Origin: a virus
Taxonomy: Duplodnaviria; Heunggongvirae; Uroviricota; Caudoviricetes
Direction: 5' to 3' (one strand)
DNA: 64,000 nt
IMG/VR virus record: IMGVR_UViG_647533110_000001
Shown: one piece after another, positions 1 through 64,000 of the stretch
Numbering within the stretch: position 1 is the first letter of the stretch
How the letters are laid out: each line of letters opens with the position of its first letter
The notes under the pieces: generated by a model
Told to the model about the DNA's origin: nothing
Database searches by the model: none
Seen by the model: only the letters and a program-made list of their open reading frames with translations
Position numbers and translations under genes: made by a program

Positions 1-106
1 AAATTCTATATTCGATTCTATCCGTCTCTAACTTCTTCGCTACATTTTACATTTTGATTTGCACGACATGTGCCCCTATCTTTATTCCATAATCGGATAA
101 ATAAAA

Positions 107-694
107 TTGACCATGTTTATACAACAAAAGAGGGGACTGTCTGTATCCCCACCCATCATCATTACTTGTGAATTATGTAATACGCTGGAGAACCTGGATG
201 AATGTAATCCTCCGGGAGATATTTTGCGTATTATGAGTAAACGAAATGTCTGTTCTAAATGTGCTTTCTGGATGGATAAAATAGCTCATCCGGATATAGG
301 TAATGAAGTTATTGGTTCTCATTATTATATTGTATATCCATTTGTAAAACGACCCAATAACGTTATTAAAGGTTCTGAAGGTAAAGAATTTTATATTCGG
401 CGATTTGATGGAACATTAATCAAATCCAATAATATATGGCATCAAGGTGAAATCCCAGAACATTTTAGAAAACAATTGCCAGATACTGCCAATTTCCTAT
501 CATTGATAACTTACACCAAATTATCTAATGACTCTCATAAGTGTCATGCTAAAGGATGCTGGGATCGCTATAATTGCCTTAGATATAATTTATCTTGCGA
601 ACGAGATGGACCTTTCAATAAGATTCCGGCCAATCATATTATTGGCGATGAAAATTGTCCTTTATTTATAAATATAAACGAATTAAAAATATGA
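107..694 (+). CDS. hypothetical Cys-rich protein
   Basis: 195-aa ORF with many Cys/His pairs; no motif recognised. Confidence 0.4.
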   Translation: MTMFIQQKRGLSVSPPIIITCELCNTLENLDECNPPGDILRIMSKRNVCSKCAFWMDKIAHPDIGNEVIGSHYYIVYPFVKRPNNVIKGSEGKEFYIRRFDGTLIKSNNIWHQGEIPEHFRKQLPDTANFLSLITYTKLSNDSHKCHAKGCWDRYNCLRYNLSCERDGPFNKIPANHIIGDENCPLFININELKI

Positions 695-1023
695 TATATG
701 TAATTTTTATATTATGCTTAATATTGTTTGCCATTGCCATTTATGCACTTCGTAAACTATCTAAGCAATACAAAACTCTTCAAGAGATATATTATCTTCA
801 GAAGCTAATGTTATCTCACTCTCAATTTACGAATGATGCCAATGAAATGATTTTATGGAAAATCAGATATGATATATGGTGCTGGAATGAAAACTTAGTA
901 AAAGCGGAAAATTATGAAATGGCACAACAAGCCAAAGTAGCAACTAATATTATAGCTGATATGATAACTTTTTATCGTAACAATTTAAAAGCAGATAATA
1001 ATGATACATACATTAAAAAATGA
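691..1023 (+). CDS. small membrane protein
   Basis: ATGA overlap with upstream stop; hydrophobic N-terminal helix MIYVIFILCLILFAIAIYAL. Confidence 0.35.
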   Translation: MIYVIFILCLILFAIAIYALRKLSKQYKTLQEIYYLQKLMLSHSQFTNDANEMILWKIRYDIWCWNENLVKAENYEMAQQAKVATNIIADMITFYRNNLKADNNDTYIKK

Positions 1024-1735
1024 GATGGAACGAATGTGGAATCAGTTTGACCATAAAGCGTTTATCTCAAATGATCCTATTCAAATAGTACACCAAATAC
1101 GGAATCTTTCTGGGAGAACTACAGCGGATATTGAGGTTTGTGCAATATTAACGGCTATGGTTTCATGGGGACAACGTAGTCATATAATATATTGTGCAGA
1201 GAAGTTGATGAACGTATGTGGATGGGAGCCAGGTAAATATATTAAATTGGGTGATTTTTATGATATTCCGGACGAATGTAGTATTTACCGTACTCTTACA
1301 GGAAAAATATTTAAAGAGGTGTGTCATCAATTAAGATGCTTCTACAGTAAACACGATTCTATTCAGGAATATTTAAAAAAACATCCCATTTCACTTGATG
1401 ATTTATTACTCACGCTATGCAATTGGTGTGAACCGGCCCGTCTTGGAAGTCCATATCGTAACTCTGCTTGTAAACGTATTAATATGCTATTGCGTTGGAT
1501 GGTTCGTAAAGATGAAATAGATTTAGGAGTATGGCAGACTGACTTAATCAAACCTAAAAAACTATACGCTGTTATGGATACCCATGTTGCGCAGCAAGCA
1601 CAACGTATGGGGCTTATATCTTATCCTAAAGAGAGCTGGAAGGCTGTTATGGAACTCACTCATGTTTATCGCCAATGGGATGCAGAGGATCCATTAAAAT
1701 ATGACTTTATATTAATGACAAAAAACTTGAAATAA
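1001..1735 (+). CDS. DUF2400/TIGR02757-like protein (HhH-GPD-like fold suspected)
   Basis: 244 aa; resemblance to the TIGR02757 family recalled from memory (LYAVMDTHV region); not verified. Confidence 0.4.
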   Translation: MIHTLKNEMERMWNQFDHKAFISNDPIQIVHQIRNLSGRTTADIEVCAILTAMVSWGQRSHIIYCAEKLMNVCGWEPGKYIKLGDFYDIPDECSIYRTLTGKIFKEVCHQLRCFYSKHDSIQEYLKKHPISLDDLLLTLCNWCEPARLGSPYRNSACKRINMLLRWMVRKDEIDLGVWQTDLIKPKKLYAVMDTHVAQQAQRMGLISYPKESWKAVMELTHVYRQWDAEDPLKYDFILMTKNLK

Positions 1736-1736
1736 A

Positions 1737-1919
1737 ATGATTGTTATTCTTTTAATTGTATTGTCGCTTGTCTCAATCGCGGCTATAACCATTGTGGTTG
1801 CACAGAATACAGCTTGTAAAGATTGTCCTTTTAAACGGACATGCGATGAATTGTTGAGCCAAAATCAACTTAACTTGTGCCAACAAAATAATATGCCAAG
1901 TCAAAACGAAGAGAAATAA
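1737..1919 (+). CDS. small TM protein
   Basis: 60 aa, N-terminal hydrophobic helix. Confidence 0.3.
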   Translation: MIVILLIVLSLVSIAAITIVVAQNTACKDCPFKRTCDELLSQNQLNLCQQNNMPSQNEEK

Positions 1920-1954
1920 TAAATAGATGTATAACGAACTAATTTAATAAAAGT

Positions 1955-2143
1955 ATGGATATAGAAAATAAAAACAGGGTTTCTGTAGAAGATATGAGAG
2001 CATGTTATGCTGAAAGATTTCCGTATGCACCCAATAATCAACGCATAGGACGATTTGCAAAACAAATAGGTTTCCGTCTTACCAAACAGATGGTTAAAGG
2101 GCAGATTATTAGTTTTTATATAAAAGATGATATAAGCAAATGA
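1955..2143 (+). CDS. hypothetical small protein
   Basis: 62-aa ORF, ATGA overlap with next gene. Confidence 0.25.
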   Translation: MDIENKNRVSVEDMRACYAERFPYAPNNQRIGRFAKQIGFRLTKQMVKGQIISFYIKDDISK

Positions 2144-3699
2144 GTACGTTTTCCGACAAATTCGATAACCACTGGAAGTGCATTCCATACGCAATGGCAA
2201 CGTTAACATCCAGTGATGGCTTTATGATTTTATTTCATCTGTTACGAAGAGGCTATACAGATGGGGATAAGACAACATGCGCCATATCCAACAAAGAACT
2301 AGCTGACGTCATGGGAACTTCTATTAGTTCAGTACGCCGGGCAATAGATACCTTGAAGCAACTTAATCTTATCAGCTGTTCTCAAAATAAAGGGGCACTT
2401 TGCACATTCTATGTAAATTGGAGCGAGATACGAGCAATACATAAAGTAAGTTCTCAAATATCAGATAAAGGATGGGTATATTTGCGAGGCTTGTGCTTAA
2501 ATAGCGAGGTACGTCCAATTTCAGCGATTCCATTGACCATATTGAACGATGTAGTTCGTCAATATCCACACACTTCGCTCAATATGAACACACCCTCGCT
2601 CAATATGAACACACCCTCGCTCAATATGAACACACCCTCGCTCAATATGAACACACCCTCGCTCAATATGAACACACCCTCGCAAATAGACGAAGAAAAA
2701 GGTGAAGACATAGAAAAACTATCAGAAAATATAGTCAAAGAGCAATCTAACCTCGTTCAATATGAACAGGGGTCCGCTCAATATGAACGAGGGTGCGCTC
2801 AATATGAGCAGGGGTGTGTTCATATTGAACGAGGGTCCGCTCATATTGAACAACAGAATAAGATATATATAGATAATATAGAGAATAAAGAGAATCATAA
2901 CGAACGAAGTGAGTTTAATAAAGAAACTGATATGAAGATTTTGGAATGGTTCAATTCTCGTGACTTATCTTTTCCAGATCTTTCTTCTTCTGATTTTGAA
3001 ACTATCATTAACCTTCCAGATTTTGCCGATAATGATTTTGATATGGCAATAAGAGAAGTTTGGGGATACTTGCAATATGATGAAGACTCTCCAGGTAATT
3101 ACATTCCAGCTGAATATTTCAAAGATATTCTTTACCGTGCTTGGAATGATTTAAAAACTATCAATCCGGATTTCTCTCTTTCGGAACAAGACATGAAGAA
3201 TATTTTTGGATTCGATGTTGAGATGCAGAATGGAGAACCTGTATGTTATGTGACTCCCAGTAAAATTAAAAACATCAATCAATCTCCTTCATCTTCCAGA
3301 AAAATTAAACGGAAGGGAGTAGGGGACCGAACCTCCAGATTAATATTTCTTGAATCTATCCGACAAGTCGCTGAAAGAGATACGAACATGTTGACAGATG
3401 CCGAATATGCAATATGGCTTATGATTGAGTTCGTGAAAGAACGGGAGAGTAATCAGCAACCTCGTCCATCGGAAGTGACAAAAGCAGTTTATGAAGATTT
3501 GCTTAAACGTTTCTCAAACGAATCGAAGGTACCTGTGGAAGATTTGAGAACCCTCTGGAAAGAACTTCCTCAAAAAAATACAGTTAAACTTCATCCTCAA
3601 CAGTTATCAGTCGATAAGATTATAAACTATAACGTGCAAGTAAATCAGGCAAGTGATGTGGAAGAGCTTTATAACAAAAAGATGGCAGAACAACCATGA
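2140..3699 (+). CDS. replication-initiator-like winged-HTH protein with internal iterons
   Basis: N-terminal wHTH (ELADVMGTSISSVRRAIDTLKQLNLI); tandem PSLNMNT x5 and AQYEQG-type peptide repeats encoded by DNA iterons; acidic C-terminus. Confidence 0.55.
   Translation: MSTFSDKFDNHWKCIPYAMATLTSSDGFMILFHLLRRGYTDGDKTTCAISNKELADVMGTSISSVRRAIDTLKQLNLISCSQNKGALCTFYVNWSEIRAIHKVSSQISDKGWVYLRGLCLNSEVRPISAIPLTILNDVVRQYPHTSLNMNTPSLNMNTPSLNMNTPSLNMNTPSLNMNTPSQIDEEKGEDIEKLSENIVKEQSNLVQYEQGSAQYERGCAQYEQGCVHIERGSAHIEQQNKIYIDNIENKENHNERSEFNKETDMKILEWFNSRDLSFPDLSSSDFETIINLPDFADNDFDMAIREVWGYLQYDEDSPGNYIPAEYFKDILYRAWNDLKTINPDFSLSEQDMKNIFGFDVEMQNGEPVCYVTPSKIKNINQSPSSSRKIKRKGVGDRTSRLIFLESIRQVAERDTNMLTDAEYAIWLMIEFVKERESNQQPRPSEVTKAVYEDLLKRFSNESKVPVEDLRTLWKELPQKNTVKLHPQQLSVDKIINYNVQVNQASDVEELYNKKMAEQP
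2575..2679. repeat. 5 perfect tandem 21-bp iterons TCGCTCAATATGAACACACCC
   Basis: direct reading; five exact head-to-tail copies inside the CDS 2140..3699. Confidence 0.9.
2745..2855. repeat. degenerate iteron cluster in both orientations (CTCAATATGAAC / GTTCATATTGAAC), followed by an AT-rich tract to ~2960
   Basis: five further copies of the iteron core, the last two inverted; AT-rich stretch follows. Confidence 0.7.
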
Positions 3700-3744
3700 A
3701 GTCTTTTGCCACCTTCCAGAATCCTTTTCCTTAGCCGGACTTGA

Positions 3745-4659
3745 TTATCTTATTTCGGGTTCGGCTAAAAAGTTTCTTCTAATTTCTATTTCTTCAGACA
3801 GTATTCTAATCGCATCTTTCTCTCTTCGAAAATAATTGCCTGCCAGATAACGTTTATTGCTTGTTACAGTTCCTTTTTCCACATCTGAAGTAACTTGCAT
3901 CTTATCTGTAATATACCAGTAGCGTTCTCCTGTAGCTACTTTCATGTTCAAAGGCTCAATTCGTTTTAGAAAATGATTCCATGTCTTACCAACCTTAGCT
4001 AATTCTACATCCAGAGCCTTTCTTTGATAATCCGCTGGCTTGAAAGTTGTGAACGAGAAATCATCTATTTTTCCCAAATACTCGTTCATGCTGTATTTAA
4101 CCGGTTCCCCTTTGATAACATAGCAATACATAACGATGTCTCCAGAGGATTTATCTGCAAGTCTTACGACTCCATATCCTTCTTGACCAGTTTTATGATT
4201 ATGGAAGCATACTAAATCACATGATTTGGGAATATATTTAGTGGAAATTACGAAAAATGGGTTGCCAAATTCCTGGCCATTTTCATCTAAAACTAAATAG
4301 AGGCGATTTAAAGCATTTTCTCCGGCTGGGGTTATAATGTCTACAGGAATTGTTATTTTGTCGAAATTAGGCGTGTTTCCGTCAATTCTAAGGCATATTA
4401 AAACAGTATTCACATTCCCTTCTTGTACCAAACCTATAGAATCGTTCCATTTTACTGCATCTCCAGCTCCAAATCCTTTGTCAAACCAGTTGGCAAATGT
4501 AGCGTAATCGAGAGCTTCAGGATCGTCTGAATAACTGGAAGGTACATGCAGCTTAATATTATATTCTGTTTTGCAATAAGAACTGATTCCTTTAAAGTCT
4601 ATCTCAGACTTATATTTTCTTTTTCTTAGAAAATGCTCTACTTGTTTTTTAGTTTTCAT
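3745..4659 (-). CDS. hypothetical protein
   Basis: 304-aa ORF, the only minus-strand gene in the first 30 kb; followed by a 900-bp AT-rich divergent intergenic region. Confidence 0.55.
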   Translation of the reverse strand: MKTKKQVEHFLRKRKYKSEIDFKGISSYCKTEYNIKLHVPSSYSDDPEALDYATFANWFDKGFGAGDAVKWNDSIGLVQEGNVNTVLICLRIDGNTPNFDKITIPVDIITPAGENALNRLYLVLDENGQEFGNPFFVISTKYIPKSCDLVCFHNHKTGQEGYGVVRLADKSSGDIVMYCYVIKGEPVKYSMNEYLGKIDDFSFTTFKPADYQRKALDVELAKVGKTWNHFLKRIEPLNMKVATGERYWYITDKMQVTSDVEKGTVTSNKRYLAGNYFRREKDAIRILSEEIEIRRNFLAEPEIR

Positions 4660-6459
4660 ATTTGGATAAAATAATCAATTGTTAGGCAAATGTAATATGA
4701 TTTTTTGATAAACATCAATTTGGATATAAAAATTTAGCTTAATTACCATAAAACGAGACTGAAAAAATAGGTGGCTGGAAAAAATCAGAAAACTTATATA
4801 TTGAATTTTTATATCATTGTCAATTTGAATATATTGGGAAATAATTATTTCTCTGTATTATAAAAATAAAGTTAATAAATTGATGCTGGGATAATTACAG
4901 AATCTCTACTTCCAGATTCGATATATTATAAAATTAATGTTAGAAATTGGAGATAATTTTATTGTATTGAATAACGTGGTCTGGAAGAGAATTGGCTTTT
5001 TGTACTATGATCGACTTTTGAAAAAACGAGATTGAAAAATCAGGTCGGATTATATATACGGTATTCGCTCCATAATTGACCGGCTCTGCCTTCTTTTTTT
5101 TATATTTTTTATTGCCATATTGCTGTAAATCAGTTAATTATATTGTTTCACTAATATACAAAAGTGAAACAAATGTGCTTTTGTTCTTTGTTTTGCCTAT
5201 TCTTTTGTTTTTGATACTCTTTTGAAATTATTACAAATTTACCCTTTTGTGTATGTGATTTGTTCCCGTTCCTTTTTGCATCCAGGTAACAACATCTCGC
5301 GCGCGTATATGTGTGCGTATGTGTGTATGTGTGTCGTGATTTGCCCTAATAAGTAACCACGCATACACGCACGTGTGTTGGGAATGCTTATTTAATTGAT
5401 TATCAATTGTTTATAGACGGTATTCTTTGTTGTATATTTATATATTGCTGAAAATCAGATGTTTATAAATTATTTTTAGTCTTAAAACGAAATTAATTGA
5501 TTATTTATTTGTGTATATCAAAACATTGCCATATCTTTGCAACGTCAAGTTAAGATAACGGCTACTTGATAAAGTGTTTACTTTCCGTTTTGGTTTTATC
5601 TGTAAACCTACAAAAAGCGAAAACCGCAAACAGATACGAGATAATAAACGTAATTAATAACCGTAAAAACAAGAAGTAAGAAACGGACAAAAGAAAGTAG
5701 TACATAAAAGCAAAAGGAGTGCGAAAGCGAAAGCAAAAGCGCACGCTCAGACATAAAACGGGATGTTTTGTGAACGGGGAAAAGAATACCCATAACTGTA
5801 ATGGTCAGTTATTAAAGATTGTCATGCAAACCGTCGCTGGCACTATGGGGGAGCTATATACATAAGTCTGCTACAAAAGCGTGCCATAGGTGCGTAGCTC
5901 CATGCAGCAAAAGGGAAAAGCGTGGGCTTAGTGCCATAAGTGTGCCTGTCACACTTGCATACCGAAAAACGGATGTCTGCGCAAAGGTGTGAAAATCTGC
6001 CCCTAATGCGAACTGAGAAAAGGTGAGCCAAAAGTGCGTGAAAACGTAAAACTGACTCTGTCGAAAGTGTGCCCAAGTTGCACCACCGTAATCACCAACG
6101 CAACGCAGCCCTAACAGTGAAGAAGTGTATGCCAAAAGTGTGCTTTAACGGTAACGATGGAAATTACCTACCACATAGGCGAAAGCGTATGTAAAAAACT
6201 GCAATTCAATCGGTTTGGTTGCAGTTGGTGAGCACTCATACACAAGGCGCACGGCTCCGTTGCGCTGTTAGTGACGGGCAAAAAGTTGTACATAGAGTGT
6301 GCTGGATAGGTGAATGTCCAGTATGCTCTGATTGGGCTTTAACGCAATCGAAAGCGTGTAAACGTTTTCGGTGGTGCGTTCCTATTTTGGTAGGTCGGGG
6401 TTCGATTCCCCGATTGCCTACAATGCGCTATTGCAGAAAATTCCTAAAAAACAGTAATC

Positions 6460-7152
6460 ATGGGAACAATTAGTAGGTATAACAGTGTACAATTTGAGAA
6501 CTTAAACGCAAACGAGTTGGTAGGCGTAACTTTGGTGTATAAGAGTGTAAACCGTGATGGAGAAACGCATTATTCAGGACTGAATTTTGCCGGTGATGAA
6601 TACACGCCAAAGGATAAGACACAGGACGAGATTTTCCGCGTGTGGAAAAATGTGGTAGCTACGTTCTGGACTGTGAAAGCGGTGGAAGCTGGGTTGCGTG
6701 AAGATAATGGTGGTATTGCATCCAAATTGCGTAGCGGTACACCGGCTGAAATCATAGTGCGTACAAGTGATTGCAAAGTGTCAAAGAAGTGGGATGTTGA
6801 GGGAAGTGTATGGAGCCGTATTGGTTTGGTGCCTACAAAGAAAGACCTGGATTGTGCAGCGCGTGATTTTAAGAAGAAAATCCATGCTGCTACAAAAGCG
6901 TCTTTCGATGCTCTGAAATTCCGTTTGAACTTTGAAGAAGTAGCCGCAAAAGCTGCTGACTATTATGAAATCTTGGGTGTGAAGCATGATGCTACGGAAG
7001 CGGAAATTAAAGCTGCATACAAACAAGCTGCTAAATCTGCTCATCCTGATGCCGGTGGTTCCAATGAAAAGATGCAAGAGGTAAATGCAGCATGGGAAGT
7101 TCTGGGAAATGCTCAAAAGCGTGCGGAATATGATGCGCGAATGGCTGCATAA
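6460..7152 (+). CDS. J-domain (DnaJ-like) protein
   Basis: C-terminal J domain DYYEILGV...AAYKQAAKSAHPD with HPD motif; N-terminal region unknown. Confidence 0.7.
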   Translation: MGTISRYNSVQFENLNANELVGVTLVYKSVNRDGETHYSGLNFAGDEYTPKDKTQDEIFRVWKNVVATFWTVKAVEAGLREDNGGIASKLRSGTPAEIIVRTSDCKVSKKWDVEGSVWSRIGLVPTKKDLDCAARDFKKKIHAATKASFDALKFRLNFEEVAAKAADYYEILGVKHDATEAEIKAAYKQAAKSAHPDAGGSNEKMQEVNAAWEVLGNAQKRAEYDARMAA

Positions 7153-7460
7153 ATAAAGAACTGGTAAGTCATAACATATATAGCACGTCTGGAGGTGAAT
7201 ACAGGCGTGCTATTTTTATGGGTAAAACGAACGTGGAAGCGCAGCGTGCAAGAAGTGCGAGTCTTTGTTACCCACTTTAATTGTGGCATGTACTTTTGAG
7301 TGCGTGCCATTTTTGTGTCTGATTGTAAATTTTAAAAAATAAAGCATGAAACGAGCAAGAATCCAAAGAACGAGCGTGAAAATCATTTCTACCTCTTGTG
7401 CAAGTATGACATTTTATTTGCCTAAATCTCAAAATGTTACTGTGAAGCGGAAAACTGTGT

Positions 7461-7811
7461 ATGATTTATTTAAAGCGTAAATCTATGAAGAAGTATGTTG
7501 TGGTATATAAGCGGAAAAAGTATATCAAAGTAGCTACTGCAATTGGTAGTAAATTCTATAGAATCTTGGTAGTTATATGCCTGTTGTTTTCCTGTATTGC
7601 GATAAATGCCAAAACTATAAGGGTATTTACAGGAAACATACAGCGCGTGGAGAAGACTGTGAGAATAGATGGAAACACTTACTTCCTAACATTGAAAGAT
7701 GGTACCATGTACCAACTAGAGGATGAGAAGCAATATAGTATTGTATTGGAGAGTTGGAAATATTTCAAGTTTATAATGATTGATGTGAAAGATAATGGCA
7801 AAAAAGAATGA
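7461..7811 (+). CDS. hypothetical protein
   Basis: 116-aa ORF with hydrophobic segment. Confidence 0.35.
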   Translation: MIYLKRKSMKKYVVVYKRKKYIKVATAIGSKFYRILVVICLLFSCIAINAKTIRVFTGNIQRVEKTVRIDGNTYFLTLKDGTMYQLEDEKQYSIVLESWKYFKFIMIDVKDNGKKE

Positions 7812-8052
7812 TATAGCCAGTTTCTTCTACTATATGTGGAATTGCTGGGATGAGCACGAATGTGCTGTTGCTTTTGAAAAAGCCGAATGTGGATGGAGAC
7901 ATTTATGGAACAAGTGGCGTGAATATAATAGTCAAAATGGTCATTATGGAGCGGTAGAAGAATTTTTTGCCAATTTGGATGACAGGAATCAGAACTTACT
8001 CGTAGAGCGTGCACTGGTGGAAATGTACAGCGGTAAAAAACGTATCAAATGA
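7795..8052 (+). CDS. hypothetical protein
   Basis: 85-aa ORF, overlaps neighbours in operon style. Confidence 0.4.
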   Translation: MAKKNDIASFFYYMWNCWDEHECAVAFEKAECGWRHLWNKWREYNSQNGHYGAVEEFFANLDDRNQNLLVERALVEMYSGKKRIK

Positions 8053-8324
8053 AAAAGATATTCAAAGTAATCGTGGGATGTGTTATTGTTATACTAACAT
8101 TAAAAGCCTGCCGCTTGAATTATGTGTGCGATGTAGTTGATAGTATTCCGAAAGAAATCCGAGAGCGCATAATTACAGAGCACCCAGAATGCGCCAATAT
8201 TGATTTGTTGGTGAAATTCTGGGAGACTAAAGGAGATTCCCTTGTTTCTGAAATTGCTAAGGAACAAATATATGACTGTGAACTTACCGAGTATTTGAAA
8301 CTCCATCCTGAAGAGAACAATTAA
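8049..8324 (+). CDS. secreted/small membrane-anchored protein
   Basis: N-terminal signal-like helix; ATGA overlap. Confidence 0.4.
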   Translation: MKKIFKVIVGCVIVILTLKACRLNYVCDVVDSIPKEIRERIITEHPECANIDLLVKFWETKGDSLVSEIAKEQIYDCELTEYLKLHPEENN

Positions 8325-8337
8325 TATCAAGACAATA

Positions 8338-8601
8338 ATGGAAACAAAAGTGTGTAAAGAATGTGGTCAGAGTTTGCCCAAATCAAATTTTTCTAAGAAC
8401 AAGGCAACCAAAGATGGGTTGGCAAACTATTGTAAGAAGTGTGACAAAGAAAGAAGACGCAAATCCAGTGGGGGCATAACTCAACAAGGAGTAAAAGCTA
8501 CTCTGAAAATGTCTGACTTTGATGACAACATGTTGTTTGCTGAATTGCGTAGACGTGGATACACTGGAGAATTACGTTATTCCAAAGTAGTAAATATATA
8601 G
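8338..8601 (+). CDS. zinc-ribbon-like small protein
   Basis: CKECG...CKKCD cysteine pairs. Confidence 0.4.
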   Translation: METKVCKECGQSLPKSNFSKNKATKDGLANYCKKCDKERRRKSSGGITQQGVKATLKMSDFDDNMLFAELRRRGYTGELRYSKVVNI

Positions 8602-8791
8602 GTATGTACACAAGTTATGGCTGGGAATTGACTAATCTTTTGCAGGGACAAGATGAGGAATATCTGCTTGAAGTGTTAACGGAAAATTACAGACGTTTGA
8701 GAGATGTGCCAGATCATCTTATTGTGACATTGCTTGAATACCGTGGTTATACTGGAAGATTGATAAAAAGTGAAAATTAAAATAAAGAAGT

Positions 8792-9469
8792 ATGATACCA
8801 GAAATTATTGAACAAATGCGCAAAGAGTTATACGATACTAAATTGTGCATCTCTGATTTCGAGAAGTATGATTTGAAAACTCTTGAAAAGACCAATGAGC
8901 CATTTTTTTGGTTAGTGCGCACACACGGAACACATTTGTGTTTTATTGGCCCCAGTGTAGAAAGTCTTTTTTCGTCAGAAAGTAACCGGTTTGCAATTAT
9001 GAAAGATTCTCATGCTATTATTGCAAGTATTGTTTATTGGGACGATTTGGACTATAATAAGTATTTTTATTGGGATGGAGCACAGCTTCAGAAAGTATCC
9101 AAGGATAAGGTTATTTCAATATTCAATAATATTTGGGGAAGCCGGATACATCAACTTTCCATTCAATACCCTGAAGAGTATGCAGCCATAAACAAACCAT
9201 TGGAATTAAAAATGTCCCCAGAAATATCAGAGCGTGTAAAAGAGGTCAAGAATATTGCTTCGGAATTGCAAGATTCAAGTTTTGAAGATTGCTTGAAAAG
9301 TCTACAAAAATGGGTGAGATTTGCCGTTAACCAACATATTGAAATATATGGTGATTTTGCGAAAAATAGCTTTGGATTCTCTGAGGTGGTAAATGGCAAA
9401 CGCAAAATTTGCGGCGGGATAATTATGTCCCCAAATGCGACTGAAAGACGTTGGAGTATTCATACATAA
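8792..9469 (+). CDS. hypothetical protein
   Basis: 225-aa ORF. Confidence 0.5.
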   Translation: MIPEIIEQMRKELYDTKLCISDFEKYDLKTLEKTNEPFFWLVRTHGTHLCFIGPSVESLFSSESNRFAIMKDSHAIIASIVYWDDLDYNKYFYWDGAQLQKVSKDKVISIFNNIWGSRIHQLSIQYPEEYAAINKPLELKMSPEISERVKEVKNIASELQDSSFEDCLKSLQKWVRFAVNQHIEIYGDFAKNSFGFSEVVNGKRKICGGIIMSPNATERRWSIHT

Positions 9470-9481
9470 AACTGTTGTAAT

Positions 9482-9799
9482 ATGAAGTATTCAGTAAATC
9501 CTAATCTCAATGCTGTTATGAATAGTATTGAGAAACTATTGTTATCCAAAGGAAAGGATAAGCAAGAGAGTATTCAAATTATTAAGAGGTATATAAAATC
9601 ATTTCCTAAAGAACCGGATTATAACTTGGCACAACATGGAGGTATGCTTGTTTCCCCTTATGATGTGAGAGAATTGAATATTAAATGCGGTTATAGTGCT
9701 GTTGTTCAGAACAGAATCTCTGATGGGAGAGTCTGGAATGAATACTTGCTGCGGGTAGGAAGAGTTGCTAAGGAACTTTTAAAAGCAAACGAACTATGA
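9482..9799 (+). CDS. hypothetical protein
   Basis: 105-aa ORF. Confidence 0.45.
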   Translation: MKYSVNPNLNAVMNSIEKLLLSKGKDKQESIQIIKRYIKSFPKEPDYNLAQHGGMLVSPYDVRELNIKCGYSAVVQNRISDGRVWNEYLLRVGRVAKELLKANEL

Positions 9800-10248
9800 A
9801 AGTTATATCAGAAATTTCACTTCGAGATTTCAAATTTTGGAGTGGGGGTGAGGATCGGGCAAAGAACTGTACCGATGAACAACTGGATAAAATTGAATCC
9901 ATAATGGAGAGTGCTGCTCCTGAAAGTGGTTGGACCGATGATGACATAAATAATTTCTTTTGGTTTGACTTTGATACAATTGCAGACTGGCTTGGATACA
10001 AGGATGGAGAACATTTTGATGCAGGAGTTAGTGAAGATGATGTGAAAGAAGCGCAAGATTGGTTTGACGGTATCACAGACACCGAAGATATGATTGATAT
10101 AGCCAGCCTTGACAGAGAAGACTATATTTCTACAGATGAAAATGGGGAAGAAGAATTTGATGAAGATCTTGTTTACTATGACTTTTCAAATTGGTGGAAC
10201 AATATGGATGATATTGAACAAGTGAAAGAGTATCGTAAGCACGAGTAA
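9796..10248 (+). CDS. acidic hypothetical protein
   Basis: 150 aa, very D/E/W-rich. Confidence 0.5.
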   Translation: MKVISEISLRDFKFWSGGEDRAKNCTDEQLDKIESIMESAAPESGWTDDDINNFFWFDFDTIADWLGYKDGEHFDAGVSEDDVKEAQDWFDGITDTEDMIDIASLDREDYISTDENGEEEFDEDLVYYDFSNWWNNMDDIEQVKEYRKHE

Positions 10249-10342
10249 AGTGTTATGGTAGAAATCCGGGTTCGATTCCCGGAACACTACATATATTTGT
10301 TGTTTCCATGTGTGTTGTTCGACATGTTTTTGTTTGAAGGGT

Positions 10343-10381
10343 GGCGCGATCAGAATGTTATTGTTCTGGTTGCGCCTTTTC
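10343..10381 (+). terminator. hairpin GGCGCGATCAG...CTGGTTGCGCC followed by a T-run
   Basis: GC-rich stem plus TTTTCC downstream of gene block. Confidence 0.3.
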
Positions 10382-10469
10382 CTTTAAAGTTAAAGCGAGT
10401 TAATATTCAAAAAGTGGACAACTATGGACACCATCAAAAAACTATTCGATAATAAAAACAAAAAGAAAT

Positions 10470-10847
10470 ATGCAAAAGGAATTGTTAGAAATAGAATTTC
10501 GTTATCATGACAGACCGATAGGTAGCTGCCCAGCTACTTCTTGTAGTAAGACAATTGCCATAGGTATATTTGATACTTTGGAAGAAGCAGTCAAAGCTGG
10601 TAATGAAACATTGAAGGTGTTGTCAGAACATTTCCAAGTAAGATCAGATGACCGATTTAAAGTTCGTGGTTTGTTTGGCACTCCAGATAGACTTGTAACA
10701 AATTGTTGTTATACAACTAAAGGGATTGCATATTTTGCAAAAATTACTCCTCTAAAATTTGATGATCTCTCTGAAACTATAGCAGAGACATTTAAAGCAT
10801 ACGATAGATACAGACAATATAGACGTGAACAAAAAAACGATGAATAA
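10470..10847 (+). CDS. hypothetical protein
   Basis: 125-aa ORF. Confidence 0.45.
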   Translation: MQKELLEIEFRYHDRPIGSCPATSCSKTIAIGIFDTLEEAVKAGNETLKVLSEHFQVRSDDRFKVRGLFGTPDRLVTNCCYTTKGIAYFAKITPLKFDDLSETIAETFKAYDRYRQYRREQKNDE

Positions 10848-11082
10848 TATGGATGTAATAGTCTTAAATCACAAAAACAAAGTATCCTTGCAGGTACAGC
10901 ATGTAGATATTGGTAGTTCTATTGATTTGCATTTTCCAAACGAAAATCAATCATTTGATGCTTTTCAGAAACTTCGTGAAATAGGTGTGAGATGTTTTCA
11001 TGCTGGTAAAAATGCTCCTTGTGGGGCTTCTGTAATGATGTATTCTTATGGTAATGATAATCTTCAACTTCAAATAAAGTAG
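10825..11082 (+). CDS. hypothetical protein
   Basis: 85-aa ORF. Confidence 0.4.
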   Translation: MNKKTMNNMDVIVLNHKNKVSLQVQHVDIGSSIDLHFPNENQSFDAFQKLREIGVRCFHAGKNAPCGASVMMYSYGNDNLQLQIK

Positions 11083-11086
11083 TAAA

Positions 11087-11551
11087 ATGGAAGAAAAGAA
11101 GTATATAAATATTGATAATATGGCGACACGCCTTTGTCAAATTCTCAAAGATGCACGTGAAAGCATGGTTGATGATAAAAATAAGGATTTTATCATGGAG
11201 AACTTTTCGGATGAATATCTGGAAGATTACAGTAATGTAATGGCTTGGCAATTTAATTCTGATATGAAGAAATACTTGCATAATCCGGACCATAGGATCT
11301 GTGGTAATTTTAATAACATTGATTATGACTACCCTTATCATATTTATGGAGAGGTTACATACGACACACCTCTTGTAAATGCTATGATTGCTAGGTTAGA
11401 TGCCGGTGAAGACAGCGAACAAGCTAACGAGGACCGGGACTTTCTTGTTGACTGGTTCTTTGAAACTTTTGGAACATGGGGAATATCCTATAATTTCCAG
11501 TCAAATATATCAGAGTTCCTTTATATGGAGTTTAAAAACCAACAATCTTAA
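11087..11551 (+). CDS. hypothetical protein
   Basis: 154-aa ORF. Confidence 0.5.
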   Translation: MEEKKYINIDNMATRLCQILKDARESMVDDKNKDFIMENFSDEYLEDYSNVMAWQFNSDMKKYLHNPDHRICGNFNNIDYDYPYHIYGEVTYDTPLVNAMIARLDAGEDSEQANEDRDFLVDWFFETFGTWGISYNFQSNISEFLYMEFKNQQS

Positions 11552-11555
11552 ATCA

Positions 11556-12260
11556 ATGAAAACAATAACATTGCAACTGTACACTTTTGATGAATTGTCG
11601 GAAGAGGTACAAAAAGAAATTATTGAGCGTGAACGCTGGAATATAATGGATCAGTGTATGGAGGCTTACGGTTCAGATTATGTAACGTCTCTAAGAACTT
11701 TCGAGAAATTGACAAATACCCAATCATGTAGTTGGAGTGTTAATTATAGCGGATACAATTTTAATTTTAAATATAATAATAATCCCATTTTTGAGTGTCC
11801 AATAGATTGCAGTAATGATATTTATGCAGAGGAATTATGTGGTAAACTATTATTTCGATATATCAATAATAATATTATGCCATACATTACACAAGGTAGA
11901 TATTATTCATCTTCAGGCAAATATATAAATGAAAAATACACTTACAAATACAGACGAAGCCGTATTATCAAATCTGTAGGTGATGATTGTCCACTAACAG
12001 GTATGTGTTATGATTTCTACTTGCTTGAACCTATCATCAAATATTATAAAACTTGGTGCAGTTATCCGGACAACTTTTCGCTCACAGACTTAATAGAACA
12101 ATGCTACGACAGTTTTTTCAAATGCTGGCATGAAGAATATGAGTATTGGGCCAATGATGAAAATGCAATCCGGGAGGAATTACATAACAACCAGTATGAG
12201 GACAGGTTGTATTATATGGATGGAAGAGTCTATAGTGGACCGTTAGATGATGTTGCATAA
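11556..12260 (+). CDS. hypothetical protein
   Basis: start chosen at MKTITLQ directly after the upstream stop (track ORF 11400.. overlaps the previous gene). Confidence 0.5.
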   Translation: MKTITLQLYTFDELSEEVQKEIIERERWNIMDQCMEAYGSDYVTSLRTFEKLTNTQSCSWSVNYSGYNFNFKYNNNPIFECPIDCSNDIYAEELCGKLLFRYINNNIMPYITQGRYYSSSGKYINEKYTYKYRRSRIIKSVGDDCPLTGMCYDFYLLEPIIKYYKTWCSYPDNFSLTDLIEQCYDSFFKCWHEEYEYWANDENAIREELHNNQYEDRLYYMDGRVYSGPLDDVA

Positions 12261-12277
12261 TTAAAATTCAAAAAACA

Positions 12278-12487
12278 ATGATACTCAATATAGTAAAAAA
12301 TGGTACAGATTCTTCAAGTATTTTAGAATGCGTGAGAAAAACTTTCAATAACTCAAAGGTCAGTATTAAAACAGACTATGAAATATCTGTTGATATTGAA
12401 GTAGTTGGCGAGGGTGGACTGCACAGTTTGGAAGGACTAAAAGAACTGGAAGATTATTTTAGAGACTATGACATCAGGGTTTGGTAA
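12278..12487 (+). CDS. hypothetical protein
   Basis: 69-aa ORF. Confidence 0.4.
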   Translation: MILNIVKNGTDSSSILECVRKTFNNSKVSIKTDYEISVDIEVVGEGGLHSLEGLKELEDYFRDYDIRVW

Positions 12488-12783
12488 TTTTAAGTGGTCA
12501 AGAAATGAACGGAGAACAGATAATACCGCCAATTACTGATCCATTAGGGAAACATTGGCAACAACCTCACAGAAGATTTATTGAACTGGACAATACCCAT
12601 GCACTTATGAGCGAACAAACGTTCAAGGGATTAAAAGAATATTCTACCTCAATACCCACAGGAAGATACGAAGGTAAAATGTGGAAAGGATTTACAAAAG
12701 GAGAATGGTATCTTGTATGGTTCGCTCCTGACATAAATCACAACTTACTTCGTATAGAAAGAAGGATAATATTAATAGTGTAA
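12481..12783 (+). CDS. hypothetical protein
   Basis: 100-aa ORF. Confidence 0.4.
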   Translation: MVILSGQEMNGEQIIPPITDPLGKHWQQPHRRFIELDNTHALMSEQTFKGLKEYSTSIPTGRYEGKMWKGFTKGEWYLVWFAPDINHNLLRIERRIILIV

Positions 12784-12808
12784 AATAAAATAAGAAAGGA
12801 GTAAAATA

Positions 12809-13507
12809 ATGAGTCATTTTGTAGTAATGGTCATTGGTGATGACGCAGAAAAACAATTAGAAAAATACGACGAGAGTTTGGAACTTCCTCCGTATATAAA
12901 ACACACAAAGGATGAGCTAGTAGCTTTGAAAAGAAAAGAGATTGAAGATTATCGAAACACTGTATATGCAAAGTATCTGGAAAACAAAGAACTTTATAAA
13001 CAGGGTTGTGAAAATGAAAGACATATAGAATATCTGGAAAACGAGTTTCCTCAAAAGTTACATTGGAGTGATGAACAAGTATATCAAGATGCTATAAAAT
13101 ACAGTGAAATAGACGAAAAAGGGAACGTTATTTCAACATATAATCCGGATGCTAAATGGGATTGGTATGTAAGAGGTGGCAGATGGGCTGGATACCTCTG
13201 GCTGAAAGAGGGAACTGAACCATTGGTACCTGTCAATTTCTCATGGGGATGGAGCGAAGAAGAAAAGCAGAAAGTTATTGATGAAAACAGAGCAGATGTA
13301 GCCGTAAAAAAAGACATTGCTAATTTGGATAATATTATACCATTTGCTATTGTTAAAGATGGTCATTGGTATGAAAAAGGACAAATGGGCTGGTGGGCTG
13401 TTGTGCTGAATGAGAAAGATGACCATATCTGGGAAGAAGAAGTGAAAAAACTATTAGAAGGACTTTCAGAGGATACTATCATTTCGATTTATGATTGTCA
13501 TATTTAA
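12809..13507 (+). CDS. hypothetical protein
   Basis: 232 aa, W-rich; RBS-like AGGAG upstream. Confidence 0.55.
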   Translation: MSHFVVMVIGDDAEKQLEKYDESLELPPYIKHTKDELVALKRKEIEDYRNTVYAKYLENKELYKQGCENERHIEYLENEFPQKLHWSDEQVYQDAIKYSEIDEKGNVISTYNPDAKWDWYVRGGRWAGYLWLKEGTEPLVPVNFSWGWSEEEKQKVIDENRADVAVKKDIANLDNIIPFAIVKDGHWYEKGQMGWWAVVLNEKDDHIWEEEVKKLLEGLSEDTIISIYDCHI

Positions 13508-13524
13508 TATATAACAGATTAGAA

Positions 13525-13740
13525 ATGAGTAAAGAGGAATTGATAAATCAAATAATTGCAATAATTGGATCTGATGATAATTTTGATAATCAAATTTCCG
13601 ATTATGAACATGTTTCAATGTCGCGTCCAGAAGATTTGATTCAAGATAGGACATCGTTTGAACAGATGGTTTTGTACGCTAATGAAATGATGTATAAAAT
13701 CGAAAATGTGAGAAATTTGGTATTAAATGAAATAGATTAA
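13525..13740 (+). CDS. hypothetical protein
   Basis: start at MSKEELINQ, in frame within track ORF 13495..13740. Confidence 0.4.
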   Translation: MSKEELINQIIAIIGSDDNFDNQISDYEHVSMSRPEDLIQDRTSFEQMVLYANEMMYKIENVRNLVLNEID

Positions 13741-13931
13741 TATTCAAAGTGGAAAGATATGATATTATTTGAAAACCCACCTACTGTCTATTTTGAGAAA
13801 GTAGAAGATTATGAAGAAAAATCGACTCCGTGGAGACGGGTTCCTCCTACATATAAAGGCTCCTCAACAAAAAATGGACGTAACAAGAAGCAAATAAGAA
13901 AAGACCGGAAACGAAATAAGAAAAGATAATT

Positions 13932-14279
13932 ATGTCACAAAAATCAATGAAACTCCCAAAACTGTATAGGATCATCGTTGATGTCCAATTTGGAGACATG
14001 CTGGACGAATGCAATAAACTGTATGATGGCGAAGGGTATGGAACTGTCTTTACCGATGCGAATGGAGATGCTGTTATTGACTATCTTAAACAATGGGATA
14101 GTGATGAATGGACTGACGATGATATTCGCAGCGAAGAACCAAGGTGGGTGAATAATGGCACTGATTCCGTACATCAAAAGGATGGATACACCCTTATTTA
14201 CAACTCAACTATTGGTGGTGTATATATGCTGTATCGTGAAGCAAATGATGCTGAAATAGAATGGTATAATAACAATTGA
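13932..14279 (+). CDS. hypothetical protein
   Basis: 115-aa ORF. Confidence 0.5.
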   Translation: MSQKSMKLPKLYRIIVDVQFGDMLDECNKLYDGEGYGTVFTDANGDAVIDYLKQWDSDEWTDDDIRSEEPRWVNNGTDSVHQKDGYTLIYNSTIGGVYMLYREANDAEIEWYNNN

Positions 14280-14542
14280 TATGTATGAAAAATGAAACAA
14301 AAATAACTTTCGTAAAATCTCCAGAAGAAGGAGAAATATGTGCTGTATTTGTGAATGAATTTTGGGATAGGTTCAAAACTAAATTGACAAGCTATATGCA
14401 CATCGGACAACACGCCGGTTGCTCTCCTGACATTCTGAAAAATTGGCCTTTAGCTACTGAACAAGAATATCGGTCATTGTTAGAAGAACTTAACACAATA
14501 GGATATGAAAACATCAAAATCATTCAATCAAGAATACATTGA
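14276..14542 (+). CDS. hypothetical protein
   Basis: 88-aa ORF. Confidence 0.4.
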   Translation: MICMKNETKITFVKSPEEGEICAVFVNEFWDRFKTKLTSYMHIGQHAGCSPDILKNWPLATEQEYRSLLEELNTIGYENIKIIQSRIH

Positions 14543-15116
14543 GAAAGCGAAAACGCTAATCCATGAGATCCTCGAAGATAAAAAAGAGTACGATGACTGG
14601 ACTCAAATCTGTTTTTCCATGCAAAATGCAGTACAAGCTGCGGCTAATATATGGGGAATATCATCAGATGAACAGATTAATAAAATGAGATCCTTTATTA
14701 CAGAAATGGTTTTTACAGAACTTTCAAATCTCAAACAGTTTGACATAGTGTTTAAAAAGAAGGGGGCACAAGTAGAAAGGTCATTAGACACATTGTATTG
14801 CTCAAAATGTGGAAGCAGTGATGTTGAAAAGAGGGTATGGGTAAATCCGAATACACGTGAAATCAGATGCAATGATTCAATTGAGGTGACAGATTGCTGG
14901 TGTGGCATTTGTGAAGAGCATGTAGAATTATGCACCCTTTCAGAATTATGGGAAATGTTTGGAGACATTCCGGTCAATAACGATGATGAGATTGAAGAAG
15001 ACTTTCTCAACTTCCCGGCCGGAACCTTAAAGATTGATGTCTGGCATTGGTTTGATGAACGATGTCCTAACAATTTACACGATGATTTAATGTATTTTAA
15101 AAACGATGCCGTATAA
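14505..15116 (+). CDS. Cys-rich (zinc-binding?) protein
   Basis: CSKCG...C..CWCGICEEHVELC cysteine cluster. Confidence 0.45.
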   Translation: MKTSKSFNQEYIEKAKTLIHEILEDKKEYDDWTQICFSMQNAVQAAANIWGISSDEQINKMRSFITEMVFTELSNLKQFDIVFKKKGAQVERSLDTLYCSKCGSSDVEKRVWVNPNTREIRCNDSIEVTDCWCGICEEHVELCTLSELWEMFGDIPVNNDDEIEEDFLNFPAGTLKIDVWHWFDERCPNNLHDDLMYFKNDAV

Positions 15117-15429
15117 ATCAGAAAAGACTCGTATCGCTGGAACCCAATATGATAGACGAATAAAGCTCACTCCAGACCAAAAAGAATATATAAAATGGTT
15201 GAGAGAAAAGCAATTAATCAGTTACTCTAAACTTGCTAAAATATTTGGAGTGAGCAAGCGTCTTATTCAATTTATTTGTTGCCCAGACAAATATTTGAAA
15301 AATAAAGAGAGTTTAAAACAACGTAAAGCAGAAGGGCGATACAAACCTACAAAAGCAGAATGGGCAGCAACAATTCGTGAGCACAGGAGATATAAGGAAC
15401 AACTCAAAAAGAAAGGAGATATAAAATGA
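15106..15429 (+). CDS. small HTH DNA-binding protein (transposase/resolvase-type HTH), paralog of 21119..21427
   Basis: KLTPDQKEYIKWL...LAKIFGVSKRLIQFI resembles IS-transposase N-terminal HTH; ATGA-coupled to the RT gene. Confidence 0.55.
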   Translation: MPYKSEKTRIAGTQYDRRIKLTPDQKEYIKWLREKQLISYSKLAKIFGVSKRLIQFICCPDKYLKNKESLKQRKAEGRYKPTKAEWAATIREHRRYKEQLKKKGDIK

Positions 15430-16694
15430 AAGATAAGATTCTTACAATGTTCTTCGACATTAATAGATGGACAAAAGCAATTGAGAAAGGCGTTCTGAAG
15501 GATATTCGGAAGAGCGAACTTATCAAACTGACAGAAGAACCAACCAGAATTCGCATGGCAGAAGCTATGTTGAATGGTAAATATCAAATAACACCACCAC
15601 ATATTGCACAAATCCCGAAGGATAACGGAGAGTTTCGTACTGTATATGTCAATGAACCTATTGACCGTATAATCCTAAACATCGCGAACGATTTGTTATT
15701 TGATTTAATGCCAGAGATGATTCATCCTGCTTGTAAATCTTATCAGGTCGGTATTGGTTGCGGTAAAGTGGTTCTGGAAGTAAGTCACACAATTGTTGAC
15801 ATGAAAAGTGATGGTTATGTGGGCTGGAAATCTGATTTAAGTAAATATTTCGACACTGTTCCTATCCGGTTTATTGACGCAGCTTTTGATAAGGTAGAAG
15901 CTAAGTATGGTCACTCTGTGTTAATTGATGTATTAAGAAAATACTATCATTGCGGATTGTATTTCGATGAGAACAACGAACTGCATGAAAAATATCAATC
16001 ACTTAAACAAGGATGCGCAGTAGCAAGCTGGTTAGCCAACGTGTTGCTATATAGCCTGGATGATGAACTGTCCCAATTGAATGGGTTTTACGTAAGGTAT
16101 TCGGATGATATGTTGTTCGTTGGTCCGGACTATGAAAAGGCTATGACCATTTTACAAAAGAGATTGGCCGAAAAATCAATGAATTTGAATCCCAAGAAAG
16201 TAGAGTACCTGACTATGGACAAGTGGTTTAAATTTCTAGGTTTCAGCATTAAGGGAAGTATGATTTCTTTCTCTCCCAATCGTCTTAAAACCTTCCAGAA
16301 AGAAATAGAATCAAGAACCATCAGAAAACGTGGTATTACGTTGAAGAAGGCTGTGGATTCGGTTAACCGATATTTATATAAAGGCAATGGAGAATATAGT
16401 TGGGCGACTCAGACCCTTCCAGTATGTAATGTTCGGGTTGATATTAATGAATTGAATAAATTCGTAATGGATTGCCTTAGAGCCGTTGAAACTGGGAAAC
16501 ATAAAGTTGGTGGCCTTGGCTATGTTAAGGATAAGCCGGATGGTTGTGTTGTTAGAAGTATTGGTCGGAACGTAAAGGCTAATCGAAATAAATCTAAGAG
16601 TAAAGAAATTGAAGGTTATTTGACAATAGGTTGTATGCAGAATGCTATTTTGACCAGAAGAGCAGCGTACAATACTTTAGTGGCAATATTGTAA
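15426..16694 (+). CDS. reverse transcriptase, unassigned class
   Basis: RT motifs 1-7: IPKDNGEFRTVY, GWKSDLSKYFDTVP, LKQGCAVASWLANVLL, YVRYSDDMLFVG (YxDD), LNPKKVEYL, FKFLGFSI; no En/maturase/DGR IGxxxSQ signature. Confidence 0.85.
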   Translation: MKDKILTMFFDINRWTKAIEKGVLKDIRKSELIKLTEEPTRIRMAEAMLNGKYQITPPHIAQIPKDNGEFRTVYVNEPIDRIILNIANDLLFDLMPEMIHPACKSYQVGIGCGKVVLEVSHTIVDMKSDGYVGWKSDLSKYFDTVPIRFIDAAFDKVEAKYGHSVLIDVLRKYYHCGLYFDENNELHEKYQSLKQGCAVASWLANVLLYSLDDELSQLNGFYVRYSDDMLFVGPDYEKAMTILQKRLAEKSMNLNPKKVEYLTMDKWFKFLGFSIKGSMISFSPNRLKTFQKEIESRTIRKRGITLKKAVDSVNRYLYKGNGEYSWATQTLPVCNVRVDINELNKFVMDCLRAVETGKHKVGGLGYVKDKPDGCVVRSIGRNVKANRNKSKSKEIEGYLTIGCMQNAILTRRAAYNTLVAIL

Positions 16695-16740
16695 CTACAA
16701 TCTGAACACACAGTAAATGAATCCGAGGAACAAGTGTTTA

Positions 16741-16837
16741 ATATCCAGATTATATATTAGGTGCCCCGATTCTATCCTTGAAGGATTACATCCTTCAGTA
16801 TCTACTCCGGGCACCATATAATCATCTGGATTATATC
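16741..16837. repeat. long imperfect palindrome (ATATCCAGATTATATAT ... ATATAATCATCTGGATTATAT) with a nested inner hairpin
   Basis: direct reading, 47 bp downstream of the RT stop. Confidence 0.8.
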
Positions 16838-16847
16838 AATGAAGATA

Positions 16848-17500
16848 AAGAGATGTGCCAATTGTTATGAGGATTTTTATCAAGTAGCACAGCAGGCAAG
16901 TTCAAGAAGATATTTTCATATTCTAAATTTGAATGATTGATCATTTCACCGGAGGTTACAAGGCTATATAGCCTTTCACCTCAGGTTCTACGATCAAGTC
17001 ATATTTAGAATTATCATAAAAATAAAGTAATGTGCCGATTATTTGAGAACTTGTAAAATAAATGAAATACATCAAAAGTTATCCAAGGAATACATTTGTT
17101 TACTGTTCCGGTGAGCAGCTTCCTGGACCTATGAGTCGATAACTCATCTGCTCCAGGAATATCCAACCGGAATACATCTATTGGGTAAAGTAATGTATCA
17201 GTATTATGAGGATAACTATTTAGCACAGAAATGTAATTCAAGAAATATCATTTATATAGCTGGTTATATATCAGGAAGGACCGAGTACTAATTGTCCTGG
17301 TCCGTTCCTGATCACACCAGCTCTAAATCGAATAAGTATAGAAATGTGCCAATATTTTGAGAATTACAACTTATTACTTAACACAAAGTTTACAGTCTGG
17401 GATTTAGTAATTTAACATACTGGACAAGATATGATGCCCGCGTGATGACGGTCATCCTATGTATGACCTAGGATTACGCGGGCATTACTTGATACAGTAT
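16848..17500. repeat. four tandem ~160-bp modules, each with a conserved box (ATGTGCCAATnnTTnTGAGrAT) plus a unique 40-65-nt hairpin; candidate RT-associated ncRNA
   Basis: boxes at 16853, 17029, 17194, 17343; hairpins at 16947-16987, 17106-17172, 17267-17314, 17433-17485; only short spurious ORFs. Confidence 0.6.
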
Positions 17501-17718
17501 ATATCATAAACATATAGACATGTGTCACGCTAAATGGGGGCTGTTTTATAAGTAACACAACTTTCATTTATACAAGAACCTTGCGTTTAACAACTATCCG
17601 ACAATTACGCCGGCATCTACGGTTTTATAAACCTTTATTCCGGCGTATTCTGGATGTTAATATCAGGCTTTTAAAGAAATGTGTCAAAGGTTTGAGTATA
17701 AAATCAAAAGTAAACATT

Positions 17719-18177
17719 ATGAAAAATATTTATCAAGAATCAATACAGGCTGTAGAGAACGGAACCAAGTTTAAAGTAGATTTTAAAACACGAAGTTTCA
17801 AACTTAATGGCCAATATATTATACAGAATTCGCAGTATGAGGGAGACTTAGGTGTGGAATTATGCGCTTCTCTTGATGAGTTTCTGTCTAATGTAGAGCA
17901 TTTATATACTCGATATAAACATTCTATTCCATCAACAATGAGTGAATGTAAAAGCCGAAAATACTTTAAGGCTTTGTCTGATAAAGATTTGGAGGATGAA
18001 GACATGTTGTTTGGAGTTGGTCGAGATATAGCACAAGTCGAATTGGAATTATACATTCTCTGTCAAATAATATTGGGTATAGGTTGGGATGCTAATAAAA
18101 TGGGTAAATGGTTTTGGCAAAGCAACAAAGATAGAGATTTAGTAATTCTCAAAAACTGGGTTACAGTAGAGAAATAA
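17719..18177 (+). CDS. hypothetical protein
   Basis: start at MKNIYQES, in frame within track ORF 17581..18177; the upstream part overlaps the repeat region. Confidence 0.4.
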   Translation: MKNIYQESIQAVENGTKFKVDFKTRSFKLNGQYIIQNSQYEGDLGVELCASLDEFLSNVEHLYTRYKHSIPSTMSECKSRKYFKALSDKDLEDEDMLFGVGRDIAQVELELYILCQIILGIGWDANKMGKWFWQSNKDRDLVILKNWVTVEK

Positions 18178-18211
18178 ATAATCAGACTAAAAATTAAATT
18201 ATTAATAAGTT

Positions 18212-19201
18212 ATGAAACAGTTAAAATTTGAATGTCCTGAGTGTGGTACCGAGTTTACGCTTACAGCTAATCAAACCAAAGCTAAGGAGCGTATTGAAGC
18301 TCTAAAGAAAGCTGGTGTTGATGTTAGTGAGCTTTTTGCAATGCAAAGTGCAGATGGTTTGGAGTTTATAGCCTCAAAAAGAGATGGTGTCATTAGTATC
18401 TTGGAAGAAGATGATCCAATCTTCCAGGCCATTATAATTCAAGGCACAATTCCTAATCGGCAATTATTCAGACGTTGGGTAATGGCACAGATGTTCCGCA
18501 TAATTTATATAACTACCAATACCCACGGTGCTTATAAGCCGATTGGAGTTTCAGAGGTGATTCGTAATATGGGATATGAATATCAGTGGAAGATGCTAAA
18601 TAACGAGTTGTACGCCCAGCACAAAATGATGCAGAATGGTGATGTCGATAATTTCAGAGATCGAAATCGCTGGTTCAACAAAAGAGTGGTATTAGATATG
18701 GCAAAAGACTATATCGAGAAACTCAAAAAGAGATTTGAGAAGTTGAAATTGAGAAAATGTAAAGGGGTACCGTATAAACGTATCAACGGCCAAAACATTT
18801 TCGTTGATGATTTTGATAAAAAAGTAATCAAGCCATTGTTGTTTGCAGTACATAAAATACAACATGCCGAAAACACTTATGAACTTTGGCATTCGGTGCA
18901 GGAGTTCAATAAAAGGCGTATCAAAATGCATTGGGGTACTCCTCAAAATGCAGCATGGCTAGATGCTTACAAAGGAGCTGGAGCGTTCTTTACAATGCAG
19001 AACATGATTCGTTTTCATAATTGCGTTATCATTGATGACAATGGAAAAACATTAAGTAAAAACGCGTCCCTTGCTTTTTTGAATAAGAAGGCAAAGTTGT
19101 ACGAGAATAGAGAAGGTTGGCGTTTGATTGGTATGTTGAAGAAAACGCTGGATGACAACAACATTGATGTGGTTGCTAAAATGAAGGAATGGCGTAAATA
19201 A
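18212..19201 (+). CDS. hypothetical protein
   Basis: 329-aa ORF; N-terminal CPECG zinc-ribbon-like pair. Confidence 0.55.
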   Translation: MKQLKFECPECGTEFTLTANQTKAKERIEALKKAGVDVSELFAMQSADGLEFIASKRDGVISILEEDDPIFQAIIIQGTIPNRQLFRRWVMAQMFRIIYITTNTHGAYKPIGVSEVIRNMGYEYQWKMLNNELYAQHKMMQNGDVDNFRDRNRWFNKRVVLDMAKDYIEKLKKRFEKLKLRKCKGVPYKRINGQNIFVDDFDKKVIKPLLFAVHKIQHAENTYELWHSVQEFNKRRIKMHWGTPQNAAWLDAYKGAGAFFTMQNMIRFHNCVIIDDNGKTLSKNASLAFLNKKAKLYENREGWRLIGMLKKTLDDNNIDVVAKMKEWRK

Positions 19202-19252
19202 CTTAATCAAGGCAGTTTTCATAAACCAGTTTAGGTACATTTCCTCTGGTTT

Positions 19253-20425
19253 ATGAAAATAAAATTAGAAAGATTGATTATGAGAAACGATATAATATTC
19301 AAACGTTCCGTCCAATTTCGGGACCAAAATAAAAACAGTTGGACTGTAGATTTTGAGGTTTATAAAGAAGAATCTACTCGTATAAACCGTGAAACATTGC
19401 AAAAATTTAAACAAAGTTTCAGCGTTTCGGTATGTGGGGCTGGTGGTATGAGTGCTGGGCAATGCTACGATCATATAAATCCTCGTACAGAAGGACAAAA
19501 GAAACTTTTGGAATTTTGGAACAAATATCATCTAGGTGGTATGTCTGGCGGTACAGTTCGTCAAGATGAATATTTAAACGGTGAGCAATATGTTAACGAT
19601 TACAATTACTTTGTGGAGTTGTTTAAAACATATAATGAGCATTACCGTGAACAGTTTGATGATATTTCTTTTCAGATTCTTGTTAAGAATTTTAATATTA
19701 GTGACGCGGCTATAATACAGGTGAGAAATGTGCTTTATGAGAAAATGAGGAATAATCCCATTCAATATATCCTTGGATTGTCAAACAAATACTTCCATAC
19801 ATCTTCAGACTACAACGTAAAATGTTTCTTTCTTGCTATAAAAGGCTTATATGTAGATAATGGATATAAATATGGTAATGGCTGGTTATACAGTCCGCTT
19901 CCAGATAATATTGAAGAGATCATAAATAATATTTGTGACCTTGTTGAAGAAGAAGAAACTGCGTTAACAGAAGAACTGGAAGCGGTTTTTGACATGGGTA
20001 AAGAAGGGTTTATTGCCACAAAAGAAATCATCCAGCAAGTAATGGATTTACGTGAATGTGACGAAGATGAAGCCAAACGCTTTGTTGCATTGGGAGTACA
20101 TTTGGGATGTACATTCGGTGATTTGAATGATACATTTGAAGAATGTTCCTATGGTGAACAACTATACTGTGCAAATGGTATTGATTATTATATTGGCACG
20201 GAAGATGAACTGACCAATATAGCTAATGATATAGTATATAAAGATGATGAATATGCGTATTTATGGCGTGAATCTGTGGCGGCTCAAAGAACTACTGATT
20301 CATTGAGTGATTGGTTGGATTCAATCATAAATGAGGATGGTTGGTGCTCTGTGCTAAATCATTGGGATGGACGCTATGAGGAATATAAAATTGCCGGAGA
20401 ATATATTTGTGTTTGTAGGTCATAA
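19253..20425 (+). CDS. hypothetical protein
   Basis: 390-aa ORF, acidic. Confidence 0.55.
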   Translation: MKIKLERLIMRNDIIFKRSVQFRDQNKNSWTVDFEVYKEESTRINRETLQKFKQSFSVSVCGAGGMSAGQCYDHINPRTEGQKKLLEFWNKYHLGGMSGGTVRQDEYLNGEQYVNDYNYFVELFKTYNEHYREQFDDISFQILVKNFNISDAAIIQVRNVLYEKMRNNPIQYILGLSNKYFHTSSDYNVKCFFLAIKGLYVDNGYKYGNGWLYSPLPDNIEEIINNICDLVEEEETALTEELEAVFDMGKEGFIATKEIIQQVMDLRECDEDEAKRFVALGVHLGCTFGDLNDTFEECSYGEQLYCANGIDYYIGTEDELTNIANDIVYKDDEYAYLWRESVAAQRTTDSLSDWLDSIINEDGWCSVLNHWDGRYEEYKIAGEYICVCRS

Positions 20426-20439
20426 AATATTGAATTATC

Positions 20440-20808
20440 ATGGAATATATGGAGCATTCTAATTTTTACGCCATGTGTGATAAAATTAGAAAAATGGAAG
20501 CTAGAGAATTACATTTAGCATTGGAAGCTCATGGTGGCGAATTTGTCTGGATTAATGATGAAAACGATGAGGAAGAATTATATGACCCGCCTATAATCCT
20601 AGTCAACCTGAATGACGGACCTATGGATGTCGTGATCCATAAGGTATGGTTGAATGACGGATGCATTGAATTATCGGCTTTTGATAACGAATGGGGCAAC
20701 CAGGTAGATATTGAACTGGAGGATATTGTTCCTGGACACCTTGCATATCTTATAGAGTACATGCCTATCACCGACAAGGTAAAATCTGTGGCAATAAATA
20801 ATGATTAA
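20440..20808 (+). CDS. hypothetical protein
   Basis: 122-aa ORF. Confidence 0.45.
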   Translation: MEYMEHSNFYAMCDKIRKMEARELHLALEAHGGEFVWINDENDEEELYDPPIILVNLNDGPMDVVIHKVWLNDGCIELSAFDNEWGNQVDIELEDIVPGHLAYLIEYMPITDKVKSVAINND

Positions 20809-20983
20809 TATGGGGCACAAAAAGACGATTGATTATTGGAGACACCCGACCAAAAGGGAAATCAAGTTCGGTGAGGGAGCTATTCATTGGTTAACAGTGG
20901 ATATTGAGAAAGTTCAGAAGTCAGACGGAAGTTTGAAGAAATGGTTTATTCATACAGACGGACTAAGGTACAATCGACCATAG
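20801..20983 (+). CDS. hypothetical small protein
   Basis: 60-aa ORF overlapping the upstream stop. Confidence 0.3.
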   Translation: MINMGHKKTIDYWRHPTKREIKFGEGAIHWLTVDIEKVQKSDGSLKKWFIHTDGLRYNRP

Positions 20984-21118
20984 TTAAAGTGATGTCTGTA
21001 AAGCAAAGGCTGTTCTAACAAAATAGAGCAGCCTTTTGTGTTAAACAATGGTTAAAGTGGACAACTATTCACACCATATAAAACAATAAAATCTATTCAC
21101 ATTAAAACAGTAATAAAT

Positions 21119-21427
21119 ATGCCATTGAAAATTGAGAATATCAAGTTGGCAGGAACCAAGTTTGATGGTCGCGCTAAGTTGTCCCCAGAACAACGTCAGG
21201 CTATTCAAATTTTGGCCCGTGAAGGATATAGCCAAAGAAGGTTGGCTGCTATGTTCAATGTTAGCAAGCGGCTTATACAATCTATACTATCTCCTCCTGT
21301 TCGCAAGCACTCTAAACAATATCCAACAGAATATTGGACAGAGTTAAAACGGAAGTATCGAAAAAAGAAAATTGATTTATACAAAAATGGAAAGATCAAA
21401 TTTAATAACAAGCTGAAAAATAAATGA
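21119..21427 (+). CDS. small HTH DNA-binding protein, paralog of 15106..15429
   Basis: KLSPEQRQAIQILAREGYSQRRLAAMFNVSKRLIQSI aligns with 15106 product (~40% id). Confidence 0.5.
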   Translation: MPLKIENIKLAGTKFDGRAKLSPEQRQAIQILAREGYSQRRLAAMFNVSKRLIQSILSPPVRKHSKQYPTEYWTELKRKYRKKKIDLYKNGKIKFNNKLKNK

Positions 21428-21690
21428 AACGCAAGCGTATCAAGTATGTAGCTAACATTGATTTCGACTATCGTTCAATTACTGATGCAAAGCAACATAT
21501 AAAAATATTCTTGAAATCGCTTCTTTCGCAAATAGGGTTACAATCAGGAATAGACTATATCGTAACAGCTAACCATTTGCGAATTAGACATGTGAAAAAT
21601 ATTACAGGAAAAATAACTACCACACTTAAAGAGATATTCCCAGTATTCAATTTTTATTGGAAGACTCCAAGACTATTGGTGTGGTTCTAA
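21424..21690 (+). CDS. hypothetical protein
   Basis: 88-aa ORF, ATGA-coupled. Confidence 0.4.
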   Translation: MKRKRIKYVANIDFDYRSITDAKQHIKIFLKSLLSQIGLQSGIDYIVTANHLRIRHVKNITGKITTTLKEIFPVFNFYWKTPRLLVWF

Positions 21691-21717
21691 AATCAATATT
21701 AATAATAATTTACAAGT

Positions 21718-22416
21718 ATGGAAACGTATTCTATTTCGGTTTTAGGAGCCGACAAGAAACAGTATGAAATCGCAGATTTCAGAGCAAGAGGTATGAATTA
21801 TGCTAATGCTATTGGTATTATCGTAGAAACAGAATTTATGAGTCGTGTTTTGGCGTTTGACACTTGGCAAGAACAATGGGGAAATACTGATAGGATCTTA
21901 ACGGAAGAGCAGAATGAATCCGTTGCTATGCAAACTTTCTCCGGACTTGATCTAACCAAACGTATTGTAGAAGCACAAACTGATATTGATGGAATGACTG
22001 CCGCCAAACGCTGCTGGAACTATCAAAAAGGTGGCCTCCAGTGGTATTTGCCTTGTTTGATGGAGCTAGGAGTGCTTTGCGCATATCATGATGAGATAAA
22101 CAAAGCAATGAAAGAAATTGGATGTCCCGATGAATGTTTACTTCCTACAGAAGATTCTGATGCAACCTGGGTTTGGAGTAGCAGTGAGCGCAGTCAGGGC
22201 AACAGCTGGGGCGTGTACTTTAGTAATGGCAACTTCTACGGCAACTTCAAGTGCAGCAGTAGCATGGTGAGAGCGGTTGCAGCATTTCAGCCTTCGCCGA
22301 GCCTGTTGACAGGCGAGGCAAAAAGTAACGATTGTCTGCATAGTGACGAAGCTCTTATAAACATGTTACGTGAACGTGGTTATAAAGGCGAATTGACTAA
22401 GACCTTGACTATTTAA
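21718..22416 (+). CDS. hypothetical protein
   Basis: 232-aa ORF. Confidence 0.5.
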   Translation: METYSISVLGADKKQYEIADFRARGMNYANAIGIIVETEFMSRVLAFDTWQEQWGNTDRILTEEQNESVAMQTFSGLDLTKRIVEAQTDIDGMTAAKRCWNYQKGGLQWYLPCLMELGVLCAYHDEINKAMKEIGCPDECLLPTEDSDATWVWSSSERSQGNSWGVYFSNGNFYGNFKCSSSMVRAVAAFQPSPSLLTGEAKSNDCLHSDEALINMLRERGYKGELTKTLTI

Positions 22417-22469
22417 TATTATCGCCACCCATATTTGATATGGTATGGGTGACAGAATATTTTTGACAC

Positions 22470-22721
22470 ATGGAAACATTTAAAAAGATTATAAGACAAT
22501 ATGCACAAAGCGAAGTGTGTATGGGAGAATTGTTAGCTAATATTTCGGCAGATGGCATGTCTATTGAAGATGCTTTTGAATTGTATATAAAAGCTATGAA
22601 CTATGCTGAAAAAGATGAATTTTATCAATTAGCTGACGGAGAAGTGAAACTATTAACAGCTAAGAGTGAAGATGACAAACAACCTTTAAAACAATTGTTA
22701 GATTCGCTAAATATGTCCTAA
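22470..22721 (+). CDS. hypothetical protein
   Basis: 83-aa ORF. Confidence 0.4.
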   Translation: METFKKIIRQYAQSEVCMGELLANISADGMSIEDAFELYIKAMNYAEKDEFYQLADGEVKLLTAKSEDDKQPLKQLLDSLNMS

Positions 22722-22730
22722 TATATAAAA

Positions 22731-23363
22731 TTGAACATGAATAAATACTATTTTATAAATATTGGTGCTGAAGTAATATGGCACCCTGAAAATAGTGACG
22801 AGCAGAAAGTTGTGCAAATATGCACCTCGGTTTCTTATCCTGTTGAAAATGACACATTAGTTTCTCTAATTTTTTCTGATAAAAAAGGGAGTGTAAAAGT
22901 AAAGGCCGACGAATTAACTCCAAAATTGACTGACTTCAATCAAGGGTACTGGTGCGCACTTCAAGATGCAATAAGTAATGGTGCCTCTGATATGGTTATT
23001 CAGGAAATGCTACGCAGTGCCGGATTTACATACTGGGAATGTTACTGGCATATACAAAATTCTGATTTTCAGTCAGAAAAAATATGGTCGATTATTCGTG
23101 GGATGTTTTGCCAAAATCCAGATTATATTGATTGGAATGGTGCTGATTATCCAATAAAAACGGTAGTAATCTTTGAAAATACTCCTGATGAAGAAAAGGT
23201 GACTGTATCTGTAGAACGGTTAGCGCGACAATTATTAGATGATATGGGTAATTGGAGTACACGAGAAGCAGAATTTGTAGATGAACAGATTTATTTCTAT
23301 CTGGATGAAGATACCTTTAATATGCCTGATGAAGATATTGTAGAATACTTGGAAAAACAATGA
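22731..23363 (+). CDS. hypothetical protein
   Basis: 210-aa ORF, ATGA-coupled to the methyltransferase gene. Confidence 0.5.
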   Translation: MNMNKYYFINIGAEVIWHPENSDEQKVVQICTSVSYPVENDTLVSLIFSDKKGSVKVKADELTPKLTDFNQGYWCALQDAISNGASDMVIQEMLRSAGFTYWECYWHIQNSDFQSEKIWSIIRGMFCQNPDYIDWNGADYPIKTVVIFENTPDEEKVTVSVERLARQLLDDMGNWSTREAEFVDEQIYFYLDEDTFNMPDEDIVEYLEKQ

Positions 23364-24997
23364 AATTACTTTATATAGATTTATTTTGTGGTGCCGGTGG
23401 AACCAGCACAGGGGTAGAAAAAGCCCGTTTAGAGAATGAACAATGTGCTAAGGTAATAGCATGTGTAAATCATGATAAAAATGCGATTGCAAGTCATGCT
23501 GCTAATCATCCGGACGCTCTTCATTTTACAGAAGATATTCGTACACTAAATTTATCTCCTTTAGTTTCCCATCTACAAAAATGCAGAGCTGAATACCCTG
23601 AAGCATTGATAGTTTTATGGGCTTCGTTGGAATGTACTAATTTCTCGAAAGCTAAAGGTGGTCAACCACGAGATGCAGATAGTAGAACACTTGCAGAGCA
23701 CTTGTTTCGGTATATTGAGGCTATTAACCCAGACTATATTCAAATTGAGAATGTAGAAGAGTTTATGTCATGGGGAGATTTGGATGAGTACGGTAAACCC
23801 ATTAGTCGTGATAAAGGTAAATCTTATTTGAGATGGCTGGATAACGTAAGGTCTTATGGCTACAAATTTGAACATAAAATATTAAATTCAGCAGACTATG
23901 GGGCTTACACTTCTAGGAAGAGATTTTTCGGAATATTTGCGAAAGGGAGTTTACCTATTGTTTTTCCAGAGCAAACCCATTCTAAAAAGCCAGACCAAAA
24001 ATTAAAGAACTGGAAGGCAGTACGAGAAGTGTTAGACTTTGATGATGAAGGAAAAAGTATTTTTGGTCGGAAAACACCTTTAGTAGATTCTTCTTTATTA
24101 AGAATTTATGCAGGACTTATTAAGTTTGTAGCAGGTGGGAAAGATGCCTTCATGGTTAAGTATAACTCAATGAGTAAAGCTGGAAAGTACAATGCTCCGG
24201 GAGTTGAGGATCCATGTCCAGTAATATCTACTCAAAATCGACTTGGTGTTGCTTGCATAAACCGTTTAAATATTCTAACCGGAAAAGCATTTATTTCTGT
24301 TCATTATGGAAATGGATTTTGTAAATCTGTAGATGAACCAGCACCAACCGTAACAACAAAAGACCGATTTTCATTAATTTCTTCTGTGTTTATTGACCAA
24401 CAATACGGAAACAGTAAGCCTTCTTCACTGGATAAACCACTAGGCTGTATTACTGTTAATCCCAAATATAGCCTTGTAAGCTGTAAACCTTGGATTTTAG
24501 ATACAAATTTTAAGAATGTTGGCACAAGTATAAATCAACCGGCACCAGTAATTACCGCAAACCGTAAATGGCATTACTTGATGAATCCTCAATTTAATTC
24601 TGCTGGCGGATCTGTAGATAAACCTTGTTTTACGTTAATCGCTAGAATGGATAAGATGCCGCCATATTTGATTGAAGCATCTGGAGGGGGAGAGCTACCT
24701 GGCTTTATTAAGATGTTTCCAGAAGGATTGGTATATGAGATATATGACACAGATAGTGATGTAATGAAGAAAATAAAGGAATTCATGGCCATGTATGGAA
24801 TTTCCGACATAAAAATGAGAATGCTAACGATTCCAGAGTTGAAACGTATTATGGGATTCCCAGAAGATTATATGCTAATAGGAACAAAAGCAGAACAGAA
24901 AAAGTATATAGGAAACGCCGTAGAAGTTAATATGGCACGAGTTCTTTGTGAGGCATTATGTAAAATATTAGTAACAATGCAACGTAAGGTTGCGTAA
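23360..24997 (+). CDS. DNA (cytosine-5) methyltransferase, orphan
   Basis: motif I LFCGAGG, motif VI ENV, motif VIII SRKRFFGIF, motif X GNAV; motif IV reads SLECTNFS instead of PCQxFS. Confidence 0.75.
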   Translation: MKLLYIDLFCGAGGTSTGVEKARLENEQCAKVIACVNHDKNAIASHAANHPDALHFTEDIRTLNLSPLVSHLQKCRAEYPEALIVLWASLECTNFSKAKGGQPRDADSRTLAEHLFRYIEAINPDYIQIENVEEFMSWGDLDEYGKPISRDKGKSYLRWLDNVRSYGYKFEHKILNSADYGAYTSRKRFFGIFAKGSLPIVFPEQTHSKKPDQKLKNWKAVREVLDFDDEGKSIFGRKTPLVDSSLLRIYAGLIKFVAGGKDAFMVKYNSMSKAGKYNAPGVEDPCPVISTQNRLGVACINRLNILTGKAFISVHYGNGFCKSVDEPAPTVTTKDRFSLISSVFIDQQYGNSKPSSLDKPLGCITVNPKYSLVSCKPWILDTNFKNVGTSINQPAPVITANRKWHYLMNPQFNSAGGSVDKPCFTLIARMDKMPPYLIEASGGGELPGFIKMFPEGLVYEIYDTDSDVMKKIKEFMAMYGISDIKMRMLTIPELKRIMGFPEDYMLIGTKAEQKKYIGNAVEVNMARVLCEALCKILVTMQRKVA

Positions 24998-25012
24998 TTT
25001 AACAACAATAAT

Positions 25013-25231
25013 ATGGAAAATTTAAAATTTAATGTTGGGGATAATGTGAAAATTGTCTCTAATGATTTGCAACCGGCAATGGTTGGTAAAATTGGTCGAA
25101 TAAAGAAAGTGTATCCATCATTTTCTGAAGATTCAGATAACAATGTTCAGCCTTCTTACTTTTATCGCGTTGAAGTTGGAGGAGCTGTTTTAAAAGGTGT
25201 GGCTACCAATAACGATTTAGAAAAAGCATAA
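25013..25231 (+). CDS. hypothetical protein
   Basis: 72-aa ORF. Confidence 0.4.
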   Translation: MENLKFNVGDNVKIVSNDLQPAMVGKIGRIKKVYPSFSEDSDNNVQPSYFYRVEVGGAVLKGVATNNDLEKA

Positions 25232-25233
25232 CT

Positions 25234-25467
25234 ATGATGAAAATATTCAAAGAAATGAAAGGTAAGAAGTATATTGTAATAGCTTGGATTATAATTGCTT
25301 TTCAGTTATTGTTACCAATTAAGTGGTGGTATTATATATCCAAATTCATAGGCTGTAGCAATATTCTTTATTTACATATAGCTTTATCGGTTATAGGTAT
25401 TGCTATGCCCATAATATTTATAATTAAAAACAGAATATGTAATGAGAAAATATCGAGTGACGATTGA
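25234..25467 (+). CDS. small membrane protein
   Basis: two hydrophobic helices. Confidence 0.35.
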   Translation: MMKIFKEMKGKKYIVIAWIIIAFQLLLPIKWWYYISKFIGCSNILYLHIALSVIGIAMPIIFIIKNRICNEKISSDD

Positions 25468-25638
25468 TCTGGATGCTTTTGAAATAGTGGTTTCGGCTAA
25501 TAATAAAGCCGAAGCCAAAAGAAAAGCTATCGAGAGACTTCAAAGAAAGAAGATCACTTCCCTGATTCGTAAATCTTGGCCTAACAACAAGAAAGAGGTG
25601 TATGTTGATGAGAAGTAATTTGAAAATCAAAAGGAGAT

Positions 25639-26334
25639 ATGAGCAAAGATAATATTACAGAATCTGTGAATACCTGGGAAGATTTCTATCAAAGTCGTGT
25701 CTGTAACAACAGTTATGTGAATGTGTTTTGTAAAAAATACAACCGTTTTATAGAAGAAATAATTATCAATATACAACAAATATCCTACGACCTGAAAGCA
25801 CCTCTTATCTTAAAAGAGGAAGGATGTGGAATAGGTACTGTAAGCCTTGCTATTTCGCAAATAGGAGAGAGGTTGTTTAATTCTTTTAGATTAACCAGTG
25901 TTTCTAATACAAAGAAAATTTCAAAAGTTATCTTCTCAGACATCAATATTCCTATGTTGGATTTATGTTGCAAGAACACACTCTCAATATCCACGGATAA
26001 TTACTTAGGAAAAGTCCCATTGTTTTATGTTAAAGAGAATATTTGTGAACCTAAGTTTTTTGAATCATCTACAGTAGTGGTAACACATGGGGTCTTGGAA
26101 CACTTTTCAGATGTAGATATAACAAGAATCATGTCAACATATAATAATGATAAGGTTTTGTTTCAAGCTCATTATGTTCCAACTAGCCAATACACATCTC
26201 CTTCTTTTGGAGACGAACGTTTGCTGCCTATAGATTACTGGATCACATTAGTAAAACCGGATTATTATCTTCTTGATAATAATGGTAAAGATTTGTATAT
26301 GTTTAAAACTAAACCGGCACCGACAAGAAGATAA
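25639..26334 (+). CDS. class I SAM-dependent methyltransferase-like protein
   Basis: ILKEEGCGIGTVSLA (motif I-like), VIFSDIN (acidic beta-2 end), VVTHGVLEHF (Methyltransf_11-like). Confidence 0.45.
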   Translation: MSKDNITESVNTWEDFYQSRVCNNSYVNVFCKKYNRFIEEIIINIQQISYDLKAPLILKEEGCGIGTVSLAISQIGERLFNSFRLTSVSNTKKISKVIFSDINIPMLDLCCKNTLSISTDNYLGKVPLFYVKENICEPKFFESSTVVVTHGVLEHFSDVDITRIMSTYNNDKVLFQAHYVPTSQYTSPSFGDERLLPIDYWITLVKPDYYLLDNNGKDLYMFKTKPAPTRR

Positions 26335-26346
26335 GAGAGTCTATAA

Positions 26347-26583
26347 ATGATAAATTTTGAGAACATGGCAACTAATGTTAATAATGCGGAAAGATTAAGA
26401 AGTTATTTTCTTTCTCACAAACAAAGGGAAAATATTATCAATGTATGTAGAGCACGCCCAAATTGGGACGGTTGTGACTATTGTGACTTATATTCAGGTT
26501 CAGGGCTTCCATGTTGGAAGCAAGATGATAAACATAATTGTTGCAAATTAGAGGAAGTCAAAACAAAAAACAAGAATGTATGA
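26347..26583 (+). CDS. Cys-rich small protein
   Basis: CDYCD...CWKQDDKHNCC. Confidence 0.35.
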   Translation: MINFENMATNVNNAERLRSYFLSHKQRENIINVCRARPNWDGCDYCDLYSGSGLPCWKQDDKHNCCKLEEVKTKNKNV

Positions 26584-26735
26584 AAGAAAAATCAGAAACA
26601 AAAGATTTAGCAATGACACCTAAAGAACAGGAAATGGATTTGCGTAGATGGTGTGTGGAAGTATCGGTGAAAATCTGTGATAAAGAATCCATCATTGAAG
26701 TTGCCGAAAAACTGTACAAATGGATTACACAATAG
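26580..26735 (+). CDS. hypothetical small protein
   Basis: ATGA overlap with upstream stop; start MKEKSE. Confidence 0.3.
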   Translation: MKEKSETKDLAMTPKEQEMDLRRWCVEVSVKICDKESIIEVAEKLYKWITQ

Positions 26736-26787
26736 AAAATGACGTAAAGTCAGGTAGCAATAGTTGTGCACGCCCTGACTTTAAACA

Positions 26788-27006
26788 TTAGTCTAATTCA
26801 AAAACAACATGTCCTTTACCAGCAGCAGCTATGTTAATTAGCTCTGATGTTAATTTGCATCCTGCATTGGTACAAATGAGAGTTACGTTATTCTTTGACG
26901 CAGCCATAGCAATGTTGATTAGTTCTGAAGTTAGTTTTGATTTACAGTTAATCTTTACACTTCCACCTGCGTTGAGGATGTTGATAATTTCACTAGTTAA
27001 TTTCAT
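26788..27006 (-). CDS. small protein with three KLTSELINIA repeats
   Basis: internal triplicated 20-aa repeat; start chosen at internal Met. Confidence 0.4.
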   Translation of the reverse strand: MKLTSEIINILNAGGSVKINCKSKLTSELINIAMAASKNNVTLICTNAGCKLTSELINIAAAGKGHVVFELD

Positions 27007-27142
27007 AAACAATAATTTTTTAAATTCGACAGTTGTAAAAGTAGTAATAAAAAACAAAGGGCGCATCCATTTCAGCAATAATTTTAAAATTCGACACTTT
27101 ATTTTTATTAGGGTGTGCTCTTTAACTAATAAATGTATAGAA

Positions 27143-27454
27143 ATGAAGATAAGAATAGGAAAATCTTTTGATAAAGAAACAAATGAAGTCTTTTATCAGC
27201 TACAATTTAAATTGGATGGAGAACGGACCTATAACGCATATTCTTATGATGTTTTTAAAGAGGAATCTGACGCAAAAGAAGCTCTTAACAAACATCTAAA
27301 TGGTGAACGTGAATACACTTATTTTGTGAGTGCTGAAAAAGTTAAAAGAACAATCAAAGGGAACCGCGTAGATGTGAAAAAAGTATTAGCATTTCATGTT
27401 ATGTCAGCTAAATCAGATTTACCAGGTTCTCGTATCTGGGTGAAAATTAACTAA
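27143..27454 (+). CDS. hypothetical protein
   Basis: start at MKIRIGKSF, in frame within track ORF 26831..27454; the upstream part overlaps the minus gene. Confidence 0.45.
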   Translation: MKIRIGKSFDKETNEVFYQLQFKLDGERTYNAYSYDVFKEESDAKEALNKHLNGEREYTYFVSAEKVKRTIKGNRVDVKKVLAFHVMSAKSDLPGSRIWVKIN

Positions 27455-27473
27455 TAAAAAGATAGTAATAAAT

Positions 27474-27659
27474 ATGGGAACATTTATTTTTAGACTATGC
27501 ATTGATAATACACTTTGCTTAGTTACCGCTTTTGATAAAATAGAAGCAGAACACATGTTGGAGAAAAACAAAGGCATCATCTCAAAGGCCGAGTATTATT
27601 TTGTTGGGGTAACGAGCGGGGTGATTACTATTAGTAAAGATGGAAATTTAACTTATTAA
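27474..27659 (+). CDS. hypothetical protein
   Basis: 61-aa ORF. Confidence 0.35.
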   Translation: MGTFIFRLCIDNTLCLVTAFDKIEAEHMLEKNKGIISKAEYYFVGVTSGVITISKDGNLTY

Positions 27660-27668
27660 ATATCGGAA

Positions 27669-27902
27669 ATGAGTAAAAAGAGATTTACAGATGACCGTAA
27701 ACAGCTTTTAATACGGTATAAGATAGATGAAAAAGGATGTGTTTCTTTTATAGACCCCTGCTGCGATGAAATTCCAGTTTGCCTTTTCGGTAAGATAATG
27801 GAAGCTATATCAAATGTAGAACAAGAATGGAATTGTAGAATTGCTAATAAGGTCGACTCTCTTCTGCCTAATATTACATCCGAGAAACCAACACTCAGAT
27901 AA
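27669..27902 (+). CDS. hypothetical protein
   Basis: 77-aa ORF. Confidence 0.4.
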   Translation: MSKKRFTDDRKQLLIRYKIDEKGCVSFIDPCCDEIPVCLFGKIMEAISNVEQEWNCRIANKVDSLLPNITSEKPTLR

Positions 27903-27910
27903 GAATAAAT

Positions 27911-28300
27911 ATGAAATTCTGTGATTTACCGATTGATACTCAACAACGATTAAATTGCGAACGATTGAATTTACATAATCGTTCAATTAATAGTGCATAC
28001 GAAGTGCTATTGTATAATCAACCTGGTACTCGTTATTTTCATGCAAGACGTCATCAAAATTCGTGGTCTGATGATAAAGGTAACTATATGCCGTTTGGAG
28101 GTGGTTCTGAATGGACGCTGCAATATGGATGTATAGGTTTCTCTCGTAAGAAACAAGTAATGGGTTACGATTATGAATTATGTCGTGGCAAGACCTATTC
28201 TAAGTCTGCAAATGGGACAATTATTCCAGCTTCCGTAAAAACAAAGAAGGAAGTTTTGAGTATAGCAAAAGCGATTGGAATATTGAAAACATTGGTTTAA
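27911..28300 (+). CDS. hypothetical protein
   Basis: 129-aa ORF. Confidence 0.45.
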   Translation: MKFCDLPIDTQQRLNCERLNLHNRSINSAYEVLLYNQPGTRYFHARRHQNSWSDDKGNYMPFGGGSEWTLQYGCIGFSRKKQVMGYDYELCRGKTYSKSANGTIIPASVKTKKEVLSIAKAIGILKTLV

Positions 28301-28318
28301 TTAAAGTTGATATACAAT

Positions 28319-28444
28319 ATGGGTAAAACAATAGTTAATGAAATCGAGAAATGTACACAATGTCCGCATTGTACAATTCTTCCAGACCCAGAACCGTATG
28401 ATTGGTTTTGTGACGATGACGTAAAACTCTTCTGTGAAAAATAA
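28319..28444 (+). CDS. zinc-ribbon-like mini-protein (41 aa)
   Basis: MGKTIVNEIEKCTQCPHCT...; below ORF-track cutoff; fits the +-strand gene string better than minus ORF 28301..28747. Confidence 0.3.
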   Translation: MGKTIVNEIEKCTQCPHCTILPDPEPYDWFCDDDVKLFCEK

Positions 28445-28540
28445 AAAAGGACAGTAGCCGCTGCACTTCGACCCTACGAAAGTGACGAAGTTGATATTCC
28501 CAGTGATTGTCCTCTGGAATAAAATATAATAATAAGAAAT

Positions 28541-28678
28541 ATGAACGAAACATTGGAACAACAAATTAAACGTCTGGAATTCTGTCGTGATTGCATTGAC
28601 CAGTCTTATAAAGCTGGGAGAGATGAATACAATCGCCTTGAACGGATGATTGAAGAATTGAAAGAAAAACAAAAATAA
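28541..28678 (+). CDS. mini-protein (45 aa)
   Basis: MNETLEQQIKRLEFCRDCID...; below ORF-track cutoff. Confidence 0.3.
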   Translation: MNETLEQQIKRLEFCRDCIDQSYKAGRDEYNRLERMIEELKEKQK

Positions 28679-28699
28679 GAAAACACATAGAAGAAAGAA

Positions 28700-28912
28700 A
28701 TGATTATGGAAGTAAATAATGGAATAATAATTAATGGAGTTTTGCATGAGTTTGTCATACCGAGCGAATCCCCTTGTTTAGAGTGTTCTTTAAAGAATGA
28801 GTGTGGTACTTATTTAGGTGATAGGTTGTATTCAGATCCATGCGATGTTTTTAATTCATGTAGTGGAATATTTGTAATACGTGCCAAAGTAAAGATAGAA
28901 ACGGAGGATTAA
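28700..28912 (+). CDS. Cys-rich small protein
   Basis: 70-aa ORF. Confidence 0.4.
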   Translation: MIMEVNNGIIINGVLHEFVIPSESPCLECSLKNECGTYLGDRLYSDPCDVFNSCSGIFVIRAKVKIETED

Positions 28913-28914
28913 CT

Positions 28915-29325
28915 ATGGGATTTACAACACCTGTGTTTATACTCAAAAACACACCGGAGCTTCGAGATAAGTTAGTTCGTTTAGGGTATAAAATAGGATA
29001 TGAAAGGTATATAAACGATGATTTTTTAGCGACAGACAATGATGAGATGTTTGGAATTGATGTTCCATATCCTCCTGAACAATGTAATGGGTATATTCAT
29101 TGCGGAACTAATGAGGCTTTGTTCCTTGCCATAGCCGCATTGAGAGACGATACTGACGATTCACAATGGTTTGTATATCCTCCTGAAAATATTTGGTTTA
29201 TATGCGATGACGATGACATCAATTATGCACGAGAAAATATTAAAGATAGTGTACAGGCGGCATGGTTCCATTGTAGTCATAAGGCAACGGTGAAAGAGCT
29301 TATAGAACATTTTAAATCTGTTTAG
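28915..29325 (+). CDS. hypothetical protein
   Basis: 136-aa ORF. Confidence 0.45.
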   Translation: MGFTTPVFILKNTPELRDKLVRLGYKIGYERYINDDFLATDNDEMFGIDVPYPPEQCNGYIHCGTNEALFLAIAALRDDTDDSQWFVYPPENIWFICDDDDINYARENIKDSVQAAWFHCSHKATVKELIEHFKSV

Positions 29326-29329
29326 AGAA

Positions 29330-29509
29330 ATGAGTTATGATTTTTTAGGAGACATAGATCGAATAGGCATGGATGCCTACAAGCAAGGTGAAGAAGATGC
29401 CAAGAAAAGAGCTATAGAAATTCTGGCTTCTGTTTTAGAGAATTGGGTACATGGTGGTGATGCAGATTGTATCATTGCCGAATTTGAAGAAGAACTAATG
29501 AAAAAATGA
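29330..29509 (+). CDS. hypothetical mini-protein (59 aa)
   Basis: MSYDFLGDIDRIG...; fills the gap between neighbouring genes. Confidence 0.3.
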   Translation: MSYDFLGDIDRIGMDAYKQGEEDAKKRAIEILASVLENWVHGGDADCIIAEFEEELMKK

Positions 29510-29516
29510 TAACGAT

Positions 29517-29942
29517 ATGGCACAGTTTACAACACAAGTTGCAACAAGCATAGAGCAGTCGCAACAATTAATAGAGCTAGGTGTAAAACCTGAAACAGCA
29601 GATTTGGTATATCGCTGTACAAAATCAAGCACTGATTCATTGGAATGGGAACTACAATTGTGTCCACCATCACTGGAAAACATAGACAACAATGACATTC
29701 CAGCATGGAGCTTGGTCCGGTTACTTGAACTGCTTCCTTATGAGATTCCTTGCGACCGACCAAATGTTCTTCACCATCCAGAATTGATTAAGTATGAGGA
29801 TGGGTATAACTTCTCCGTATGTAGATATACCGTAGATTGTTTTGCTGGTACTCCTATCGAGAACAGCCCTTTTGACAGTTGTGTGTCTATGATTAAGTGG
29901 CTTATTGCAAAAGGGTATTTTAGCAAAGAATTTTTGCTATGA
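29517..29942 (+). CDS. hypothetical protein
   Basis: 141-aa ORF. Confidence 0.45.
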   Translation: MAQFTTQVATSIEQSQQLIELGVKPETADLVYRCTKSSTDSLEWELQLCPPSLENIDNNDIPAWSLVRLLELLPYEIPCDRPNVLHHPELIKYEDGYNFSVCRYTVDCFAGTPIENSPFDSCVSMIKWLIAKGYFSKEFLL

Positions 29943-30433
29943 GAAGAATGCCTTTTACTCTTATGGATGATCCATGCTATCATCCATTCTGCAAGTTCCC
30001 GGAAGAATATTACTGGAGGATGCCTTTATGGAAAGACAGGGACAAGGTTAATTCACGTACATTTTTAGGATGGTGTATGCGAGTAATAGAAAAGGTGTAC
30101 TTAGCAATGCAAACAGAGCCAACCATTCTACAAACTCCTCCTTCTTTGATAAACCGGTATGTACCTCCGACACCAGAGCATCTTTATTCAATGCAGATAA
30201 TAATTCCTTCTCGACCTCTTGCCTATGACGTTCAAGAAGAATTGCGTAGTTGTATAGAGTTACGCCAGCTGTACTCACACCAATGGTCAACACGACTGTC
30301 AGACAAAGAAATACCACGCGGGTACATAGCGGTTCTTGAAAATTATCATGGAGGGAAACTAATATCCCGTATAGGCTTGCGCTGGCTACGAGTACACCCT
30401 GCCAAAATTCTGATCTTTTCTGAAAAGCTTTAA
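29939..30433 (+). CDS. hypothetical protein
   Basis: 164 aa, ATGA-coupled; a competing minus ORF 30048..30494 with TM helices cannot be excluded. Confidence 0.4.
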   Translation: MRRMPFTLMDDPCYHPFCKFPEEYYWRMPLWKDRDKVNSRTFLGWCMRVIEKVYLAMQTEPTILQTPPSLINRYVPPTPEHLYSMQIIIPSRPLAYDVQEELRSCIELRQLYSHQWSTRLSDKEIPRGYIAVLENYHGGKLISRIGLRWLRVHPAKILIFSEKL

Positions 30434-30604
30434 AAGACAGTTTACTGTTTTCTTTGTGGTTGTCTTCGTAATATTTATTAGGTGTTTTGTACATGATTAA
30501 AAATATTTATTTCAAATAATAGTAGCCAACATGATATTCATTATCATAGTTGGCTACAAATTTAATAATAATGTGTATAATCGAATATAATCGTATTTAA
30601 ATAA

Positions 30605-30844
30605 ATGAACAAAGAAAGGAAAGGTAGATTCAACGATGTTATTAGTTCCCTGGAAGAAGCGAAGGGAGAAGTGGAGGACATCTTAAATGAAGAACAAGAC
30701 TCTTACGATTCTCTCCCAGATGGCTTACAAATGTCTTCTAGAGGAGAAAAGATGCAGGACTATATCGGCTTGATGGAGGACTGTATAAGCAAGATAGATA
30801 AGGTCGTTGGGTTTGTGGAGGAGAAAATTATAAAGAAAAAATAG
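30605..30844 (+). CDS. hypothetical protein
   Basis: 79-aa acidic ORF. Confidence 0.4.
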   Translation: MNKERKGRFNDVISSLEEAKGEVEDILNEEQDSYDSLPDGLQMSSRGEKMQDYIGLMEDCISKIDKVVGFVEEKIIKKK

Positions 30845-30904
30845 GTATTATTTGTGTATATCAAATACATTGCTTATTTTTGTTGTATTATTAACTATAA
30901 GAAC

Positions 30905-31321
30905 ATGAATAGACAAGAATTTTGCCAAATAATTGCAGATATACGAAAGCAGTCTACCATTAAAATGAAAGATATTTGTTTTCAAATGGGGGTTATGCCT
31001 ACTGCTATATATCGTTTAGAAAAAGGAAGTAACAATTTTGAAATGGGGAATATGATGTCGTATATTAAAGCACTACAGCATATTCTTGTAATTGAGAACG
31101 GCCAACATTCATATCGTACAAATGATGCACAAGAATTAGGAAGTATATTAGCATTAATTCGTAAAGAAAAAGCAATTTCACAGAGAGCTTTGGCTGAAAA
31201 AGCAGGGTATTCTCACCTTACAATTGCGAATATTGAGAGAAAAACAACTACTATTAGTATAGATACATTACTTAAAACAGTAGATGTTCTGGGATATACA
31301 ATTAATATCGAAAAACAATAA
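30905..31321 (+). CDS. XRE-family transcriptional regulator with two HTH_3 domains
   Basis: two Cro/CI-type HTH segments (MKDICFQMGVMPTAIYRLEKG; ISQRALAEKAGYSHLTIANIERK). Confidence 0.7.
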   Translation: MNRQEFCQIIADIRKQSTIKMKDICFQMGVMPTAIYRLEKGSNNFEMGNMMSYIKALQHILVIENGQHSYRTNDAQELGSILALIRKEKAISQRALAEKAGYSHLTIANIERKTTTISIDTLLKTVDVLGYTINIEKQ

Positions 31322-31326
31322 TTGCT

Positions 31327-31596
31327 ATGGTTGCGTTTATTTGTGTTATTATTTGGATTATAGTAACACCTTGCATTGCTGTTATATGTGGGTTGTCTTT
31401 AAAAAAAGAAAAAAGTCAACGTATTTCGTGGAAAAGATATAGTACATGTATGTTATTAGTGTCTGTATTTACTTTTTTCCTTTTGTATATGTATGACGAA
31501 CATTATGAATTACTGTATAAGTTTTTCTTAGCTATTGGGGTAATTGGTGTCGTTATTTATGCTTTGGGTATATCGTTTTTTAGAACTAAAAGATGA
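31327..31596 (+). CDS. small membrane protein
   Basis: two or three TM helices. Confidence 0.4.
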   Translation: MVAFICVIIWIIVTPCIAVICGLSLKKEKSQRISWKRYSTCMLLVSVFTFFLLYMYDEHYELLYKFFLAIGVIGVVIYALGISFFRTKR

Positions 31597-31704
31597 TTGT
31601 CTGGTAATAAGAGCTGGCATATTATTTATGATTTCAATACCTTTTTCATAACCGTATTTCTTCTTTTTTTTCTATTCTATAGAAAACAATTTTAAGAAGA
31701 TAGT

Positions 31705-32076
31705 ATGGAAAAAGAGTTGCATACAAACGAAAGTAACAATATAGATATACATTCAACTTCTTTAGAAAGAAAACTTTCATTGGCGTTGCATAAAAGATAC
31801 CCCGTTATATGGGCAGCAGATAATATTCAGGAATTGGTATTAGATGATAAAGCAACAGTTGAGAATGTATATGACGTACTGGCAGAAATCGAGGATAAGT
31901 GCGTGCATTTATCAAAACTCATAAATATAGAATTTAATCCTTCCAATGTTCAGAAATTGGAAGAGGAATATGGGGTACAAATTTCTGAACATTGGAAAAA
32001 TTACGCTCTAAATGTAATAAATAATTTTGCAGGAGAGGTGCTTGCTTTTGCGATGCAGGCTTCTTCTGTGCGTTAG
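31705..32076 (+). CDS. hypothetical protein (cassette 1, forward gene)
   Basis: preceded by the conserved TTCTATTCTATAGAAAA promoter/operator motif. Confidence 0.45.
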   Translation: MEKELHTNESNNIDIHSTSLERKLSLALHKRYPVIWAADNIQELVLDDKATVENVYDVLAEIEDKCVHLSKLINIEFNPSNVQKLEEEYGVQISEHWKNYALNVINNFAGEVLAFAMQASSVR

Positions 32077-32321
32077 TCTTCTGGATAGAAAGCAGGTTTA
32101 TGTCGGTCGTTGATATACATTATTACAACTTTTATAGCTTCTTCTACATGATATTCGGGAATACCGTTCTTGAAAGTTGAAAAAAGTTGTCTATTGGCAG
32201 AAAGATAGGTGCAACACCCATCCCAAATACGTGTTGCGATATAAGAGTCGTTTTCATGGTTGATTCGTCTTCCAATAACTTTACTTAACAATTCAATTTG
32301 CTCTTTTTCTTTTATGTTCAT
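32073..32321 (-). CDS. hypothetical protein (cassette 1, convergent gene), paralog of 32813..33067
   Basis: MN.KEK..ELL.K...RIW.GC.TY.S...GIP.YH shared with 32813..33067; 4-bp 3'-end overlap with forward gene. Confidence 0.5.
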   Translation of the reverse strand: MNIKEKEQIELLSKVIGRRINHENDSYIATRIWDGCCTYLSANRQLFSTFKNGIPEYHVEEAIKVVIMYINDRHKPAFYPED

Positions 32322-32471
32322 AGTATCAATTGTTTTTAATCACAAATATATAAAATCATTGATAATTGAGCACAATTGTGGTTAATAAATTTTTCAAAAT
32401 AAATCCAATAACATAACCATTCCCCTTTTTTCATTCTATTCTATAGAAAATAATAAAGAATATGGAAGAAT

Positions 32472-32816
32472 ATGGAAGAACCTAAAAATGCAAAATTATT
32501 TTTGGCATTAAAAAGTAGATATGCCTTACACAATACCGACCGTTTGGTAGAGTTCATATTGGATGATCAGAAGACATCTTTTGACTTTATTACTGAAATT
32601 ATTCCCCAAATAGAAGAAGAGAATAAAAAAGCTCCTAAACTTTTCAAGGTAACTGTTGATACAGACATTCTGGAAAGGTTACGTGCAAAACAAACATGTA
32701 AGGGGAAATACCCCCTTAATGATGCGAATATAGCAAATGAAGTAAGGCTGATAGAAGTATATCTAGCAGATAAGGTTTGGGACCTTGTTGGACTAGCCTA
32801 TATGGACCAACGCTAA
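32472..32816 (+). CDS. hypothetical protein (cassette 2, forward gene)
   Basis: preceded by a second copy of the promoter motif. Confidence 0.45.
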   Translation: MEEPKNAKLFLALKSRYALHNTDRLVEFILDDQKTSFDFITEIIPQIEEENKKAPKLFKVTVDTDILERLRAKQTCKGKYPLNDANIANEVRLIEVYLADKVWDLVGLAYMDQR

Positions 32817-33067
32817 AATTCTATTATATTTCCAGCTATTTTAGGGTTATCAATCATTTTCTGAGATAATTCTAACGCTTTATCAATATGATATTGAGGA
32901 ATTCCATGTCGGCAAGATTCAAAAAAAACTTGCGGACATGTGGAAACGTATGTTTGGCACCCAACCCAAATTCTCTCTTTTTCATAAGGGGTTACTTCAG
33001 GGCCAAAAGCTCTTGTTACAAATTTTACTAATAACTCAATGAGGTCTTGCTTTTCTTTTGTATTCAT
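32813..33067 (-). CDS. hypothetical protein (cassette 2, convergent gene)
   Basis: paralog of 32073..32321; 4-bp convergent overlap. Confidence 0.5.
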   Translation of the reverse strand: MNTKEKQDLIELLVKFVTRAFGPEVTPYEKERIWVGCQTYVSTCPQVFFESCRHGIPQYHIDKALELSQKMIDNPKIAGNIIEF

Positions 33068-33291
33068 TGTATCATCAATTGGTTTGATTGCAAAAATACA
33101 CCAATATCATAACTATTTTTCTGTTTTTCTTATCTAAGCTAATCCTATTAGAATAAATGCTGCAACAAATTTGTAATTAAAAAATAAATTATTACCTTTA
33201 CCAGACAAATTGGAAATGATTTTGTACATTGAACAATCCTGTTAATTATGTCAGTCTGTGTAATTAATTCATAATAAAAATAAAATAAGCT

Positions 33292-33945
33292 ATGTACCCA
33301 CACGATAATATTTTTAGTATTTATTACAATATAGGGAAACGAACTCCATTCTTGGTTAAACGATGTGAGTTAGGATTAGCACGTTCATCCAGCGAGGAAA
33401 GACGTATTGATCCAAATCAAGATAGAACCTTCTTAGTCGAAACTGTAAAGCCGCGTGGCAAATATGGTAAGGCTTATGGCAAGTGTTTTGTAAATGGTAA
33501 GCCTGATGATACATATAGGCAGGAATGTTATCCAAATATCAAAGACGAAGAAATCCCTTGCGCTGGATGTGGAGAATGGGTTTTGATTGATGTTCCCGGT
33601 GTATCGCTTAATGAAATATTTCCCATTCATAAAGCGGATGAAATACTTATGTTTGGTAAATATAAGGGGAAAACTTTTGGTGACATTTATAAGATAGATT
33701 ATCAATATCTTCATTGGCTAGAAAAAACAGACAGGCTTTTCAAAGTTGATTTTGAGGAGCTTAAACAATTATACCCAGATGTCGAAAAACAGGAAGATAT
33801 ATCTATTGCAGACCAAGTAATTGATTTTGGGAAATATAAGGGACAAAAGTTTCGTGACATTAAAGATGATATTTCTTATCTTGAATGGCTTGTCTCAATA
33901 GACAAAATATCTATTGAAGATTTTGAGTTGTTGTCCACGATATAA
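33292..33945 (+). CDS. protein with two DUF3820-like (ExoX C-terminal-like) repeats
   Basis: FGKYKGKTFGDI..YQYLHWL and FGKYKGQKFRDI..SYLEWL. Confidence 0.45.
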   Translation: MYPHDNIFSIYYNIGKRTPFLVKRCELGLARSSSEERRIDPNQDRTFLVETVKPRGKYGKAYGKCFVNGKPDDTYRQECYPNIKDEEIPCAGCGEWVLIDVPGVSLNEIFPIHKADEILMFGKYKGKTFGDIYKIDYQYLHWLEKTDRLFKVDFEELKQLYPDVEKQEDISIADQVIDFGKYKGQKFRDIKDDISYLEWLVSIDKISIEDFELLSTI

Positions 33946-33990
33946 TACCATACAGTTTTGGCTATAAACACTTTTAACACCCATATTTAT

Positions 33991-34482
33991 ATGAATAAAT
34001 TTTTATGCTCTCTTGTATTTGTGCTTTCTTTTTCTTCAGTCCATGCACAATCTAATGATTCACAAAAGGAAATACAAACACTTGTCCAGAGAGTCGATTC
34101 TCTTGAACATGAATTGTCATACCTTAAATTGACTTATGAATTAAATACACTTAATTCCGACATAACAATGTTTTCAAACGAGGTGTACACCAAATCTATC
34201 GCAATTCAATTAGACCTCTATAATCGAAATTTTAATTCCAAATTAGGTGATGCGTATCAACAATATTATGAAACATGCCAACGTAAGAAACAATCAATTT
34301 CTGAACTCATTGAAGCTAAGAAAACATTATACTTAATTAAAGTTATAACATATCCTTATTCCGAGAGTGAACTAAAGACGTTAAAGGCAAGTTATAACGT
34401 AATTAATGATGCGTATGACTCGTTAGGGAAATCAATGGAGTTACTGGAAATTGTTATTGATACATATAATAAGTTTTTGTAA
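33991..34482 (+). CDS. secreted coiled-coil protein
   Basis: signal peptide MNKFLCSLVFVLSFSSVHA; start chosen at internal Met. Confidence 0.45.
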   Translation: MNKFLCSLVFVLSFSSVHAQSNDSQKEIQTLVQRVDSLEHELSYLKLTYELNTLNSDITMFSNEVYTKSIAIQLDLYNRNFNSKLGDAYQQYYETCQRKKQSISELIEAKKTLYLIKVITYPYSESELKTLKASYNVINDAYDSLGKSMELLEIVIDTYNKFL

Positions 34483-34807
34483 CTATTTAATTTCGGCTTA
34501 TTCGATAAGTTGTGGAATTCCGAAATTGGTGTTAAAAAAGAATTTTGTCATTCTGGTGTAATAACTAAAAATAACAACCATTCTTTTTCCATCTTTCCTA
34601 TTCTATAGAAAACTGTAGTTGTCAATATCAGTACTTTGGTATCTGGTATTGTATCTATTTAATATGATATTGTTATAGACTAAAATTTTGTTATATGAAA
34701 GCTATTATTGAAGCAAAAAAATATAGGGACACTGATTCTTCGTATATTGTTGTCGAGATACGTTTTTTGTGTGTTCCTATATTTTATTATAAAAAGCAAT
34801 GGGCTTG

Positions 34808-34981
34808 TTAGTCGATTTTTACGAAAGCATTTATATTTCCTGTTATTGTAAGATATGCTCCTTGGGTATGACTCCAGTACACTGCGGTTAAATGTTCATT
34901 GTCTATTTTATCTATAACAACCATCTTTATAGGATCAATGGCATTGACAATTTTTACGCTGTCTCCAATTTCTATATTCAT
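34808..34981 (-). CDS. hypothetical mini-protein (57 aa) (cassette 3, convergent gene)
   Basis: MNIEIGDSVKIVNAID...; overlaps by 4 bp the stop of + mini-ORF 34695..34811 that follows the third copy of the promoter motif. Confidence 0.3.
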   Translation of the reverse strand: MNIEIGDSVKIVNAIDPIKMVVIDKIDNEHLTAVYWSHTQGAYLTITGNINAFVKID

Positions 34982-35380
34982 AATGATAAATATTTATTAA
35001 TCGTTTCAGCAAAGATACTGCTATTTATTGATAATTGAATACAATTGTAGCCAATTAATTTTCCCAAAATGTACTTGGTTTTCTAAACTAATCCCATCCA
35101 GTTCCAACTATTACTTAAAAAAGGTCGGAGATATGTTCTCCGGGCATACAGATAAAATTCATCAATTTGCAGAGTCTTTCTGACTCCTTTTGGTTAGTCC
35201 TGCAAACCTTGCGATGGCGGCTGAAATAATATCATAAACCAGAATAGCATAATTGATCCATGATATTCCAGGCGCATCGGCGAGGTTTGCTACTAAAAGG
35301 GCAACCAACATGACTAATCTTACCATGTTGGTTACAAAATTACATAAATCGTTGATAATCGTATATAATCATTTATAAAT

Positions 35381-35704
35381 ATGACAAAAAACAAATTATC
35401 TATTGCGCCTCCAGATAAGAAGAAGACTTTGGAGGCCTTTTTTCGTTATTATGAGTTAAGCCGTTTATTGTTCGGTCAAAAGCAAAACGAAATATATGAT
35501 GTCACGGATATTCCAAAGACAAATAAGTTTTATGAGTTAGCGAAAGAAATAGCTAAACAATTAGAAATTGACTGGGAAAATATGACACATGAAGAAAGTA
35601 ATCGTGTTATGTTGGCCTTATTGGAAGATTCATTTAATCTTATACGTGATATTGAAGACTCCAAATCTATAATCCTTCAAACTAAAATAGTGATAAAGAA
35701 ATGA
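35381..35704 (+). CDS. hypothetical protein
   Basis: 107-aa ORF. Confidence 0.45.
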   Translation: MTKNKLSIAPPDKKKTLEAFFRYYELSRLLFGQKQNEIYDVTDIPKTNKFYELAKEIAKQLEIDWENMTHEESNRVMLALLEDSFNLIRDIEDSKSIILQTKIVIKK

Positions 35705-36063
35705 GTGATGCACAGATTTATGACTTGTATGCTCAAAAGATTTCGGATATAACCAATATTCCATATCCTTATATTATTGCATTGAGAGATAATGGTTTGT
35801 TGAATCAGAAAGAAGCAAGAGATAAGTTAATCCGACATGATTATTGGAAATTGATGAAAACAAACAAATTCACACATAACCAGATACTTGAAAAACTTTC
35901 TGGTATATATGATGTCAATAAACGTAAAATTTTATATGCGATAAAAGTTAAACCCAAGCGCGTATATTATTGTAGGCAATGTGGACTCCAGTTATCGAAA
36001 GTCAAATACATGCGGAACGATGGTATATGCGATAAGTGTATTTCTAAACAAATAAAATTATAA
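35701..36063 (+). CDS. hypothetical protein with C-terminal zinc ribbon
   Basis: CRQCG...CDKC. Confidence 0.45.
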   Translation: MSDAQIYDLYAQKISDITNIPYPYIIALRDNGLLNQKEARDKLIRHDYWKLMKTNKFTHNQILEKLSGIYDVNKRKILYAIKVKPKRVYYCRQCGLQLSKVKYMRNDGICDKCISKQIKL

Positions 36064-36066
36064 ATT

Positions 36067-36384
36067 ATGGACAATCTGTACATTGAAGCGTATAAGTTCT
36101 ATAAGAATGACTACGCACATGGTTTAGTATTATTTCATATCCAATCTCATTTTGAGGCTTATGAAGATGATGCTATTCAACTGGGGGCAGTACTGAATCT
36201 CCCAGTATATCTGCAAGAAGGCGTGAAATTCTGTAGTTTCCCGGATTATGAACTTGAAAACACCTTGTTGTTCCTTGTACAGATTGGTATCTCGGTTAAG
36301 ACTATAGAATATCGAGATGAAAATGGGGTATTCGCAATACCAAAAGTGAAACAAATTTTGGATGATATTGAAGCTGATTATTGA
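36067..36384 (+). CDS. hypothetical protein
   Basis: 105-aa ORF. Confidence 0.45.
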   Translation: MDNLYIEAYKFYKNDYAHGLVLFHIQSHFEAYEDDAIQLGAVLNLPVYLQEGVKFCSFPDYELENTLLFLVQIGISVKTIEYRDENGVFAIPKVKQILDDIEADY

Positions 36385-36611
36385 CATTTTCGATATACTA
36401 ATAGTGATTTTTGTAAATATCTGTAATATAGTCAATTATATTAAGTATTATATTTAGTTTTATATATAGCTAATCTATTGTATAACAGTTGATTAAATAT
36501 AAAATAATTAATAAATTGATGTCGTAATTTAAAACAAAGTCGTACCTTTGCCTCACCATCTTAACAAAATAGTTGGTGAGGCTTTTATATGTAAACAAAA
36601 ATCATAGGAAT

Positions 36612-37139
36612 ATGGATAAGATAAAAACAAAATTGAAATTTATTAAGTCAGACCGTACAGAGTCATGGGTAGGATTTGTTTCTATCAATACTAAAACCGG
36701 TTACATTAAGGGCGTTAGAGAAGACGCAAAGGGTCCTAAAAAAGTATGTATTGTAACACATGAGCTAGAGCCAATTATTGAGCCGAATGTGCTTTATGAT
36801 GTACAAATGGTTCCTATGAAAAATGAAAAGGCTGGATACATCGTTGTAGCAGCGGAACCACATGCTTTTGATGCAAAGATTACTTCTACAGTTGTAAAGA
36901 ACGCTGTGTATTTAGTGGAAGTAAAGTTCGGAAACAAGACAATCAAATACGATCCGCTGGATGGGGTCAAAGATTCTGTTCGTACTATTGATGGGGTTGT
37001 AGAGGAACTGTCAAAACGTAAAGACATCAAAAATCTATTGCTGGTAATTGATGATTTCTGTAAGTCAGCAAACATTGTATTAACCGCATTCCAGAACGAT
37101 GGTCATTATGTCGCAGCAAAAAAAGTTCTCAAAAAGTAG
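36612..37139 (+). CDS. hypothetical protein
   Basis: start at MDKIKTK, in frame within track ORF 36573..37139. Confidence 0.45.
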   Translation: MDKIKTKLKFIKSDRTESWVGFVSINTKTGYIKGVREDAKGPKKVCIVTHELEPIIEPNVLYDVQMVPMKNEKAGYIVVAAEPHAFDAKITSTVVKNAVYLVEVKFGNKTIKYDPLDGVKDSVRTIDGVVEELSKRKDIKNLLLVIDDFCKSANIVLTAFQNDGHYVAAKKVLKK

Positions 37140-37341
37140 AAAACCTAAGCTTCCGAGAAAAAGAAAAAAGGCTTGTATAAAAGCACAAGGACGTGCTTCG
37201 TATTATAGCACTGTTAATCTTGCTAAAGTAGAAGGAGAGTGGCCTTGTAAATTTTGGGTTAATTCGACAGTAGAAATAAAACCGGTAATGATAAATGGTG
37301 CTGTGGCTCTTATTCCCACACCCGCTCAATATTGGTAGAAT

Positions 37342-37740
37342 ATGATAGAAATTCCAGTAGAGGGAATAGCTACAGACGCAGCTCATTCCACGAAAAATAA
37401 AATAACAGAGTTTCAGGGGATAGATTTACGGACCGGTAAGCGGATCTTTTATCAGAACCTGGGTAATAAAACGGTGAATATTGGTGAGTTCTTAGGTGTT
37501 GTTGAAGCAGCAAAATATATCATAGAAAATGATTATTCTCCCAGAATTATCTATACAGATAGTATAACAGCTATAGCTTGGTTTCAAAACAAAAAAACAG
37601 CATCCAAGAAGAAATGCAAAGAACTTCAGAAAGCCGAGATATTTCTTAAAGCTCTTGCATGGGATGTTGATACAATTGAAGTCAGACACTGGAACAACAA
37701 AGAATGGGGTGAGACCCCTGCTGATTTTGGAAACAAATGA
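37342..37740 (+). CDS. ribonuclease H-like protein
   Basis: RNase HI catalytic pattern: TDAA (D), GEF (E), YTDS (D), C-terminal H..N...AD. Confidence 0.55.
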   Translation: MIEIPVEGIATDAAHSTKNKITEFQGIDLRTGKRIFYQNLGNKTVNIGEFLGVVEAAKYIIENDYSPRIIYTDSITAIAWFQNKKTASKKKCKELQKAEIFLKALAWDVDTIEVRHWNNKEWGETPADFGNK

Positions 37741-37753
37741 AAATAAATACAAT

Positions 37754-38080
37754 ATGAAGATTAAATTTCGCGTTGGTAATAAGAAAGTTAAAACTTTATG
37801 GCTCTTATTCCAATTTCTCTTTTGTATATATTTCTTCGTAATGGCCATTACGGAAGTATATCAAAGCTGTAGTATTGATTATACTTGGACAACTTTGAGT
37901 ATATATGTTAGTGGAAGTGAGATAACTTGTGTACTAATATTAATGGGGCTGTTATTGAGTTTTTGCACTATCTTATCAAGCATGGCTGATTTCTTATCAA
38001 TCTTAGCTTGTTGGGTGCGTTATTTTACGACAAAGAAAAACTGTGCCGCCAACCACGACACAGAGTTAGATGCAAAATAA
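37754..38080 (+). CDS. small membrane protein
   Basis: start at MKIKFRVG; three hydrophobic helices. Confidence 0.35.
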   Translation: MKIKFRVGNKKVKTLWLLFQFLFCIYFFVMAITEVYQSCSIDYTWTTLSIYVSGSEITCVLILMGLLLSFCTILSSMADFLSILACWVRYFTTKKNCAANHDTELDAK

Positions 38081-38357
38081 TCAATTGAAAGTATAGGACA
38101 CTGCTGTTGATTACAAGTTAAACAAAGACATTAAACGCTCTATTCCTTTTAGGATGCAGGATAAATTGAGCAATCTGACATTAAAGTAAGTTTCGGTGTG
38201 TTTTACCTCAACTTGATTGGATTTAATGTTTGTCTTAGTTCTCTTTGCTTCAATATTCACAAGGCAGTGCTCCTTGCTTTTAGTTACCATTGCAAATACA
38301 AAGTTATGTATTTTGAACTTACAAACAGTAGAATCTCCTAATTAAATTAATTATAAT

Positions 38358-38573
38358 ATGAAAGAGCAAATCATATCTGAAAGGGCAAATATTATTGCCA
38401 ATTTGAGACAATTGGTTCAGTCCTTAGTGGAGTTGAATATGAGAGCTAAAACACACGTGTCTTCCAATAAGGCAGACATTAAGAAATTGAGAAAAGACAA
38501 TAAAGAGTTGGAGAAGATGAAAATCCGAAACTCATTCTTTATCCGGATTTTTTCTTTGTTCTTTAAGTCTTGA
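38358..38573 (+). CDS. hypothetical coiled-coil protein
   Basis: 71-aa ORF. Confidence 0.35.
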   Translation: MKEQIISERANIIANLRQLVQSLVELNMRAKTHVSSNKADIKKLRKDNKELEKMKIRNSFFIRIFSLFFKS

Positions 38574-38582
38574 TAAGATGAT

Positions 38583-38668
38583 GCCGCAATGGTGGAATTG
38601 GTAGACACGATGGACTTAAAATCCATTCGTCCGAAAGGACGGTGCAGGTTCGACTCCTGTTTGCGGCA
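38583..38668 (+). tRNA. tRNA-Leu(TAA)
   Basis: acceptor GCCGCAA/TTGCGGC, D arm, anticodon loop CTTAAAA, long variable arm, T arm GCAGG-TTCGACT-CCTGT; no encoded CCA. Confidence 0.85.
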
Positions 38669-38874
38669 CAATGACATAAGTCAACAAGAGTTCTTTGAAA
38701 TATACCAAACTTAATATGCGATGAAAAAGTATATAGAACAATTCTTTTTTATGATAGCGGTCTTATTCATAGGCAATAGAGTATTCAATCATGTTGACGC
38801 TTGGTTGGGAATTGCTATATGTTTTGGGGTTTGCTATCCAGTTATTAACATCATTAAATTAATTATCAAAAAAC

Positions 38875-39666
38875 ATGAAAACGAAGATTAAGTTTATGTT
38901 GGTTGCTCTTATGGCAACAGTGATTTTTTCATCTTGTGAGCGTGTTGCTCCTAACTATGCCGGTGTCCTTATGGAGAATTATGGTAAGGAAGGTAAAGAA
39001 GATTTTAAGATTGTATCCGGAAAAGTTTCCACATGGGAATGGGGAACAGAGTTGTTTCAGGTGCCATTGTTTGAACAGCGTGGAGGATTTCAGAAATCAG
39101 TTACCCTAAAAGCTGCTGACAATACAGAGTTCAATGCTACTCCGTTATACTCATATAGAGTTATCAAAGACAAGGCAATTGACGTTGTTTTTGATAATAA
39201 ACATATCGGAAACGGAGATGGATTTATGAGATCTTTGGAAGACAATATTCTGGAACCACGTATTTACGACCTTATTAAAGAAGAAAGCCGGAAATATAAA
39301 ACAGATACACTTATGGCTGATGGGGGTTCTTTAGCTTTTGAGAAGAAGCTGGAGGATATTGTTAGGGCGGAATTTAAAGATAGAGGATTGGACCTGAAGT
39401 CATTTTCAGCCCAATTAGAATTTAGTGATCGAGTCCGGGAAAAGATTGATAATAGAAACGAGGTTAACACTAATATTTCCGTTATTGATCAGAAAATCGA
39501 AGAGCAGAAAAAGCAAAACGAACTGGAAAGATTAAAAACCGAACAGGCTCTTATCACATCGAAAGGGTTAACTAAAGAAATTCTATATAAACAGTTTATT
39601 GATAAATGGGACGGAAAAACACCGCTGTATGGGGTAATTCCAGAATTTCTGAAGATGACGAATTAA
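38875..39666 (+). CDS. lipoprotein, possibly SPFH/band-7-like
   Basis: signal peptide plus lipobox (FSSC); C-terminal coiled coil; SPFH assignment tentative. Confidence 0.55.
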   Translation: MKTKIKFMLVALMATVIFSSCERVAPNYAGVLMENYGKEGKEDFKIVSGKVSTWEWGTELFQVPLFEQRGGFQKSVTLKAADNTEFNATPLYSYRVIKDKAIDVVFDNKHIGNGDGFMRSLEDNILEPRIYDLIKEESRKYKTDTLMADGGSLAFEKKLEDIVRAEFKDRGLDLKSFSAQLEFSDRVREKIDNRNEVNTNISVIDQKIEEQKKQNELERLKTEQALITSKGLTKEILYKQFIDKWDGKTPLYGVIPEFLKMTN

Positions 39667-40006
39667 AACTCATAAATAAATTGGAAAGAGGAGGGGTGCG
39701 ATCCATGTAGTTTCCAACTTTGGTTTCGCTGGGATGGCTGCATGGGTTGTTAAGAAGCATCTTGGAAAAATGTTTTGCACCCCTTTATTCCTCTGGATGG
39801 AAATTATGTAAAATGCTTGAATGCCTGTGAACCGATCGTATTTCACATTCCAAATGGCAAGAAAGCTCAATTGTTGTTTTTACGTCCTACGGACGGCTTA
39901 TCGTCTTTTGATTTCCTGTATAAGAGTTTGTATCTCTCGTACAAGGAGGACAAGCAACAGCAAATAAATTTCCATTGCGGCTGCAAAGTTAAGGATTTTG
40001 CAGTGA

Positions 40007-40076
40007 TGGGCAATAGTTTAATTGGTAGAACGTCCGTTTTTAACGGAAAGTCCGGGTTCAAGTCTCGGTTGTCCAA
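40007..40076 (+). tRNA. tRNA-like element, possibly Lys(TTT), weak anticodon stem
   Basis: acceptor TGGGCAA/TTGTCCA (one G-U), D arm GTTT..GAAC, loop TTTTTAA, T arm CCGGG-TTCAAGT-CTCGG; lies at the 3' end of a ~400-nt structured segment. Confidence 0.3.
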
Positions 40077-40444
40077 CGAATTATAAATAGCCTGTAATAT
40101 ATTAAAAAGAGAAACTTTAATTATTTTTTAACTTATAATATACATTATGAAAATTGTTTTTAACAAATCATCTTTTGAGTTTGACGGTTTAAATGTTGTA
40201 TTGAGCGTTATACTATTATATGCGGCGTTCAATAACGAGTTGTCTTTTAATCCCTTCTATTTGGATTCTGTATGGCTAAAAGGTATATGGATAGCTTTTT
40301 TGATTATTCTATTTATTTTATTGATACTAAGAGGTATTCTCTTAGTCATTCAACTGAAAAGGATATTCAAAGAAAAGAAAGTAAATAAAGACAATTAATG
40401 TGTTAACGCTTTCTATTAAATGCCGGTGAAAAATCCGGCTGTTT

Positions 40445-40516
40445 GCTCGGTTCGTTTATCGGAAAGGACATCTGCCTTTCGAGCAGAAAAGAATGGTTCG
40501 ACTCCATTACCGAGTA
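40445..40516 (+). tRNA. tRNA-like, Glu(TTC)-type, non-canonical D arm
   Basis: acceptor GCTCGGT/ACCGAGT, anticodon arm TCTGC-CTTTCGA-GCAGA, T arm AATGG-TTCGACT-CCATT; 72 nt. Confidence 0.4.
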
Positions 40517-40729
40517 CAACAAGCCCGAAGTACAAGGGAACGAACATGCAGGTTATGTTGAGACAAGTCAATATACAAGTAAACTAAGCCCTGTCCGGAA
40601 TCGTTGGTCCGGGAGTGTGATACCGAGCTATTGGTAGAATCGGTATGTTAGATGTCTTTATGGGAGTGTTCGATTCCTCCACCATCGCCGAAAGGGGATG
40701 GGTCGGTTAGGGAGATAAAGACATCATTT

Positions 40730-40801
40730 GCTCTTATAGCTTAGTGGTAGAGCAGATGACTGTTAATCATCAGGTCGGTGGTTCAAATCCATCTAAGAGC
40801 G
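40730..40801 (+). tRNA. tRNA-Asn(GTT)
   Basis: acceptor GCTCTTA/TAAGAGC, D arm GCTTAGTGGTAGAGC, anticodon loop CTGTTAA, T arm GGTGG-TTCAAAT-CCATC. Confidence 0.8.
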
Positions 40802-40884
40802 CATTTAAGGTTAAAAAGATTGTTATTGGATTAGCTTATTTTTCTTTCCGCGAAGCTGTGAAGTTGTGAAACTTCCAGCTATCT

Positions 40885-40955
40885 GGTTCATTAGCCAAGT
40901 GGTAAGGCAATGGTCTACAAAACCATGATCGCAGGTTCGATTCCTGCATGGGCCT
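40885..40955 (+). tRNA. tRNA-like, anticodon loop CTACAAA (ACA), isotype uncertain
   Basis: acceptor GGTTCAT/ATGGGCC with two G-U pairs, D arm GCCAAGTGGTAAGGC, T arm GCAGG-TTCGATT-CCTGC. Confidence 0.45.
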
Positions 40956-41314
40956 CATAAAAATGGGGAGTTGAAATTACTCCCCAAAGATGACAACCAT
41001 AGGGCTAATATGGTTGTGAAATCAAAATGACAGCGGCTATTCGCAAAGTTGAATCAAAAGAGATATGACAGCTATAATTGTCTGAAGGACAACACAGATT
41101 GCAACTATATTGTCTCTTCGCTCTTGGCTAAAATGATTCGATTTACCCGTAGGTTTAGTTATATTGCTTGCAAAGGTAAGTGAAATTTGCGATAAACTGT
41201 CTTTTGACCGAAAAACTGTTAAGGGTTAAGTGGAAACCGGCCCCTGTGCAATTACTGGAAACTTCAGTACAAACACTCATCCGGTCATGGTGGTTACAGT
41301 TGCTCCACCATTAT

Positions 41315-41387
41315 AGTACATTAGTTCAGTGGTTAGAACGCTACATTGTCACTGTAGAGATCACGAGTTCGATTCTCGTATGCACTG
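41315..41387 (+). tRNA. tRNA-Asp(GTC)-like with one acceptor-stem mismatch
   Basis: D arm GTTCAGTGGTTAGAAC, anticodon arm CTACA-TTGTCAC-TGTAG, T arm ACGAG-TTCGATT-CTCGT. Confidence 0.5.
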
Positions 41388-42112
41388 CAAAAATACAACC
41401 ATGCAGCCAACTACTGCATGGAGAAAGATAAAAATAAATCAATTGTTAAATCTACGGACAATCCATTTGCCTATAAGGTAGATTGCAGTACAAACCGCGA
41501 AACTGGCAGTAATTGACACTGCTAATGTCAAGTCCAGATTGATGTCGTAGTTAACATTAACATTTACATTGGTCGTAAAGTTTGCGTTAATGTTTGTATT
41601 ACAGCTATTTATAGCAAACATTTGAAGGAAAGCCGTTATCAACGGATTCATTTCAATCTGTTTTAACCGCAAAGATACGGCTTTTCTTCTTATTGTCCGT
41701 CTAAAAGCATTATTATGAGTAGTCAAACAAAAACATCCGGTAATGGAATCGGATTCTTAGGATTGCTGGCAATTGTGTTTATCACATTAAAGTTGTGCAA
41801 TGTAATCAATTGGTCATGGTAGTGGGTGACTATGCCTCTCTGGGCATTTCCAGTCGCATGTTTGTGGGGATCGATTATTGCAGTGATTGTATGTTTTTTA
41901 CTTTCATGTTTAATCGTATTATGAAGCGGAAATAATCACATATTCATAATGTACGCTGCACTTATTACAGATATTTTACTAATTGTTTCAAGGTAGTATT
42001 GGATAAGTTTGGGAAATGGATAAAACGGAACGACAATAAAAAATATAATGTAGATAATATAACCAAATAAATAAGTATATTTGCGTAGTGTTATGTAATT
42101 TATATAAATGAT

Positions 42113-42979
42113 ATGAGCCTAAGTTATACATTAGATAATAGTAGAAGAGAATATTGGATAGAACAGATAAATTCTATTCGTACTCAAATATTAAGATTCT
42201 CACTTGACCGTATTGTAGAATTAAATTTCTGTAATATAAAAAAGGAGGAATTTACTCCAGTACATATTGTTTTACTAGCATGTCTATGCGAACATTTGTA
42301 TCGGTTAAAATTTAATATAAGAGTTAACGCTAGTGCTGAAATAGTAGATTTTTTGAAAGAAGAGCTTAAATTTCATTTGTATTTTGATAACTCTAGCAAT
42401 GAACATATTGAGTCTGAAAATAGTTCTATATTAAATTTGTGGAAAGTCGTAAAAAATAGAGCTCAGGGATATAGCATAAGTGTTACAACCTTTTTCCGCA
42501 GAACATGTTTTGATGGGTATGATTTAACAGGACTTCAGACTTCATTGGATGAAATATATAACAATATTGCAGATCATTCAGAATCTAACGGGAATGCATT
42601 CTCTTATATTAGTTATGAGGAGGAAAAGCACATGATTCATGTTGCTGCTTGTGACTTTGGGGTAGGTATTCCGTTTACATTAAAAAGAGCTGGATATAAT
42701 TATGAGAATGATGCGGAAGCTATAAGACAATCTTTGGAAGTAGGTGTCTCTGCAAAATCTCAGACGCACAACAAAGGTTTTGGATTGGATAATGTCACAT
42801 CTAATCTTTCTGAGGGTGGTATGTTAAGAATGGTGAGTAATAGTGGCGTTGTATTTTGTACAAATGCTAAGAATAATGTGAAACAGTATCTAATAGATTA
42901 TAATTTTCAGGGGACTTTGGTCTTTTTTGATATATGTATAGATACATTTGAAGAGATGTTGGACGATATAATGATTTAA
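42113..42979 (+). CDS. GHKL/histidine-kinase-like ATPase domain protein
   Basis: C-terminal HATPase_c boxes: N..ADHS, DFGVGIP (G1), GFGLDN (G2); N-terminal 150 aa unknown. Confidence 0.6.
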   Translation: MSLSYTLDNSRREYWIEQINSIRTQILRFSLDRIVELNFCNIKKEEFTPVHIVLLACLCEHLYRLKFNIRVNASAEIVDFLKEELKFHLYFDNSSNEHIESENSSILNLWKVVKNRAQGYSISVTTFFRRTCFDGYDLTGLQTSLDEIYNNIADHSESNGNAFSYISYEEEKHMIHVAACDFGVGIPFTLKRAGYNYENDAEAIRQSLEVGVSAKSQTHNKGFGLDNVTSNLSEGGMLRMVSNSGVVFCTNAKNNVKQYLIDYNFQGTLVFFDICIDTFEEMLDDIMI

Positions 42980-42980
42980 T

Positions 42981-43283
42981 ATGGAAAATGTAGTATTATT
43001 AAAAGACATTCTGAAGGATAATCAATATCCAGAAGCAGGAGTGTTATTATTTAAAATAGCAAAAGAGGCTATAGATAATGGAGAAACCCTTATTTTAAAT
43101 ATGAGCGAGATCGAATCTGTTCCAACTGTATTTATGAATACATCCTTTGGAGAACTTATTGCATTGTATGGAATTGAAAAGACAAAGAAAGTTTTTCTTT
43201 TTAAAAGCATAACTAAAGCACAACTTCAAAGAATACGGAAGTATTTTGCAGATTATGAAAATATTGTTATGAAAAAAGATTGA
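42981..43283 (+). CDS. STAS-like DUF4325 protein, partner of the GHKL ATPase
   Basis: 100 aa, starts 2 bp after upstream stop; DUF4325 assignment from recalled family resemblance. Confidence 0.5.
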   Translation: MENVVLLKDILKDNQYPEAGVLLFKIAKEAIDNGETLILNMSEIESVPTVFMNTSFGELIALYGIEKTKKVFLFKSITKAQLQRIRKYFADYENIVMKKD

Positions 43284-43394
43284 ATATTTTTTGATAAATA
43301 GTATACGGAAGAGAGGTTGTTTTATTACCTCTCTTTTTTATTTGCCAGATACATTTTAGTTCTATCAAAAGCTAATTTATTTCAATAAAAAGAT

Positions 43395-43886
43395 ATGAAG
43401 AAGGATGATGATAGGCATTGTAGCGAGTGTAAACATTATGAAATATGTACGAATTTCTATATGTATTGTAAAGTCTTAAAAAGACGAATTACAGCCAGAA
43501 AGAAACCTTGTAAACATTACGAATCATTTATAAGAAAACAGAAAATGAAAAAATCACTGGATGAGATAGAAGCGGGAGATGAAGTGTATTATACTTCTCG
43601 TTATTATTCAAAAATACTCAAAGTAGACCGTGTTACTTCAACTACTATCGTTTGTGGAAGCGAAAAGTTTAGAAAGCAAAATGGTCGCCAGATACCGGCA
43701 GATACATGGGGTAGTAGTTACATTTCAGTACTTACTGAAAGTCTGAAAAATCAATATTATGAAATGATAAGAAAGAAACAACTTATAACCAAGATAAAGT
43801 CAGTAGACCTTTTTCAGTTATCTGTTGACTCCCTCCAACAAATATCAGATGTTATTCAAAATAGTATGACCGATGAAAATACTTAA
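43395..43886 (+). CDS. hypothetical protein with N-terminal Cys cluster
   Basis: CSECKHYEIC...CKHY. Confidence 0.45.
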   Translation: MKKDDDRHCSECKHYEICTNFYMYCKVLKRRITARKKPCKHYESFIRKQKMKKSLDEIEAGDEVYYTSRYYSKILKVDRVTSTTIVCGSEKFRKQNGRQIPADTWGSSYISVLTESLKNQYYEMIRKKQLITKIKSVDLFQLSVDSLQQISDVIQNSMTDENT

Positions 43887-44210
43887 AAGAGTGAAAAAAA
43901 TGGTATAATAACATGTTGCAATTTAATAGAGATACATATTCTGAAGCCAACTCTCCCATTAAAAATCGCATAGAGCGAAGAAGATTGGCAAAAGGACGAA
44001 AATAAAATCTCTAATAGTTATACATAGTCTAAAAACTTTTGTATCTTTGAAACATAAAACAAGTGAGTCTATCCTACATTTATTAACCTATGGTTGGTAA
44101 TGTAGATGAATTGAAATATTGGGATGTGATACTAAAATGATACCAAATGTGTAATTATCTGACTATCAACATCAATTTTACCCCCTGAGGGTGTATATGC
44201 TGTATTTGAG

Positions 44211-44723
44211 GTGAAGCCTGATATTGGAGGAACATCCGCCGGTAAGCACAATATTGTATATGCTGGAGAAAAAGTCGCAAGTGTTAGACGACTTATGAGA
44301 ACTAGTACTCATATGATTAATTCAGGTCAAAAGTATGCCCCTCGACCGTTAACTAAAATTATCGGAGGTATTCTCGGCACCAATTGTTCACAAAAAGAAG
44401 ATACCGTCGAAAAGCATATTAAAGAACTTTCTGGATTTTATACATTAGAAATGGGGTGTACCATTGAAAACGGTAGTTTCTTTGTTGACTATAACAACAA
44501 AGAGGGAGAAACTGAAATTAAGACTGCGAATTTCGAGGATTTTCAAAAATACTACAATAACAGAGAATTTAATTCTATCAAATTCAGCAATCCAAATCAT
44601 TCCCTGATTATGTTTCTGATGCAGCTTACAAGTTATTTGCAACAATCAATAGGTACAGTGCCAGCAATCGATATGCAGAAATATTTGGACAACATTAACG
44701 AAACTATCGATGATGAAATTTAA
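44211..44723 (+). CDS. hypothetical protein
   Basis: 170-aa ORF; true start may be downstream. Confidence 0.4.
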   Translation: MKPDIGGTSAGKHNIVYAGEKVASVRRLMRTSTHMINSGQKYAPRPLTKIIGGILGTNCSQKEDTVEKHIKELSGFYTLEMGCTIENGSFFVDYNNKEGETEIKTANFEDFQKYYNNREFNSIKFSNPNHSLIMFLMQLTSYLQQSIGTVPAIDMQKYLDNINETIDDEI

Positions 44724-45017
44724 TCAGAGAAGTTCTCAGTTTATCAGCATTAGAATTTCAAGGTAGTGTAAACTGAACTGTGTCAAGTCTTGTTTACACT
44801 ACCAAAATCCCAACAGCTATGGAAATGACCTATGTCCACCCAAGGACACCAGGCATTAAGCATTGCTCTTTATGGAGATAGCAGGCCTCTGAAACGGCCT
44901 GTTATTTTTATTCTGGGTATCAATGCGCTCGTTCGTTTTCTTTACTAGGGCACTGAAGTAATTTTTGCCACAAAATTGAATATTTTTTGTGGCATTATAC
45001 ATCATTGTGGTATTCAT

Positions 45018-45623
45018 TCAATCTTCATCATCCTCGTATGAACAAGTCCAATCTTTCGTCTGAAACTCTTTCCCAAAGGCCTCCAAATCCGCACTAAGTC
45101 TCTCTTGCAGACCCTCTTCTCCGTCATCACCACTCATCATCCGATCTACGCGAGTTGCATATATTTCTGCTATACGCATTTGCCGATAGGCTTCCTTCAT
45201 AACATTTATCGTCTCGTCAGACAGATTCAAGACATCAGCGTCATACGGATAGCGGTCATAATAACAATGATGGATTGAGTATAATACCGGAATCTGTTCG
45301 CCGTCAGAAGTGTCAGACATATATCGCGTTGTTGATTGGAATATCACCCCATCACCAAAGAATTGTCGGTCTACATATTTTTGTTCTGCCTTAACGATAG
45401 TTGTATCTCTTAGAAGAAAAGATTCCGCATCTTTATAACTGGCAAAACTCATGTAGTCCTTATAGCTATGGTATGAGCCAAAGCTATCTTTCTCGTAAAT
45501 AGTCCAATAGTTTTCATAAACCTTTTCTGGCTTTGGCTGTAAGGCTCTTGCTATATCACGCTCAATAGTATCCGCTATCTCGCGCATTGCATATGTGCTC
45601 CTATCAAAATATCCGCCACTCAT
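45018..45623 (-). CDS. hypothetical protein, co-operonic with AAA+ ATPase
   Basis: 201 aa, 20 bp downstream of the ATPase stop. Confidence 0.5.
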   Translation of the reverse strand: MSGGYFDRSTYAMREIADTIERDIARALQPKPEKVYENYWTIYEKDSFGSYHSYKDYMSFASYKDAESFLLRDTTIVKAEQKYVDRQFFGDGVIFQSTTRYMSDTSDGEQIPVLYSIHHCYYDRYPYDADVLNLSDETINVMKEAYRQMRIAEIYATRVDRMMSGDDGEEGLQERLSADLEAFGKEFQTKDWTCSYEDDED

Positions 45624-45643
45624 AGTTCTTTAATTTAATCAAT

Positions 45644-47026
45644 TCATTTCATCAACTCAACAACATCTTCCGGCAACATCGCATTCCCTGCATCATCTTT
45701 CGGAGCATTCTTAAGGAGCAACATCGGAACAATGGTATAGTTCTTGGCAAACGGCAATAAATTAGCCTTGCGAAGAAGTTCAGTTGTTAACTGTTTACCA
45801 TTCTCTTGATTTGTCCATTTACATTCTCCAACCAGCAGATATTTTTTATCAAGAGATTCAGCCATTACATCAAATTCCACTTGTTCAGGCTTCTTATCCT
45901 CATTGAGAACAGAACCCCACCAGCGTTTTGCCTTACCGTAAACAATTCCATTGACCATATTTCCCGTTACAGCATCCCTGCATAGTTTTTCCCAATGCAT
46001 ACTCACATACTCCGAGAAATGGGCTGCCAATGCCTGTTCTAATGGTAAACGACGACCAAGCTCGATGAACGAACGGTTAGGCACGACAAACTGATAGTAG
46101 AATGCCATAAAAGGGTCTGCAATCTTATATAGGCTCTTTTTTGCATTCTTTTCGTCAATTCCGAACGGAACATCTTTCTCTAAAAATCCGAGGTCAATAA
46201 GTTTCTTCAATGGACGTGACAGATTAGTTGCAGGCTCATTACATCTGGCAGCAATCTCAGAAAGACGATTTGCACCGGATCCGATATAGGACATGATTGT
46301 AGAAGTCTTGACAATGTCCTTCACATCATCTTGAAACAGTTTTATCGGCTCCTCGTAAAGAGTGCCATTTACAGAAAGGATATTGTGCCACAACGCATCG
46401 GAAAGTGAACTTCTGTTTTCTCGCAGTTCCCAGTAACGAGGCACACCGCCCCATACAGCATACTCTTCAACGGCACCCACAGCGTCAAGGTTCAAAGCCT
46501 CCTGAATATACGGCAAGCGTATAGGCATAAGTCTCATAATCTCATCAGCACGGCCATAGAGAGGTGCCGTAGAATCAAGAAACAGTCCATACATCATATT
46601 TTGCGATGAACCACAAAGTACAAGATTATACTTCAACTGCTTTTCATCAACAAATTTCTGCAACACTGACGGCAGTTCCGGGGATTGTTCCACCAGATAC
46701 GGAAATTCATCCAGGCATAGCGTGAAACGCTTGTCTGTGCGATAATTGACCGCACGAAACAGAGACTCCCAATCCGGATAAGTCAACTTGTCAAAATCAG
46801 GAAATACTTGTGCTACTACCTTTGCAAGTAAAGTCCTTTGGTGCTGTCCTTCCGAACGGTCAGCAAGGAAATATACATCACTGTCCGACAACACCCTTTT
46901 GATAAGTGTTGACTTACCCAATCGCCTGCGACCGTACACTACGACCAACGAGGACTTCTCTCTTGAAAGAGCATCCCTCAGTCGTGCTGTTTCTTCTATT
47001 CTATCAACGAAGTTCATATTCAACAT
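45644..47026 (-). CDS. AAA+ ATPase (Arch_ATPase/DUF234-type ATP-binding protein)
   Basis: Walker A GRRRLGKSTL; Walker B LCLDEFPYL. Confidence 0.7.
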   Translation of the reverse strand: MLNMNFVDRIEETARLRDALSREKSSLVVVYGRRRLGKSTLIKRVLSDSDVYFLADRSEGQHQRTLLAKVVAQVFPDFDKLTYPDWESLFRAVNYRTDKRFTLCLDEFPYLVEQSPELPSVLQKFVDEKQLKYNLVLCGSSQNMMYGLFLDSTAPLYGRADEIMRLMPIRLPYIQEALNLDAVGAVEEYAVWGGVPRYWELRENRSSLSDALWHNILSVNGTLYEEPIKLFQDDVKDIVKTSTIMSYIGSGANRLSEIAARCNEPATNLSRPLKKLIDLGFLEKDVPFGIDEKNAKKSLYKIADPFMAFYYQFVVPNRSFIELGRRLPLEQALAAHFSEYVSMHWEKLCRDAVTGNMVNGIVYGKAKRWWGSVLNEDKKPEQVEFDVMAESLDKKYLLVGECKWTNQENGKQLTTELLRKANLLPFAKNYTIVPMLLLKNAPKDDAGNAMLPEDVVELMK

Positions 47027-47109
47027 TAATTATGTATTGCAAACATAATGATTATGCAGCATAATACAAAATTTCAAGCCAAGTGTTTTTCTATATGGCA
47101 AAAGAATTT

Positions 47110-48900
47110 AATGTAAGGTAAGCGTCTCCAGGATGCCGTATCAGCATAAGAAAAGCAGGGTCACTGGCCCTGCTTGTTCTTTTTCCAGCGGTCTGGAAGT
47201 ATATCTCTGTACGCTTCCAGTGTGGCGGACCTCTGCAAGACATCCGCTCTGTTAAGTATGTCTGTGAGGTACTCGAAGAAGTTTATCTTGTGCAGCCTGC
47301 ATGAACATGCGAGAGAGTAGAAGATGCAGCCACGCTCTGCTCCGGCATGGCTGCCGAAGAAAAGGGAATTCTTTCTGGACAAGGATATGTACCTGTTGAT
47401 TCTCTCAATGAGATTATTGTCCCACGAGTAGTCTCCACCAGTAGTTATAGCTTCGATACCATCCCATTCGTTGAGCATGTATTTGGCGGCCTTGAACATC
47501 TGCGACTTTGGAGGATATTTCCGAGGTTGAGACTTGATCTTGAGAAGCATCTCCTTCATCTGCCTGAGTATATGAGACGCATACTCCTGTCGCCACCTCA
47601 GATTATCTTTGACCGTCCAGCCGTCTTCTCCGATCTTATGCTTATGTTCATTCTGATAGAGCTGATTGGCTAGAGTCAGTATCTTGTCTGCATCAGCATT
47701 GCCTTTCATGTCCAGGAACTCTCTCTTGCAATGCTGAAGACAGGCTAGTCTTAATATCTTTCCTCCGGACTGTGCTGCGACTTTCTTGTAAGCTCCCAGG
47801 CCATCTGACTGTATCGCTCCGCTATATCCCTTGAGCTCTTTCAGTATTACCTCTTCGCTTCTTGAACCATCATCATAGAAGAAGTATGCCAGGCCGAGAT
47901 GTGCTGCTACAATCACCCAGACATAACCCTTGCGGCTTCCCTTGCCGTCATTCAGTTCCTTCTTTACGAGAACTCTGTGGTAGGTCTCATCGCAGCAGAG
48001 ATAGTTATCTTCTTTGACTGCCTTCTGCATCGCCTTGTATAAGTTTTCGAACAGAAGTGCTGTCTTCTTCAGCAGCCCGTGAGCGGTCTGTTTGTCGATA
48101 TTGAAGCCGTTCTCGTTAAAGTACGCCACGATACGTTCCACCGGCATTGAGTACAGATAACGGAGCTGGGCTATGCCTGAGATGAACGACCCGTCGAAGC
48201 TGGAGTTCTGAAGAGGTGCAAGAGGAGCCTTTGCGCTTACAAGCTTATCTCCATCCTTTACTGTGTGGATATAATACAAGTGTTTGATGAACCTTGGAGG
48301 TATCATCTCATAGCGGACAGTCTCTCTTGTACTGAGCGGCTTCCGTCCTTCCATGCCGTCAGGATACACGTCATGCTTGACTGTCTCCATCTCGAAATGC
48401 ATATTACGCTTTGCACCATTGTTACCGCGGGACTTGCGCTCAACTTCCTTCTGAGCAATCTCTTCTTCTGTCTTAGGAGTTACTGGAGTAGATGCTTGTT
48501 TCTCTGACTTCTTCTCAAGAAGCTTTGACATGCCACGAACTTGATTGTTGGCCTTGTCGAGACTCTTGTCGCGTTCTTTCAGGAGAGACTCCAGATTCGC
48601 TATAGTCTCGCGAAGCTCTGAGATGGTCACGACCATGGCATTCATGCTGGCAGACATGTTGTCAATAGTGAGTCTCAGCTGATCGTTTGTCGCATTCGAC
48701 GCCTTCAGCCGAGACTCCAAAAGTTTGATTATCATGTCCTTTCCCATACATCTAAGGTACGAAGAAAAACGAGATATGTAATAGTTTTTAAGATTTATTT
48801 TATTGGTAATATTCTTAACCATCTTAAAAATATACACTTAAATATTTTATAATCAATATATTATAAGAAAGGTAATTTTAATGGAGAAACAAATAAGGAA
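47110..48900 (-). mobile_element. IS66-family insertion sequence, single ORF; boundaries approximate
   Basis: terminal GTAAGCG motif at ~47116 as in IS66 inverted repeats; opposite inverted repeat not found; no tnpA/tnpB ORFs. Confidence 0.45.
47161..48747 (-). CDS. IS66-family transposase
   Basis: N-terminal coiled coil; DETYHRV, GYVWV, DGLGAY and CLQHCKREF (zinc/H..RRxF) motifs; C-terminal DNNLIERINRYISLSRKNSLFFGSHAGA..YSL; start chosen at MGKDMII. Confidence 0.8.
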   Translation of the reverse strand: MGKDMIIKLLESRLKASNATNDQLRLTIDNMSASMNAMVVTISELRETIANLESLLKERDKSLDKANNQVRGMSKLLEKKSEKQASTPVTPKTEEEIAQKEVERKSRGNNGAKRNMHFEMETVKHDVYPDGMEGRKPLSTRETVRYEMIPPRFIKHLYYIHTVKDGDKLVSAKAPLAPLQNSSFDGSFISGIAQLRYLYSMPVERIVAYFNENGFNIDKQTAHGLLKKTALLFENLYKAMQKAVKEDNYLCCDETYHRVLVKKELNDGKGSRKGYVWVIVAAHLGLAYFFYDDGSRSEEVILKELKGYSGAIQSDGLGAYKKVAAQSGGKILRLACLQHCKREFLDMKGNADADKILTLANQLYQNEHKHKIGEDGWTVKDNLRWRQEYASHILRQMKEMLLKIKSQPRKYPPKSQMFKAAKYMLNEWDGIEAITTGGDYSWDNNLIERINRYISLSRKNSLFFGSHAGAERGCIFYSLACSCRLHKINFFEYLTDILNRADVLQRSATLEAYRDILPDRWKKNKQGQ

Positions 48901-49597
48901 CAAAAATAGGAATTAAAGTGATTTCTCATTTTTCTATTTGCACTCTGTTTCTTTCTTTTCGTTTGTTTGCTTTCAGAGTGCATTCCGAGCAATTTTATCT
49001 GCTCTCATCATTCGAAGAATTTGCTCCTAACTTTAACTAACAAATTATTTGCAGCTCATAAAGAGAATACAAATTATTATCTCTTGAAGTTGTATTGCTT
49101 GTAGCAAAGATAATCTTTTTTGTACAGGCAGCCAAAAATGCCTGCCTATATTTAGTTTAATTTAGTTTAGCATATATAAGGCTAACAAACTAAACCAAAC
49201 TGGATTTTCATGTTACTTTTTGTGATTTTCCCATTCTACCCATACAGCCAAAAGAGAAGATAAGCTCTTGCCTCTTTTCTCTTTTCGCTGCGATACTCTT
49301 TTACTTCATAGCCACCTTTTACACACATCCGTACCGAGCAAACTCCCACATGCTCGCATATCAACTTTCGGTCTGCCCGATGGGAATTGTGTCGCAAAGG
49401 TATTTGCCATGTCTTTATTGTATGCAAGGTTGTAACCTGAAGGTTCACTACAAAATCTCCACGCTCCGCTTCGCAGAGGTAGTATTTTGTAGTGAAACCC
49501 TGCATACATAGCCATGCCACCTGTTGAAGCGACATAATTTCAATCAAGCCCGAAAGTAAGTGAAATGCTACAGGAGGGAAAGTAACAAACTTAAAAC

Positions 49598-49909
49598 TTG
49601 GTATTTATGGCAAATTATGCAACCAACATTTTCCACGCAAGAACGGAAAATAAAACAGACCTCGACAAAATAGAGGCTTTCTTGGATGACACTTTCAGCG
49701 AATTTACCAATCGATATGGTGATAGTGTAGATGCAGAATTTTCCTCTCGTTGGGTGTATCCAGAAGAAGAAATCAAAAAATTGGTAGAATCGTTGGAGGA
49801 CAAAGATAAAGTCTATATCAAGATTCTAACCTATGAATTTGAAGACGAGTACGTGAGCTTTAGAATATTCTCTCAGGGAGAATGGAAGGTCAAATTAATA
49901 ACTGAATGA
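49598..49909 (+). CDS. hypothetical protein
   Basis: 103-aa ORF. Confidence 0.4.
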   Translation: MVFMANYATNIFHARTENKTDLDKIEAFLDDTFSEFTNRYGDSVDAEFSSRWVYPEEEIKKLVESLEDKDKVYIKILTYEFEDEYVSFRIFSQGEWKVKLITE

Positions 49910-50091
49910 GTAGAAGAAGATAAAGTAAAATTATGGTCTATCCTACACTTTGCTTATTCTATAAGAGACACACGGATGGAACGATTGTCGGTGATTTCGA
50001 CAACAAAATCACTGTTCGTTTCATCTGTGGCAAAGAGAGAGTATTAAATACTGTGATGAAGTAATTTTTACAATTTTACAACATAGAAACC

Positions 50092-50421
50092 ATGACACAG
50101 ATAGCAATGAAATTCGTCCAATGGGATGTGCCCGAATTGGAAAAACTGAAAGATAGCAAGGTTTACAAATTACGGGAACGTCTTGATAATGGCGACAAGT
50201 TGAGTCGGGAAGAAAAGAACTGGCTCACCCGCAATGTGAAAGAGTGCTGCCATTTCAAAAGAGGTATCGCTTTAATGGGCTACCGTTTTGACTTCTCCGA
50301 TGTTCTCAAACGGTATTTCGTGAAACAACACGGACATATTGCCGAATATTATACCATTGACAAAACCGCACTACGTTCTGTCCTATATGGTCGAATTGAA
50401 GATATAATCGAAGTACAATAA
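50092..50421 (+). CDS. hypothetical protein
   Basis: 109-aa ORF. Confidence 0.45.
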   Translation: MTQIAMKFVQWDVPELEKLKDSKVYKLRERLDNGDKLSREEKNWLTRNVKECCHFKRGIALMGYRFDFSDVLKRYFVKQHGHIAEYYTIDKTALRSVLYGRIEDIIEVQ

Positions 50422-50435
50422 AAATCAAAAGAAGC

Positions 50436-50789
50436 ATGAAAGTAACAATTGAACACAGCTTTTGCCCCTATTGTGACGAGGTAACTGAACTTTATTTCCG
50501 AATCATTAACACGATTCTTTTTTCTGGCAATGAGGCGGAATTGCGTGAAAGCATGAGACAGTTGGAGAAAAAAACTCCACTTGATGAATATTTCACATAC
50601 GGTTACGGTGCACGACACCTTTGGGTTTGCCAGCGACGTCCCAGCGACAAAACCAAAATATTCGAGCATGATTCCACCTCCCTTTATAGTTCACCTTCCT
50701 CCGATATAGTACGGGCAATCCGTTCCGGTTGTCCGTTACCCTGTTTTAACACCCCTGTTTTACAGTTTTATTCATCCCTTTCTATTTGA
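50436..50789 (+). CDS. hypothetical protein; C-terminus runs into direct repeat copy 1
   Basis: N-terminal CPYCDE zinc-ribbon-like. Confidence 0.4.
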   Translation: MKVTIEHSFCPYCDEVTELYFRIINTILFSGNEAELRESMRQLEKKTPLDEYFTYGYGARHLWVCQRRPSDKTKIFEHDSTSLYSSPSSDIVRAIRSGCPLPCFNTPVLQFYSSLSI

Positions 50790-51030
50790 TTGTCATTTAT
50801 TATCGTTTCGCTGCTGCCGTGCGACCTCTCGTGGACTTATTTTCCCGCAAAGGTAATAGGCTGCTCCAATCTTGCCAATGCCGGCGTTCCGCCGCGAGTG
50901 AGCCGCAAAAATCTTCCTCTCCGTCTGTCGAGCGTATTTTCCCGCATCAGCCTTGTCAGATTGTTTCCGCCACCTTTTGGAGGCAGAAAAATAAATCCCA
51001 AAGGTCGCAAACAGGTTGAACAAAGGGAAA
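50670..51030. repeat. direct repeat copy 1 (~360 bp), about 97% identical to 53588..53955
   Basis: aligned by eye; identical except for a handful of substitutions and one 1-nt indel. Confidence 0.9.
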
Positions 51031-51058
51031 TAGTAACAATAAAAACAAAAATAACATT

Positions 51059-51280
51059 ATGAAAACAGAGATTAGGCAGAATGGCAAAGTGATACTATCG
51101 AGTACAGACGATATATCCATTCCGATGATTTTCAAAAACTTATGTGGTAAGAACTTTTCTGGAAACGACTATCAAAACTATCTCAGAACAGTTTGTCAGG
51201 ATATTGGTGTTACGACGGGGGCGATTGAGTATTATGCCGACAACGTTTTGATTGAGAAAGCAACTATTCCTGAATTTTAA
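51059..51280 (+). CDS. hypothetical protein
   Basis: 73-aa ORF, first gene after repeat copy 1. Confidence 0.4.
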   Translation: MKTEIRQNGKVILSSTDDISIPMIFKNLCGKNFSGNDYQNYLRTVCQDIGVTTGAIEYYADNVLIEKATIPEF

Positions 51281-51292
51281 AAACTATATACA

Positions 51293-51865
51293 ATGAAAAG
51301 GAAAGAGAAAGCAGCAGTAGATGAATTTGTTGCCCTTGTAGGAGGCAAGACATGGGAGCCTGTACGCCATAAATGTATGGGTAAATGGAGTGGTATGACC
51401 GATTACGGTTTTGTCATAGACGGACGGATAACGCTCTTTGTTTCCAATAGTATGGCATACTTTAAGAAACGGATTCGTGAGTGGATTAAGTCGATACATA
51501 CTTTTGAAGCGAAGAAAGATTGCTACCTTCGCTTGCTACGTGAACAAATTGAAAAGGACAACGACAAGGCAAAGGACGAAAAGTTAAATCCTGTCAGACT
51601 GATAGACATTGGCATCTTATCCCCCGAAAGCAATAGCCCGTTTGATTTTTTTACCCCTTATGTGTTAGTCGAAATAAACGGCAGGCGGTTCAAGCATCAA
51701 ACAGCGGAGTTAAGTTGCGCTATTATGGTGGATAGTTTGGCAGGATACCTTGAAGAATGCAACTGCAAGGATATATACACGGCAAGGGCAGTGCGTACAC
51801 CTGACTACATTTTTTGCGGTGTGCGGTTTGACTCCCGTGATAATATGTATAAGATTGGAAAGTAG
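51293..51865 (+). CDS. hypothetical protein
   Basis: 190-aa ORF. Confidence 0.5.
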   Translation: MKRKEKAAVDEFVALVGGKTWEPVRHKCMGKWSGMTDYGFVIDGRITLFVSNSMAYFKKRIREWIKSIHTFEAKKDCYLRLLREQIEKDNDKAKDEKLNPVRLIDIGILSPESNSPFDFFTPYVLVEINGRRFKHQTAELSCAIMVDSLAGYLEECNCKDIYTARAVRTPDYIFCGVRFDSRDNMYKIGK

Positions 51866-52004
51866 AGATTAATGATGTCTGAAGAAGTTATCACTTACAA
51901 CGATAACTCCAGTCGTTTTAAAGGACGGCATCAGCATTTGACCTACTAAATACATAAGTTCCCAATTTACGATTGGAGACTTATGTATTTTTCTGTATGG
52001 AAAA

Positions 52005-52358
52005 CTAATCAAATAATCGCTGACTTATCATCCAGTCATTAAGCACGTCCGGATCTACACGATTTGTAAGATTCACATTTTTACTCAAACAACCGATTTT
52101 CTCACCTCTTAAATAAATAACTGGTGGGGTTAATGTATTCGGATTGTATGGACTTAACGATGAACTGGGACTTCCATATATGGAATACCGATTCTTGAAA
52201 GATATACTTGAAAAGTGACTACCGTATATATTCTCGTTGTTGGATATGGAATCAGGAGTAGATGTGTTCAACGACAATCTGCCTAAATACAAACCGTCAT
52301 TTGCCAATAGAAACGATTCTTTCCTTGAAATTCTGGTATCTAAACCTATTCTATCCAT
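52005..52358 (-). CDS. hypothetical protein
   Basis: 117-aa ORF. Confidence 0.4.
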   Translation of the reverse strand: MDRIGLDTRISRKESFLLANDGLYLGRLSLNTSTPDSISNNENIYGSHFSSISFKNRYSIYGSPSSSLSPYNPNTLTPPVIYLRGEKIGCLSKNVNLTNRVDPDVLNDWMISQRLFD

Positions 52359-52377
52359 GCCCTATGATTTAACGCCA

Positions 52378-52863
52378 TTATTTAATAATGCCATAACGTC
52401 TTTTAGTTGCATTATCGAACACCTCTGTCTCTCTTAGAAACTGCATTACCCGTTCCCTGTCTTCGGAAATCAGGCAACCTTTCAGTTTACCGTTCTTTTC
52501 CGTGATTTTTAATTTTGAAAGTTCGAATATATCGGAACAATCCAGCCAACTGTCATAGTCCAGAATATCACGATAGTTCCGAACCATCAAAGGATATTGG
52601 CAGTCCAGTAGCTCTTCCGACCTCTTGGAAGAATCTATTTCCGAATTTATCAGTAAGGCACCGATAGCGACACCTTCCGGAGTAAAGCCGATAATAACAA
52701 TATATTTATTGCGGTCTTTATATCCGTCTTTTAGTATCAGTCCGTCCTCTTCGTCCAAGGGGACATAAATAATGTCACCAATTTTGACTGATGACATATC
52801 TACTTGCTCAGCTTTGGCCATTATAGCTTTCAGCCTTTCCAATGCACCGGTTTTGTCGTCCAT
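52378..52863 (-). CDS. candidate toxin partner of Panacea-domain protein
   Basis: 161 aa, starts 6 bp after the Panacea gene stop on the same strand. Confidence 0.45.
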   Translation of the reverse strand: MDDKTGALERLKAIMAKAEQVDMSSVKIGDIIYVPLDEEDGLILKDGYKDRNKYIVIIGFTPEGVAIGALLINSEIDSSKRSEELLDCQYPLMVRNYRDILDYDSWLDCSDIFELSKLKITEKNGKLKGCLISEDRERVMQFLRETEVFDNATKRRYGIIK

Positions 52864-52868
52864 TTGAT

Positions 52869-53459
52869 TTAAGATAAAGCGTTCTTGACAATCTGCTTTT
52901 CTCGGATATAATCTACCATGTCCTCGGTAGCTTTTCCTGCCCGGGCTATATCTATAATGGTAATGAAGTTCTTTTGAGGATCATCCTGAATGCGTGTCAT
53001 CGCCTCTTCCCATGCCGAGTCATGCGACAAATCGGACAAGTCATAAGGGTCTGTATCCTTATATTTAGCGATAGCAGCGTCAAGACAACGTTTGTTGGCA
53101 CCTGATATATAGTCCATATCGGGTACGGCAGAAGTATATACCTTCTTGTCACGAACCTCTATGTCTGAAAGGAACTCGTCAAAATTCCCGTCCAAGGGTT
53201 TGCCTTCTGCAATTTGCAGTGCCTTGTAGGTATAGGCTGGCACCGGGCCATGCTTCAATGCTCTGAAAGAGTCTTCGACAATCACTTTGCCATATTTGAC
53301 AAGATGGTCCTGTTGGGCAAAATAAAGTATTTTAAATAACTTTATATAGTCCACTCCTTGAGTGAAACTCTGCATGATGTAGAGTACCACTGCTCTTATT
53401 TTAGCAATCTGTATAGCTGTTTTCATTTCAAAAAAATCTATGCGATTACAAAGATACAA
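52869..53459 (-). CDS. Panacea-domain (DUF4065) protein, putative antitoxin
   Basis: KLFKILYFAQQDHLVKYGKVIVEDSFRALKHGPVPAYTY matches the Panacea core KLxKLLYFA...AW.YGPV. Confidence 0.55.
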   Translation of the reverse strand: MYLCNRIDFFEMKTAIQIAKIRAVVLYIMQSFTQGVDYIKLFKILYFAQQDHLVKYGKVIVEDSFRALKHGPVPAYTYKALQIAEGKPLDGNFDEFLSDIEVRDKKVYTSAVPDMDYISGANKRCLDAAIAKYKDTDPYDLSDLSHDSAWEEAMTRIQDDPQKNFITIIDIARAGKATEDMVDYIREKQIVKNALS

Positions 53460-53587
53460 CTAATTTGCTGAATAATACGCTCATGATACAAAAAAAATAG
53501 TCCGTTGCATTTTTTTACGACATTTAATATAGTCGTCATTCTGAGAGTAATAGTCTGCAATTATCAAGAGATGGGCCAATCCACCCG

Positions 53588-53955
53588 ATTCCACCTCCCT
53601 TTATAGTTCACCTTCCTCCGATTATAGTACGGGCAATCCGTTCCGATTGTCCATTACCCTGTTTTAACACCCCTGTTTTACAGTTTTATTCATCCCTTTC
53701 TATTTGATTGTCATTTATTATCGTTTTGCTGCTGCCGTGCGACCTCTCGTGGACTTATTTTCCCGCAAAGGTAATAGGCTGCTCCAATCTTGCCAATGCC
53801 GGCGTTCCGCTGCGAGTGAGCCGTAAAAATCTTCCTCTCCGTCTGTCGAGCGTATTTTTCCGCATCAGCCTTGTCAGATTGTTTCCGCCACCTTTTGGAG
53901 GCAGAAAAATAAATCCCAAAGGTCGCAAACAGGCCGAAAAAAGGGAAAAAAAGAA
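53588..53955. repeat. direct repeat copy 2 (~360 bp), leader of the methylase-helicase gene
   Basis: same sequence as 50670..51030; ends just before ATG 53966. Confidence 0.9.
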
Positions 53956-53965
53956 AGGTTAAATT

Positions 53966-56900
53966 ATGAGTTACAACAAATTGAAATCATTGGTAGCGAA
54001 CGTGGAAGCCATAGAAACGGCAATGAAAATCCAAGTTCAAGGCAGGCAGGCCACTGCGGAAGAAAAAGAAATTTTATCCCGATATTCTGGTTTCGGGGGT
54101 ATCAAAGAAGTGTTGAATATAGGTACGGACAAGCCCATAGGTGGTGATATGCAAGAACCGATACAAAGATTGCAGGAGTTAATCAATGCTTACCCTCATT
54201 TCACAGAACCCATGCGACACAATGTCATAGAGGGTATCAAAGCATCTGTACTGACAGCATTTTACACTCCTAAATTCCTTGTTGATGCAGTGGTGCGGCA
54301 GATACACGCCACGTTCAGCGAAAACGGCCTCAAAATGCGTTCATTTCTCGAACCGAGTGCAGGTATAGGCGGTTTTCTGCCCATAGCCATGTCCGGCACG
54401 TATGGCTATGCCATTGAGAAAGATCTCATTTCGGGGATGATACTTTCCCTGCTCCATGAGAACACGCTAACACGGACGGCTGCATTTGAAACCATTGGAG
54501 AACAAGGTTTTGAGCATACAACTTTCGATGTCATAGCCTCCAACATCCCGTTTGGCAATTTCCGGGTATTCGATGCGGAGCTGTGGAAGAAAGGCGGTAT
54601 GTACGAACAGGCCACCAAGACCATACACAACTACTTTTTTGTCAAAGCGATGGAGTTGTTGAATGAGGGTGGATTATTGGCTTTCATCACATCGAGGGGC
54701 ATAGCCGACACGCCCGGTAACAAGTTCGTGCGTGAATATCTTGTAAATCATGCAGACCTGATAAGTGCAATCCGTCTGCCCGATATGCTTTTCATGCAGA
54801 CAAGCGGTATAGAGGTAGGCAGTGACCTGCTGATATTCCAAAAGCACACGCACAAGACGGTACTCTCACAACGGGAACAACTGTTTTTACAAGTAGGCAG
54901 GGAAAAGGCGGACGCCATAGGCACAATGACCGAATACGCCAACAAATTGTTTACCATGCCGAAAACTACCCTTGCAACAGGTAGCCGCATTGTACAGAAC
55001 CAATACGGAAAATATGTGCGCAAATACCAATGGCAGGGAAATGAAAATGCCATGTCGCAATATCTCGCCGCACTGCTGAAACTCGACTTTGGCCGATATT
55101 TCCGCAAAAGTCTTTTCACTGGGAACGGACAGGGCAGCGAACATATGCAAATGTCCCTTTTCGGGAATGTAGCGATGAAACAAGTAGAAAAAGGTAAACG
55201 AGCCTACACGGATGGGGTGGAAGCATGGATGAAAGACGGCGCAATGGTACTGTTTGAGGGCCAGGTGGGTACTATCCAATATCGAAAATCAAGTCTTTAT
55301 CAAGAGGTAGCCATTGATTTTGTGCCGGTGGACGAGGGTAAGGTCAATACAGATAGGGCGAAAGACTATTTTCCTATACGCAAAGCATACTTTGAACTGT
55401 CAATCAAAGAAAGGGAAGAACAAAAAGAGGATAACGGGTTGCGTAGAGAGTTGAACGCCCGATACGATGCCTTTGTTGCCAAATGGGGCTGTTTCCACGA
55501 GAACGACAACAAGGAGTTTATCATGCTTGACAGCCTCGGTGTGGAAGTCTTTACAATAGAAATGCAGCTTGGAAAGGATTTAGTCAAGTCCGATATCATG
55601 CGTGAACCTGTGGCGTTCAAGAAGATAGACTCGAACAAAAGGCTGACACCGATTGAAGCGTTGGCAAGCAGCTTGAATTTCTACGGCAGGGTTGATATGG
55701 ACTACCTGATGCAGTCCACGGACAGCACCGAGGAAGAAATCATCGGCGACCTCAAAGGTGAGATATTTTACAATCCTGCTATTGGGGAGTGGGAGCACAA
55801 AGGCAAGTTCCTTTCAGGCAATGTCATAACCAAATGCAAGGAGATAGGTTCTTACTTGTCCGAACTCACGGACAGGGAAAAAGATTGGACGGAAACTGCT
55901 GTAAGGGCTTTGGTGGATGCGACACCCGAAGCGATACCCTACGAGGAACTCGACATTAACATGGGTGAGCGTTGGATTGACACAAAGTTATACGCCGATT
56001 TTGCAACTGAACTTTTCAAGGTAGAGACAAGTGTAATGTATTTCGATGTGAACGACACCTACATGGTACGTCTGCAAAGTTACTCTCCGGTGGCTTACAA
56101 CACCTATTTCGTCCGCAACTATAATGGTGAGGATTTGTTTGTTCATGCCCTGCATGATACTGTACCCGAAATTACGAAAAAGATATACCGCAATGGTGAT
56201 AAGGTGCGTGTGCCGGACGAGGAAGCCATACAAGAGGCAGCCACCAAGATACAGGAGATTAGAGACCGTTTCAACTGCTGGCTTGACAGGCAGCCGATAG
56301 AGGTTCGGGACGAGCTGGTAAGGGTATATAACGAGCGTTTCAACTGCTATGTTAGGCCGCACTATGACGGTTCGGCACAAACCTTTCCGCAGCTCTCTTT
56401 TGAGCAATTTCCATACGATAGCCTCTATCCCTCACAGAAAGATGCTATCTGGATGATTAAGCAGAACGGAGGCGGTATCTGTTGGCATGAGGTAGGCACA
56501 GGCAAGACGATGATAATGTGTGTTGCCGCTTACGAAATGAAACGTCTCGGACTGGCACACAAGCCGCTTATTATCGGGCTGAAAGCCAATGTACACGAAA
56601 TCGCCGATACGTTCCGTAAGGCATACCCTACGGCCAAAGTTCTCTATCCGGGCAAGGACGATTTTACCGCTGCCAACAGGCAAGAGGTCTTTTTAAAAAT
56701 CAAGAACAACAACTGGGACTGCATCATACTCACGCACGACCAGTTCGCCAAGATACCGCAGTCAGAAGAGACCATGATAGATATATTCACGGAAGAGCTT
56801 GCCGATGTGGAACGTAACCTTGAATTTTTGGAGCAGTCCACTATGCGTTACCGTAGCGGAAAGATGCAGGAGGGGTTAGAAAAGCGCAAACAGAACCTTG

Positions 56901-57082
56901 GGGCTAAATTACAAGAACTGCGTATGAAAATCAATAATCGGAAAGACGATGCTGTGGACTTCCACACAATGGGAATAGACCATATTTTTGTAGATGAATC
57001 GCATTATCAGAACTTTTTTGAAAATTCGGCTTTTGTTGGTAAGATGTTAGTGTATAATATGTTACAATATTATATTTTCTGA
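53966..57082 (+). pseudogene. N6-DNA methylase/SNF2-helicase fusion gene, 5' part, interrupted by an insertion at ~57010
   Basis: MTase motif VIASNIPFGNF, helicase Walker A HEVGTGKTM and DESH; frame leaves homology right after DESH and stops; continuation resumes at 62994. Confidence 0.7.
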
Positions 57083-57418
57083 TTAATATCTATAGTAGGT
57101 TTGCAGAAGAAATTTAATTTGTTATTTTGGAAAGTACAGAGATTTACAATTCTATTATAAAATGGGGCTTTAATGCTTATCTATTGAATCATAAAAGCAT
57201 TTCCTCTAAAAGACAAAGGTAAGATAAATGCAATATCAAATTCAATAATCCCAACTTATGCTTGCATATTCCAAAGCATAAAACATACACTATGCTGATA
57301 GAAGGAATAAATAGTTCTTTCCACCAACTATTAATAGCAATCATCAATAAGACCTTAGGTTAAGAAAACAACTTAACAAAAAAACGAAATCAGCAATATT
57401 ATCTCAATCTATTTGTTT

Positions 57419-57979
57419 TTAGTGAACGATTAGATCTTTTGGAACAATTGCATCAATTTCATCTTCTTCTGTTGTTGATTCCTTGTTTGTTCTCAACGCT
57501 TTCTCAGCTCGTTTTACAGCAGCAGGAAAAGTATGAGGTGCTTTAATATACAGCAAATCTTCTTCCTCTCGTAATTCATTTCTTTTATCTACAATTTCAT
57601 TATCATTCAACAATCCGGCTAAAATATCTGTCATTAGAGATTCGTACTTATTCCTTAGGTCATGTAATTTTGCTGCAAAATTTTTGTTTAATTTAGCCTT
57701 TTCTTCAAGTTGTCCATCTTTATAGCGCACTGTAAAATAAGACAAAAGTATTGCTAAGAAAGCTGTAATTGATCCTGATATTTGAGGCTCGATAAAAGAT
57801 AATATGGAACTCAAAGCACCACCTGTCGTAAGGACAGACAACCAGCATGTAATATTTTTCACGCATCGATCTTTTTCAAGATATATATCCCCTTGAATCT
57901 CTTGAATTTTGTGTGACCACGTTACTTTAACATAACGTCCTTCTATACATTTATATAACAAACGAGTTGATTCATTCAT
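57419..57979 (-). CDS. 2-TM protein, candidate SLATT-like effector
   Basis: two adjacent TM helices (ITCWLSVLTTGGALSSIL / ITAFLAILLSYFTV) then charged helical tail; overlaps upstream gene stop. Confidence 0.45.
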   Translation of the reverse strand: MNESTRLLYKCIEGRYVKVTWSHKIQEIQGDIYLEKDRCVKNITCWLSVLTTGGALSSILSFIEPQISGSITAFLAILLSYFTVRYKDGQLEEKAKLNKNFAAKLHDLRNKYESLMTDILAGLLNDNEIVDKRNELREEEDLLYIKAPHTFPAAVKRAEKALRTNKESTTEEDEIDAIVPKDLIVH

Positions 57980-58571
57980 GATTTAATAATCTTTTTATTA
58001 GCATTCGTCTTAGTGGCTCAGACTTCAGATAGTTTCGGAGCTTAGACTTTGCAATTCCTATACCCAACTTTGACTTATACATTTTTCTGATACTTTCTAT
58101 GTCACCAATCTCAATGTAATATTCTATTCTTGCATCATCACCATGCCGTTCGGCAGGCCATGGTGCTTCATTATACCTCTCATAGTAGGCTACCCAATAG
58201 AAGAAAGAACTGAGATTTGAGACAAAACTTTGTAACTGAAATCCATGTGGATAATACTCTGAAAATTTTTCAGGTAGCCCCAGACACAAAGTTCCATCTA
58301 CATTGATATGCAAATCCCCATGAAAAATTTGTTTCCTTTGGGCAATCTTCTTTATCTTGTTATCAGGATTATAAACTATAGGATACTCATTCCTGTTTTT
58401 CATTCGCCACAGTCGTACCTCTATTTCAAAAGTTGCCTTAATAATAGGTTTACTTTCATAACGATGATTAATAAAGAAAGGTCCATGTATTATGGACTTT
58501 TCTTTATCATATGTGAGCATTGGATAATTATCCCTTAGCCAATTCTGTTCTTCTTCGTTGAGCCGAACCAT
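57972..58571 (-). CDS. hypothetical protein in NTase operon
   Basis: 199 aa, overlaps both neighbours. Confidence 0.45.
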   Translation of the reverse strand: MVRLNEEEQNWLRDNYPMLTYDKEKSIIHGPFFINHRYESKPIIKATFEIEVRLWRMKNRNEYPIVYNPDNKIKKIAQRKQIFHGDLHINVDGTLCLGLPEKFSEYYPHGFQLQSFVSNLSSFFYWVAYYERYNEAPWPAERHGDDARIEYYIEIGDIESIRKMYKSKLGIGIAKSKLRNYLKSEPLRRMLIKRLLNHE

Positions 58572-59476
58572 GGACGACTTGGATTTTGTTGAATATATAC
58601 TCCTTGATTTTCTCGTTTTGAATTCTCTTTCGTTTTAGGGAACTCTTCTCCAAAAATTTTAATCCATTCTTCTGATGCCTCCATAGGCTTATCGTTATCA
58701 TTGTATTCTAAAGCCTTTTGGGCACGATTAAATGCTTTGTCAATATAAGATTTAATACAATCATTACATCTTGAACGCATATAATCAAAAAAGTCGAATA
58801 CAATTTTATCGTATCCTATATTATTTGCTCCAGACGCATAGTTGGCATCCAAAAATGCTATTATATCATCCATCCTCTCACAAGATTTATAACTCATTGA
58901 AGGAGTATTGTGCGCCCACGCTTTAAGCATCTTGGCTAAATCACGCGTAAGACCAGAAGTTGCTTTATTGGATTCGTTAAACTTGTCTATTTCCATTCTA
59001 GGATCAAAATAATCCCACGAGCCACCATTCTCTGAGTTAGGAATAAGAAATGTCCCATCTTCTTTTTCCAAAGCAGGAAGAAGCTCTACATTATGATGGT
59101 TTTCTGCGAATTGCACGAGAACTACTTTACCCCAAGCTTTGATTTTGTCCGTAGTGGTATATTTCTCTTTTAACACGTCTTTTATTTCTTGAAGCAAAGC
59201 GCATTGTCCGTTACTCTTATAGCCATCATATTTTTTAAAAGTATCTTCAGGTATCTTGAATAGGACATCAATATCCTGTTCTTCTGTAAATGGCCGTACA
59301 TTTGTTTTGGTTTTATATGAACCAAATAGATACTTTTTACTACTATCATAAGCTCCTTCTCCATAGTAGAATTTGTAAAGCTTTTCACATACACCAGTAT
59401 ACTTTGTCTGTGCATCTTCTTGTTGACCAGATGTCAACGTGATGTTCGATAAAAAATCTTTGAATGAATTTTCCAT
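58535..59476 (-). CDS. SMODS/CD-NTase-like nucleotidyltransferase
   Basis: pol-beta NTase signature FGSYKTKTNVRPFTEEQDIDVLF (GS..x..DxD); 313 aa, the size of CBASS cyclases / SMODS. Confidence 0.55.
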   Translation of the reverse strand: MENSFKDFLSNITLTSGQQEDAQTKYTGVCEKLYKFYYGEGAYDSSKKYLFGSYKTKTNVRPFTEEQDIDVLFKIPEDTFKKYDGYKSNGQCALLQEIKDVLKEKYTTTDKIKAWGKVVLVQFAENHHNVELLPALEKEDGTFLIPNSENGGSWDYFDPRMEIDKFNESNKATSGLTRDLAKMLKAWAHNTPSMSYKSCERMDDIIAFLDANYASGANNIGYDKIVFDFFDYMRSRCNDCIKSYIDKAFNRAQKALEYNDNDKPMEASEEWIKIFGEEFPKTKENSKRENQGVYIQQNPSRPWFGSTKKNRIG

Positions 59477-59659
59477 TAAGAATCGTTTTTAATTTTATTA
59501 AAAAATAGCAAATTTCGTGCCAACACATTAACATATTTAGAATTTCAGACATAAGAAAGGACTCTTTGTCTGATTGGCACAATTTAGTTGGAATATCAGA
59601 CAAAGTGTCCTCATAGGTTAGGGAAATATGCCAACTAAGAATATTTAAAAGTATAAGAA

Positions 59660-60718
59660 TCAGTCGGCTGCCCCAATTAGAGGTAATCCAAGAAATTCTT
59701 CAAGTCCCCCTTTGTTAGCCATTTTCCATCTTTTTTGTAACTTCCTTTGATCTTCATTTTCGAGTGTCTCTAACGCTTTTGATTCCTGTTCGGTTGTTAT
59801 GTCCAAATATACCATTGTCGTTTGGATACATTCATGTCCGAGTAGATACGATATTTGTGCTATATTCATGCCATTTTCGAGCCAATGTGAGGCTTTGGCA
59901 TGTCGGAACTGATGGGCATGCAGATTCAAGGGTACTTCTTTACATATTTTTTTCGCTATTGCGGCATACCGCTTCAATAGTTTATTCACATTCTCGGCAG
60001 ACATTGGTACGTAAATCCCCCTGCTTTTGGAATAGAACAAAAGGGCATCCGGATTATTGGGATTCGGATGGCATTCCGCAAGGTATTGTTTTATGTACTG
60101 TACTGGTTTGGCCAAAAGTGGTATAGGACGCTTTTTTCTGCCTTTTCCGATAACGATAATTCGCGGTTTCGGACCATCTGTAAAAATATTGCCAATTTTC
60201 AAAGAAAGGAGTTCGTTAATACGGACTGCCGTAGAATACAAGGTCAGCATTAGGGTATAGTCTCTGAGACCGCGAATCGTCCTCTGGTTGGGAACTGTGA
60301 AAAGGGCATTCACGGCCATCTTGCTAAGCCCCACGACTTTTCTCTTGGGTGTTTTCTGATTAGGCACTGTCTCTGCCTGAAGATAGGAAGTCATAAACGC
60401 TATGTCTTTATCAGCCATATATTTTAGGAAGGCTCTTAGTGCCGACAGCCTTACATTACATGTTGCAGGGCTGCAAGACCTGTGTTCTTTTAACCATAGA
60501 ATCCATTCATTCATGTTTTCTAAAGAAAAGCACTGGGCACTCAATGTCTTCGGAGAGATCTGCTTGACACTCCTCAAAAACATCACATAAAGTGCCACTG
60601 AAGTTTCGTAGTTTCTTTTGGTATAAGGACTGCATGCCTTTATTGATGGCACGTGGTATTCAAGCCATTCATTCAGGTATTTTGCAATTAGCAATGCTTG
60701 TGGATTAATCTTTTTCAT
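59660..60718 (-). CDS. tyrosine recombinase (RIT trio, third)
   Basis: R (AVRINELLSL), HAHQFRH, LGHECIQTTMVY with catalytic Tyr. Confidence 0.8.
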   Translation of the reverse strand: MKKINPQALLIAKYLNEWLEYHVPSIKACSPYTKRNYETSVALYVMFLRSVKQISPKTLSAQCFSLENMNEWILWLKEHRSCSPATCNVRLSALRAFLKYMADKDIAFMTSYLQAETVPNQKTPKRKVVGLSKMAVNALFTVPNQRTIRGLRDYTLMLTLYSTAVRINELLSLKIGNIFTDGPKPRIIVIGKGRKKRPIPLLAKPVQYIKQYLAECHPNPNNPDALLFYSKSRGIYVPMSAENVNKLLKRYAAIAKKICKEVPLNLHAHQFRHAKASHWLENGMNIAQISYLLGHECIQTTMVYLDITTEQESKALETLENEDQRKLQKRWKMANKGGLEEFLGLPLIGAAD

Positions 60719-61712
60719 ATTGCGTATTGGGTATTAGAAATTCATACATTTCTGCATCAGCAGATTCTATAATATCGGAGATTCCCGGTGTCAAGGAGTA
60801 ATAGGCCATTGTACTTTCCACCTGCTTATGTCCCATGCTTTTGCTCAAGGCCAGTAACTTGTCATGAACTGTAAATCCCTGATGATTCCAACTATTGATA
60901 TTCTCGATAGCATAATTGTGTCTTAATTCATAGGGTATGGCTTTGGAACTATTGCAACTTTTCCATAAAACTCTAAAGTGGTATGTTACCCAGGCAGGAG
61001 AATGTGCCTTGTCATCCAGAGTAGGGAAAAAGTACTCACGATTTGGAAGTATATCTGATATTCTGTCATTGTAAATATGCATTAGCAAAAGCATCGTGTC
61101 ATGAAGTACGACAAAATGCTGGTCATATCCTTTTCCTGACTTTATTGACACGACTCCACTTTCAAGGTTTACATCATCGCGTTTAAGCCTTATGGCCTCA
61201 GTTGTCCTCATCCCTGAACTATACAGTAAGCGGAAAAAAACCGGAAGCGTTATCCTCTGTATTGTCGACAGGATACCTTTTCTTGGTTTTATATTGTCAC
61301 AGGCAGTGAAAAATCTAATCAGTTCTTCATGCGTGAAGGCGTGAGGTATATAAGTTTTTGGTGATGACTTCGGTACTGGCGGAAGAGTTATATGGGTCTT
61401 TCCTCGTTTTTTTAGGTATTTGAACAAGTCAAGCACGGGATAAATCCTGGATACACATGAGTTTGTGCTCTCGGTTTCCCGCTGTTTGCACCATCTATCT
61501 GCTATTTCTTGAGTCAGTTCCGTATGTCCGGGATATTCTCTGGCACAAAAATGATCGAATAATACCACGTTTTTCACATAACTGTAGCTTGTACGTCCTG
61601 ATATCTTACGGTATCTGATATATCCTTCGATGGAATTGGCAAGAAATGATTGTAACTTCATTGATAAAACACCTCCTTTCTCACTGGGTAATTTTCTATG
61701 CTTAGGGCACAT
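60705..61712 (-). CDS. tyrosine recombinase (RIT trio, second)
   Basis: MRTTEAIRLKRDDV, YELRHNYAI, MGHKQVESTMAYY; overlaps both flanking recombinase genes. Confidence 0.75.
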   Translation of the reverse strand: MCPKHRKLPSEKGGVLSMKLQSFLANSIEGYIRYRKISGRTSYSYVKNVVLFDHFCAREYPGHTELTQEIADRWCKQRETESTNSCVSRIYPVLDLFKYLKKRGKTHITLPPVPKSSPKTYIPHAFTHEELIRFFTACDNIKPRKGILSTIQRITLPVFFRLLYSSGMRTTEAIRLKRDDVNLESGVVSIKSGKGYDQHFVVLHDTMLLLMHIYNDRISDILPNREYFFPTLDDKAHSPAWVTYHFRVLWKSCNSSKAIPYELRHNYAIENINSWNHQGFTVHDKLLALSKSMGHKQVESTMAYYSLTPGISDIIESADAEMYEFLIPNTQYEKD

Positions 61713-62872
61713 TCTTTGAGGCTTTTAAACTCGGCATTAAGATAAGGATTAAGAGACTTTGGGGAGGCATGTCCCAGCGTGGAGCTTATTACAGGCTGTT
61801 GGACTCCGGCTCGAAGCAATGATGTTGCCACATGATGGCGGAAAAGGTGTAATCCCTTCCTTTCAGAGGCTTTGAGCCTTATACCAGCCTTATGCATGAT
61901 TTTTACACATATTGCATTAAGATTGGATGTATGGAGCTTTCTATATGGAGAATTCACAGTAAGGAATACGTATGGTTCATAGCACTTAGGGCGTTCCTCT
62001 ACCAGATAATCATAGATAGCATTGCCAACAACAGCTCTAAGCGGTAGTGTTAATGCCGTTCCTGTTTTCGATTGGGTAATAATAATCAGGTCTCCTTCCC
62101 AATCAAAATCTTTCATAGTCAATGCCGATATATCGCAGCTACGCAGTCCTGTGTACAATGCAATGGTCGCAATAGCTTTGTCCTGTAGAGATATGGTCTT
62201 ATCATGTTCCAACACATGCTTTATTGCCTCGATCTCAGCTTCAGTAAGGTACTGTATGTTCTTTCTACTATTCGGTATGGTGGGCAGGTATGACATTATA
62301 TGTTCTATAATGCCATCATTGTAGTAAGGGACACATTTTTTCAATCCATATTCCACACTATATTTAAATGAATGACTTCTTATCGGTATATCATTTGGGG
62401 AAAACACCATTTGAACGGCTTCCTCATCTATAGCATCCAAGGAGTTTATTCCATATTTCTGTAAAGTTAAAAAGAACGAACTCATGGCTACTTTAATGGT
62501 TGGAACCATTTTTGTGTCTTTTCCAATGAATTTACATGCTATGTCCACGACTTTCATAAACTCTTCACATAGCTGATGGTAGTTGGATGGCTTGTGATAG
62601 TGTTTGTGTCCATCAGGTAAAGAAGCTTCCTCATCATAACGCTGAATGATACGGAGCAAACGGCTTTTATTGGCAAAAGTATGTTTGTTGTGCCATAACT
62701 TCGCTAACGTATGCTCTATATCAGCATAATTTTGCCATTCGTAACACATGGAGTTGCTTACAATCCACTTGGTTAAGTGGTTGATGTACCATATATATTG
62801 GGAAGTGTAACCAACTTCCTTCATATAGGCAACAAGACCAATAACTTTTTCTTTTAAATGCAGTATATCCAT
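61658..62872 (-). CDS. tyrosine recombinase (RIT trio, first)
   Basis: LRSCDISALTMKDF, LHLFRHHVATSLL, LGHASPKSLNPY. Confidence 0.8.
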   Translation of the reverse strand: MDILHLKEKVIGLVAYMKEVGYTSQYIWYINHLTKWIVSNSMCYEWQNYADIEHTLAKLWHNKHTFANKSRLLRIIQRYDEEASLPDGHKHYHKPSNYHQLCEEFMKVVDIACKFIGKDTKMVPTIKVAMSSFFLTLQKYGINSLDAIDEEAVQMVFSPNDIPIRSHSFKYSVEYGLKKCVPYYNDGIIEHIMSYLPTIPNSRKNIQYLTEAEIEAIKHVLEHDKTISLQDKAIATIALYTGLRSCDISALTMKDFDWEGDLIIITQSKTGTALTLPLRAVVGNAIYDYLVEERPKCYEPYVFLTVNSPYRKLHTSNLNAICVKIMHKAGIRLKASERKGLHLFRHHVATSLLRAGVQQPVISSTLGHASPKSLNPYLNAEFKSLKECALSIENYPVRKEVFYQ

Positions 62873-62993
62873 AACACATTAATATTAGTGACACGGGTAA
62901 TATACAAAAATAATCAGAACTTATCATGATATTAATTTGCCGATTTTTAGTAACATCAAATACAAAAATGGTATAATAAAAAAGTTCTGATAA

Positions 62994-64000
62994 TGCGACA
63001 AATCCAAAATTCCGGATTTATCGCATATTTTCAAGAACTTAATGTTCCAGACACGCCATAATCGTGTGGCAGGTATCGGCAACACCAAAGGCTCTCAAAG
63101 GGCAATGAACCTCTTGTTCGCCATTCGTGACATCCAACTTCGTACAGGTCGTGACCTTGGGGCTACGTTTCTGTCGGGTACAGTGGTGGTAAATGCACTG
63201 ACCGAACTATATGTGATGTTCAAGTATTTGCGTCCGCAGGAGCTTCAACGGCAACGGATTAGCTGTTTCGATGCGTGGGCAGCCATATTCACAAAGAAAA
63301 CGGCAGATTATGAGTTGAACGTGACAGGCTCGGTGAAGCGCAAAGAGCGTTTTCGTACTTACATCAAAGTACCGGAACTGGCAATGTTCCTGCGTGAGAT
63401 TACGGATTACCGTACAGCCGACATGATAAATCTTGATGTGCCTGAGAAGAACGTGCGTTTCCTTTCTTATCCCCCGACAATTGAGCAGGAGGAAATGATA
63501 GGACGCTTGGTATCTTTTGCCGGTAGCGGCCAGTGGGAGGACTTGGGGCTTGACGTTCCGCAACCCGACAACCTCGACAAGGCTAAAATGTTGGTTGCGA
63601 CCAATGTAGCCCGAAAAATGGCTCTTGATATGCGCTTGTTGGGTTGCAAGTTCAAGGATGATGCCGATAACAAGGCTTCTATCTGTGCGAGGACAATCTA
63701 TGACTACTATATACGCTCGAATGACAATCGGGGTACACAGTTCGTGTTCAGCGACCTTGGTACATACAAACCGAACGAATGGAACATATATACCGACATC
63801 AAAGAAAAGTTGGTACGGCTCGGTATTCCTGCTGATGAAATACAGTTTATCCAATGCGCCACTACCGAGAGGACAAGAAAAAAGCTGTTTGAAGAAATGA
63901 ATAACGGCAAGGTGCGAGTTCTTTTTGGAAGTACGACCATGTTAGGCACAGGTGTGAACGCCCAACAAAGGGCTGTGGCGGTGCATCACCTTGAAATACC
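62994..64000 (+). pseudogene. methylase/SNF2-helicase gene, 3' continuation, runs off window
   Basis: open frame: ...SHIFKNLMFQTRHNRVAGIGNTKGS...FSDLGTY...VRVLFGSTTMLGTGVNAQQRAVAVHHLEIP (helicase C-terminal motifs). Confidence 0.65.

Follow-up and report, generated by a model that had tools for sequence, protein, structure and literature searches.

Hairpin elements 5' of establishment and anti-defence genes in Bacteroidales integrative conjugative elements as putative single-strand DNA promoters

A pair of near-identical direct repeats in the window, the 64,000-nt stretch of DNA analyzed here (IMG/VR record IMGVR_UViG_647533110_000001), is a functional, conserved, structured element that is found 5' of many different genes. 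Each copy contains a conserved hairpin that one strand forms better than the other, with promoter boxes in the stem that are oriented toward the downstream gene. The elements sit at gene starts, and the genes behind them include the establishment and anti-defence genes for SSB, ArdA, and methylase. Taken together, the comparative data indicate that the hairpins are probably single-strand DNA promoters on the transferred strand, analogous but not homologous to Frpo, in which RNA polymerase would use the folded strand.

Results

Repeat Copies and Gene Content of the Locus

The first-pass annotation described direct repeats of about 360 bp and about 97% identity, and alignment with blastn bears this out (50670-51030 against 53587-53948; 97.2% identity over 362 nt, one 1-nt indel, E = 1e-175). 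A repeat finder gave 98% identity for 50705-51004 against 53623-53922 and 100% for 50670-50705 against 53587-53622. The similarity is far above chance level, and only these two near-identical copies were recovered when the window was searched with the repeat sequence itself. The left edge of copy A (50669/50670) is also a rearrangement junction with respect to related elements. High identity ends 28 nt 5' of the ATG at 51059 in copy A and 17 nt 5' of the ATG at 53966 in copy B. Past this tract, weaker family-level homology (GAAnAAAGGGAAA) reaches the start codon in both copies, and the repeats were therefore correctly described as the leaders of a 73-aa gene and of the methylase-helicase gene.

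Inside each repeat copy lies an imperfect hairpin of ~205 nt (Table 1). Hairpin A folds with -40.2 kcal/mol on the minus strand (z = -3.5) versus -26.6 kcal/mol on the plus strand (z = -0.8), and hairpin B with -37.2 kcal/mol (z = -3.0) versus -24.7 kcal/mol (z = -0.2). The apex of hairpin A is at ~50905-50935, and opposite its -7 box the template arm contains a 5-nt bulge. A third, diverged family member that is absent from the first-pass annotation, hairpin C, was identified upstream of copy A. It matches the family profile with E = 3.5e-15 (nhmmer), and as single-stranded DNA its minus strand folds with -45.2 kcal/mol (z = -8.1) versus -36.6 kcal/mol for the plus strand. We propose that copies A and B arose by lineage-specific duplication or form a gene-conversion pair.

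Table 1. Hairpins, promoter boxes, repeat copies, and genes at the locus
Feature	Position	Strand	Basis or remark
Hairpin C, diverged family member	49360..49562	-	Covariance model R1, 39.4 bits, E = 1e-8, filters off
Hairpin C, -7 box TACCTTTG	49402-49395	-	
Hairpin C, -33 box TTGCAT	49427-49422	-	
103-aa ORF, directly 3' of hairpin C	49598..49909	+	ORF list
Repeat copy A, high-identity tract	50670..51030	+	Repeat finding, blastn
Hairpin A	50813..51017	-	Covariance model, 226.5 bits
Hairpin A, -7 box TACCTTTG	50848..50855	-	3' arm
Hairpin A, -33-like box TTGGCA	50873..50878	-	3' arm
73-aa DUF7688 gene, first gene behind copy A	51059..51280	+	Pfam PF24737, E = 2.5e-31
190-aa ORF, second gene of copy-A unit	51293..51865	+	ORF list
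117-aa ORF, doubtful status	52005..52358	-	ORF list; no family match
161-aa ORF, candidate toxin partner of the Panacea antitoxin	52378..52863	-	ORF list
Panacea/SocA-domain antitoxin	52869..53459	-	Pfam PF13274, E = 9.4e-24
Repeat copy B, high-identity tract	53587..53948	+	Repeat finding, blastn
Hairpin B	53731..53935	-	Covariance model, 228.6 bits
Hairpin B, -7 box TACCTTTG	53773-53766	-	
Hairpin B, -33 box TTGGCA	53796-53791	-	
N6-adenine methylase/SNF2-type helicase gene behind copy B	53966..57082	+	Pfam N6_Mtase, Eco57I, ResIII

Between the copies there are five ORFs, as had been noted. The "Panacea pair" said to be among them needs qualification: the Panacea/SocA domain is present in one ORF only (52869-53459), and its 161-aa neighbor has no detectable domain, so that the pair is a gene pair rather than two Panacea domains. 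The Panacea protein scores under the curated cut-off of the NCBIfam model SocA_antitoxin (E = 5e-11), and the true start of its gene is likely an ATG ~33 nt inside the ORF. The 161-aa ORF is a candidate toxin partner because it adjoins the Panacea gene in the same orientation; Pfam and NCBIfam searches detected no domain in it, and thus no recognizable toxin domain. The same searches gave no family match for the 190-aa ORF, a neighbor of DUF7688 that is conserved in relatives, or for the 103-aa ORF behind hairpin C, homologues of which come after family elements in two other loci (L136 and L016). In locus L001, ~200 bp of the region of the 117-aa ORF is missing and no coding sequence is annotated there. 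The methylase-helicase gene is broken by a 6-kb insertion and continues at 63015, as shown by tblastn with a full-length relative. With this interrupted gene, ~39 kb missing, and an IS66 at its edge, the ICE in the window looks degraded, and its own hairpin copies may no longer be in use.

Conserved Structure and Strand Preference

The hairpin is conserved across the family. In an alignment fitted to the model, which favors the structure, 85.9% of the cells are paired, whereas shuffles reach 58.3% and slid controls 40-51%; compensatory changes occur in 71 of 74 pairs, and the covariation score is 0.521 versus 0.145. With a plain MAFFT alignment, RNAalifold recovers just 3 pairs, at the apex, for the whole family and 22 pairs in a close subfamily. 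Each of the 49 non-redundant members has a far more stable fold than its shuffles, with a mean z of -4.35.

The long imperfect hairpin has a strand preference. Folding of the strand antisense to the downstream gene is the more stable in 41 of the 49 members, by a mean of 5.7 kcal/mol (p = 2e-8), and its shuffle-controlled z is -4.35 versus -3.13 for the plus strand. In a symmetric arm-against-arm alignment, the antisense strand shows 183 G·T wobbles versus 67 A·C mismatches (p = 1e-13). The G·T excess holds against the expectation from composition (p = 7e-9) and is present in 42 of 48 sequences. It could be partly mutational, for example through cytosine deamination of an often single-stranded strand.

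These data bear on the possibility that the repeat acts as a structured 5' leader RNA on the plus strand, in which an mRNA hairpin would serve as a stabilizer, processing site, or antitermination signal on a transcript started at a promoter farther upstream or reaching the element by read-through within arrays of genes. Every downstream gene has the element in its 5' leader, Watson-Crick covariation fits either strand equally well, and the plus strand still beats its shuffles (mean z = -3.1). Moreover, leader-based antitermination of establishment genes reportedly occurs in Gram-positive conjugative elements (PMC6294495). However, the wobble bias of 183 to 67 points to the opposite strand, and in 41 of 49 members the plus strand has the weaker fold; for copies A and B it hardly differs from its shuffles (z = -0.8 and -0.2). 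No promoter consensus is found on the plus strand of the repeat, there is no matching Rfam family, and the conserved boxes on the minus strand would be left without explanation. We consider a leader RNA unlikely. In the window, tRNAs are the only families to reach the Rfam 15 gathering score, and a search of 50500-51150 at E <= 10 returned two chance-level matches only; no description of the element family was found in Rfam or in the literature searched.

Promoter Boxes in the 3' Arm

The best-conserved columns of the 3' arm are TTG and TACCTTTGC, separated by 21 columns (TTG-N21-TACCTTTGC). Among 105 sequences, the counts are T98/T92/G79 for the -33 columns and T85 A88 C76 C81 T94 T94 T85 G91 for the -7 columns. 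These boxes match the -33/-7 consensus of Bacteroides promoters (PMC4747536). In the TTT of the -7 box, the T is maintained while the opposite base switches between A and G. One subfamily deviates, with GACCTTTGC and without a clear -33 TTG. The order of the boxes is productive: the -33 box lies toward the apex and the -7 box toward the base, so that they point out through the hairpin base into the gene; as only two of the four possible placements are non-productive, geometry alone is weak evidence. TAnnTTTG was not found on the plus strand within the repeat, which thus has no competing plus-strand promoter.

In double-stranded DNA, the same boxes form an ordinary consensus promoter that is directed away from the gene, and a double-strand function is therefore possible. 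The element could be a leftward promoter for an RNA antisense to the upstream gene or for minus-strand genes such as the Panacea operon, or else an RNA element whose hairpin would act in minus-strand RNA entering from the next element. The fit of the boxes to the consensus in a double-strand context agrees with this, the strand bias suits minus-strand RNA as well as minus-strand DNA, and copy B here, like copy A in L001, has minus-strand genes on its left. The leftward transcript would nonetheless begin in the basal 3' arm and leave out nearly the whole hairpin, so it cannot explain the 74 covarying pairs. The left flanks of the elements lack conservation and, in arrays, consist of plus-strand genes; the constant association is with the gene on the right. 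In addition, for the Panacea gene there is a separate -7 box at 53456, and the hairpin is not followed by a T-run on the minus strand. Both forms of this explanation together appear improbable.

A combination of the two contexts can also be considered. As a strandedness switch, the hairpin in single-stranded DNA would give sense mRNA, and the same boxes in double-stranded DNA would direct an antisense transcript into the upstream early gene and turn the early program off. The switch is allowed by the match of the boxes to the consensus in both contexts and by arrays that place elements directly behind early genes; it is a speculative extension to which we give a low probability.

Position and Distribution of the Family

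A genome scan revealed at least 120 loci with the element, and family members numbered 118 in a profile search and 108 in a covariance-model search. They occur mostly in Bacteroidales, plus one Pedobacter contig, and many loci carry 2-6 diverged copies. At 65-83% identity, the element precedes unrelated genes in more than 100 loci from many genera. Nearly all elements (96 of 101) have their end between -31 and +75 nt relative to an ATG, and the conserved leader motif AAAGGGAAA extends to the ATG. The genes directly behind them encode, among others, SSB, ArdA, ArdC, ParB_N, LPD11, DUF1281_C, a DnaN-like protein, and the methylase-helicase.

The elements are co-oriented in 26 of 27 multi-copy loci. 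In 60 kb of the OY725888 ICE, 12 of the 30 plus-strand genes have an element versus none of the 26 minus-strand genes (p = 2e-4), and the MobV relaxase gene has the same orientation as the element-bearing genes. As a general rule, the relaxase gene lies in the lagging region. This arrangement is indirect support for the folding strand as the putative transferred strand.

A single-strand origin that recruits RNA polymerase or primase for complementary-strand priming, like the sso sites, and has no role in expression also predicts a hairpin, a strand bias, and promoter boxes, and Frpo itself has been described as a primer-RNA promoter. Yet priming needs neither a copy 0-40 nt 5' of nearly every small gene nor up to 12 copies in 60 kb, and it has no need for a leader motif that is conserved up to the ATG. 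We see little probability in an origin of this kind as the sole function.

Variation of the Segment between the Copies

The first-pass annotation interpreted the segment between the repeats as a cassette at a hotspot of cargo exchange and suggested an alignment of relatives to see whether the segment is present or absent. Among relatives with 97-100% identity, which are contigs from short-read human-gut metagenomes, 20 have the two-copy form with the cassette. Nine lack the cassette and have a single hybrid copy, which is A-type on its left and B-type on its right; their left flank is the same. One close-relative contig resembles a tandem amplification. The one-copy forms are spread over at least five methylase haplotypes, the pattern expected from recurrent recombination between the copies. 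Collapse of the repeat-bounded loop by a short-read assembler would give the same one-copy and two-copy pattern, and 43 of 80 contigs break within the repeat. The plasmid-database records and IMG/VR contigs that span the region all have both copies and the same cargo. In a diverged relative (L110), DUF7688 and a 210-aa gene lie directly 5' of a single element and the methylase, without the Panacea pair. The hotspot idea is partly supported, in that the intervening genes are variable cargo and one-copy forms appear among the contigs, but the repeat is not a by-product of cassette insertion.

A Pfam domain search found no recombinase between or beside copies A and B; three tyrosine recombinases are encoded at 59.7-62.9 kb, within a separate insertion. 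An integron-like or site-specific mobile cassette was rejected, since there is no adjoining recombinase and the hybrid one-copy forms fit homologous rather than site-specific recombination. The putative toxin-antitoxin pair between the copies would penalize loss of the segment through recombination of A with B, and it more likely stabilizes the segment than marks it as mobile.

The repeat could in principle be a plain segmental duplication or recombination scar without a function of its own, that is, a cassette hotspot alone. The two copies are 97% identical and flank variable cargo, and one-copy and two-copy forms coexist among close relatives. The structure and motifs conserved family-wide, at more than 100 loci and in front of unrelated genes, contradict such a scar, which is very improbable.

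Discussion

In the reading that we prefer, single-strand promoter activity, the repeat would be a promoter-plus-leader module of a Bacteroidales ICE. The hairpin would form only when the antisense strand is single-stranded, as it is on the transferred strand just inside the recipient. In the folded form, the 3' arm would be the non-template strand of a canonical Bacteroides promoter, with the -33 TTG near the apex and TACCTTTG near the base, and the 5' arm would be the template. Host RNA polymerase would initiate ~5 nt beyond the -7 box, which gives predicted plus-sense RNA starts at ~50988 for copy A, with a leader of ~71 nt, and at ~53906 for copy B. Transcription would exit through the hairpin base and produce sense mRNA for the next gene while the complementary strand has yet to be made. 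This RNA may also prime complementary-strand synthesis. The outcome would be immediate, transient expression of establishment and anti-defence genes, as with Frpo/ssi of F and IncI plasmids.

The closest parallels are the Frpo/ssi elements of F, ColIb-P9, and pESBL. These too are long imperfect hairpins with host-type promoter boxes in the stem, present as one copy per leading operon and situated 5' of co-oriented ssb, antirestriction, methylase, and ParB-like genes. The leading region of F contains a methylase, an antirestriction protein, ssb, a ParB-like gene, psiB, and hok, and the orientation of its relaxase gene shows the same geometry as the OY725888 ICE. Plasmid pESBL has six single-strand promoters, one for each leading operon, which fall into three unrelated sequence classes (PMC12672017). 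In F, Frpo1 and Frpo2 are 92% identical and ~5 kb apart, with the flmAB toxin-antitoxin genes between them, and flmAB has been suggested to protect against deletion through homologous recombination (PMC9849209). The locus described here is alike in that near-identical direct repeats of the putative promoter, separated by a few kb, enclose a putative toxin-antitoxin pair. Unlike flmAB, a module of the hok/sok type, this pair lies on the opposite strand, consists of a Panacea/SocA antitoxin and the candidate 161-aa toxin, and is not a type I RNA-antitoxin system.

There are also clear differences. No nucleotide similarity to Frpo/ssi was found: a distant blastn search of 72,556 PLSDB plasmids, F included, returned six Bacteroidales records only. 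The boxes there are the sigma-70 sequences TTGACA/TATAAT, in contrast to the Bacteroidota -33 TTG and -7 TAnnTTTG here, and the hairpins there are ~300 nt long, compared with ~205 nt. The elements here are hosted by ICEs of another phylum, and their activity is predicted. Box placement may differ as well, as the boxes here are on the 3' arm; in an F Frpo2 control, the only -35-like motif matched by a pattern search (TTGAC) is on the other arm.

Two further systems share the principle. The sso sites of rolling-circle plasmids (ssoA, ssoU, and others) are orientation-specific hairpins that are active only as single-stranded DNA, with RNA polymerase reading promoter-like boxes in the stem. They differ from the present family in that they give a short primer and are not known to drive a gene, with one site per plasmid that is not 5' of a coding sequence. 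The early promoters of phage N4 are active only when their DNA hairpin is extruded or single-stranded, aided by SSB, but these hairpins are tiny, with a 5-7-bp stem, and are read by a virion-borne RNA polymerase and not by the host holoenzyme.

The known experimental cases of single-strand DNA promoters come only from a few enterobacterial plasmids, and wider searches have so far relied on sigma-70 boxes or Frpo similarity. As far as we know, the family described here offers unusually strong comparative evidence for a structure selected in single-stranded DNA. The covariance model can serve as a marker for early or leading regions of mobile elements in Bacteroidota, and the small genes behind each element copy are candidate anti-defence genes. 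Recombination between copies A and B, restrained by the putative toxin-antitoxin pair, could plausibly bring about cargo turnover. If the promoter activity is real, the single-strand promoter principle would extend to integrative elements and to the phylum that dominates the gut. Bacteroidales ICEs spread between species within a single human gut, and such promoters would explain how these ICEs could produce SSB, anti-restriction proteins, and methylases ahead of the host defences.

The direct repeat and its neighbours

Copies A and B (50670-51030 and 53587-53948) had been described in the first-pass annotation as a direct repeat in which each copy ends just before a start codon, and both statements hold. 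A repeat search aligned 50705-51004 with 53623-53922 at 98% and 50670-50705 with 53587-53622 at 100% identity, and blastn gave a single 362-nt match of 97.2% identity with one 1-nt indel (E = 1e-175). When the window was searched with the repeat as query, these were the only two near-identical copies. The high-identity tract stops 28 nt short of the ATG at 51059 behind copy A and 17 nt short of the ATG at 53966 behind copy B. Beyond it, a weaker, motif-level likeness (GAAnAAAGGGAAA) continues up to the start codon of both genes. Five ORFs lie between the copies. Of the Panacea pair that had been placed there, one member is a Panacea/SocA antitoxin, whereas domain-family searches revealed no recognisable domain in its 161-aa neighbour.

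The repeat belongs to a family of elements. When a plasmid collection was searched by distant blastn, near-identical double copies turned up in three Bacteroidales records, as did a single copy of 78% identity directly 5' of an SSB gene, in another element, one with type VI secretion genes. Exact-pattern scanning of viral contigs returned 13 loci, and a degenerate pattern from the conserved centre matched at least 120 loci in species-representative genomes, almost all of Bacteroidota among the matches listed. Profile searching yielded 118 family members, and a covariance model 108 full-length members at 100 loci. Many 8-kb loci contain two to four diverged copies, and the B. finegoldii ICE in OY725888 has at least nine in 40 kb, each in a gap of about 450 bp 5' of a small gene. 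A third, diverged copy (copy C) in the window, detected by the family profile as well as by the covariance model, lies directly 5' of a 103-aa ORF (49598-49909). The covariance model with filters off detected no further copy in the left 48 kb, and a minus-strand promoter-motif scan of the same 48 kb shows no regular pattern. Rfam contains no family at the element sites, either at the gathering score or at E <= 10.

A conserved hairpin, more stable on the antisense strand

In a covariance-model alignment of 105 distinct members, itself fitted to the structure, standard pairs occupy 85.9% of cells, compared with 58.3% after column shuffles and 40-51% with slid partners; both-sided changes are seen in 71 of the 74 pairs, and all six pair types are represented at many of the pairs. 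Because this alignment is fitted to the structure, tests independent of that fit were added. All 49 non-redundant members fold far better than their dinucleotide shuffles, and symmetric alignment of the 5' arm with the reverse complement of the 3' arm gives each member about 63 Watson-Crick positions. From plain MAFFT alignments, RNAalifold recovered just three pairs family-wide and 22 in a close subfamily, because indels misalign the arms, and it was replaced by the covariance model and the alignment-free arm-against-arm test. A function-less duplication is contradicted by the family-wide conservation, and we regard it as scarcely credible.

The strand antisense to the downstream gene (in the window, the minus strand) is the more stable in 41 of 49 members, with a mean difference of 5.7 kcal/mol, against only 1.8 kcal/mol between shuffles of the two strands. 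Over the 49 members the mean z is -4.35 for the antisense strand and -3.13 for the other. Transition mismatches in the symmetric arm test point the same way, with 183 read as G·T on the antisense strand and 67 as A·C (p = 1e-13, or p = 7e-9 when compared with the 1.24:1 expected from composition). Of 48 sequences, 42 show the G·T excess. Neither a protein-binding palindrome nor a double-strand cruciform would give such strand asymmetry.

Features of the window and folding of the three copies
Feature	Position	Strand	Remarks
Reverse transcriptase	15426-16694
C5 cytosine methylase	23360-24997
Six tRNA genes	38583-41387
DUF2400 protein; phage ProQ-C-like protein	within 1-47000
ATPase_2/DUF234 protein	45644-47026	-	460 aa, with helix-turn-helix domain; adjoins a 201-aa ORF
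IS66-family transposase gene	47161-48837		abuts start of homology to related ICEs, ~48801
Hairpin C core	49360-49562		~205-nt imperfect hairpin; copy C fold: minus -45.2 kcal/mol (z -8.1), plus -36.6 kcal/mol (z -5.3)
Hairpin A core	50813-51017		~205-nt imperfect hairpin; copy A fold: minus -40.2 kcal/mol (z -3.5), plus -26.6 kcal/mol (z -0.8)
Copy A, -33 box	50878-50873	-
Copy A, -7 box	50855-50848	-
Gene after copy A	start 51059	+	73 aa, DUF7688
Hairpin B core	53731-53935		~205-nt imperfect hairpin; copy B fold: minus -37.2 kcal/mol (z -3.0), plus -24.7 kcal/mol (z -0.2)
Copy B, -33 box	53796-53791	-
Copy B, -7 box	53773-53766	-
Gene after copy B	start 53966	+	N6-methylase/SNF2-type helicase
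Inverted repeats of insertion (19 bp)	57001-57019; 62980-62998		GCATTATCAGAACTTTTTT; complement at the second site

Two further features flank the long stem. The roughly 140 nt before the hairpins (50670-50812 and 53587-53730) are C/T-rich and G-poor on the plus strand, as is the same tract in other family members; it could serve to load Rho or to insulate, and so to end the transcription unit before it. At the other end, the GCGACC of the basal stem (51003-51030 in copy A, 53921-53948 in copy B, and in the family alignment) has two possible pairing partners. With a distant GGTCGC it closes the long hairpin, and with a nearby GGTC or GGCC beside the start codon it forms a small local hairpin. 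The latter shows covariation across the family as well, and the mRNA leader may adopt it as an alternative fold.

Promoter boxes within the stem

The best-conserved columns of the 3' arm, read on the folding strand (n=105), are T98 T92 G79 and, after 21 consensus columns, T85 A88 C76 C81 T94 T94 T85 G91 C81, which gives the consensus TTG-N21-TACCTTTGC. In boxes and in spacing, TTG-N21-TACCTTTGC matches the Bacteroides promoter, -33 TTTG / -7 TAnnTTTG. TAnnTTTG is the published Bacteroides -7 consensus (PMC4747536).

Within the stem the -33 box lies on the apex side and the -7 box on the base side, and in copy A a 5-nt bulge in the template arm sits exactly opposite the junction between TTT and G of the -7 box. 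At the three T positions of this box in the 105-member model alignment the T is fixed and the partner base switches between A and G, a pattern that direct reading of the non-template bases would produce. Within the repeat, TAnnTTTG does not occur on the plus strand. The boxes of copy B are unlikely to be the promoter of the Panacea operon, as a -7 box at 53456 is nearer to the Panacea gene.

A candidate single-strand promoter

The element ends -31 to +75 nt from an ATG in 96 of 101 cases, mostly at -8 to +42 nt. This position agrees with a leader RNA on the plus strand, but such an RNA is at odds with both the strand bias and the minus-strand boxes, and we consider it quite unlikely. The genes behind the elements encode SSB, ArdA, ArdC (ArdcN plus metallopeptidase), a 570-aa ParB_N protein, LPD11, DUF1281_C, a DnaN-like protein, the methylase-helicase and many small proteins of no assigned function. 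In 26 of 27 multi-copy loci all copies face the same way, and over 60 kb of the OY725888 ICE an element is found at 12 of 30 plus-strand genes and at none of 26 minus-strand genes (p = 2e-4). The MobV relaxase gene of this ICE is co-oriented with the element-bearing genes, which would fit the rule that relaxase genes are in the lagging region.

The best explanation, and in our judgment a probable one, is a single-strand DNA promoter on the transferred strand, because the conserved hairpin is strand-specific, the host promoter is productively placed in it, the site precedes establishment genes and the copies are co-oriented. This proposed function is deduced from the family, not from this locus alone. 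The 3' arm of the hairpin would be the non-template strand and the 5' arm the template strand; transcription would leave via the hairpin base and run on along the single strand, producing sense mRNA of the downstream gene. The predicted starts, at about 50988 and 53906, would give leaders of 60-70 nt.

A double-strand antisense promoter or a minus-strand RNA would agree with the boxes and the strand bias. The hairpin, however, would fall outside any transcript from the boxes and there is no conservation left of the element, which makes this improbable. We likewise give little credence to a single-strand origin that serves for priming only, with which the structure agrees but the one-per-gene placement beside start codons does not. 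It is conceivable, though unlikely, that the same boxes drive sense transcription while the DNA is single-stranded and antisense transcription once it is double-stranded, shutting the early genes off.

The two copies and the intervening cassette

Family members before different genes are 65-83% identical, compared with 97% for copies A and B, which makes A and B a recent duplication or a gene-conversion pair. Partial conversion tracts are seen in relatives. The intervening cassette had been proposed to mark a hotspot for cargo exchange. Every relative from the plasmid database or IMG/VR whose sequence covers the region has both copies with the same cargo. In the diverged relative L110, whose methylase gene is 78% identical in nucleotides, DUF7688 and a 210-aa gene are directly 5' of a single element, the Panacea pair is absent, and no element is found 5' of DUF7688.

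Eighty metagenome contigs of 86-100% identity were compared, of which 43 break inside the repeat (starting or ending within about 320 nt 5' of the methylase start codon) and 37 span it. Both copies and the cassette are present in 20 of the spanning contigs, and nine have the same left flank with one hybrid copy and no cassette. One more (L203) has the order PanA-repeat-DUF7688 and looks like a tandem repeat of the unit; it could be a tandem amplification, a circle junction or an assembler passing the loop twice. The one-copy forms are spread over at least five haplotypes and are either recurrent deletions or recurrent loop collapses by the assembler. A gapped junction-pattern scan of IMG/VR found no one-copy and one two-copy form, which does not separate deletion from collapse. 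The one-copy form was rejected as ancestral, since such forms are scattered among two-copy haplotypes and diverged relatives retain DUF7688 5' of a single element.

State of the element

The ICE-like segment begins at about 48801, the same boundary as at position 3724 of L136 (OY725888, 64-84 kb) and 3365 of the metagenome relative L182, and the ICE probably has its left end here. At 50669/50670 the left side corresponds to the left-end module of the OY725888 ICE and the right side to a point about 39 kb further on; the absent ~39 kb includes, among others, the ssb array and the genes for the MobV relaxase and the primase. A repeat-mediated origin of this junction was rejected, as there is no meaningful homology at the junction and the repeat reaches about 60 nt further left in relatives. 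L182, the closest metagenome relative (99.5% identical), has another junction, in which window position 50621 is joined to position 4978 of the related locus L001. The methylase-helicase gene is split by an insertion of about 6.0 kb (57001-63014), after which the reading frame resumes at 63015. The insertion encodes a SMODS nucleotidyltransferase, a 199-aa ORF, a SLATT_4 effector and three consecutive tyrosine recombinases, and looks like a CBASS-like defence module on a recombinase-trio element. Given the missing ~39 kb, the differing junctions and the split gene, the copies studied in this window may sit in a decaying element.

The left 47 kb (1-47000) is unrelated to the ICE segment and contains small genes, mostly on the plus strand, and no hairpin-family members. 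The ATPase_2/DUF234 gene and the 201-aa ORF are placed between the tRNA-bearing region and the IS66 gene.

Comparison with F and pESBL

The principle of the single-strand promoter was shown for Frpo1 and Frpo2 of the F plasmid (PMC9849209). Plasmid pESBL has six such promoters in three unrelated classes, and promoters of this kind are probably tuned to the host sigma factor (PMC12672017). The present element is a candidate analogue, not a homologue, of the Frpo and pESBL promoters: the distant blastn search of the plasmid collection gave no match outside Bacteroidales, and its boxes belong to another sigma factor. We found no paper that ties single-strand promoters to Bacteroides or Bacteroidota in a literature search of incomplete coverage.

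The leading region of F carries genes for a methylase and an antirestriction protein, together with ssb, a ParB-like gene, psiB and hok. All of them share the orientation of the tra genes, and their transcription runs towards oriT. As a control, the 317-nt F hairpin gave -119.1 kcal/mol on the template strand versus -111.6 kcal/mol, the same direction of strand bias. The sole -35-like motif matched by pattern search in F (TTGAC; the published boxes were not located) is on the other arm, so F may use the other productive geometry.

Frpo1 and Frpo2 share 92% identity at a distance of about 5 kb, with the flmAB toxin-antitoxin genes between them, and flmAB has been proposed to guard the Frpo1-Frpo2 segment against recombinational loss (PMC9849209). 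As toxin-antitoxin genes lie between near-identical promoter copies in F, so the Panacea pair lies between A and B, and by analogy it may protect the A-B segment in the same way.

In the arrays at loci L136, L005, L016 and L100, nearly every small gene has its own diverged copy 5', at a spacing of about 0.8-1.5 kb. The proteins behind these copies, for example the 104-aa MTFREFM..., 175-aa MKQIIWSS... and 188-aa phosphoribosyltransferase-like families, are candidates for a role in establishment or anti-defence.

Follow-up and report, generated by a model that had tools for sequence, protein, structure and literature searches.

RIT (recombinase-in-trio) elements were described by Van Houdt et al. 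(2009, 2012) and Ricker et al. (2013), with Rmet_1271-1273 of Cupriavidus metallidurans CH34 as the archetype. Their definitions (PMC3414803, PMC8138268, PMC10214605) comprise three adjacent tyrosine recombinase genes on the same strand in the conserved order A-B-C, overlaps of 4-8 bp and terminal inverted repeats; RitA has two sequential core-binding domains (PMC8138268) and RitC an extra conserved C-terminal helix. The inverted repeats described so far are imperfect and measure 34 to ~50 bp. Target specificity, empty sites and a movement mechanism are not given for RITs in this literature ('NT' in Table 1 of PMC10214605).

The gene mhgA (BF2858) is described as encoding a 1659-aa N6-adenine methylase with an SNF2 helicase beside the GA1 T6SS locus, and is interrupted often and independently, in 31% of GA1-only and 73% of GA1+GA2 strains (Garcia-Bayona et al. 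2021, PMC8102008; bioRxiv 10.1101/2024.03.08.584156). In these papers the inserts are termed 'transposase insertions', only a 2463-bp reverse-transcriptase element is specified, and a 'much larger insertion' is noted in one B. fragilis strain. These papers document that mhgA is interrupted but do not identify the large insert.

In the window (the whole stretch of DNA analysed, 64,000 nucleotides) a mobile element of 6,022 bp divides a large methylase-helicase gene into two parts. Insertion of a mobile element is an ordinary kind of event; the element belongs to an under-studied type and represents a new form of RIT element that carries cargo and inserts site-specifically. The locus is organised as follows.

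53966..57004, + strand: mhgA-like gene, N-part; codons 1-1013, the last being the His of helicase motif II (DESH)
57004..63025, - strand: mobile element of the RIT family with CBASS cargo; 6022 bp, a clean indel against empty alleles
63027..64000, + strand: mhgA-like gene, C-part; from codon 1014 (IFKNLMFQ...), SNF2 C-lobe, leaving the window at its end

The open reading frame 53966..57082 (+ strand, 1038 aa) contains VIASNIPFGNF, HEVGTGKTM and VDESH, as the sequence-only reading had stated, and matches N6_Mtase, Eco57I and ResIII/SWI2_SNF2 in Pfam. The His codon of DESH occupies 57002..57004 and is followed by 25 element-encoded residues and a stop codon at 57080-57082. The resumption of the frame, also pointed out in that reading, was found again: the same frame is open from 62994 and reads SHIFKNLMFQTRHNRVAGIGNTKGS... 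from 63021 through the window end. Its principal claim, one N6-methylase/SNF2-helicase gene cut by a ~6-kb insertion, was confirmed, as removal of 6,022 bp yields a single open frame and an exact empty allele. The alignment to uninterrupted homologs that it had proposed reconstructed the empty site and showed the gene to be continuous across the junction. Over its whole length the N-part shares 98% identity with a 1659-aa protein (P0001). Segments 53700..57004 and 63027..64000, when joined, align with an uninterrupted 1659-aa homolog (L001) over 4259 bp without a gap at 98.05% identity, and 50966..57004 joined to 63027..64000 shares 99.6-99.9% identity with L197-L199, three metagenome alleles that are uninterrupted and come from three samples. 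In these the site reads GTAGATGA ATCGCAT ATTTTCAAGAAC, identical to the window once 6022 bp are taken out. It agrees exactly with the empty site that had been predicted, GATGA-ATCGCAT-ATTTTCAAGAAC. The GC content is 0.46-0.47 in the flanks versus 0.28-0.44 within the insert.

The one feature that would speak for a naturally bipartite gene, or for a 6-kb block mis-joined in assembly, is the stop-terminated frame 53966..57082, and we consider either scarcely conceivable. The best of the 5797 homologs found (~1660 aa) cross the junction as ...VDE(C/S)HIFKNL... in one protein, and the same architecture is repeated in more than 100 independent gut-metagenome contigs from different samples and assemblers. 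These junction-spanning homologs, the gapless alignment with L001 and the exact empty allele refute both versions; the homologs and the empty allele likewise rule out a gene that naturally ends near 57082 with a separate helicase gene near 63000.

The target appears to be an mhgA-type gene of a GA1-type integrative conjugative element (ICE) of gut Bacteroidales, judging from its length of 1659 aa, its domains and the neighbouring TssD and KAP-NTPase genes in L001 and L197. The uninterrupted homologs P0001 and P0250 have 1659 aa and N6_Mtase and helicase domains and lie beside KAP-NTPase, TssD and Rhs genes; mhgA itself was matched by its description. The interruptions published for mhgA affect the same type of gene (1659 aa, N6-methylase and SNF2 helicase, beside T6SS genes), whereas a trio element, a fixed site in motif II and defence cargo are not described in those papers.

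The ends of the element and its attachment site are composed of the following parts.

56998..57004, + strand: left ATCGCAT copy; p1-p6 (56998-57003) form the exchange hexamer of the target side, and the T at p7 (57004) belongs with the arm of the element
57005..57019, + strand: inverted-repeat arm at the cargo end, TATCAGAACTTTTTT, 15 nt
62978..62992, + strand: inverted-repeat arm at the recombinase end, AAAAAAGTTCTGATA
62993..62999, + strand: internal inverted exchange heptamer ATGCGAC (reverse complement GTCGCAT), a second crossover site, unused
63000..63019, + strand: attachment-site centre AAATCC-AAAATTCC-GGATTT, with 6-bp inverted arms and an asymmetric 8-bp spacer
63020..63026, + strand: right ATCGCAT copy; p1-p6 (63020-63025) are the element-borne hexamer, p7 (63026) is the target's

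The earlier observations that TCGCAT is present at both joins (56999..57004 and 63021..63026) and forms the outer 6 nt of the inverted repeats hold: with the preceding A it is a 7-bp direct repeat ATCGCAT, and the 21-nt repeat begins at 56999 and ends at 62998. Within the 7-bp repeat the boundaries of the element are ambiguous, 57005..63026 being equally valid. The 21-nt sequence TCGCATTATCAGAACTTTTTT has exactly two copies in the window, inverted with respect to each other (56999..57019 and 62978..62998), with 0 expected from dinucleotide shuffles, so that the terminal inverted repeats are perfect over 21 nt, or 32 nt long at 84% identity. TATCAGAAC is conserved at both ends of all related elements. 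The extra 22 bp at 62999..63020, taken in the sequence-only reading as a sign of an irregular junction, are present (63000..63019 with 62999 and 63020), but the junction is regular: these 22 bp are the middle of the palindromic attachment site that the element carries. Nor does the TCGCAT repeat mark the target duplication that had been envisaged: it is not a transposase-type duplication but the 6-bp exchange region of a tyrosine recombinase. In other copies the hexamers at the two junctions are often unlike. Each 15-nt arm adjoins such a hexamer, and one end adds AAATCC-N8-GGATTT and a second hexamer. The internal heptamers differ between copies and resemble Glu-wobble/Cys-or-Ser/His codons of earlier targets.

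In contig L003 (30-nt terminal overlap, unit of 6022 bp, 99.5% identical to the window element) the joined ends make up a palindrome (28-8-28) in which two crossover sites mirror each other, and joined-end junctions are also present in L100 and L160. L003 could be the circular form, or a de Bruijn-graph artefact if both orientations share one sample; the latter is conceivable because the common hexamer-22bp-hexamer block (34 bp) is longer than k=31.

All six genes of the element are on the minus strand. Three of them encode tyrosine recombinases.

61658..62872, - strand: RitA-like tyrosine recombinase (RecA), 404 aa; two N-terminal helical domains, then the catalytic domain
60705..61712, - strand: RitB-like tyrosine recombinase (RecB), 335 aa (longest ORF); PF00589
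59660..60718, - strand: RitC-like, Xer-like tyrosine recombinase (RecC), 352 aa; 45-residue tail past the catalytic Tyr

The three genes are adjacent and on the same strand, as in RITs, and PF00589 was detected in the 404-, 335- and 352-aa proteins, which are weakly similar to one another. They were compared with the trios of an Agrobacterium pRi plasmid (4-bp overlaps, in agreement with the published RIT definition) and of a Priestia plasmid, rather than with the archetypal RitA/B/C of Cupriavidus metallidurans. RecA was the best hit of gene 1 (9e-22 in Agrobacterium, 7e-88 in Priestia), RecB that of gene 2 (2.5e-17 and 4e-104) and RecC the reciprocal best hit of gene 3 (1e-36 and 6e-121). 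Position by position, the window proteins are the best hits of a trio from a proteobacterial plasmid, and in both reference trios a palindrome adjoins one terminal repeat, as it does here. The order A-B-C was conserved in all of the 59 related genome loci that were long enough (Bacteroidota, Bacillota, Spirochaetes, Ignavibacteria and Patescibacteria), no other order being found. With longest-ORF calls the genes overlap by 55 bp (A-B) and 14 bp (B-C), against the 4-8 bp of the definition; an internal Met start of ritB at 61661 gives a protein of 318 aa and a 4-bp overlap with ritA, the B-C overlap still being 14 bp, and the equivalent in L005 was called as 318 aa with a 4-bp overlap.

The AlphaFold2 model of RecA shows helical bundles at 1-82 and 97-194 (pLDDT mostly 75-94) and a catalytic domain from ~211, which corresponds to the two sequential core-binding domains of a long RitA; the packing of the domains is uncertain because the overall pLDDT is 70 and pTM 0.40. 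In RecC 45 residues follow the catalytic Tyr in the sequence, where RitC is described with its additional helix. Catalytic Arg and Tyr are recognisable in all three recombinases by inspection, and by eye RecB has a Tyr at the expected first His of the HxxR box. The three are predicted to be RitA/B/C-like enzymes, and the element is apparently intact. Terminal inverted repeats, a minimal unit of ~3.5 kb and possibly short gene overlaps complete the likeness to RITs. The window element differs from them in its defined coding-motif target, entered in both orientations, and in its legible double-core palindromic attachment site; many members of its clade carry anti-phage cargo, and the hosts are gut Bacteroidales ICEs as opposed to alpha- and beta-proteobacterial plasmids.

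Two other families were compared. Tn554 and the SEs are likewise tyrosine-recombinase transposons with a strong target preference, without true target duplication and without transfer genes of their own, and therefore hitch-hike on ICEs. Unlike the present element, they encode one ordinary and one large recombinase with a small accessory protein (TnpC/Srap), to which SEs add a catalytically dead Tfp; the minimal 3505-bp elements found here hold three ordinary-sized recombinases and no fourth conserved gene. GInts (Tn6571 family; PMC5385486, PMC10121019) are also multi-integrase, non-conjugative islands with defence systems and site-specific integration. They differ in that they reside in Gamma- and Betaproteobacteria and carry, besides ginA/B, a small ginD and a ginC that is catalytically dead; neither a ginC without catalytic residues nor a ginD was seen in the window element, which has no fourth conserved gene beside three recombinases with catalytic Arg and Tyr (by inspection), and whose recombinases find their best hits in RIT-type trios.

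The remaining three genes lie between ritC and the far repeat, as cargo does in many relatives.

58535..59476, - strand: CBASS oligonucleotide cyclase (SMODS/CD-NTase-like), 313 aa; PF18144 3.9e-28, PADLOC cyclase 2.8e-58
57972..58571, - strand: CBASS E2-like protein (Cap2-type, E2-only), 199 aa; PADLOC E2 2.2e-21
57419..57979, - strand: CBASS effector, 2TM SLATT_4, 186 aa; PF18186 1.4e-37, PADLOC 2TM effector 1.4e-42, NF033632

By PADLOC and Pfam, a CD-NTase/SMODS cyclase adjoins an effector, with the optional E2 between them, and the operon is predicted to be a CBASS anti-phage system, its activity being assumed. Pfam gave no match for the 199-aa E2-like protein, and the cyclase scored 1.2e-25 with NCBIfam CBASS_cyclase_b, under the curated cut-off. 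What Millman and colleagues are said to have classed in 2020 as CBASS type II 'short' reportedly consists of a cyclase, an E2-only Cap2 and an effector. The window operon resembles it in combining cyclase, E2-like protein and 2TM effector, each with a match to a PADLOC CBASS model; it differs in that its cyclase lies below NCBIfam curated cut-offs and that it is the cargo of a RIT element. The same backbone occurs elsewhere as 3,505-bp trio-only forms or with Thoeris-like TIR genes, PDC-M49 (1e-250) or NsnA/PD-T4-2_A-like genes. To our knowledge, RITs have been described essentially as trios without cargo.

Relatives of the element (RecA identity 49-99%) sit at this same codon, DE(C/S)H|xFKN, in diverged mhgA homologs, and this shared codon affords a first clear view of target choice and entry by RITs. 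The attachment-site centre was found in 143 junctions, of which 126 abut helicase sequence continuing xxxTTCAAGAAY (63 distinct C flanks); in all 126 it adjoins the helicase C-part in either orientation of the element. Clean single insertions, 36 of 37 of which could be oriented, divide into 20 and 16. Where helicase sequence flanks an insertion on its N side, p7 of the N-junction is T, and the N-side hexamer is constant within the target allele in 5 of 7 allele groups. When grouped by C flank, p7 is constant in 20 of 23 groups and the hexamer beside the 22-bp centre in 7 of 23. These comparisons of many copies show that the target's hexamer remains at the junction with the N-part and that the one beside the 22-bp centre moves with the element. 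The rule is unreadable from the window copy, because both its junction hexamers are identical. The same 6-bp fingerprint is known from Tn554 and the SEs, where the target's 6 bp are kept at one junction and the 6 bp of the previous site are left at the other; this is a resemblance in behaviour, not membership. IntDOT of the Bacteroides element CTnDOT (PMC2034462, PMC2817482) and the coupling sequences of Tn916 are comparable in that partner overlaps may mismatch and differing junctions are carried between sites, but these systems have one integrase, equipped with arm-binding domains, and an excisionase; they lack palindromic double cores and choose targets loosely (CTnDOT, Tn916), not at one codon of one gene family.

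Perfect 21-nt inverted repeats flanking a segment that encodes recombinases, and the occurrence of both orientations in the same target allele, could suggest a shufflon-like cassette inverting in place, the two metagenome orientations being two states of one locus. The 8-bp spacer is indeed flipped relative to the trio in the window, L002, L162, L097, L179 and L175, as expected from inversion between the N-junction and the internal site. In most copies, however, the spacer has a fixed direction with respect to the trio, and in reversed elements it is turned round with respect to the target (for example L015 versus L153, L007 versus L008); the whole unit including the 22 bp must have been re-inserted rather than inverted in place. 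Empty sites and joined-end junctions also exist, and the gene is restored in neither orientation. An invertible cassette is therefore very improbable, and in-place inversion is at most an occasional side reaction.

We consider it very probable that the window contains an intact 6,022-bp RIT element with CBASS that was integrated by tyrosine-recombinase site-specific recombination into the motif II codons (D-E-S-H | I-F-K-N) of the mhgA-type gene of a GA1-type ICE. Its mode of movement was deduced from population variation among contigs. Either crossover site would pair with the target GAYGA-[RNNNCA]-Y-NNN-TTCAAGAA, which would account for entry in both orientations with the 22-bp centre always beside the helicase C-part. 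The exchange would tolerate heterology and be biased in the manner of Tn554/SE, and for this reason hexamers from earlier targets would be carried along. As a result mhgA, being split, would presumably be inactive, the ICE would acquire a CBASS system, and the element, having no transfer genes of its own, would spread by riding the ICE.

A domesticated reversible switch, of the sort known from the skin element of B. subtilis or from 'regulatory switches' of phages, would instead excise under regulation and rebuild mhgA, e.g. at ICE transfer; the insertion would then control ICE exclusion or anti-restriction instead of merely parasitising mhgA. Precise excision would restore the frame, because the element is always at one codon boundary. 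Footprints would be functionally mild, since the 6 bp that are exchanged touch nothing beyond the Glu wobble, the x of DExH (a tolerant position, Cys/Ser) and the first two bases, CA, of the codon for His. There are uninterrupted alleles with 99.9% identity to the window, and their ATCGCA, with 3 of 5 adjacent bases differing from a 98%-identical sister allele, fits an old footprint. Moreover, the state of mhgA correlates with whether GA1 and GA2 ICEs reside together (PMC8102008). We nevertheless regard a switch as unlikely. At least four unrelated defence cargos or none, in target homologs 36-99% identical, are typical of a selfish, horizontally moving element; orientation is random, tandem and rearranged copies occur (L160, L005, L144), the element has no linked regulator or excisionase, and the empty alleles may just be ancestral.

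Returning to integration by a mobile element, we tentatively suggest, as a generalisation that has rather less than even chances, that RITs move via a circle with a palindromic double-core site and a heterology-tolerant, biased 6-bp exchange like that of Tn554/SE, and that one gut Bacteroidales clade has become a shuttle of anti-phage cassettes homing to mhgA DExH codons. RITs have been without a known mode of movement since their first description. The cassettes (CBASS, Thoeris-like, PDC-M49, Nsn/PD-T4-2-like) would be interchangeable, and the clade would arm the ICE's host while inactivating a gene to which a role in exclusion between T6SS-bearing ICEs is ascribed.

As regards other inserts in this gene, the published 2463-bp insert is a group II intron that was found here too, at residue ~1337.

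The ORF at 53966..57082 (+, 1038 aa) carries the methylase and helicase motifs VIASNIPFGNF, HEVGTGKTM and VDESH, all of which had been noticed in the sequence-only reading, and its domains match N6_Mtase, Eco57I and ResIII/SWI2_SNF2. Beyond the His codon at 57002-57004 there are 25 unrelated residues and then a stop. The same frame is open again from 62994, reading SHIFKNLMFQTRHNRVAGIGNTKGS... from 63021 up to the window end. TCGCAT is present at both joins (56999-57004 and 63021-63026); counting the A before it, the direct repeat is 7 bp long (ATCGCAT). A 21-mer, TCGCATTATCAGAACTTTTTT, is found exactly twice, inverted, at 56999-57019 and 62978-62998 (0 expected from shuffles), and an extra 22 bp at 62999-63020 separate the right inverted repeat from the right TCGCAT. 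The GC content is 0.46-0.47 in the flanks versus 0.28-0.44 within the insert. The features concerned, with further accessory genes upstream, are:

15426-16694, RVT_1 reverse transcriptase (422 aa)
23360-24997, C5 cytosine DNA methylase (545 aa)
45644-47026, ATPase_2/DUF234 protein
47161-48837 (-), IS66-family transposase
53966..57004 (+), N-part of the split gene
57004..63025 (-), 6,022-bp insert
63027..64000, C-part of the split gene, same frame as the N-part

A query with the joined protein (1013 + 324 aa) returned 5797 homologs, the best of which are ~1660 aa long and cross the junction as ...VDE(C/S)H(I/M/V)FKNL.... The DNA of one homolog, P0001 (1659 aa, contig L001), aligns with the joined window without gaps over 4259 bp at 98% identity, and its protein cluster includes uninterrupted 1659-aa proteins with DESH (P0250). 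Three contigs that encode such proteins, from three samples (L197-L199), show 99.6-99.9% identity to the joined window and read GTAGATGA ATCGCAT ATTTTCAAGAAC at the site, i.e. the window less 6022 bp. Because uninterrupted homologs cross the junction and the empty site exists in these loci, the view that a single gene has been split by a ~6-kb insertion holds; a natural end near 57082 followed by a separate helicase gene near 63000 is not found, and both natural splitting and misassembly are excluded. In length (1659 aa), domains and neighbours (KAP NTPase, TssD, Rhs) the gene matches the published mhgA (BF2858) of the GA1 T6SS ICEs of gut Bacteroidales, and it is probably an mhgA. A gene split by a mobile element is an ordinary event, and mhgA has already been published as often interrupted by ‘transposase insertions’ (PMC8102008; bioRxiv 10.1101/2024.03.08.584156).

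The insert is filled by six genes, all on the minus strand. Three encode tyrosine recombinases of 404, 335 and 352 aa (PF00589), here RecA, RecB and RecC, and the others form a CBASS operon with PADLOC scores of 2.8e-58 (cyclase), 2.2e-21 (E2) and 1.4e-42 (2TM SLATT_4 effector). Recombinase-in-trio (RIT) elements are widespread in bacteria. When species-representative genomes were scanned with a RecA alignment, 59 loci were recovered from Bacteroidota, Bacillota, Spirochaetes, Ignavibacteria and Patescibacteria, and every sufficiently long one has the gene order A-B-C. Two reference trios, from an Agrobacterium pRi plasmid (413/307/333 aa, with overlaps of 4 bp and terminal repeats of 30 nt) and from a Priestia plasmid, have RecA, RecB and RecC as the best hits of their first, second and third genes, respectively. 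In the AF2 model of RecA the catalytic domain is preceded by two helical domains at the N-terminus, a feature said to set RitA apart (PMC8138268). On the gene order, the reference-trio hits and the modelled RecA domains, we file the element as a putative member of the RIT family. NCBIfam holds no RIT models and gave one weak GmtY match. Among GTDB species-representative genomes no full-length relative exceeds 61% RecA identity, a 124-residue RecA fragment (L065) reaches 73%, and the CBASS-bearing form was found in metagenomes only. One chromosome, that of Salegentibacter sp. oa5 (CP051246), holds five copies of a 44%-identity trio (L025-L029), each bordered on one side by weaker RecA'/RecB'-like matches; L025, L028 and L029 have a RecC'-like match on the opposite side, as if one RIT were nested within another.

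The same six-gene element occurs at 88-99% identity in many metagenome contigs. One of these, L003, is 6052 nt long with a 30-nt terminal overlap, giving a 6022-bp unit 99.5% identical to the window insert, although a k=31 assembly graph could yield such a circle if the sample holds both orientations. Its joined ends read AAAAAAGTTCTGATAATGCGATAAATCC-GGAATTTT-GGATTTATCGCATTATCAGAACTTTTTT, a 28-8-28 palindrome, and joined-end junctions are also present in L100 and L160. The 22 bp are thus the centre of the element's own site, lying between two mirror-image hexamers (a hexamer being the first six bases, p1-p6, of the 7-bp repeat), each of which is followed by the arm TATCAGAAC. The circle junction would be expected as GTTCTGATA-N7-AAATCC-N8-GGATTT-N7-TATCAGAAC. 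The junction had been described as not textbook clean on account of the extra 22 bp; these are real, and the irregularity is explained by a palindromic element site. In the Agrobacterium pRi (L192 7691-7722) and Priestia (L193 8309-8358) trios, which look classical, a short palindrome abuts one terminal inverted repeat; that of Priestia, CAACAAATCCAAAC|GTTTGGATTTGTTG, shares the AAATCC/GGATTT motif. An asymmetric ‘extra’ centre may be a general feature of RITs.

The insertion codon is identical in L002-L012 and in a clade of 61% identity (L014-L019, including B. xylanisolvens XB1A, whose 7.3-kb relative lies at NC_021017 ~4.897-4.904 Mb), with host homologs only 36-99% identical. A metagenome scan with the pattern AAGTTCTGATA-N7-AAATCC-N8-GGATTT found at least 120 loci. 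Among the matches listed and the other loci compared, xxxTTCAAGAAY follows 126 of 143 junctions (63 distinct flanks), the other element end follows 4 and other sequence 13. In L002-L012 and L014-L019 the trio adjoins either the C-part or the N-part, and the 22 bp adjoin the C-part both ways. In 20 of the 37 clean single insertions listed, all flanked by helicase sequence at either end, the trio lies beside the C-part, which is also its position in the window; 16 are reversed and 1 could not be oriented. The right flank of the target resembles the element arm (TTCAAGAAC versus TATCAGAAC), and either mirror-image crossover site would pair with the target GAYGA-[RNNNCA]-Y-NNN-TTCAAGAA; two orientations with the 22 bp always on the C-side fit such pairing. 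In-place inversion as the source of both orientations can mostly be rejected, since the asymmetric spacer moves with the element in most orientation pairs. In a few lineages, the window's included, the spacer is flipped relative to the trio, which makes it likely that the segment between the N-junction site and the internal site occasionally inverts. That the element acts as a domesticated excision switch is possible but less likely, given the varied cargo, random orientation, diverged targets and known tandem or rearranged copies.

Junction bases differ in how they are inherited. Where insertions have helicase sequence at the N-junction, the hexamer there is followed by T (position p7). At the C-junction p7 tracks the target flank and does not vary within 20 of 23 flank groups; the C-side hexamer is constant in just 7 of 23, and the N-side hexamer in 5 of 7 N-flank groups. 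In the window's own allele the N-side hexamer is GTGCCA five times and ATCGCA once, with ATCGCA, GAGCCA and GTGCCA on the C-side. The internal hexamer is variable too, resembling Glu-wobble/Cys-or-Ser/His codons of earlier targets. With N-side hexamers mostly constant within an allele and C-side and internal ones variable, the target hexamer is thus kept at the N-junction, while those around the 22-bp centre move along with the element, former targets supplying new ones. The same behaviour has been described for Tn554/SEs (PMC10214605); for RITs, target specificity, the empty site and movement are listed there as not tested. As the variable 6 bp cover only the wobble base of Glu, the Cys-or-Ser position x in DExH and the CA of His, footprints would be nearly neutral. 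ATCGCA is native to the window's sub-lineage (P0250, P0241, P0251) and GTGCCA to a sister lineage of 98% identity; three changes within five bases suggest that the native ATCGCA is itself an old footprint.

TCGCAT as a transposase-type target duplication was rejected because the junction hexamers differ in most other copies, and a symmetric heteroduplex (Tn916-like, 50:50 segregation) fits poorly with allele-specific N-side hexamers. The window had also been considered an exception, its N-side ATCGCA being element-derived given GTGCCA in L001; this was discarded, since the cluster members and L197-L199 show ATCGCA to be native. One uninterrupted homolog, P0002 (L196, site ~3482), reads GATGA GAGCCA A GTAATGAAAAAT, which encodes DESQVMKN; lacking the DExH His and carrying the common element-borne hexamer GAGCCA, it may be an imprecise excision scar. 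The DNA of P0002 and of P0023 (DESH) is compatible with excision scars.

Complete elements fall into several size classes.

Size classes of the element and their cargo
3505 bp: trio only; commonest size class among the complete elements listed
~5940-6023 bp: CBASS
6245-6284 and 7313 bp: PDC-M49 A+B (1e-250)
6645 bp: NsnA/PD-T4-2_A-like gene and partner
7264-7378, 8789 and 9796 bp: 655-aa protein and two ThsB-like TIR proteins
5044 bp: unknown 296-aa protein

From these contents the cargo consists mostly of anti-phage systems, either known or candidate ones. In E. coli, defence carriage is known for the multi-integrase GInts (PMC10121019); our literature searches found no report of defence carriage by RITs or at this locus, and those on Bacteroides elements with a trio or three integrases did not turn up this one. 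As far as the literature examined shows, what is new here is the assignment of the large mhgA insert to the RIT family, the exact place within helicase motif II to which it homes, an attachment site with a palindromic double core that accounts for the 22 bp, a Tn554/SE-like hexamer rule for a RIT-type element, and the carriage of swappable defence cassettes by an element nested in an ICE; the mechanistic steps past sequence comparison are ones we infer. Now that attB is precisely defined and attP reconstructed, with insertions known in both orientations and a hexamer-inheritance rule, the RIT mechanism is directly testable. The gene mhgA has been linked to which ICEs with a T6SS can reside together; the element accounts for its ‘large insertion’ type, so far unexplained, and nesting in a conjugative element offers small defence cassettes a route between Bacteroidales species. 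Compact, with three genes, and able to place several kb of cargo either way round at a defined site of 25-30 bp, such a system may also be of practical interest as a tool.

Rearranged copies were observed as well. A CBASS-bearing copy found in two samples (L005 11060-11110, L009 6165-6215) has a 22-bp, C-type junction at both ends, one at the mhgA C-part and the other at the initiation codon of a gene for an AAA_14/DUF4143 ATPase (TCGCAG|ATGCTCGAC), with no mhgA N-part nearby; this is probably an inversion or an exchange between two copies. L144 has the window-type allele as N flank and another allele as C flank, suggesting exchange between elements in different ICEs. L086, L077, L087 and L145 have 22-bp junctions at both ends, the helicase C-part being abutted by both ends in L086 and L087 and by one in L077 and L145. 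These are either real rearrangements or an assembly collapse of both orientations. In L160, a single mhgA site holds a tandem of distinct family members, one of 7268 bp and one of 3510 bp, joined via a hexamer-22bp-hexamer junction.

A second recurrent interruption of mhgA homologs (L200-L202) lies at ...HHLEIPW|RPADMEQ (around residue 1337), immediately ahead of helicase motif VI and 2 codons past 64000, thus outside the window. It is a same-strand group II intron with a 555-aa ORF (RVT_N, RVT_1, GIIM), which explains many 1345-aa ‘...VRHEVA*’ proteins among the homologs of the joined protein, as well as the published ‘2463-bp transposase-like/reverse transcriptase insertion’. Since the intron may splice, mhgA is not necessarily inactivated by it.

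What the first reader, a model, noticed from the sequence alone, without database searches (positions are those of the whole stretch)
57010..62998. RIT-like element (three tandem overlapping tyrosine recombinases) bounded by perfect 21-bp inverted repeats and carrying cargo
Three adjacent tyrosine-recombinase genes on the minus strand (61658..62872, 60705..61712, 59660..60718) overlap by about 55 and 14 bp. All three carry R...HxxR...Y active-site boxes. This is the defining architecture of Recombinase-In-Trio elements. The unit is bounded by TCGCATTATCAGAACTTTTTT (57010..57030) and its exact reverse complement (62978..62998). Classical RIT elements are described as carrying only the trio. This one additionally carries three cargo genes (57419..59476), making it a possible vehicle for a defence module.
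Basis: partly seen in the sequence, partly recalled or inferred. Interest (0 to 1): 0.65.

Follow-up and report, generated by a model that had tools for sequence, protein, structure and literature searches.

The report
Defence-carrying recombinase-trio mobile element
A 6-kb mobile element, driven by three tyrosine recombinases of the little-studied RIT family and carrying a CBASS anti-phage module, has inserted precisely into a helicase motif of a methylase-helicase gene; copies and relatives elsewhere show where and how this family inserts.

Summary
Window 57002..63023 (6,022 bp) is a mobile element of the Recombinase-In-Trio (RIT) family. It encodes ritA (61658..62872), ritB (60705..61661, ORF to 61712) and ritC (59660..60718), all on the minus strand. 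Each groups with canonical RitA/B/C of Cupriavidus pHG1. It also carries a three-gene CBASS: cyclase, E2-like protein and SLATT 2TM effector.

The left repeat lies at 56999..57019, not 57010..57030. Only 18 bp (CATTATCAGAACTTTTTT) belong to the element; the outer 3 bp vary with the insertion site. A 28-bp palindromic linker (62996..63023) also belongs to the element.

The element splits an N6-methylase/helicase gene exactly at DESH|IFKN. Removing it restores the ORF, and a 99.7%-identical empty allele exists.

Copies 99.4-100% identical sit at three other sites, in both orientations. Relatives (52-88% RitA identity) carry other defence cargo (PDC-M49, Bub-like, TIR) or none. Nearly all sit in the same helicase motif, in genes that in several loci neighbour conjugative-element genes.

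Junction comparison implies three things:
- an excised circle with a 64-bp palindromic junction;
- crossover at NNN|CAY on either arm;
- a 4-bp footprint carried between sites.

This is a known family with a new cargo-bearing, target-specific variant. The circle and the recombinase activity are inferred, not shown.

The parts
53966..57001 (+). Upstream half of the interrupted N6-adenine methylase / SF2 helicase gene. It ends ...GIDHIFVDES. The ORF then reads into the element and stops at 57082.
   Evidence: Pfam N6_Mtase, Eco57I and ResIII. Joining 57001 to 63024 gives an uninterrupted ORF.
56998..57001 (.). Variable 4-mer (A TCG) at the left junction: the third base of the Glu codon plus the Ser codon of DESH. 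This is the inferred heterologous part of the strand-exchange region.
   Evidence: The 99.7%-identical empty allele L045 differs only here, reading G TGC. The same repertoire of 4-mers flanks the linkers of other copies.
57002..57019 (+). Terminal inverted repeat, cargo-side end: CATTATCAGAACTTTTTT.
   Evidence: A cargo-less Alistipes RIT contig begins and ends exactly with this sequence.
57069..57085 (.). Sub-terminal repeat (ATTATATTTTCTGATTA). It is inverted relative to the nearby terminal repeat and pairs with 62911..62927. Possible accessory binding site.
   Evidence: Repeat pair I16. A similar AATCAG(A/G)A motif lies 70-85 bp from the cargo-side end in four other lineages. Significance is moderate.
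57419..57979 (-). CBASS effector, a SLATT_4 two-transmembrane protein (186 aa).
   Evidence: Pfam SLATT_4 1.4e-37. NCBIfam SLATT_4 2.5e-38. PADLOC 2TM effector 1.4e-42.
57972..58571 (-). E2-like (short Cap2-type) protein (199 aa).
   Evidence: No Pfam or NCBIfam hit. PADLOC E2 model 2.2e-21 over residues 8-166.
58535..59476 (-). CBASS oligonucleotide cyclase (CD-NTase/SMODS, 313 aa). GS...DID motif at FGSYKTKTNV...DIDVLF.
   Evidence: Pfam SMODS 3.9e-28. NCBIfam CBASS_cyclase_b 1.2e-25, below that model's cutoff. PADLOC cyclase 2.8e-58.
59660..60718 (-). ritC (352 aa).
   Evidence: 134 bits to pHG1 RitC, against at most 42 to RitA/B. The C-terminal tail aligns with that of canonical RitC. RitC clade in the NJ tree.
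60705..61661 (-). ritB (318 aa from the conserved Met; the ORF extends to 61712).
   Evidence: 112 bits to pHG1 RitB, against at most 30 to RitA/C. Alignment. RitB clade.
61658..62872 (-). ritA (404 aa).
   Evidence: 106 bits to pHG1 RitA, against at most 27 to RitB/C. The AF2 model shows two helical N-terminal modules before the catalytic domain. RitA clade.
62911..62927 (.). Sub-terminal repeat (TAATCAGAACTTATCAT) about 84 bp inside the ritA-side end, inverted relative to the terminal repeat.
   Evidence: The same position holds a copy in the 85%-related cargo-less element L053.
62978..62995 (-). Terminal inverted repeat, ritA-side end (reads CATTATCAGAACTTTTTT on the minus strand).
62996..63023 (.). 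28-bp linker CGA-CAAATCC-AAAATTCC-GGATTTA-TCG. It has 7-bp inverted arms, an 8-bp asymmetric spacer and a variable triplet on each side. It belongs to the element and always lies next to the downstream half of the target.
   Evidence: The only match to YAAATCC-N8-GGATTTR in the window. It is present in all related elements, on either end. Analogous palindromic linkers occur in the pHG1, Priestia and Rhizorhabdus RITs.
63024..64000 (+). Downstream half of the interrupted helicase gene. It resumes CAT ATT TTC AAG AAC = HIFKN and runs off the window.
   Evidence: Homologues span the junction without interruption.

Best explanation
Window 57002..63023 is a 6,022-bp integrative element of the Recombinase-In-Trio (RIT) family. 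Besides ritA-ritB-ritC it carries a CBASS anti-phage operon: cyclase, E2-like protein and SLATT 2TM effector. It has integrated by conservative site-specific recombination into the DExH-box coding sequence (motif II, ...VDES|HIFKN...) of a large N6-methylase/helicase gene. In several related loci that gene neighbours genes typical of Bacteroidales conjugative elements.

Shown here:
- family membership;
- the exact boundaries;
- the precise interruption and the existence of an empty allele;
- near-identical copies at other sites in both orientations;
- the preference of this RIT lineage for the same helicase motif;
- varied defence cargo, or none, between ritC and the far end in relatives.

Inferred mechanism:
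1. The element excises as a circle. Its ends are joined through the 28-bp linker, giving a 64-bp near-perfect palindrome with 28-bp arms and an 8-bp asymmetric spacer.
2. Either arm can pair with the target GAYGA-RNNN|CAY-NNN-TTYAAG. This is why the element is found in both orientations, with the linker always next to the downstream half of the target.
3. Strand exchange spans about 6 bp (RNNN+CA). Only CA is shared by donor and target.
4. The 4-bp RNNN is therefore carried from one site to the next as a footprint.

The cargo presumably protects the host, and so the carrying conjugative element, against phage. Homing into a conserved gene of conjugative elements would give a non-conjugative element a route for horizontal spread.
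For: Family:
- Positional orthology to pHG1 RitA/B/C and three clean clades.
- A 4-bp and a 14-bp gene overlap.
- The RitA model has two helical modules (residues 1-85 and 97-195) before the catalytic domain. Solved tyrosine recombinases align over only about 300 of its 404 residues.
- The RitC tail is conserved with canonical RitC.
- The same end architecture, inverted repeat plus palindromic linker, occurs in the pHG1, Priestia and Rhizorhabdus RITs.

Insertion:
- Deleting 57002..63023 restores ...GIDHIFVDESHIFKNLMFQTRHN....
- The empty allele L045 is 99.7% identical in both flanks and differs only in the 4-mer.

Mobility:
- The exact RitA protein is listed in 564 index blocks.
- Copies 99.4-100% identical lie in three different helicase-gene alleles and in a SusC-like gene, in both orientations.
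- There are 16 distinct left junctions and 16 distinct right junctions. Of these, 14 and 13 respectively lie in DE[S/C]H|xFKN.

Circle with two usable arms:
- In four element lineages the spacer has the same orientation relative to the element interior whether the linker is on the ritA side or the cargo side.
- In-situ inversion would flip the spacer.

Footprint:
- The 4-mers beside the linkers (A TCG, G TGC, G AGC, A TCA and others) are the same set as the Glu-third-base plus Ser/Cys codons at target left junctions.

Cargo:
- CBASS here.
- PDC-M49.
- Bub-like system plus CapH/CapP-like regulators.
- TIR-SLOG plus ThsB-like proteins.
- No cargo in L001 and L053.
Against: - No circular junction was recovered. 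The two metagenome contigs that contain the predicted junction sequence are two different RITs in tandem, not circles.
- No experiment shows that any RIT transposes (PMC10214605).
- RitB lacks the first His of HxxR, so not all three proteins need be catalytic.
- In the window both junction 4-mers are A TCG, while the empty allele has G TGC. A simple heteroduplex model predicts one donor and one target version.
- Most related loci are short-read metagenome contigs. Their left and right flanks may be mis-joined across the repeat, so only single junctions are safe evidence.
- The NJ tree has no bootstrap support.
- The AF2 models are of moderate confidence (pLDDT 76 and 82). The RitC tail is below 70.
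- CBASS function is inferred from homology only.
- I did not find transfer genes in the part of the window I scanned.
Confidence: 0.8

Rival explanations
1. Same element, different chemistry. It does not move through a double-stranded circle. [quoted passage not shown]
For: - The inferred junction folds as a 64-nt hairpin of -25.6 kcal/mol, z = -13.5.
- Nielsen et al. saw exonuclease-protected RIT DNA but could not map circular junctions, and proposed hairpin intermediates (PMC5737581).
- No circle was found in assemblies.
- Footprint copying is also a trait of Tn554 and SEs (PMC10214605).
Against: - Moving the linker from one end of the element to the other with its orientation preserved requires that the two ends be joined at some stage.
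- An empty allele exists, although it could simply never have been occupied.
Confidence: 0.15
2. The inverted repeats and recombinases form an in-situ invertible (phase-variation or shufflon-like) switch that controls the methylase-helicase gene, not a mobile element.
For: - Inverted repeats flank the segment and one lies inside a coding sequence.
- The spacer orientation differs between the 88%-related lineages g1 and g2. Inversion between the arms may therefore occur occasionally.
Against: - Neither orientation of the segment would complete the helicase ORF.
- The same element, 99.8% identical, sits in an unrelated SusC-like gene (L003) and in other alleles.
- An empty allele exists.
- Within each lineage the spacer orientation is the same for both insertion orientations.
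Confidence: 0.03
3. The trio belongs to another multi-recombinase family (Tn554-like, SE/GInt, or Gamma-Mobile-Trio) rather than to RIT.
For: - A weak NCBIfam hit of RitA to recomb_GmtY: 31 bits against a cutoff of 340.
- Footprint copying resembles Tn554 and SEs.
- GMT islands are also rich in defence genes (bioRxiv 10.1101/2023.03.28.534373).
Against: - All three genes are tyrosine recombinases of 318-404 aa, orthologous one-to-one to RitA/B/C.
- There is no long TnpB-like protein, and no TnpC, Srap, Tfp or GinC/D-like fourth gene. The only other genes are CBASS components.
Confidence: 0.02

Closest known systems
RIT (Recombinase In Trio) elements of Cupriavidus metallidurans CH34 / C. necator pHG1 (Van Houdt 2009, 2012; Ricker 2013)
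   Same: - ritA-ritB-ritC order on one strand with short overlaps.
- One-to-one orthology.
- Terminal inverted repeats with an overlapping palindrome at one end (PMC3414803).
- Identical copies at several sites.
- Earlier reports of insertion inside genes of other mobile elements: radC of a Tn4371-like ICE and a Tn6049 transposase.
   Different: - Classical RITs are about 3.5 kb and carry only the trio. This one is 6.0 kb, with a CBASS operon between ritC and the far end.
- The host is a gut Bacteroidales genome, not an alpha- or betaproteobacterium.
- RitB has YxxR instead of HxxR.
- Target specificity, use of both orientations and the 4-bp footprint were not described for RITs in the papers I could read. 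Target specificity and movement are listed there as not tested.
[quoted passage not shown]
   Same: - Several recombinase genes.
- Site-specific insertion.
- A short stretch from the previous location is carried into the new junction. This is 6 bp in SEs and Tn554 (PMC10214605) and 4 bp here.
   Different: - The protein sets differ: TnpA/B/C, or IntA/Tfp/IntB/Srap.
- From my own knowledge, not tested here: Tn554 lacks terminal inverted repeats and inserts in one preferred orientation.
- The element here has inverted repeats, a palindromic linker and two insertion orientations.
CTnDOT IntDOT recombination (Bacteroides)
   Same: By inference, strand exchange tolerates heterology in most of the overlap region and needs only a short identical stretch at one end. 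That stretch is CA here. For IntDOT the exchanges are ordered, one homology-dependent and one homology-independent (abstracts of PMC2034462 and PMC2817482).
   Different: - IntDOT is a single integrase with arm-type sites.
- IntDOT has no palindromic attP and no trio.
- The analogy concerns mechanism only and was not tested here.
Gamma-Mobile-Trio (GMT) islands
   Same: A three-gene mobility module associated with varied defence cargo (bioRxiv 10.1101/2023.03.28.534373).
   Different: - As I recall, not checked here: only GmtY is a tyrosine recombinase.
- RitA scores 31 bits against a cutoff of 340.
- GMT islands are gammaproteobacterial and have different boundaries.
Type II-short CBASS (cyclase + E2-only + 2TM effector)
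   Same: The gene content and order match PADLOC cyclase, E2 and 2TM models and Pfam SMODS and SLATT_4.
   Different: It is carried as the sole cargo of a RIT. Activity was not tested.

Membership tests
RIT element | Three adjacent, same-strand tyrosine recombinase genes with short overlaps (4-8 bp in the canonical set). | tested here: met
   All three match Pfam Phage_integrase. The ritA/ritB overlap is 4 bp (ATGA) from the conserved Met18 of RitB. The ritB/ritC overlap is 14 bp, the same as in the Priestia RIT.
RIT element | The three proteins fall into the RitA, RitB and RitC families, in that gene order. | tested here: met
   BLASTP against two pHG1 trios gave 106/112/134 bits to the matching protein and at most 42 to the non-matching ones. 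The NJ tree has three clades, without bootstrap.
RIT element | A possible catalytic motif is present in all three proteins. | tested here: met
   RitA and RitC have R...HxxR...H...Y. RitB has R169, K194, Y-E-L-R264-H265, H295 and Y304. Its first His of HxxR is replaced by Tyr in the Bacteroidales and Priestia RitB proteins.
RIT element | RitA has two sequential core-binding domains (Smyshlyaev 2021, PMC8138268). | tested here: met
   The AF2 model (pLDDT 76) shows helical modules at residues 1-85 and 97-195, separated by a low-confidence linker, before the catalytic domain at about residue 208. PDB tyrosine recombinases align over about 300 columns only. Confidence is moderate.
RIT element | RitC has an extra conserved C-terminal helix (PMC8138268). 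| tested here: inconclusive
   A tail of about 45 residues follows the catalytic Tyr304. It is strongly conserved and aligns with the tail of canonical RitC. AF2 predicts helices at 309-316 and 339-342, but with pLDDT of about 40-70.
RIT element | Terminal inverted repeats (28-34 bp reported) with an overlapping palindrome at one end. | tested here: met
   There are 18-bp perfect repeats and a 28-bp palindromic linker. The same layout occurs in the pHG1, Priestia and Rhizorhabdus RITs.
RIT element | About 3.5 kb, with the trio as the only genes (descriptive trait of classical RITs). | tested here: not met
   The element is 6,022 bp and has three extra genes. Cargo-less relatives of 3,475 and 3,494 bp exist.
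RIT element | Moves as a unit: near-identical copies at different sites. | tested here: met
   Copies 99.4-100% identical lie at four different sites, the window's among them. An empty allele exists.
CBASS (type II-short) | CD-NTase cyclase, E2-only Cap2-like protein and an effector in one operon. | tested here: met
   PADLOC cyclase 2.8e-58, E2 2.2e-21 and 2TM effector 1.4e-42. Pfam SMODS and SLATT_4. The genes overlap by 37 and 8 bp.
CBASS (type II-short) | Confers phage resistance through nucleotide signalling. | not testable with these tools
   Homology only.
Gamma-Mobile-Trio | GmtY, GmtZ and GmtX proteins. | tested here: not met
   The best hit to recomb_GmtY is 31 bits against a cutoff of 340. 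No other Gmt model hit.
Tn554 / SE / GInt | A long second recombinase together with TnpC (Tn554), or a fourth conserved non-recombinase gene (Tfp/GinC, Srap/GinD in SEs and GInts). | tested here: not met
   The element holds only three recombinases of 318-404 aa plus CBASS genes.

The most novel reading that the evidence does not exclude
In gut Bacteroidales, RIT elements are a widespread and so far undescribed class of small defence-gene shuttles. They carry CBASS, PDC-M49, Bub-like or TIR/Thoeris-like cargo, or none. They home into the DExH-box codons of the methylase-helicase gene of conjugative elements.

They do this through a palindromic attachment site with two equivalent crossover points, so they can enter in either orientation. 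They pick up and deposit a 4-bp footprint. That footprint rewrites the Glu-Ser/Cys codons of the helicase motif in both the element and, on excision, the target.

If this is right, the natural series of junctions gives the first concrete and testable recombination model for the whole RIT family. Canonical proteobacterial and Priestia (Bacillota) RITs show the same end architecture.
Probability: 0.55. Interest if true: 0.75.

Novelty: new variant of a known kind. Interest (0 to 1): 0.68.

Why it matters
RIT elements have been known since 2009. According to a 2023 review table, their movement and target specificity have never been tested (PMC10214605).

This element and its relatives supply what was missing:
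- exact ends;
- a defined target of about 25 bp;
- an empty site;
- many independent insertions in both orientations;
- a footprint that marks the strand-exchange region.

Together these turn an obscure family into an experimentally tractable system.

The relatives also show that a small recombinase-only element can act as an exchangeable carrier for anti-phage systems in abundant human-gut bacteria. It appears to spread by lodging in a conserved gene of conjugative elements. That bears on how defence genes move between Bacteroidales, and on the annotation of 'broken' methylase-helicase genes in their conjugative elements.

Tried and rejected
1. A genome-contig scan with RitA gave only two loci. 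One was useful: the Alistipes cargo-less RIT. The other is a 24%-identical unrelated recombinase.
2. L004 looked like a cargo-less copy with a group II intron. It is a scaffold with an N at the breakpoint, so I discarded it.
3. A metagenome scan for the predicted circular junction found L050 and L051. These turned out to be two different RITs (83% identical) in tandem, not a circle.
4. In L047 a CBASS with a NucC effector lies next to an 82%-related RitC. No cargo-side repeat was found within 11 kb, so it is not counted as confirmed cargo.
5. Loci with a linker on both sides (L017, L021, L038) may be rearrangements or mis-joined metagenome contigs. They were not used for orientation arguments.
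6. Megablast of the element against the plasmid and phage collections gave no match.
7. Ricker et al. 2013, the main RIT survey, is not held in the library and could not be read. Whether it mentions passenger genes is unknown to me.
8. Literature searches for RITs or recombinase trios in Bacteroides, or with defence cargo, found nothing relevant.
9. A Pfam scan of 20 other window ORFs did not identify transfer genes. The conjugative-element context therefore rests on related loci.
10. The in-situ inversion and phase-switch reading was rejected on spacer orientation and on copies in unrelated genes.

Full report
**1. Check of the observation**

The three minus-strand ORFs are at the stated coordinates: 61658..62872 (404 aa), 60705..61712 (335 aa) and 59660..60718 (352 aa). 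All three match Pfam Phage_integrase. The three cargo ORFs lie at 57419..59476.

The 21-mer TCGCATTATCAGAACTTTTTT occurs exactly twice in the window, in inverted orientation, at 56999..57019 and 62978..62998. No shuffle of the window gave two matches.

RitA and RitC have R...HxxR...Y. RitB has Y-E-L-R instead of H-x-x-R and keeps the other catalytic positions. The Met conserved in all RitB homologues is residue 18 of the ORF. With that start, ritA and ritB overlap by 4 bp (ATGA), not 55 bp.

**2. What the element sits in**

The 1,038-aa ORF at 53966..57082 is an N6-adenine methylase fused to an SF2 helicase (N6_Mtase, Eco57I, ResIII). It reads ...GIDHIFVDESH and then runs into the element and stops. 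On the far side the same frame resumes at 63024 with HIFKNLMFQTRHN... and runs off the window.

Joining 57001 to 63024 gives a continuous ORF of more than 1,337 codons through the helicase DExH box. Many database homologues span this junction without interruption.

One of them, contig L045, is 99.7% identical to both flanks. At the site it reads GTAGATGAG-TGC-CAT-ATTTTCAAGAAC. It differs from the window only in four bases: G TGC there, A TCG here. The inserted DNA is therefore 57002..63023, which is 6,022 bp.

**3. Family**

RIT elements are defined by three adjacent, overlapping tyrosine recombinase genes, ritA, ritB and ritC. They are about 3.5 kb long, with an inverted repeat of about 28-34 bp and an overlapping palindrome (PMC3414803; PMC10214605). 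I took two intact trios from pHG1 of Cupriavidus necator, the plasmid named as RIT-rich in that work.

Evidence for membership:
- The window proteins score 106, 112 and 134 bits against the RitA, RitB and RitC of one trio, and at most 42 against the non-matching proteins.
- Trios from Cupriavidus oxalaticus, Rhizorhabdus and Priestia plasmids give the same pattern.
- An NJ tree of 31 proteins gives three clades, each holding one window protein with the canonical members. It has no bootstrap.
- RitA is reported to have two core-binding domains and RitC an extra C-terminal helix (PMC8138268).
- The RitA model (pLDDT 76) shows helical modules at 1-85 and 97-195 before the catalytic domain. Solved recombinases align over only about 300 of its 404 residues.
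- RitC has a conserved tail of about 45 residues that aligns with the canonical tail. Its predicted helices have low confidence.

**4. Cargo**

The 313-aa protein is a CD-NTase/SMODS cyclase. The 199-aa protein matches only PADLOC E2 models (2e-21). The 186-aa protein is a SLATT_4 two-transmembrane effector. This gene set corresponds to a type II-short CBASS. Function is inferred from homology only.

**5. Other copies and relatives**

The exact RitA protein is listed in 564 blocks of the assembly index.

Copies 99.4-100% identical to the window element lie:
- in the same gene allele (L007, L008, L009; two are NCBI isolate assemblies, one of them a complete genome);
- in another allele, antiparallel to the gene (L005);
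- in a third allele, parallel to the gene (L006, L010-L012);
- in a SusC-like receptor gene (L003).

Relatives, by RitA identity to the window protein:

| Lineage | RitA identity | Cargo |
|---|---|---|
| g2 | 88% | same CBASS |
| g3 | 62% | PDC-M49 A+B (E 1.7e-250) |
| g4 (listed in 517 index blocks) | 52% | BubE, ThiF-type E1, Multi_ubiq, sigma factor, CapH/CapP-like pair |
| E2 of L051 | not computed | TIR-SLOG protein plus two ThsB-like TIR proteins |
| P0047 group | 53% | AraC-type regulator |
| L053 (3,494 bp) | 85% | none; same kind of target |
| L001 (Alistipes contig, 3,475 bp) | 55% | none; contig begins CATTATCAGAAC... and ends ...GTTCTGATAATG |

The last row fixes the element ends at CAT...ATG. 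The cargo always lies between ritC and the far repeat. L053 and the window element are 85% identical through the trio and then share only the terminal repeat.

**6. Target**

From all loci I extracted 16 distinct left junctions and 16 distinct right junctions. Fourteen left junctions read G-I-D-H-x-F-x-D-E-[S/C] up to the element. Thirteen right junctions resume H-x-[F/Y]-K-N-L-x-F.

The non-helicase sites keep part of the pattern:
- L003: gatga-CAAC|CAC-atc-ttcaag.
- L039: tacga-CAGA|CAT-tgt-tttaag.

The working consensus is GAYGA-RNNN|CAY-NNN-TTYAAG.

In related loci the target gene sits beside DUF4099/DUF3945, a Toprim topoisomerase, DUF1896 and, in L032, a T4SS coupling protein. From general knowledge this is the neighbourhood of Bacteroidales conjugative elements. 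I did not find transfer genes in the part of the window I scanned.

**7. Junction anatomy and the inferred mechanism**

Every element has one 28-bp linker outside one of its ends: NNN-YAAATCC-N8-GGATTTR-NNN. It lies on the ritA side when the element is antiparallel to the target gene, and on the cargo side when it is parallel. It is therefore always next to the downstream half of the target.

In four lineages the 8-bp spacer has the same orientation relative to the element interior in both situations (g1 GGAATTTT; g2 and g3 AAAATTCC; g4 AAACTTTC). In-situ inversion of the interior would flip the spacer. Integration of a form whose two ends are joined through the linker would not.

That joined form is a 64-bp palindrome with 28-bp arms and an 8-bp spacer. 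As a single strand it would fold at -25.6 kcal/mol. Either arm offers the same site, GGATTT-RNNN|CAT-TATCMGAAC.

The apparent crossover is always between NNN and CAY. Where donor and target differ at the third base, the left junction has the donor T and the right junction the target C (L006).

The four bases RNNN beside the linkers are drawn from the same set as the target left junctions: A TCG, G TGC, A TGC, G AGC, A AGC and A TCA. These are the third base of the Glu codon plus a Ser or Cys codon. They are therefore a record of earlier targets.

I infer an exchange region of about 6 bp (RNNN+CA) in which only CA must match. Heteroduplex in RNNN would then be settled by replication or repair. 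This resembles two known cases:
- the 6-bp footprint of Tn554 and SEs (PMC10214605);
- the heterology-tolerant exchange of IntDOT (abstracts of PMC2034462 and PMC2817482).

Steps shown: the boundaries, the target, both orientations, the linker rule and the variable 4-mers. Steps inferred: the circle, the cleavage positions and the roles of the three proteins.

**8. The same architecture in canonical RITs**

- In pHG1 the left repeat is preceded by TAGCGC-AAATGTGCTGCAGCACATTT-, an inverted copy of the outermost repeat bases plus a 20-bp palindrome.
- In the Priestia RIT the right repeat is followed by AAATCCAAACGTTTGGATTT-GTTGAC.
- In the Rhizorhabdus RIT it is followed by a 26-bp palindrome and a 7-bp direct repeat.

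Van Houdt et al. noted 'sequence variation at the ends' and an 'overlapping palindromic sequence' without explaining them. The model above would account for both.

**9. What did not work, and caveats**

- A scan of metagenome contigs for the predicted junction found two contigs. They hold two different RITs in tandem at one helicase site, not a circle. They do show that an occupied site can be used again.
- Most related loci are short-read metagenome contigs. These may be mis-joined across a repeat of 6-8 kb, so I relied on single junctions.
- In the window both 4-mers are A TCG, although the empty allele has G TGC. The simple model does not predict this.
- Ricker et al. 2013 could not be read.
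- The literature searches cover open-access papers and bioRxiv only.

**10. Verdict**

The element is a member of a known family (RIT) and a new variant of it. It bears cargo, lives in gut Bacteroidales, has a defined helicase-motif target and two insertion orientations, and leaves a footprint. In the papers I could read, none of these traits is described for RITs.

Confidence is about 0.8 in the identity and about 0.55 in the full mechanistic and ecological reading.

Noticed in passing
L005-L012, L024, L025, L030, L034 (e.g. L006 17560..19227): A group II intron reverse transcriptase (RVT_N/RVT_1/GIIM, 555 aa) sits inside the same methylase-helicase gene, downstream of the RIT site. The gene is therefore a landing site for at least two kinds of mobile element.
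   Followed up: no
L051 83..10833 (also L050): Two different RITs (83% identical) lie in tandem at one helicase site. One is a cargo-less 3,483-bp element. The other is a 7,240-bp element with a TIR-SLOG protein and two ThsB-like TIR proteins. A linker follows each. This is a possible route to cargo exchange.
   Followed up: partly
L015 1124..8552 (Rhizorhabdus wittichii pDC04): A canonical-type RIT with 93-bp inverted repeats splits a plasmid gene annotated 'methylase'. The two halves carry AAA_34 and Helicase_C_4 (Strawberry-notch-type helicase). The insertion is at ...PREYV|IDYLER..., with a 7-bp direct repeat CATATTC.
   Followed up: partly
window 60705..61712 (RitB residue 261); L001, L013, L023, L031: RitB of the Bacteroidales and Priestia RITs has Tyr where the proteobacterial RitB has the first His of HxxR.
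   Followed up: partly
L017/L021 and L038: One element is flanked by a linker on both sides, and both flanks are 'downstream' target halves. This is either a rearrangement between two copies or a chimeric metagenome assembly across the repeat.
   Followed up: no
window 15426..16694 (+): A 422-aa ORF with a reverse transcriptase domain (RVT_1, 4e-20). It is not next to an obvious intron maturase and could be a defence-type or retron-type RT.
   Followed up: no
window 47161..48837 (-), 45644..47026 (-), 23360..24997 (+), 52869..53459 (-): An IS66-family transposase, an ATPase_2/DUF234 protein, a C5 cytosine methylase and a SocA/Panacea-domain protein. The region around the finding is rich in mobile and accessory genes.
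   Followed up: no
L047 3761..7693: A full type II CBASS (cyclase, E1-E2, JAB, NucC-type endonuclease) lies directly after a RitC that is 82% identical to the window's. No cargo-side repeat was found in the 11-kb contig, so it is unproven as RIT cargo.
   Followed up: partly
window 56998..57001 versus L045 1496..1499 and L020: Otherwise identical helicase alleles differ only in the Glu-third-base plus Ser/Cys codon (DESH versus DECH). RIT visits may rewrite a residue of helicase motif II.
   Followed up: partly
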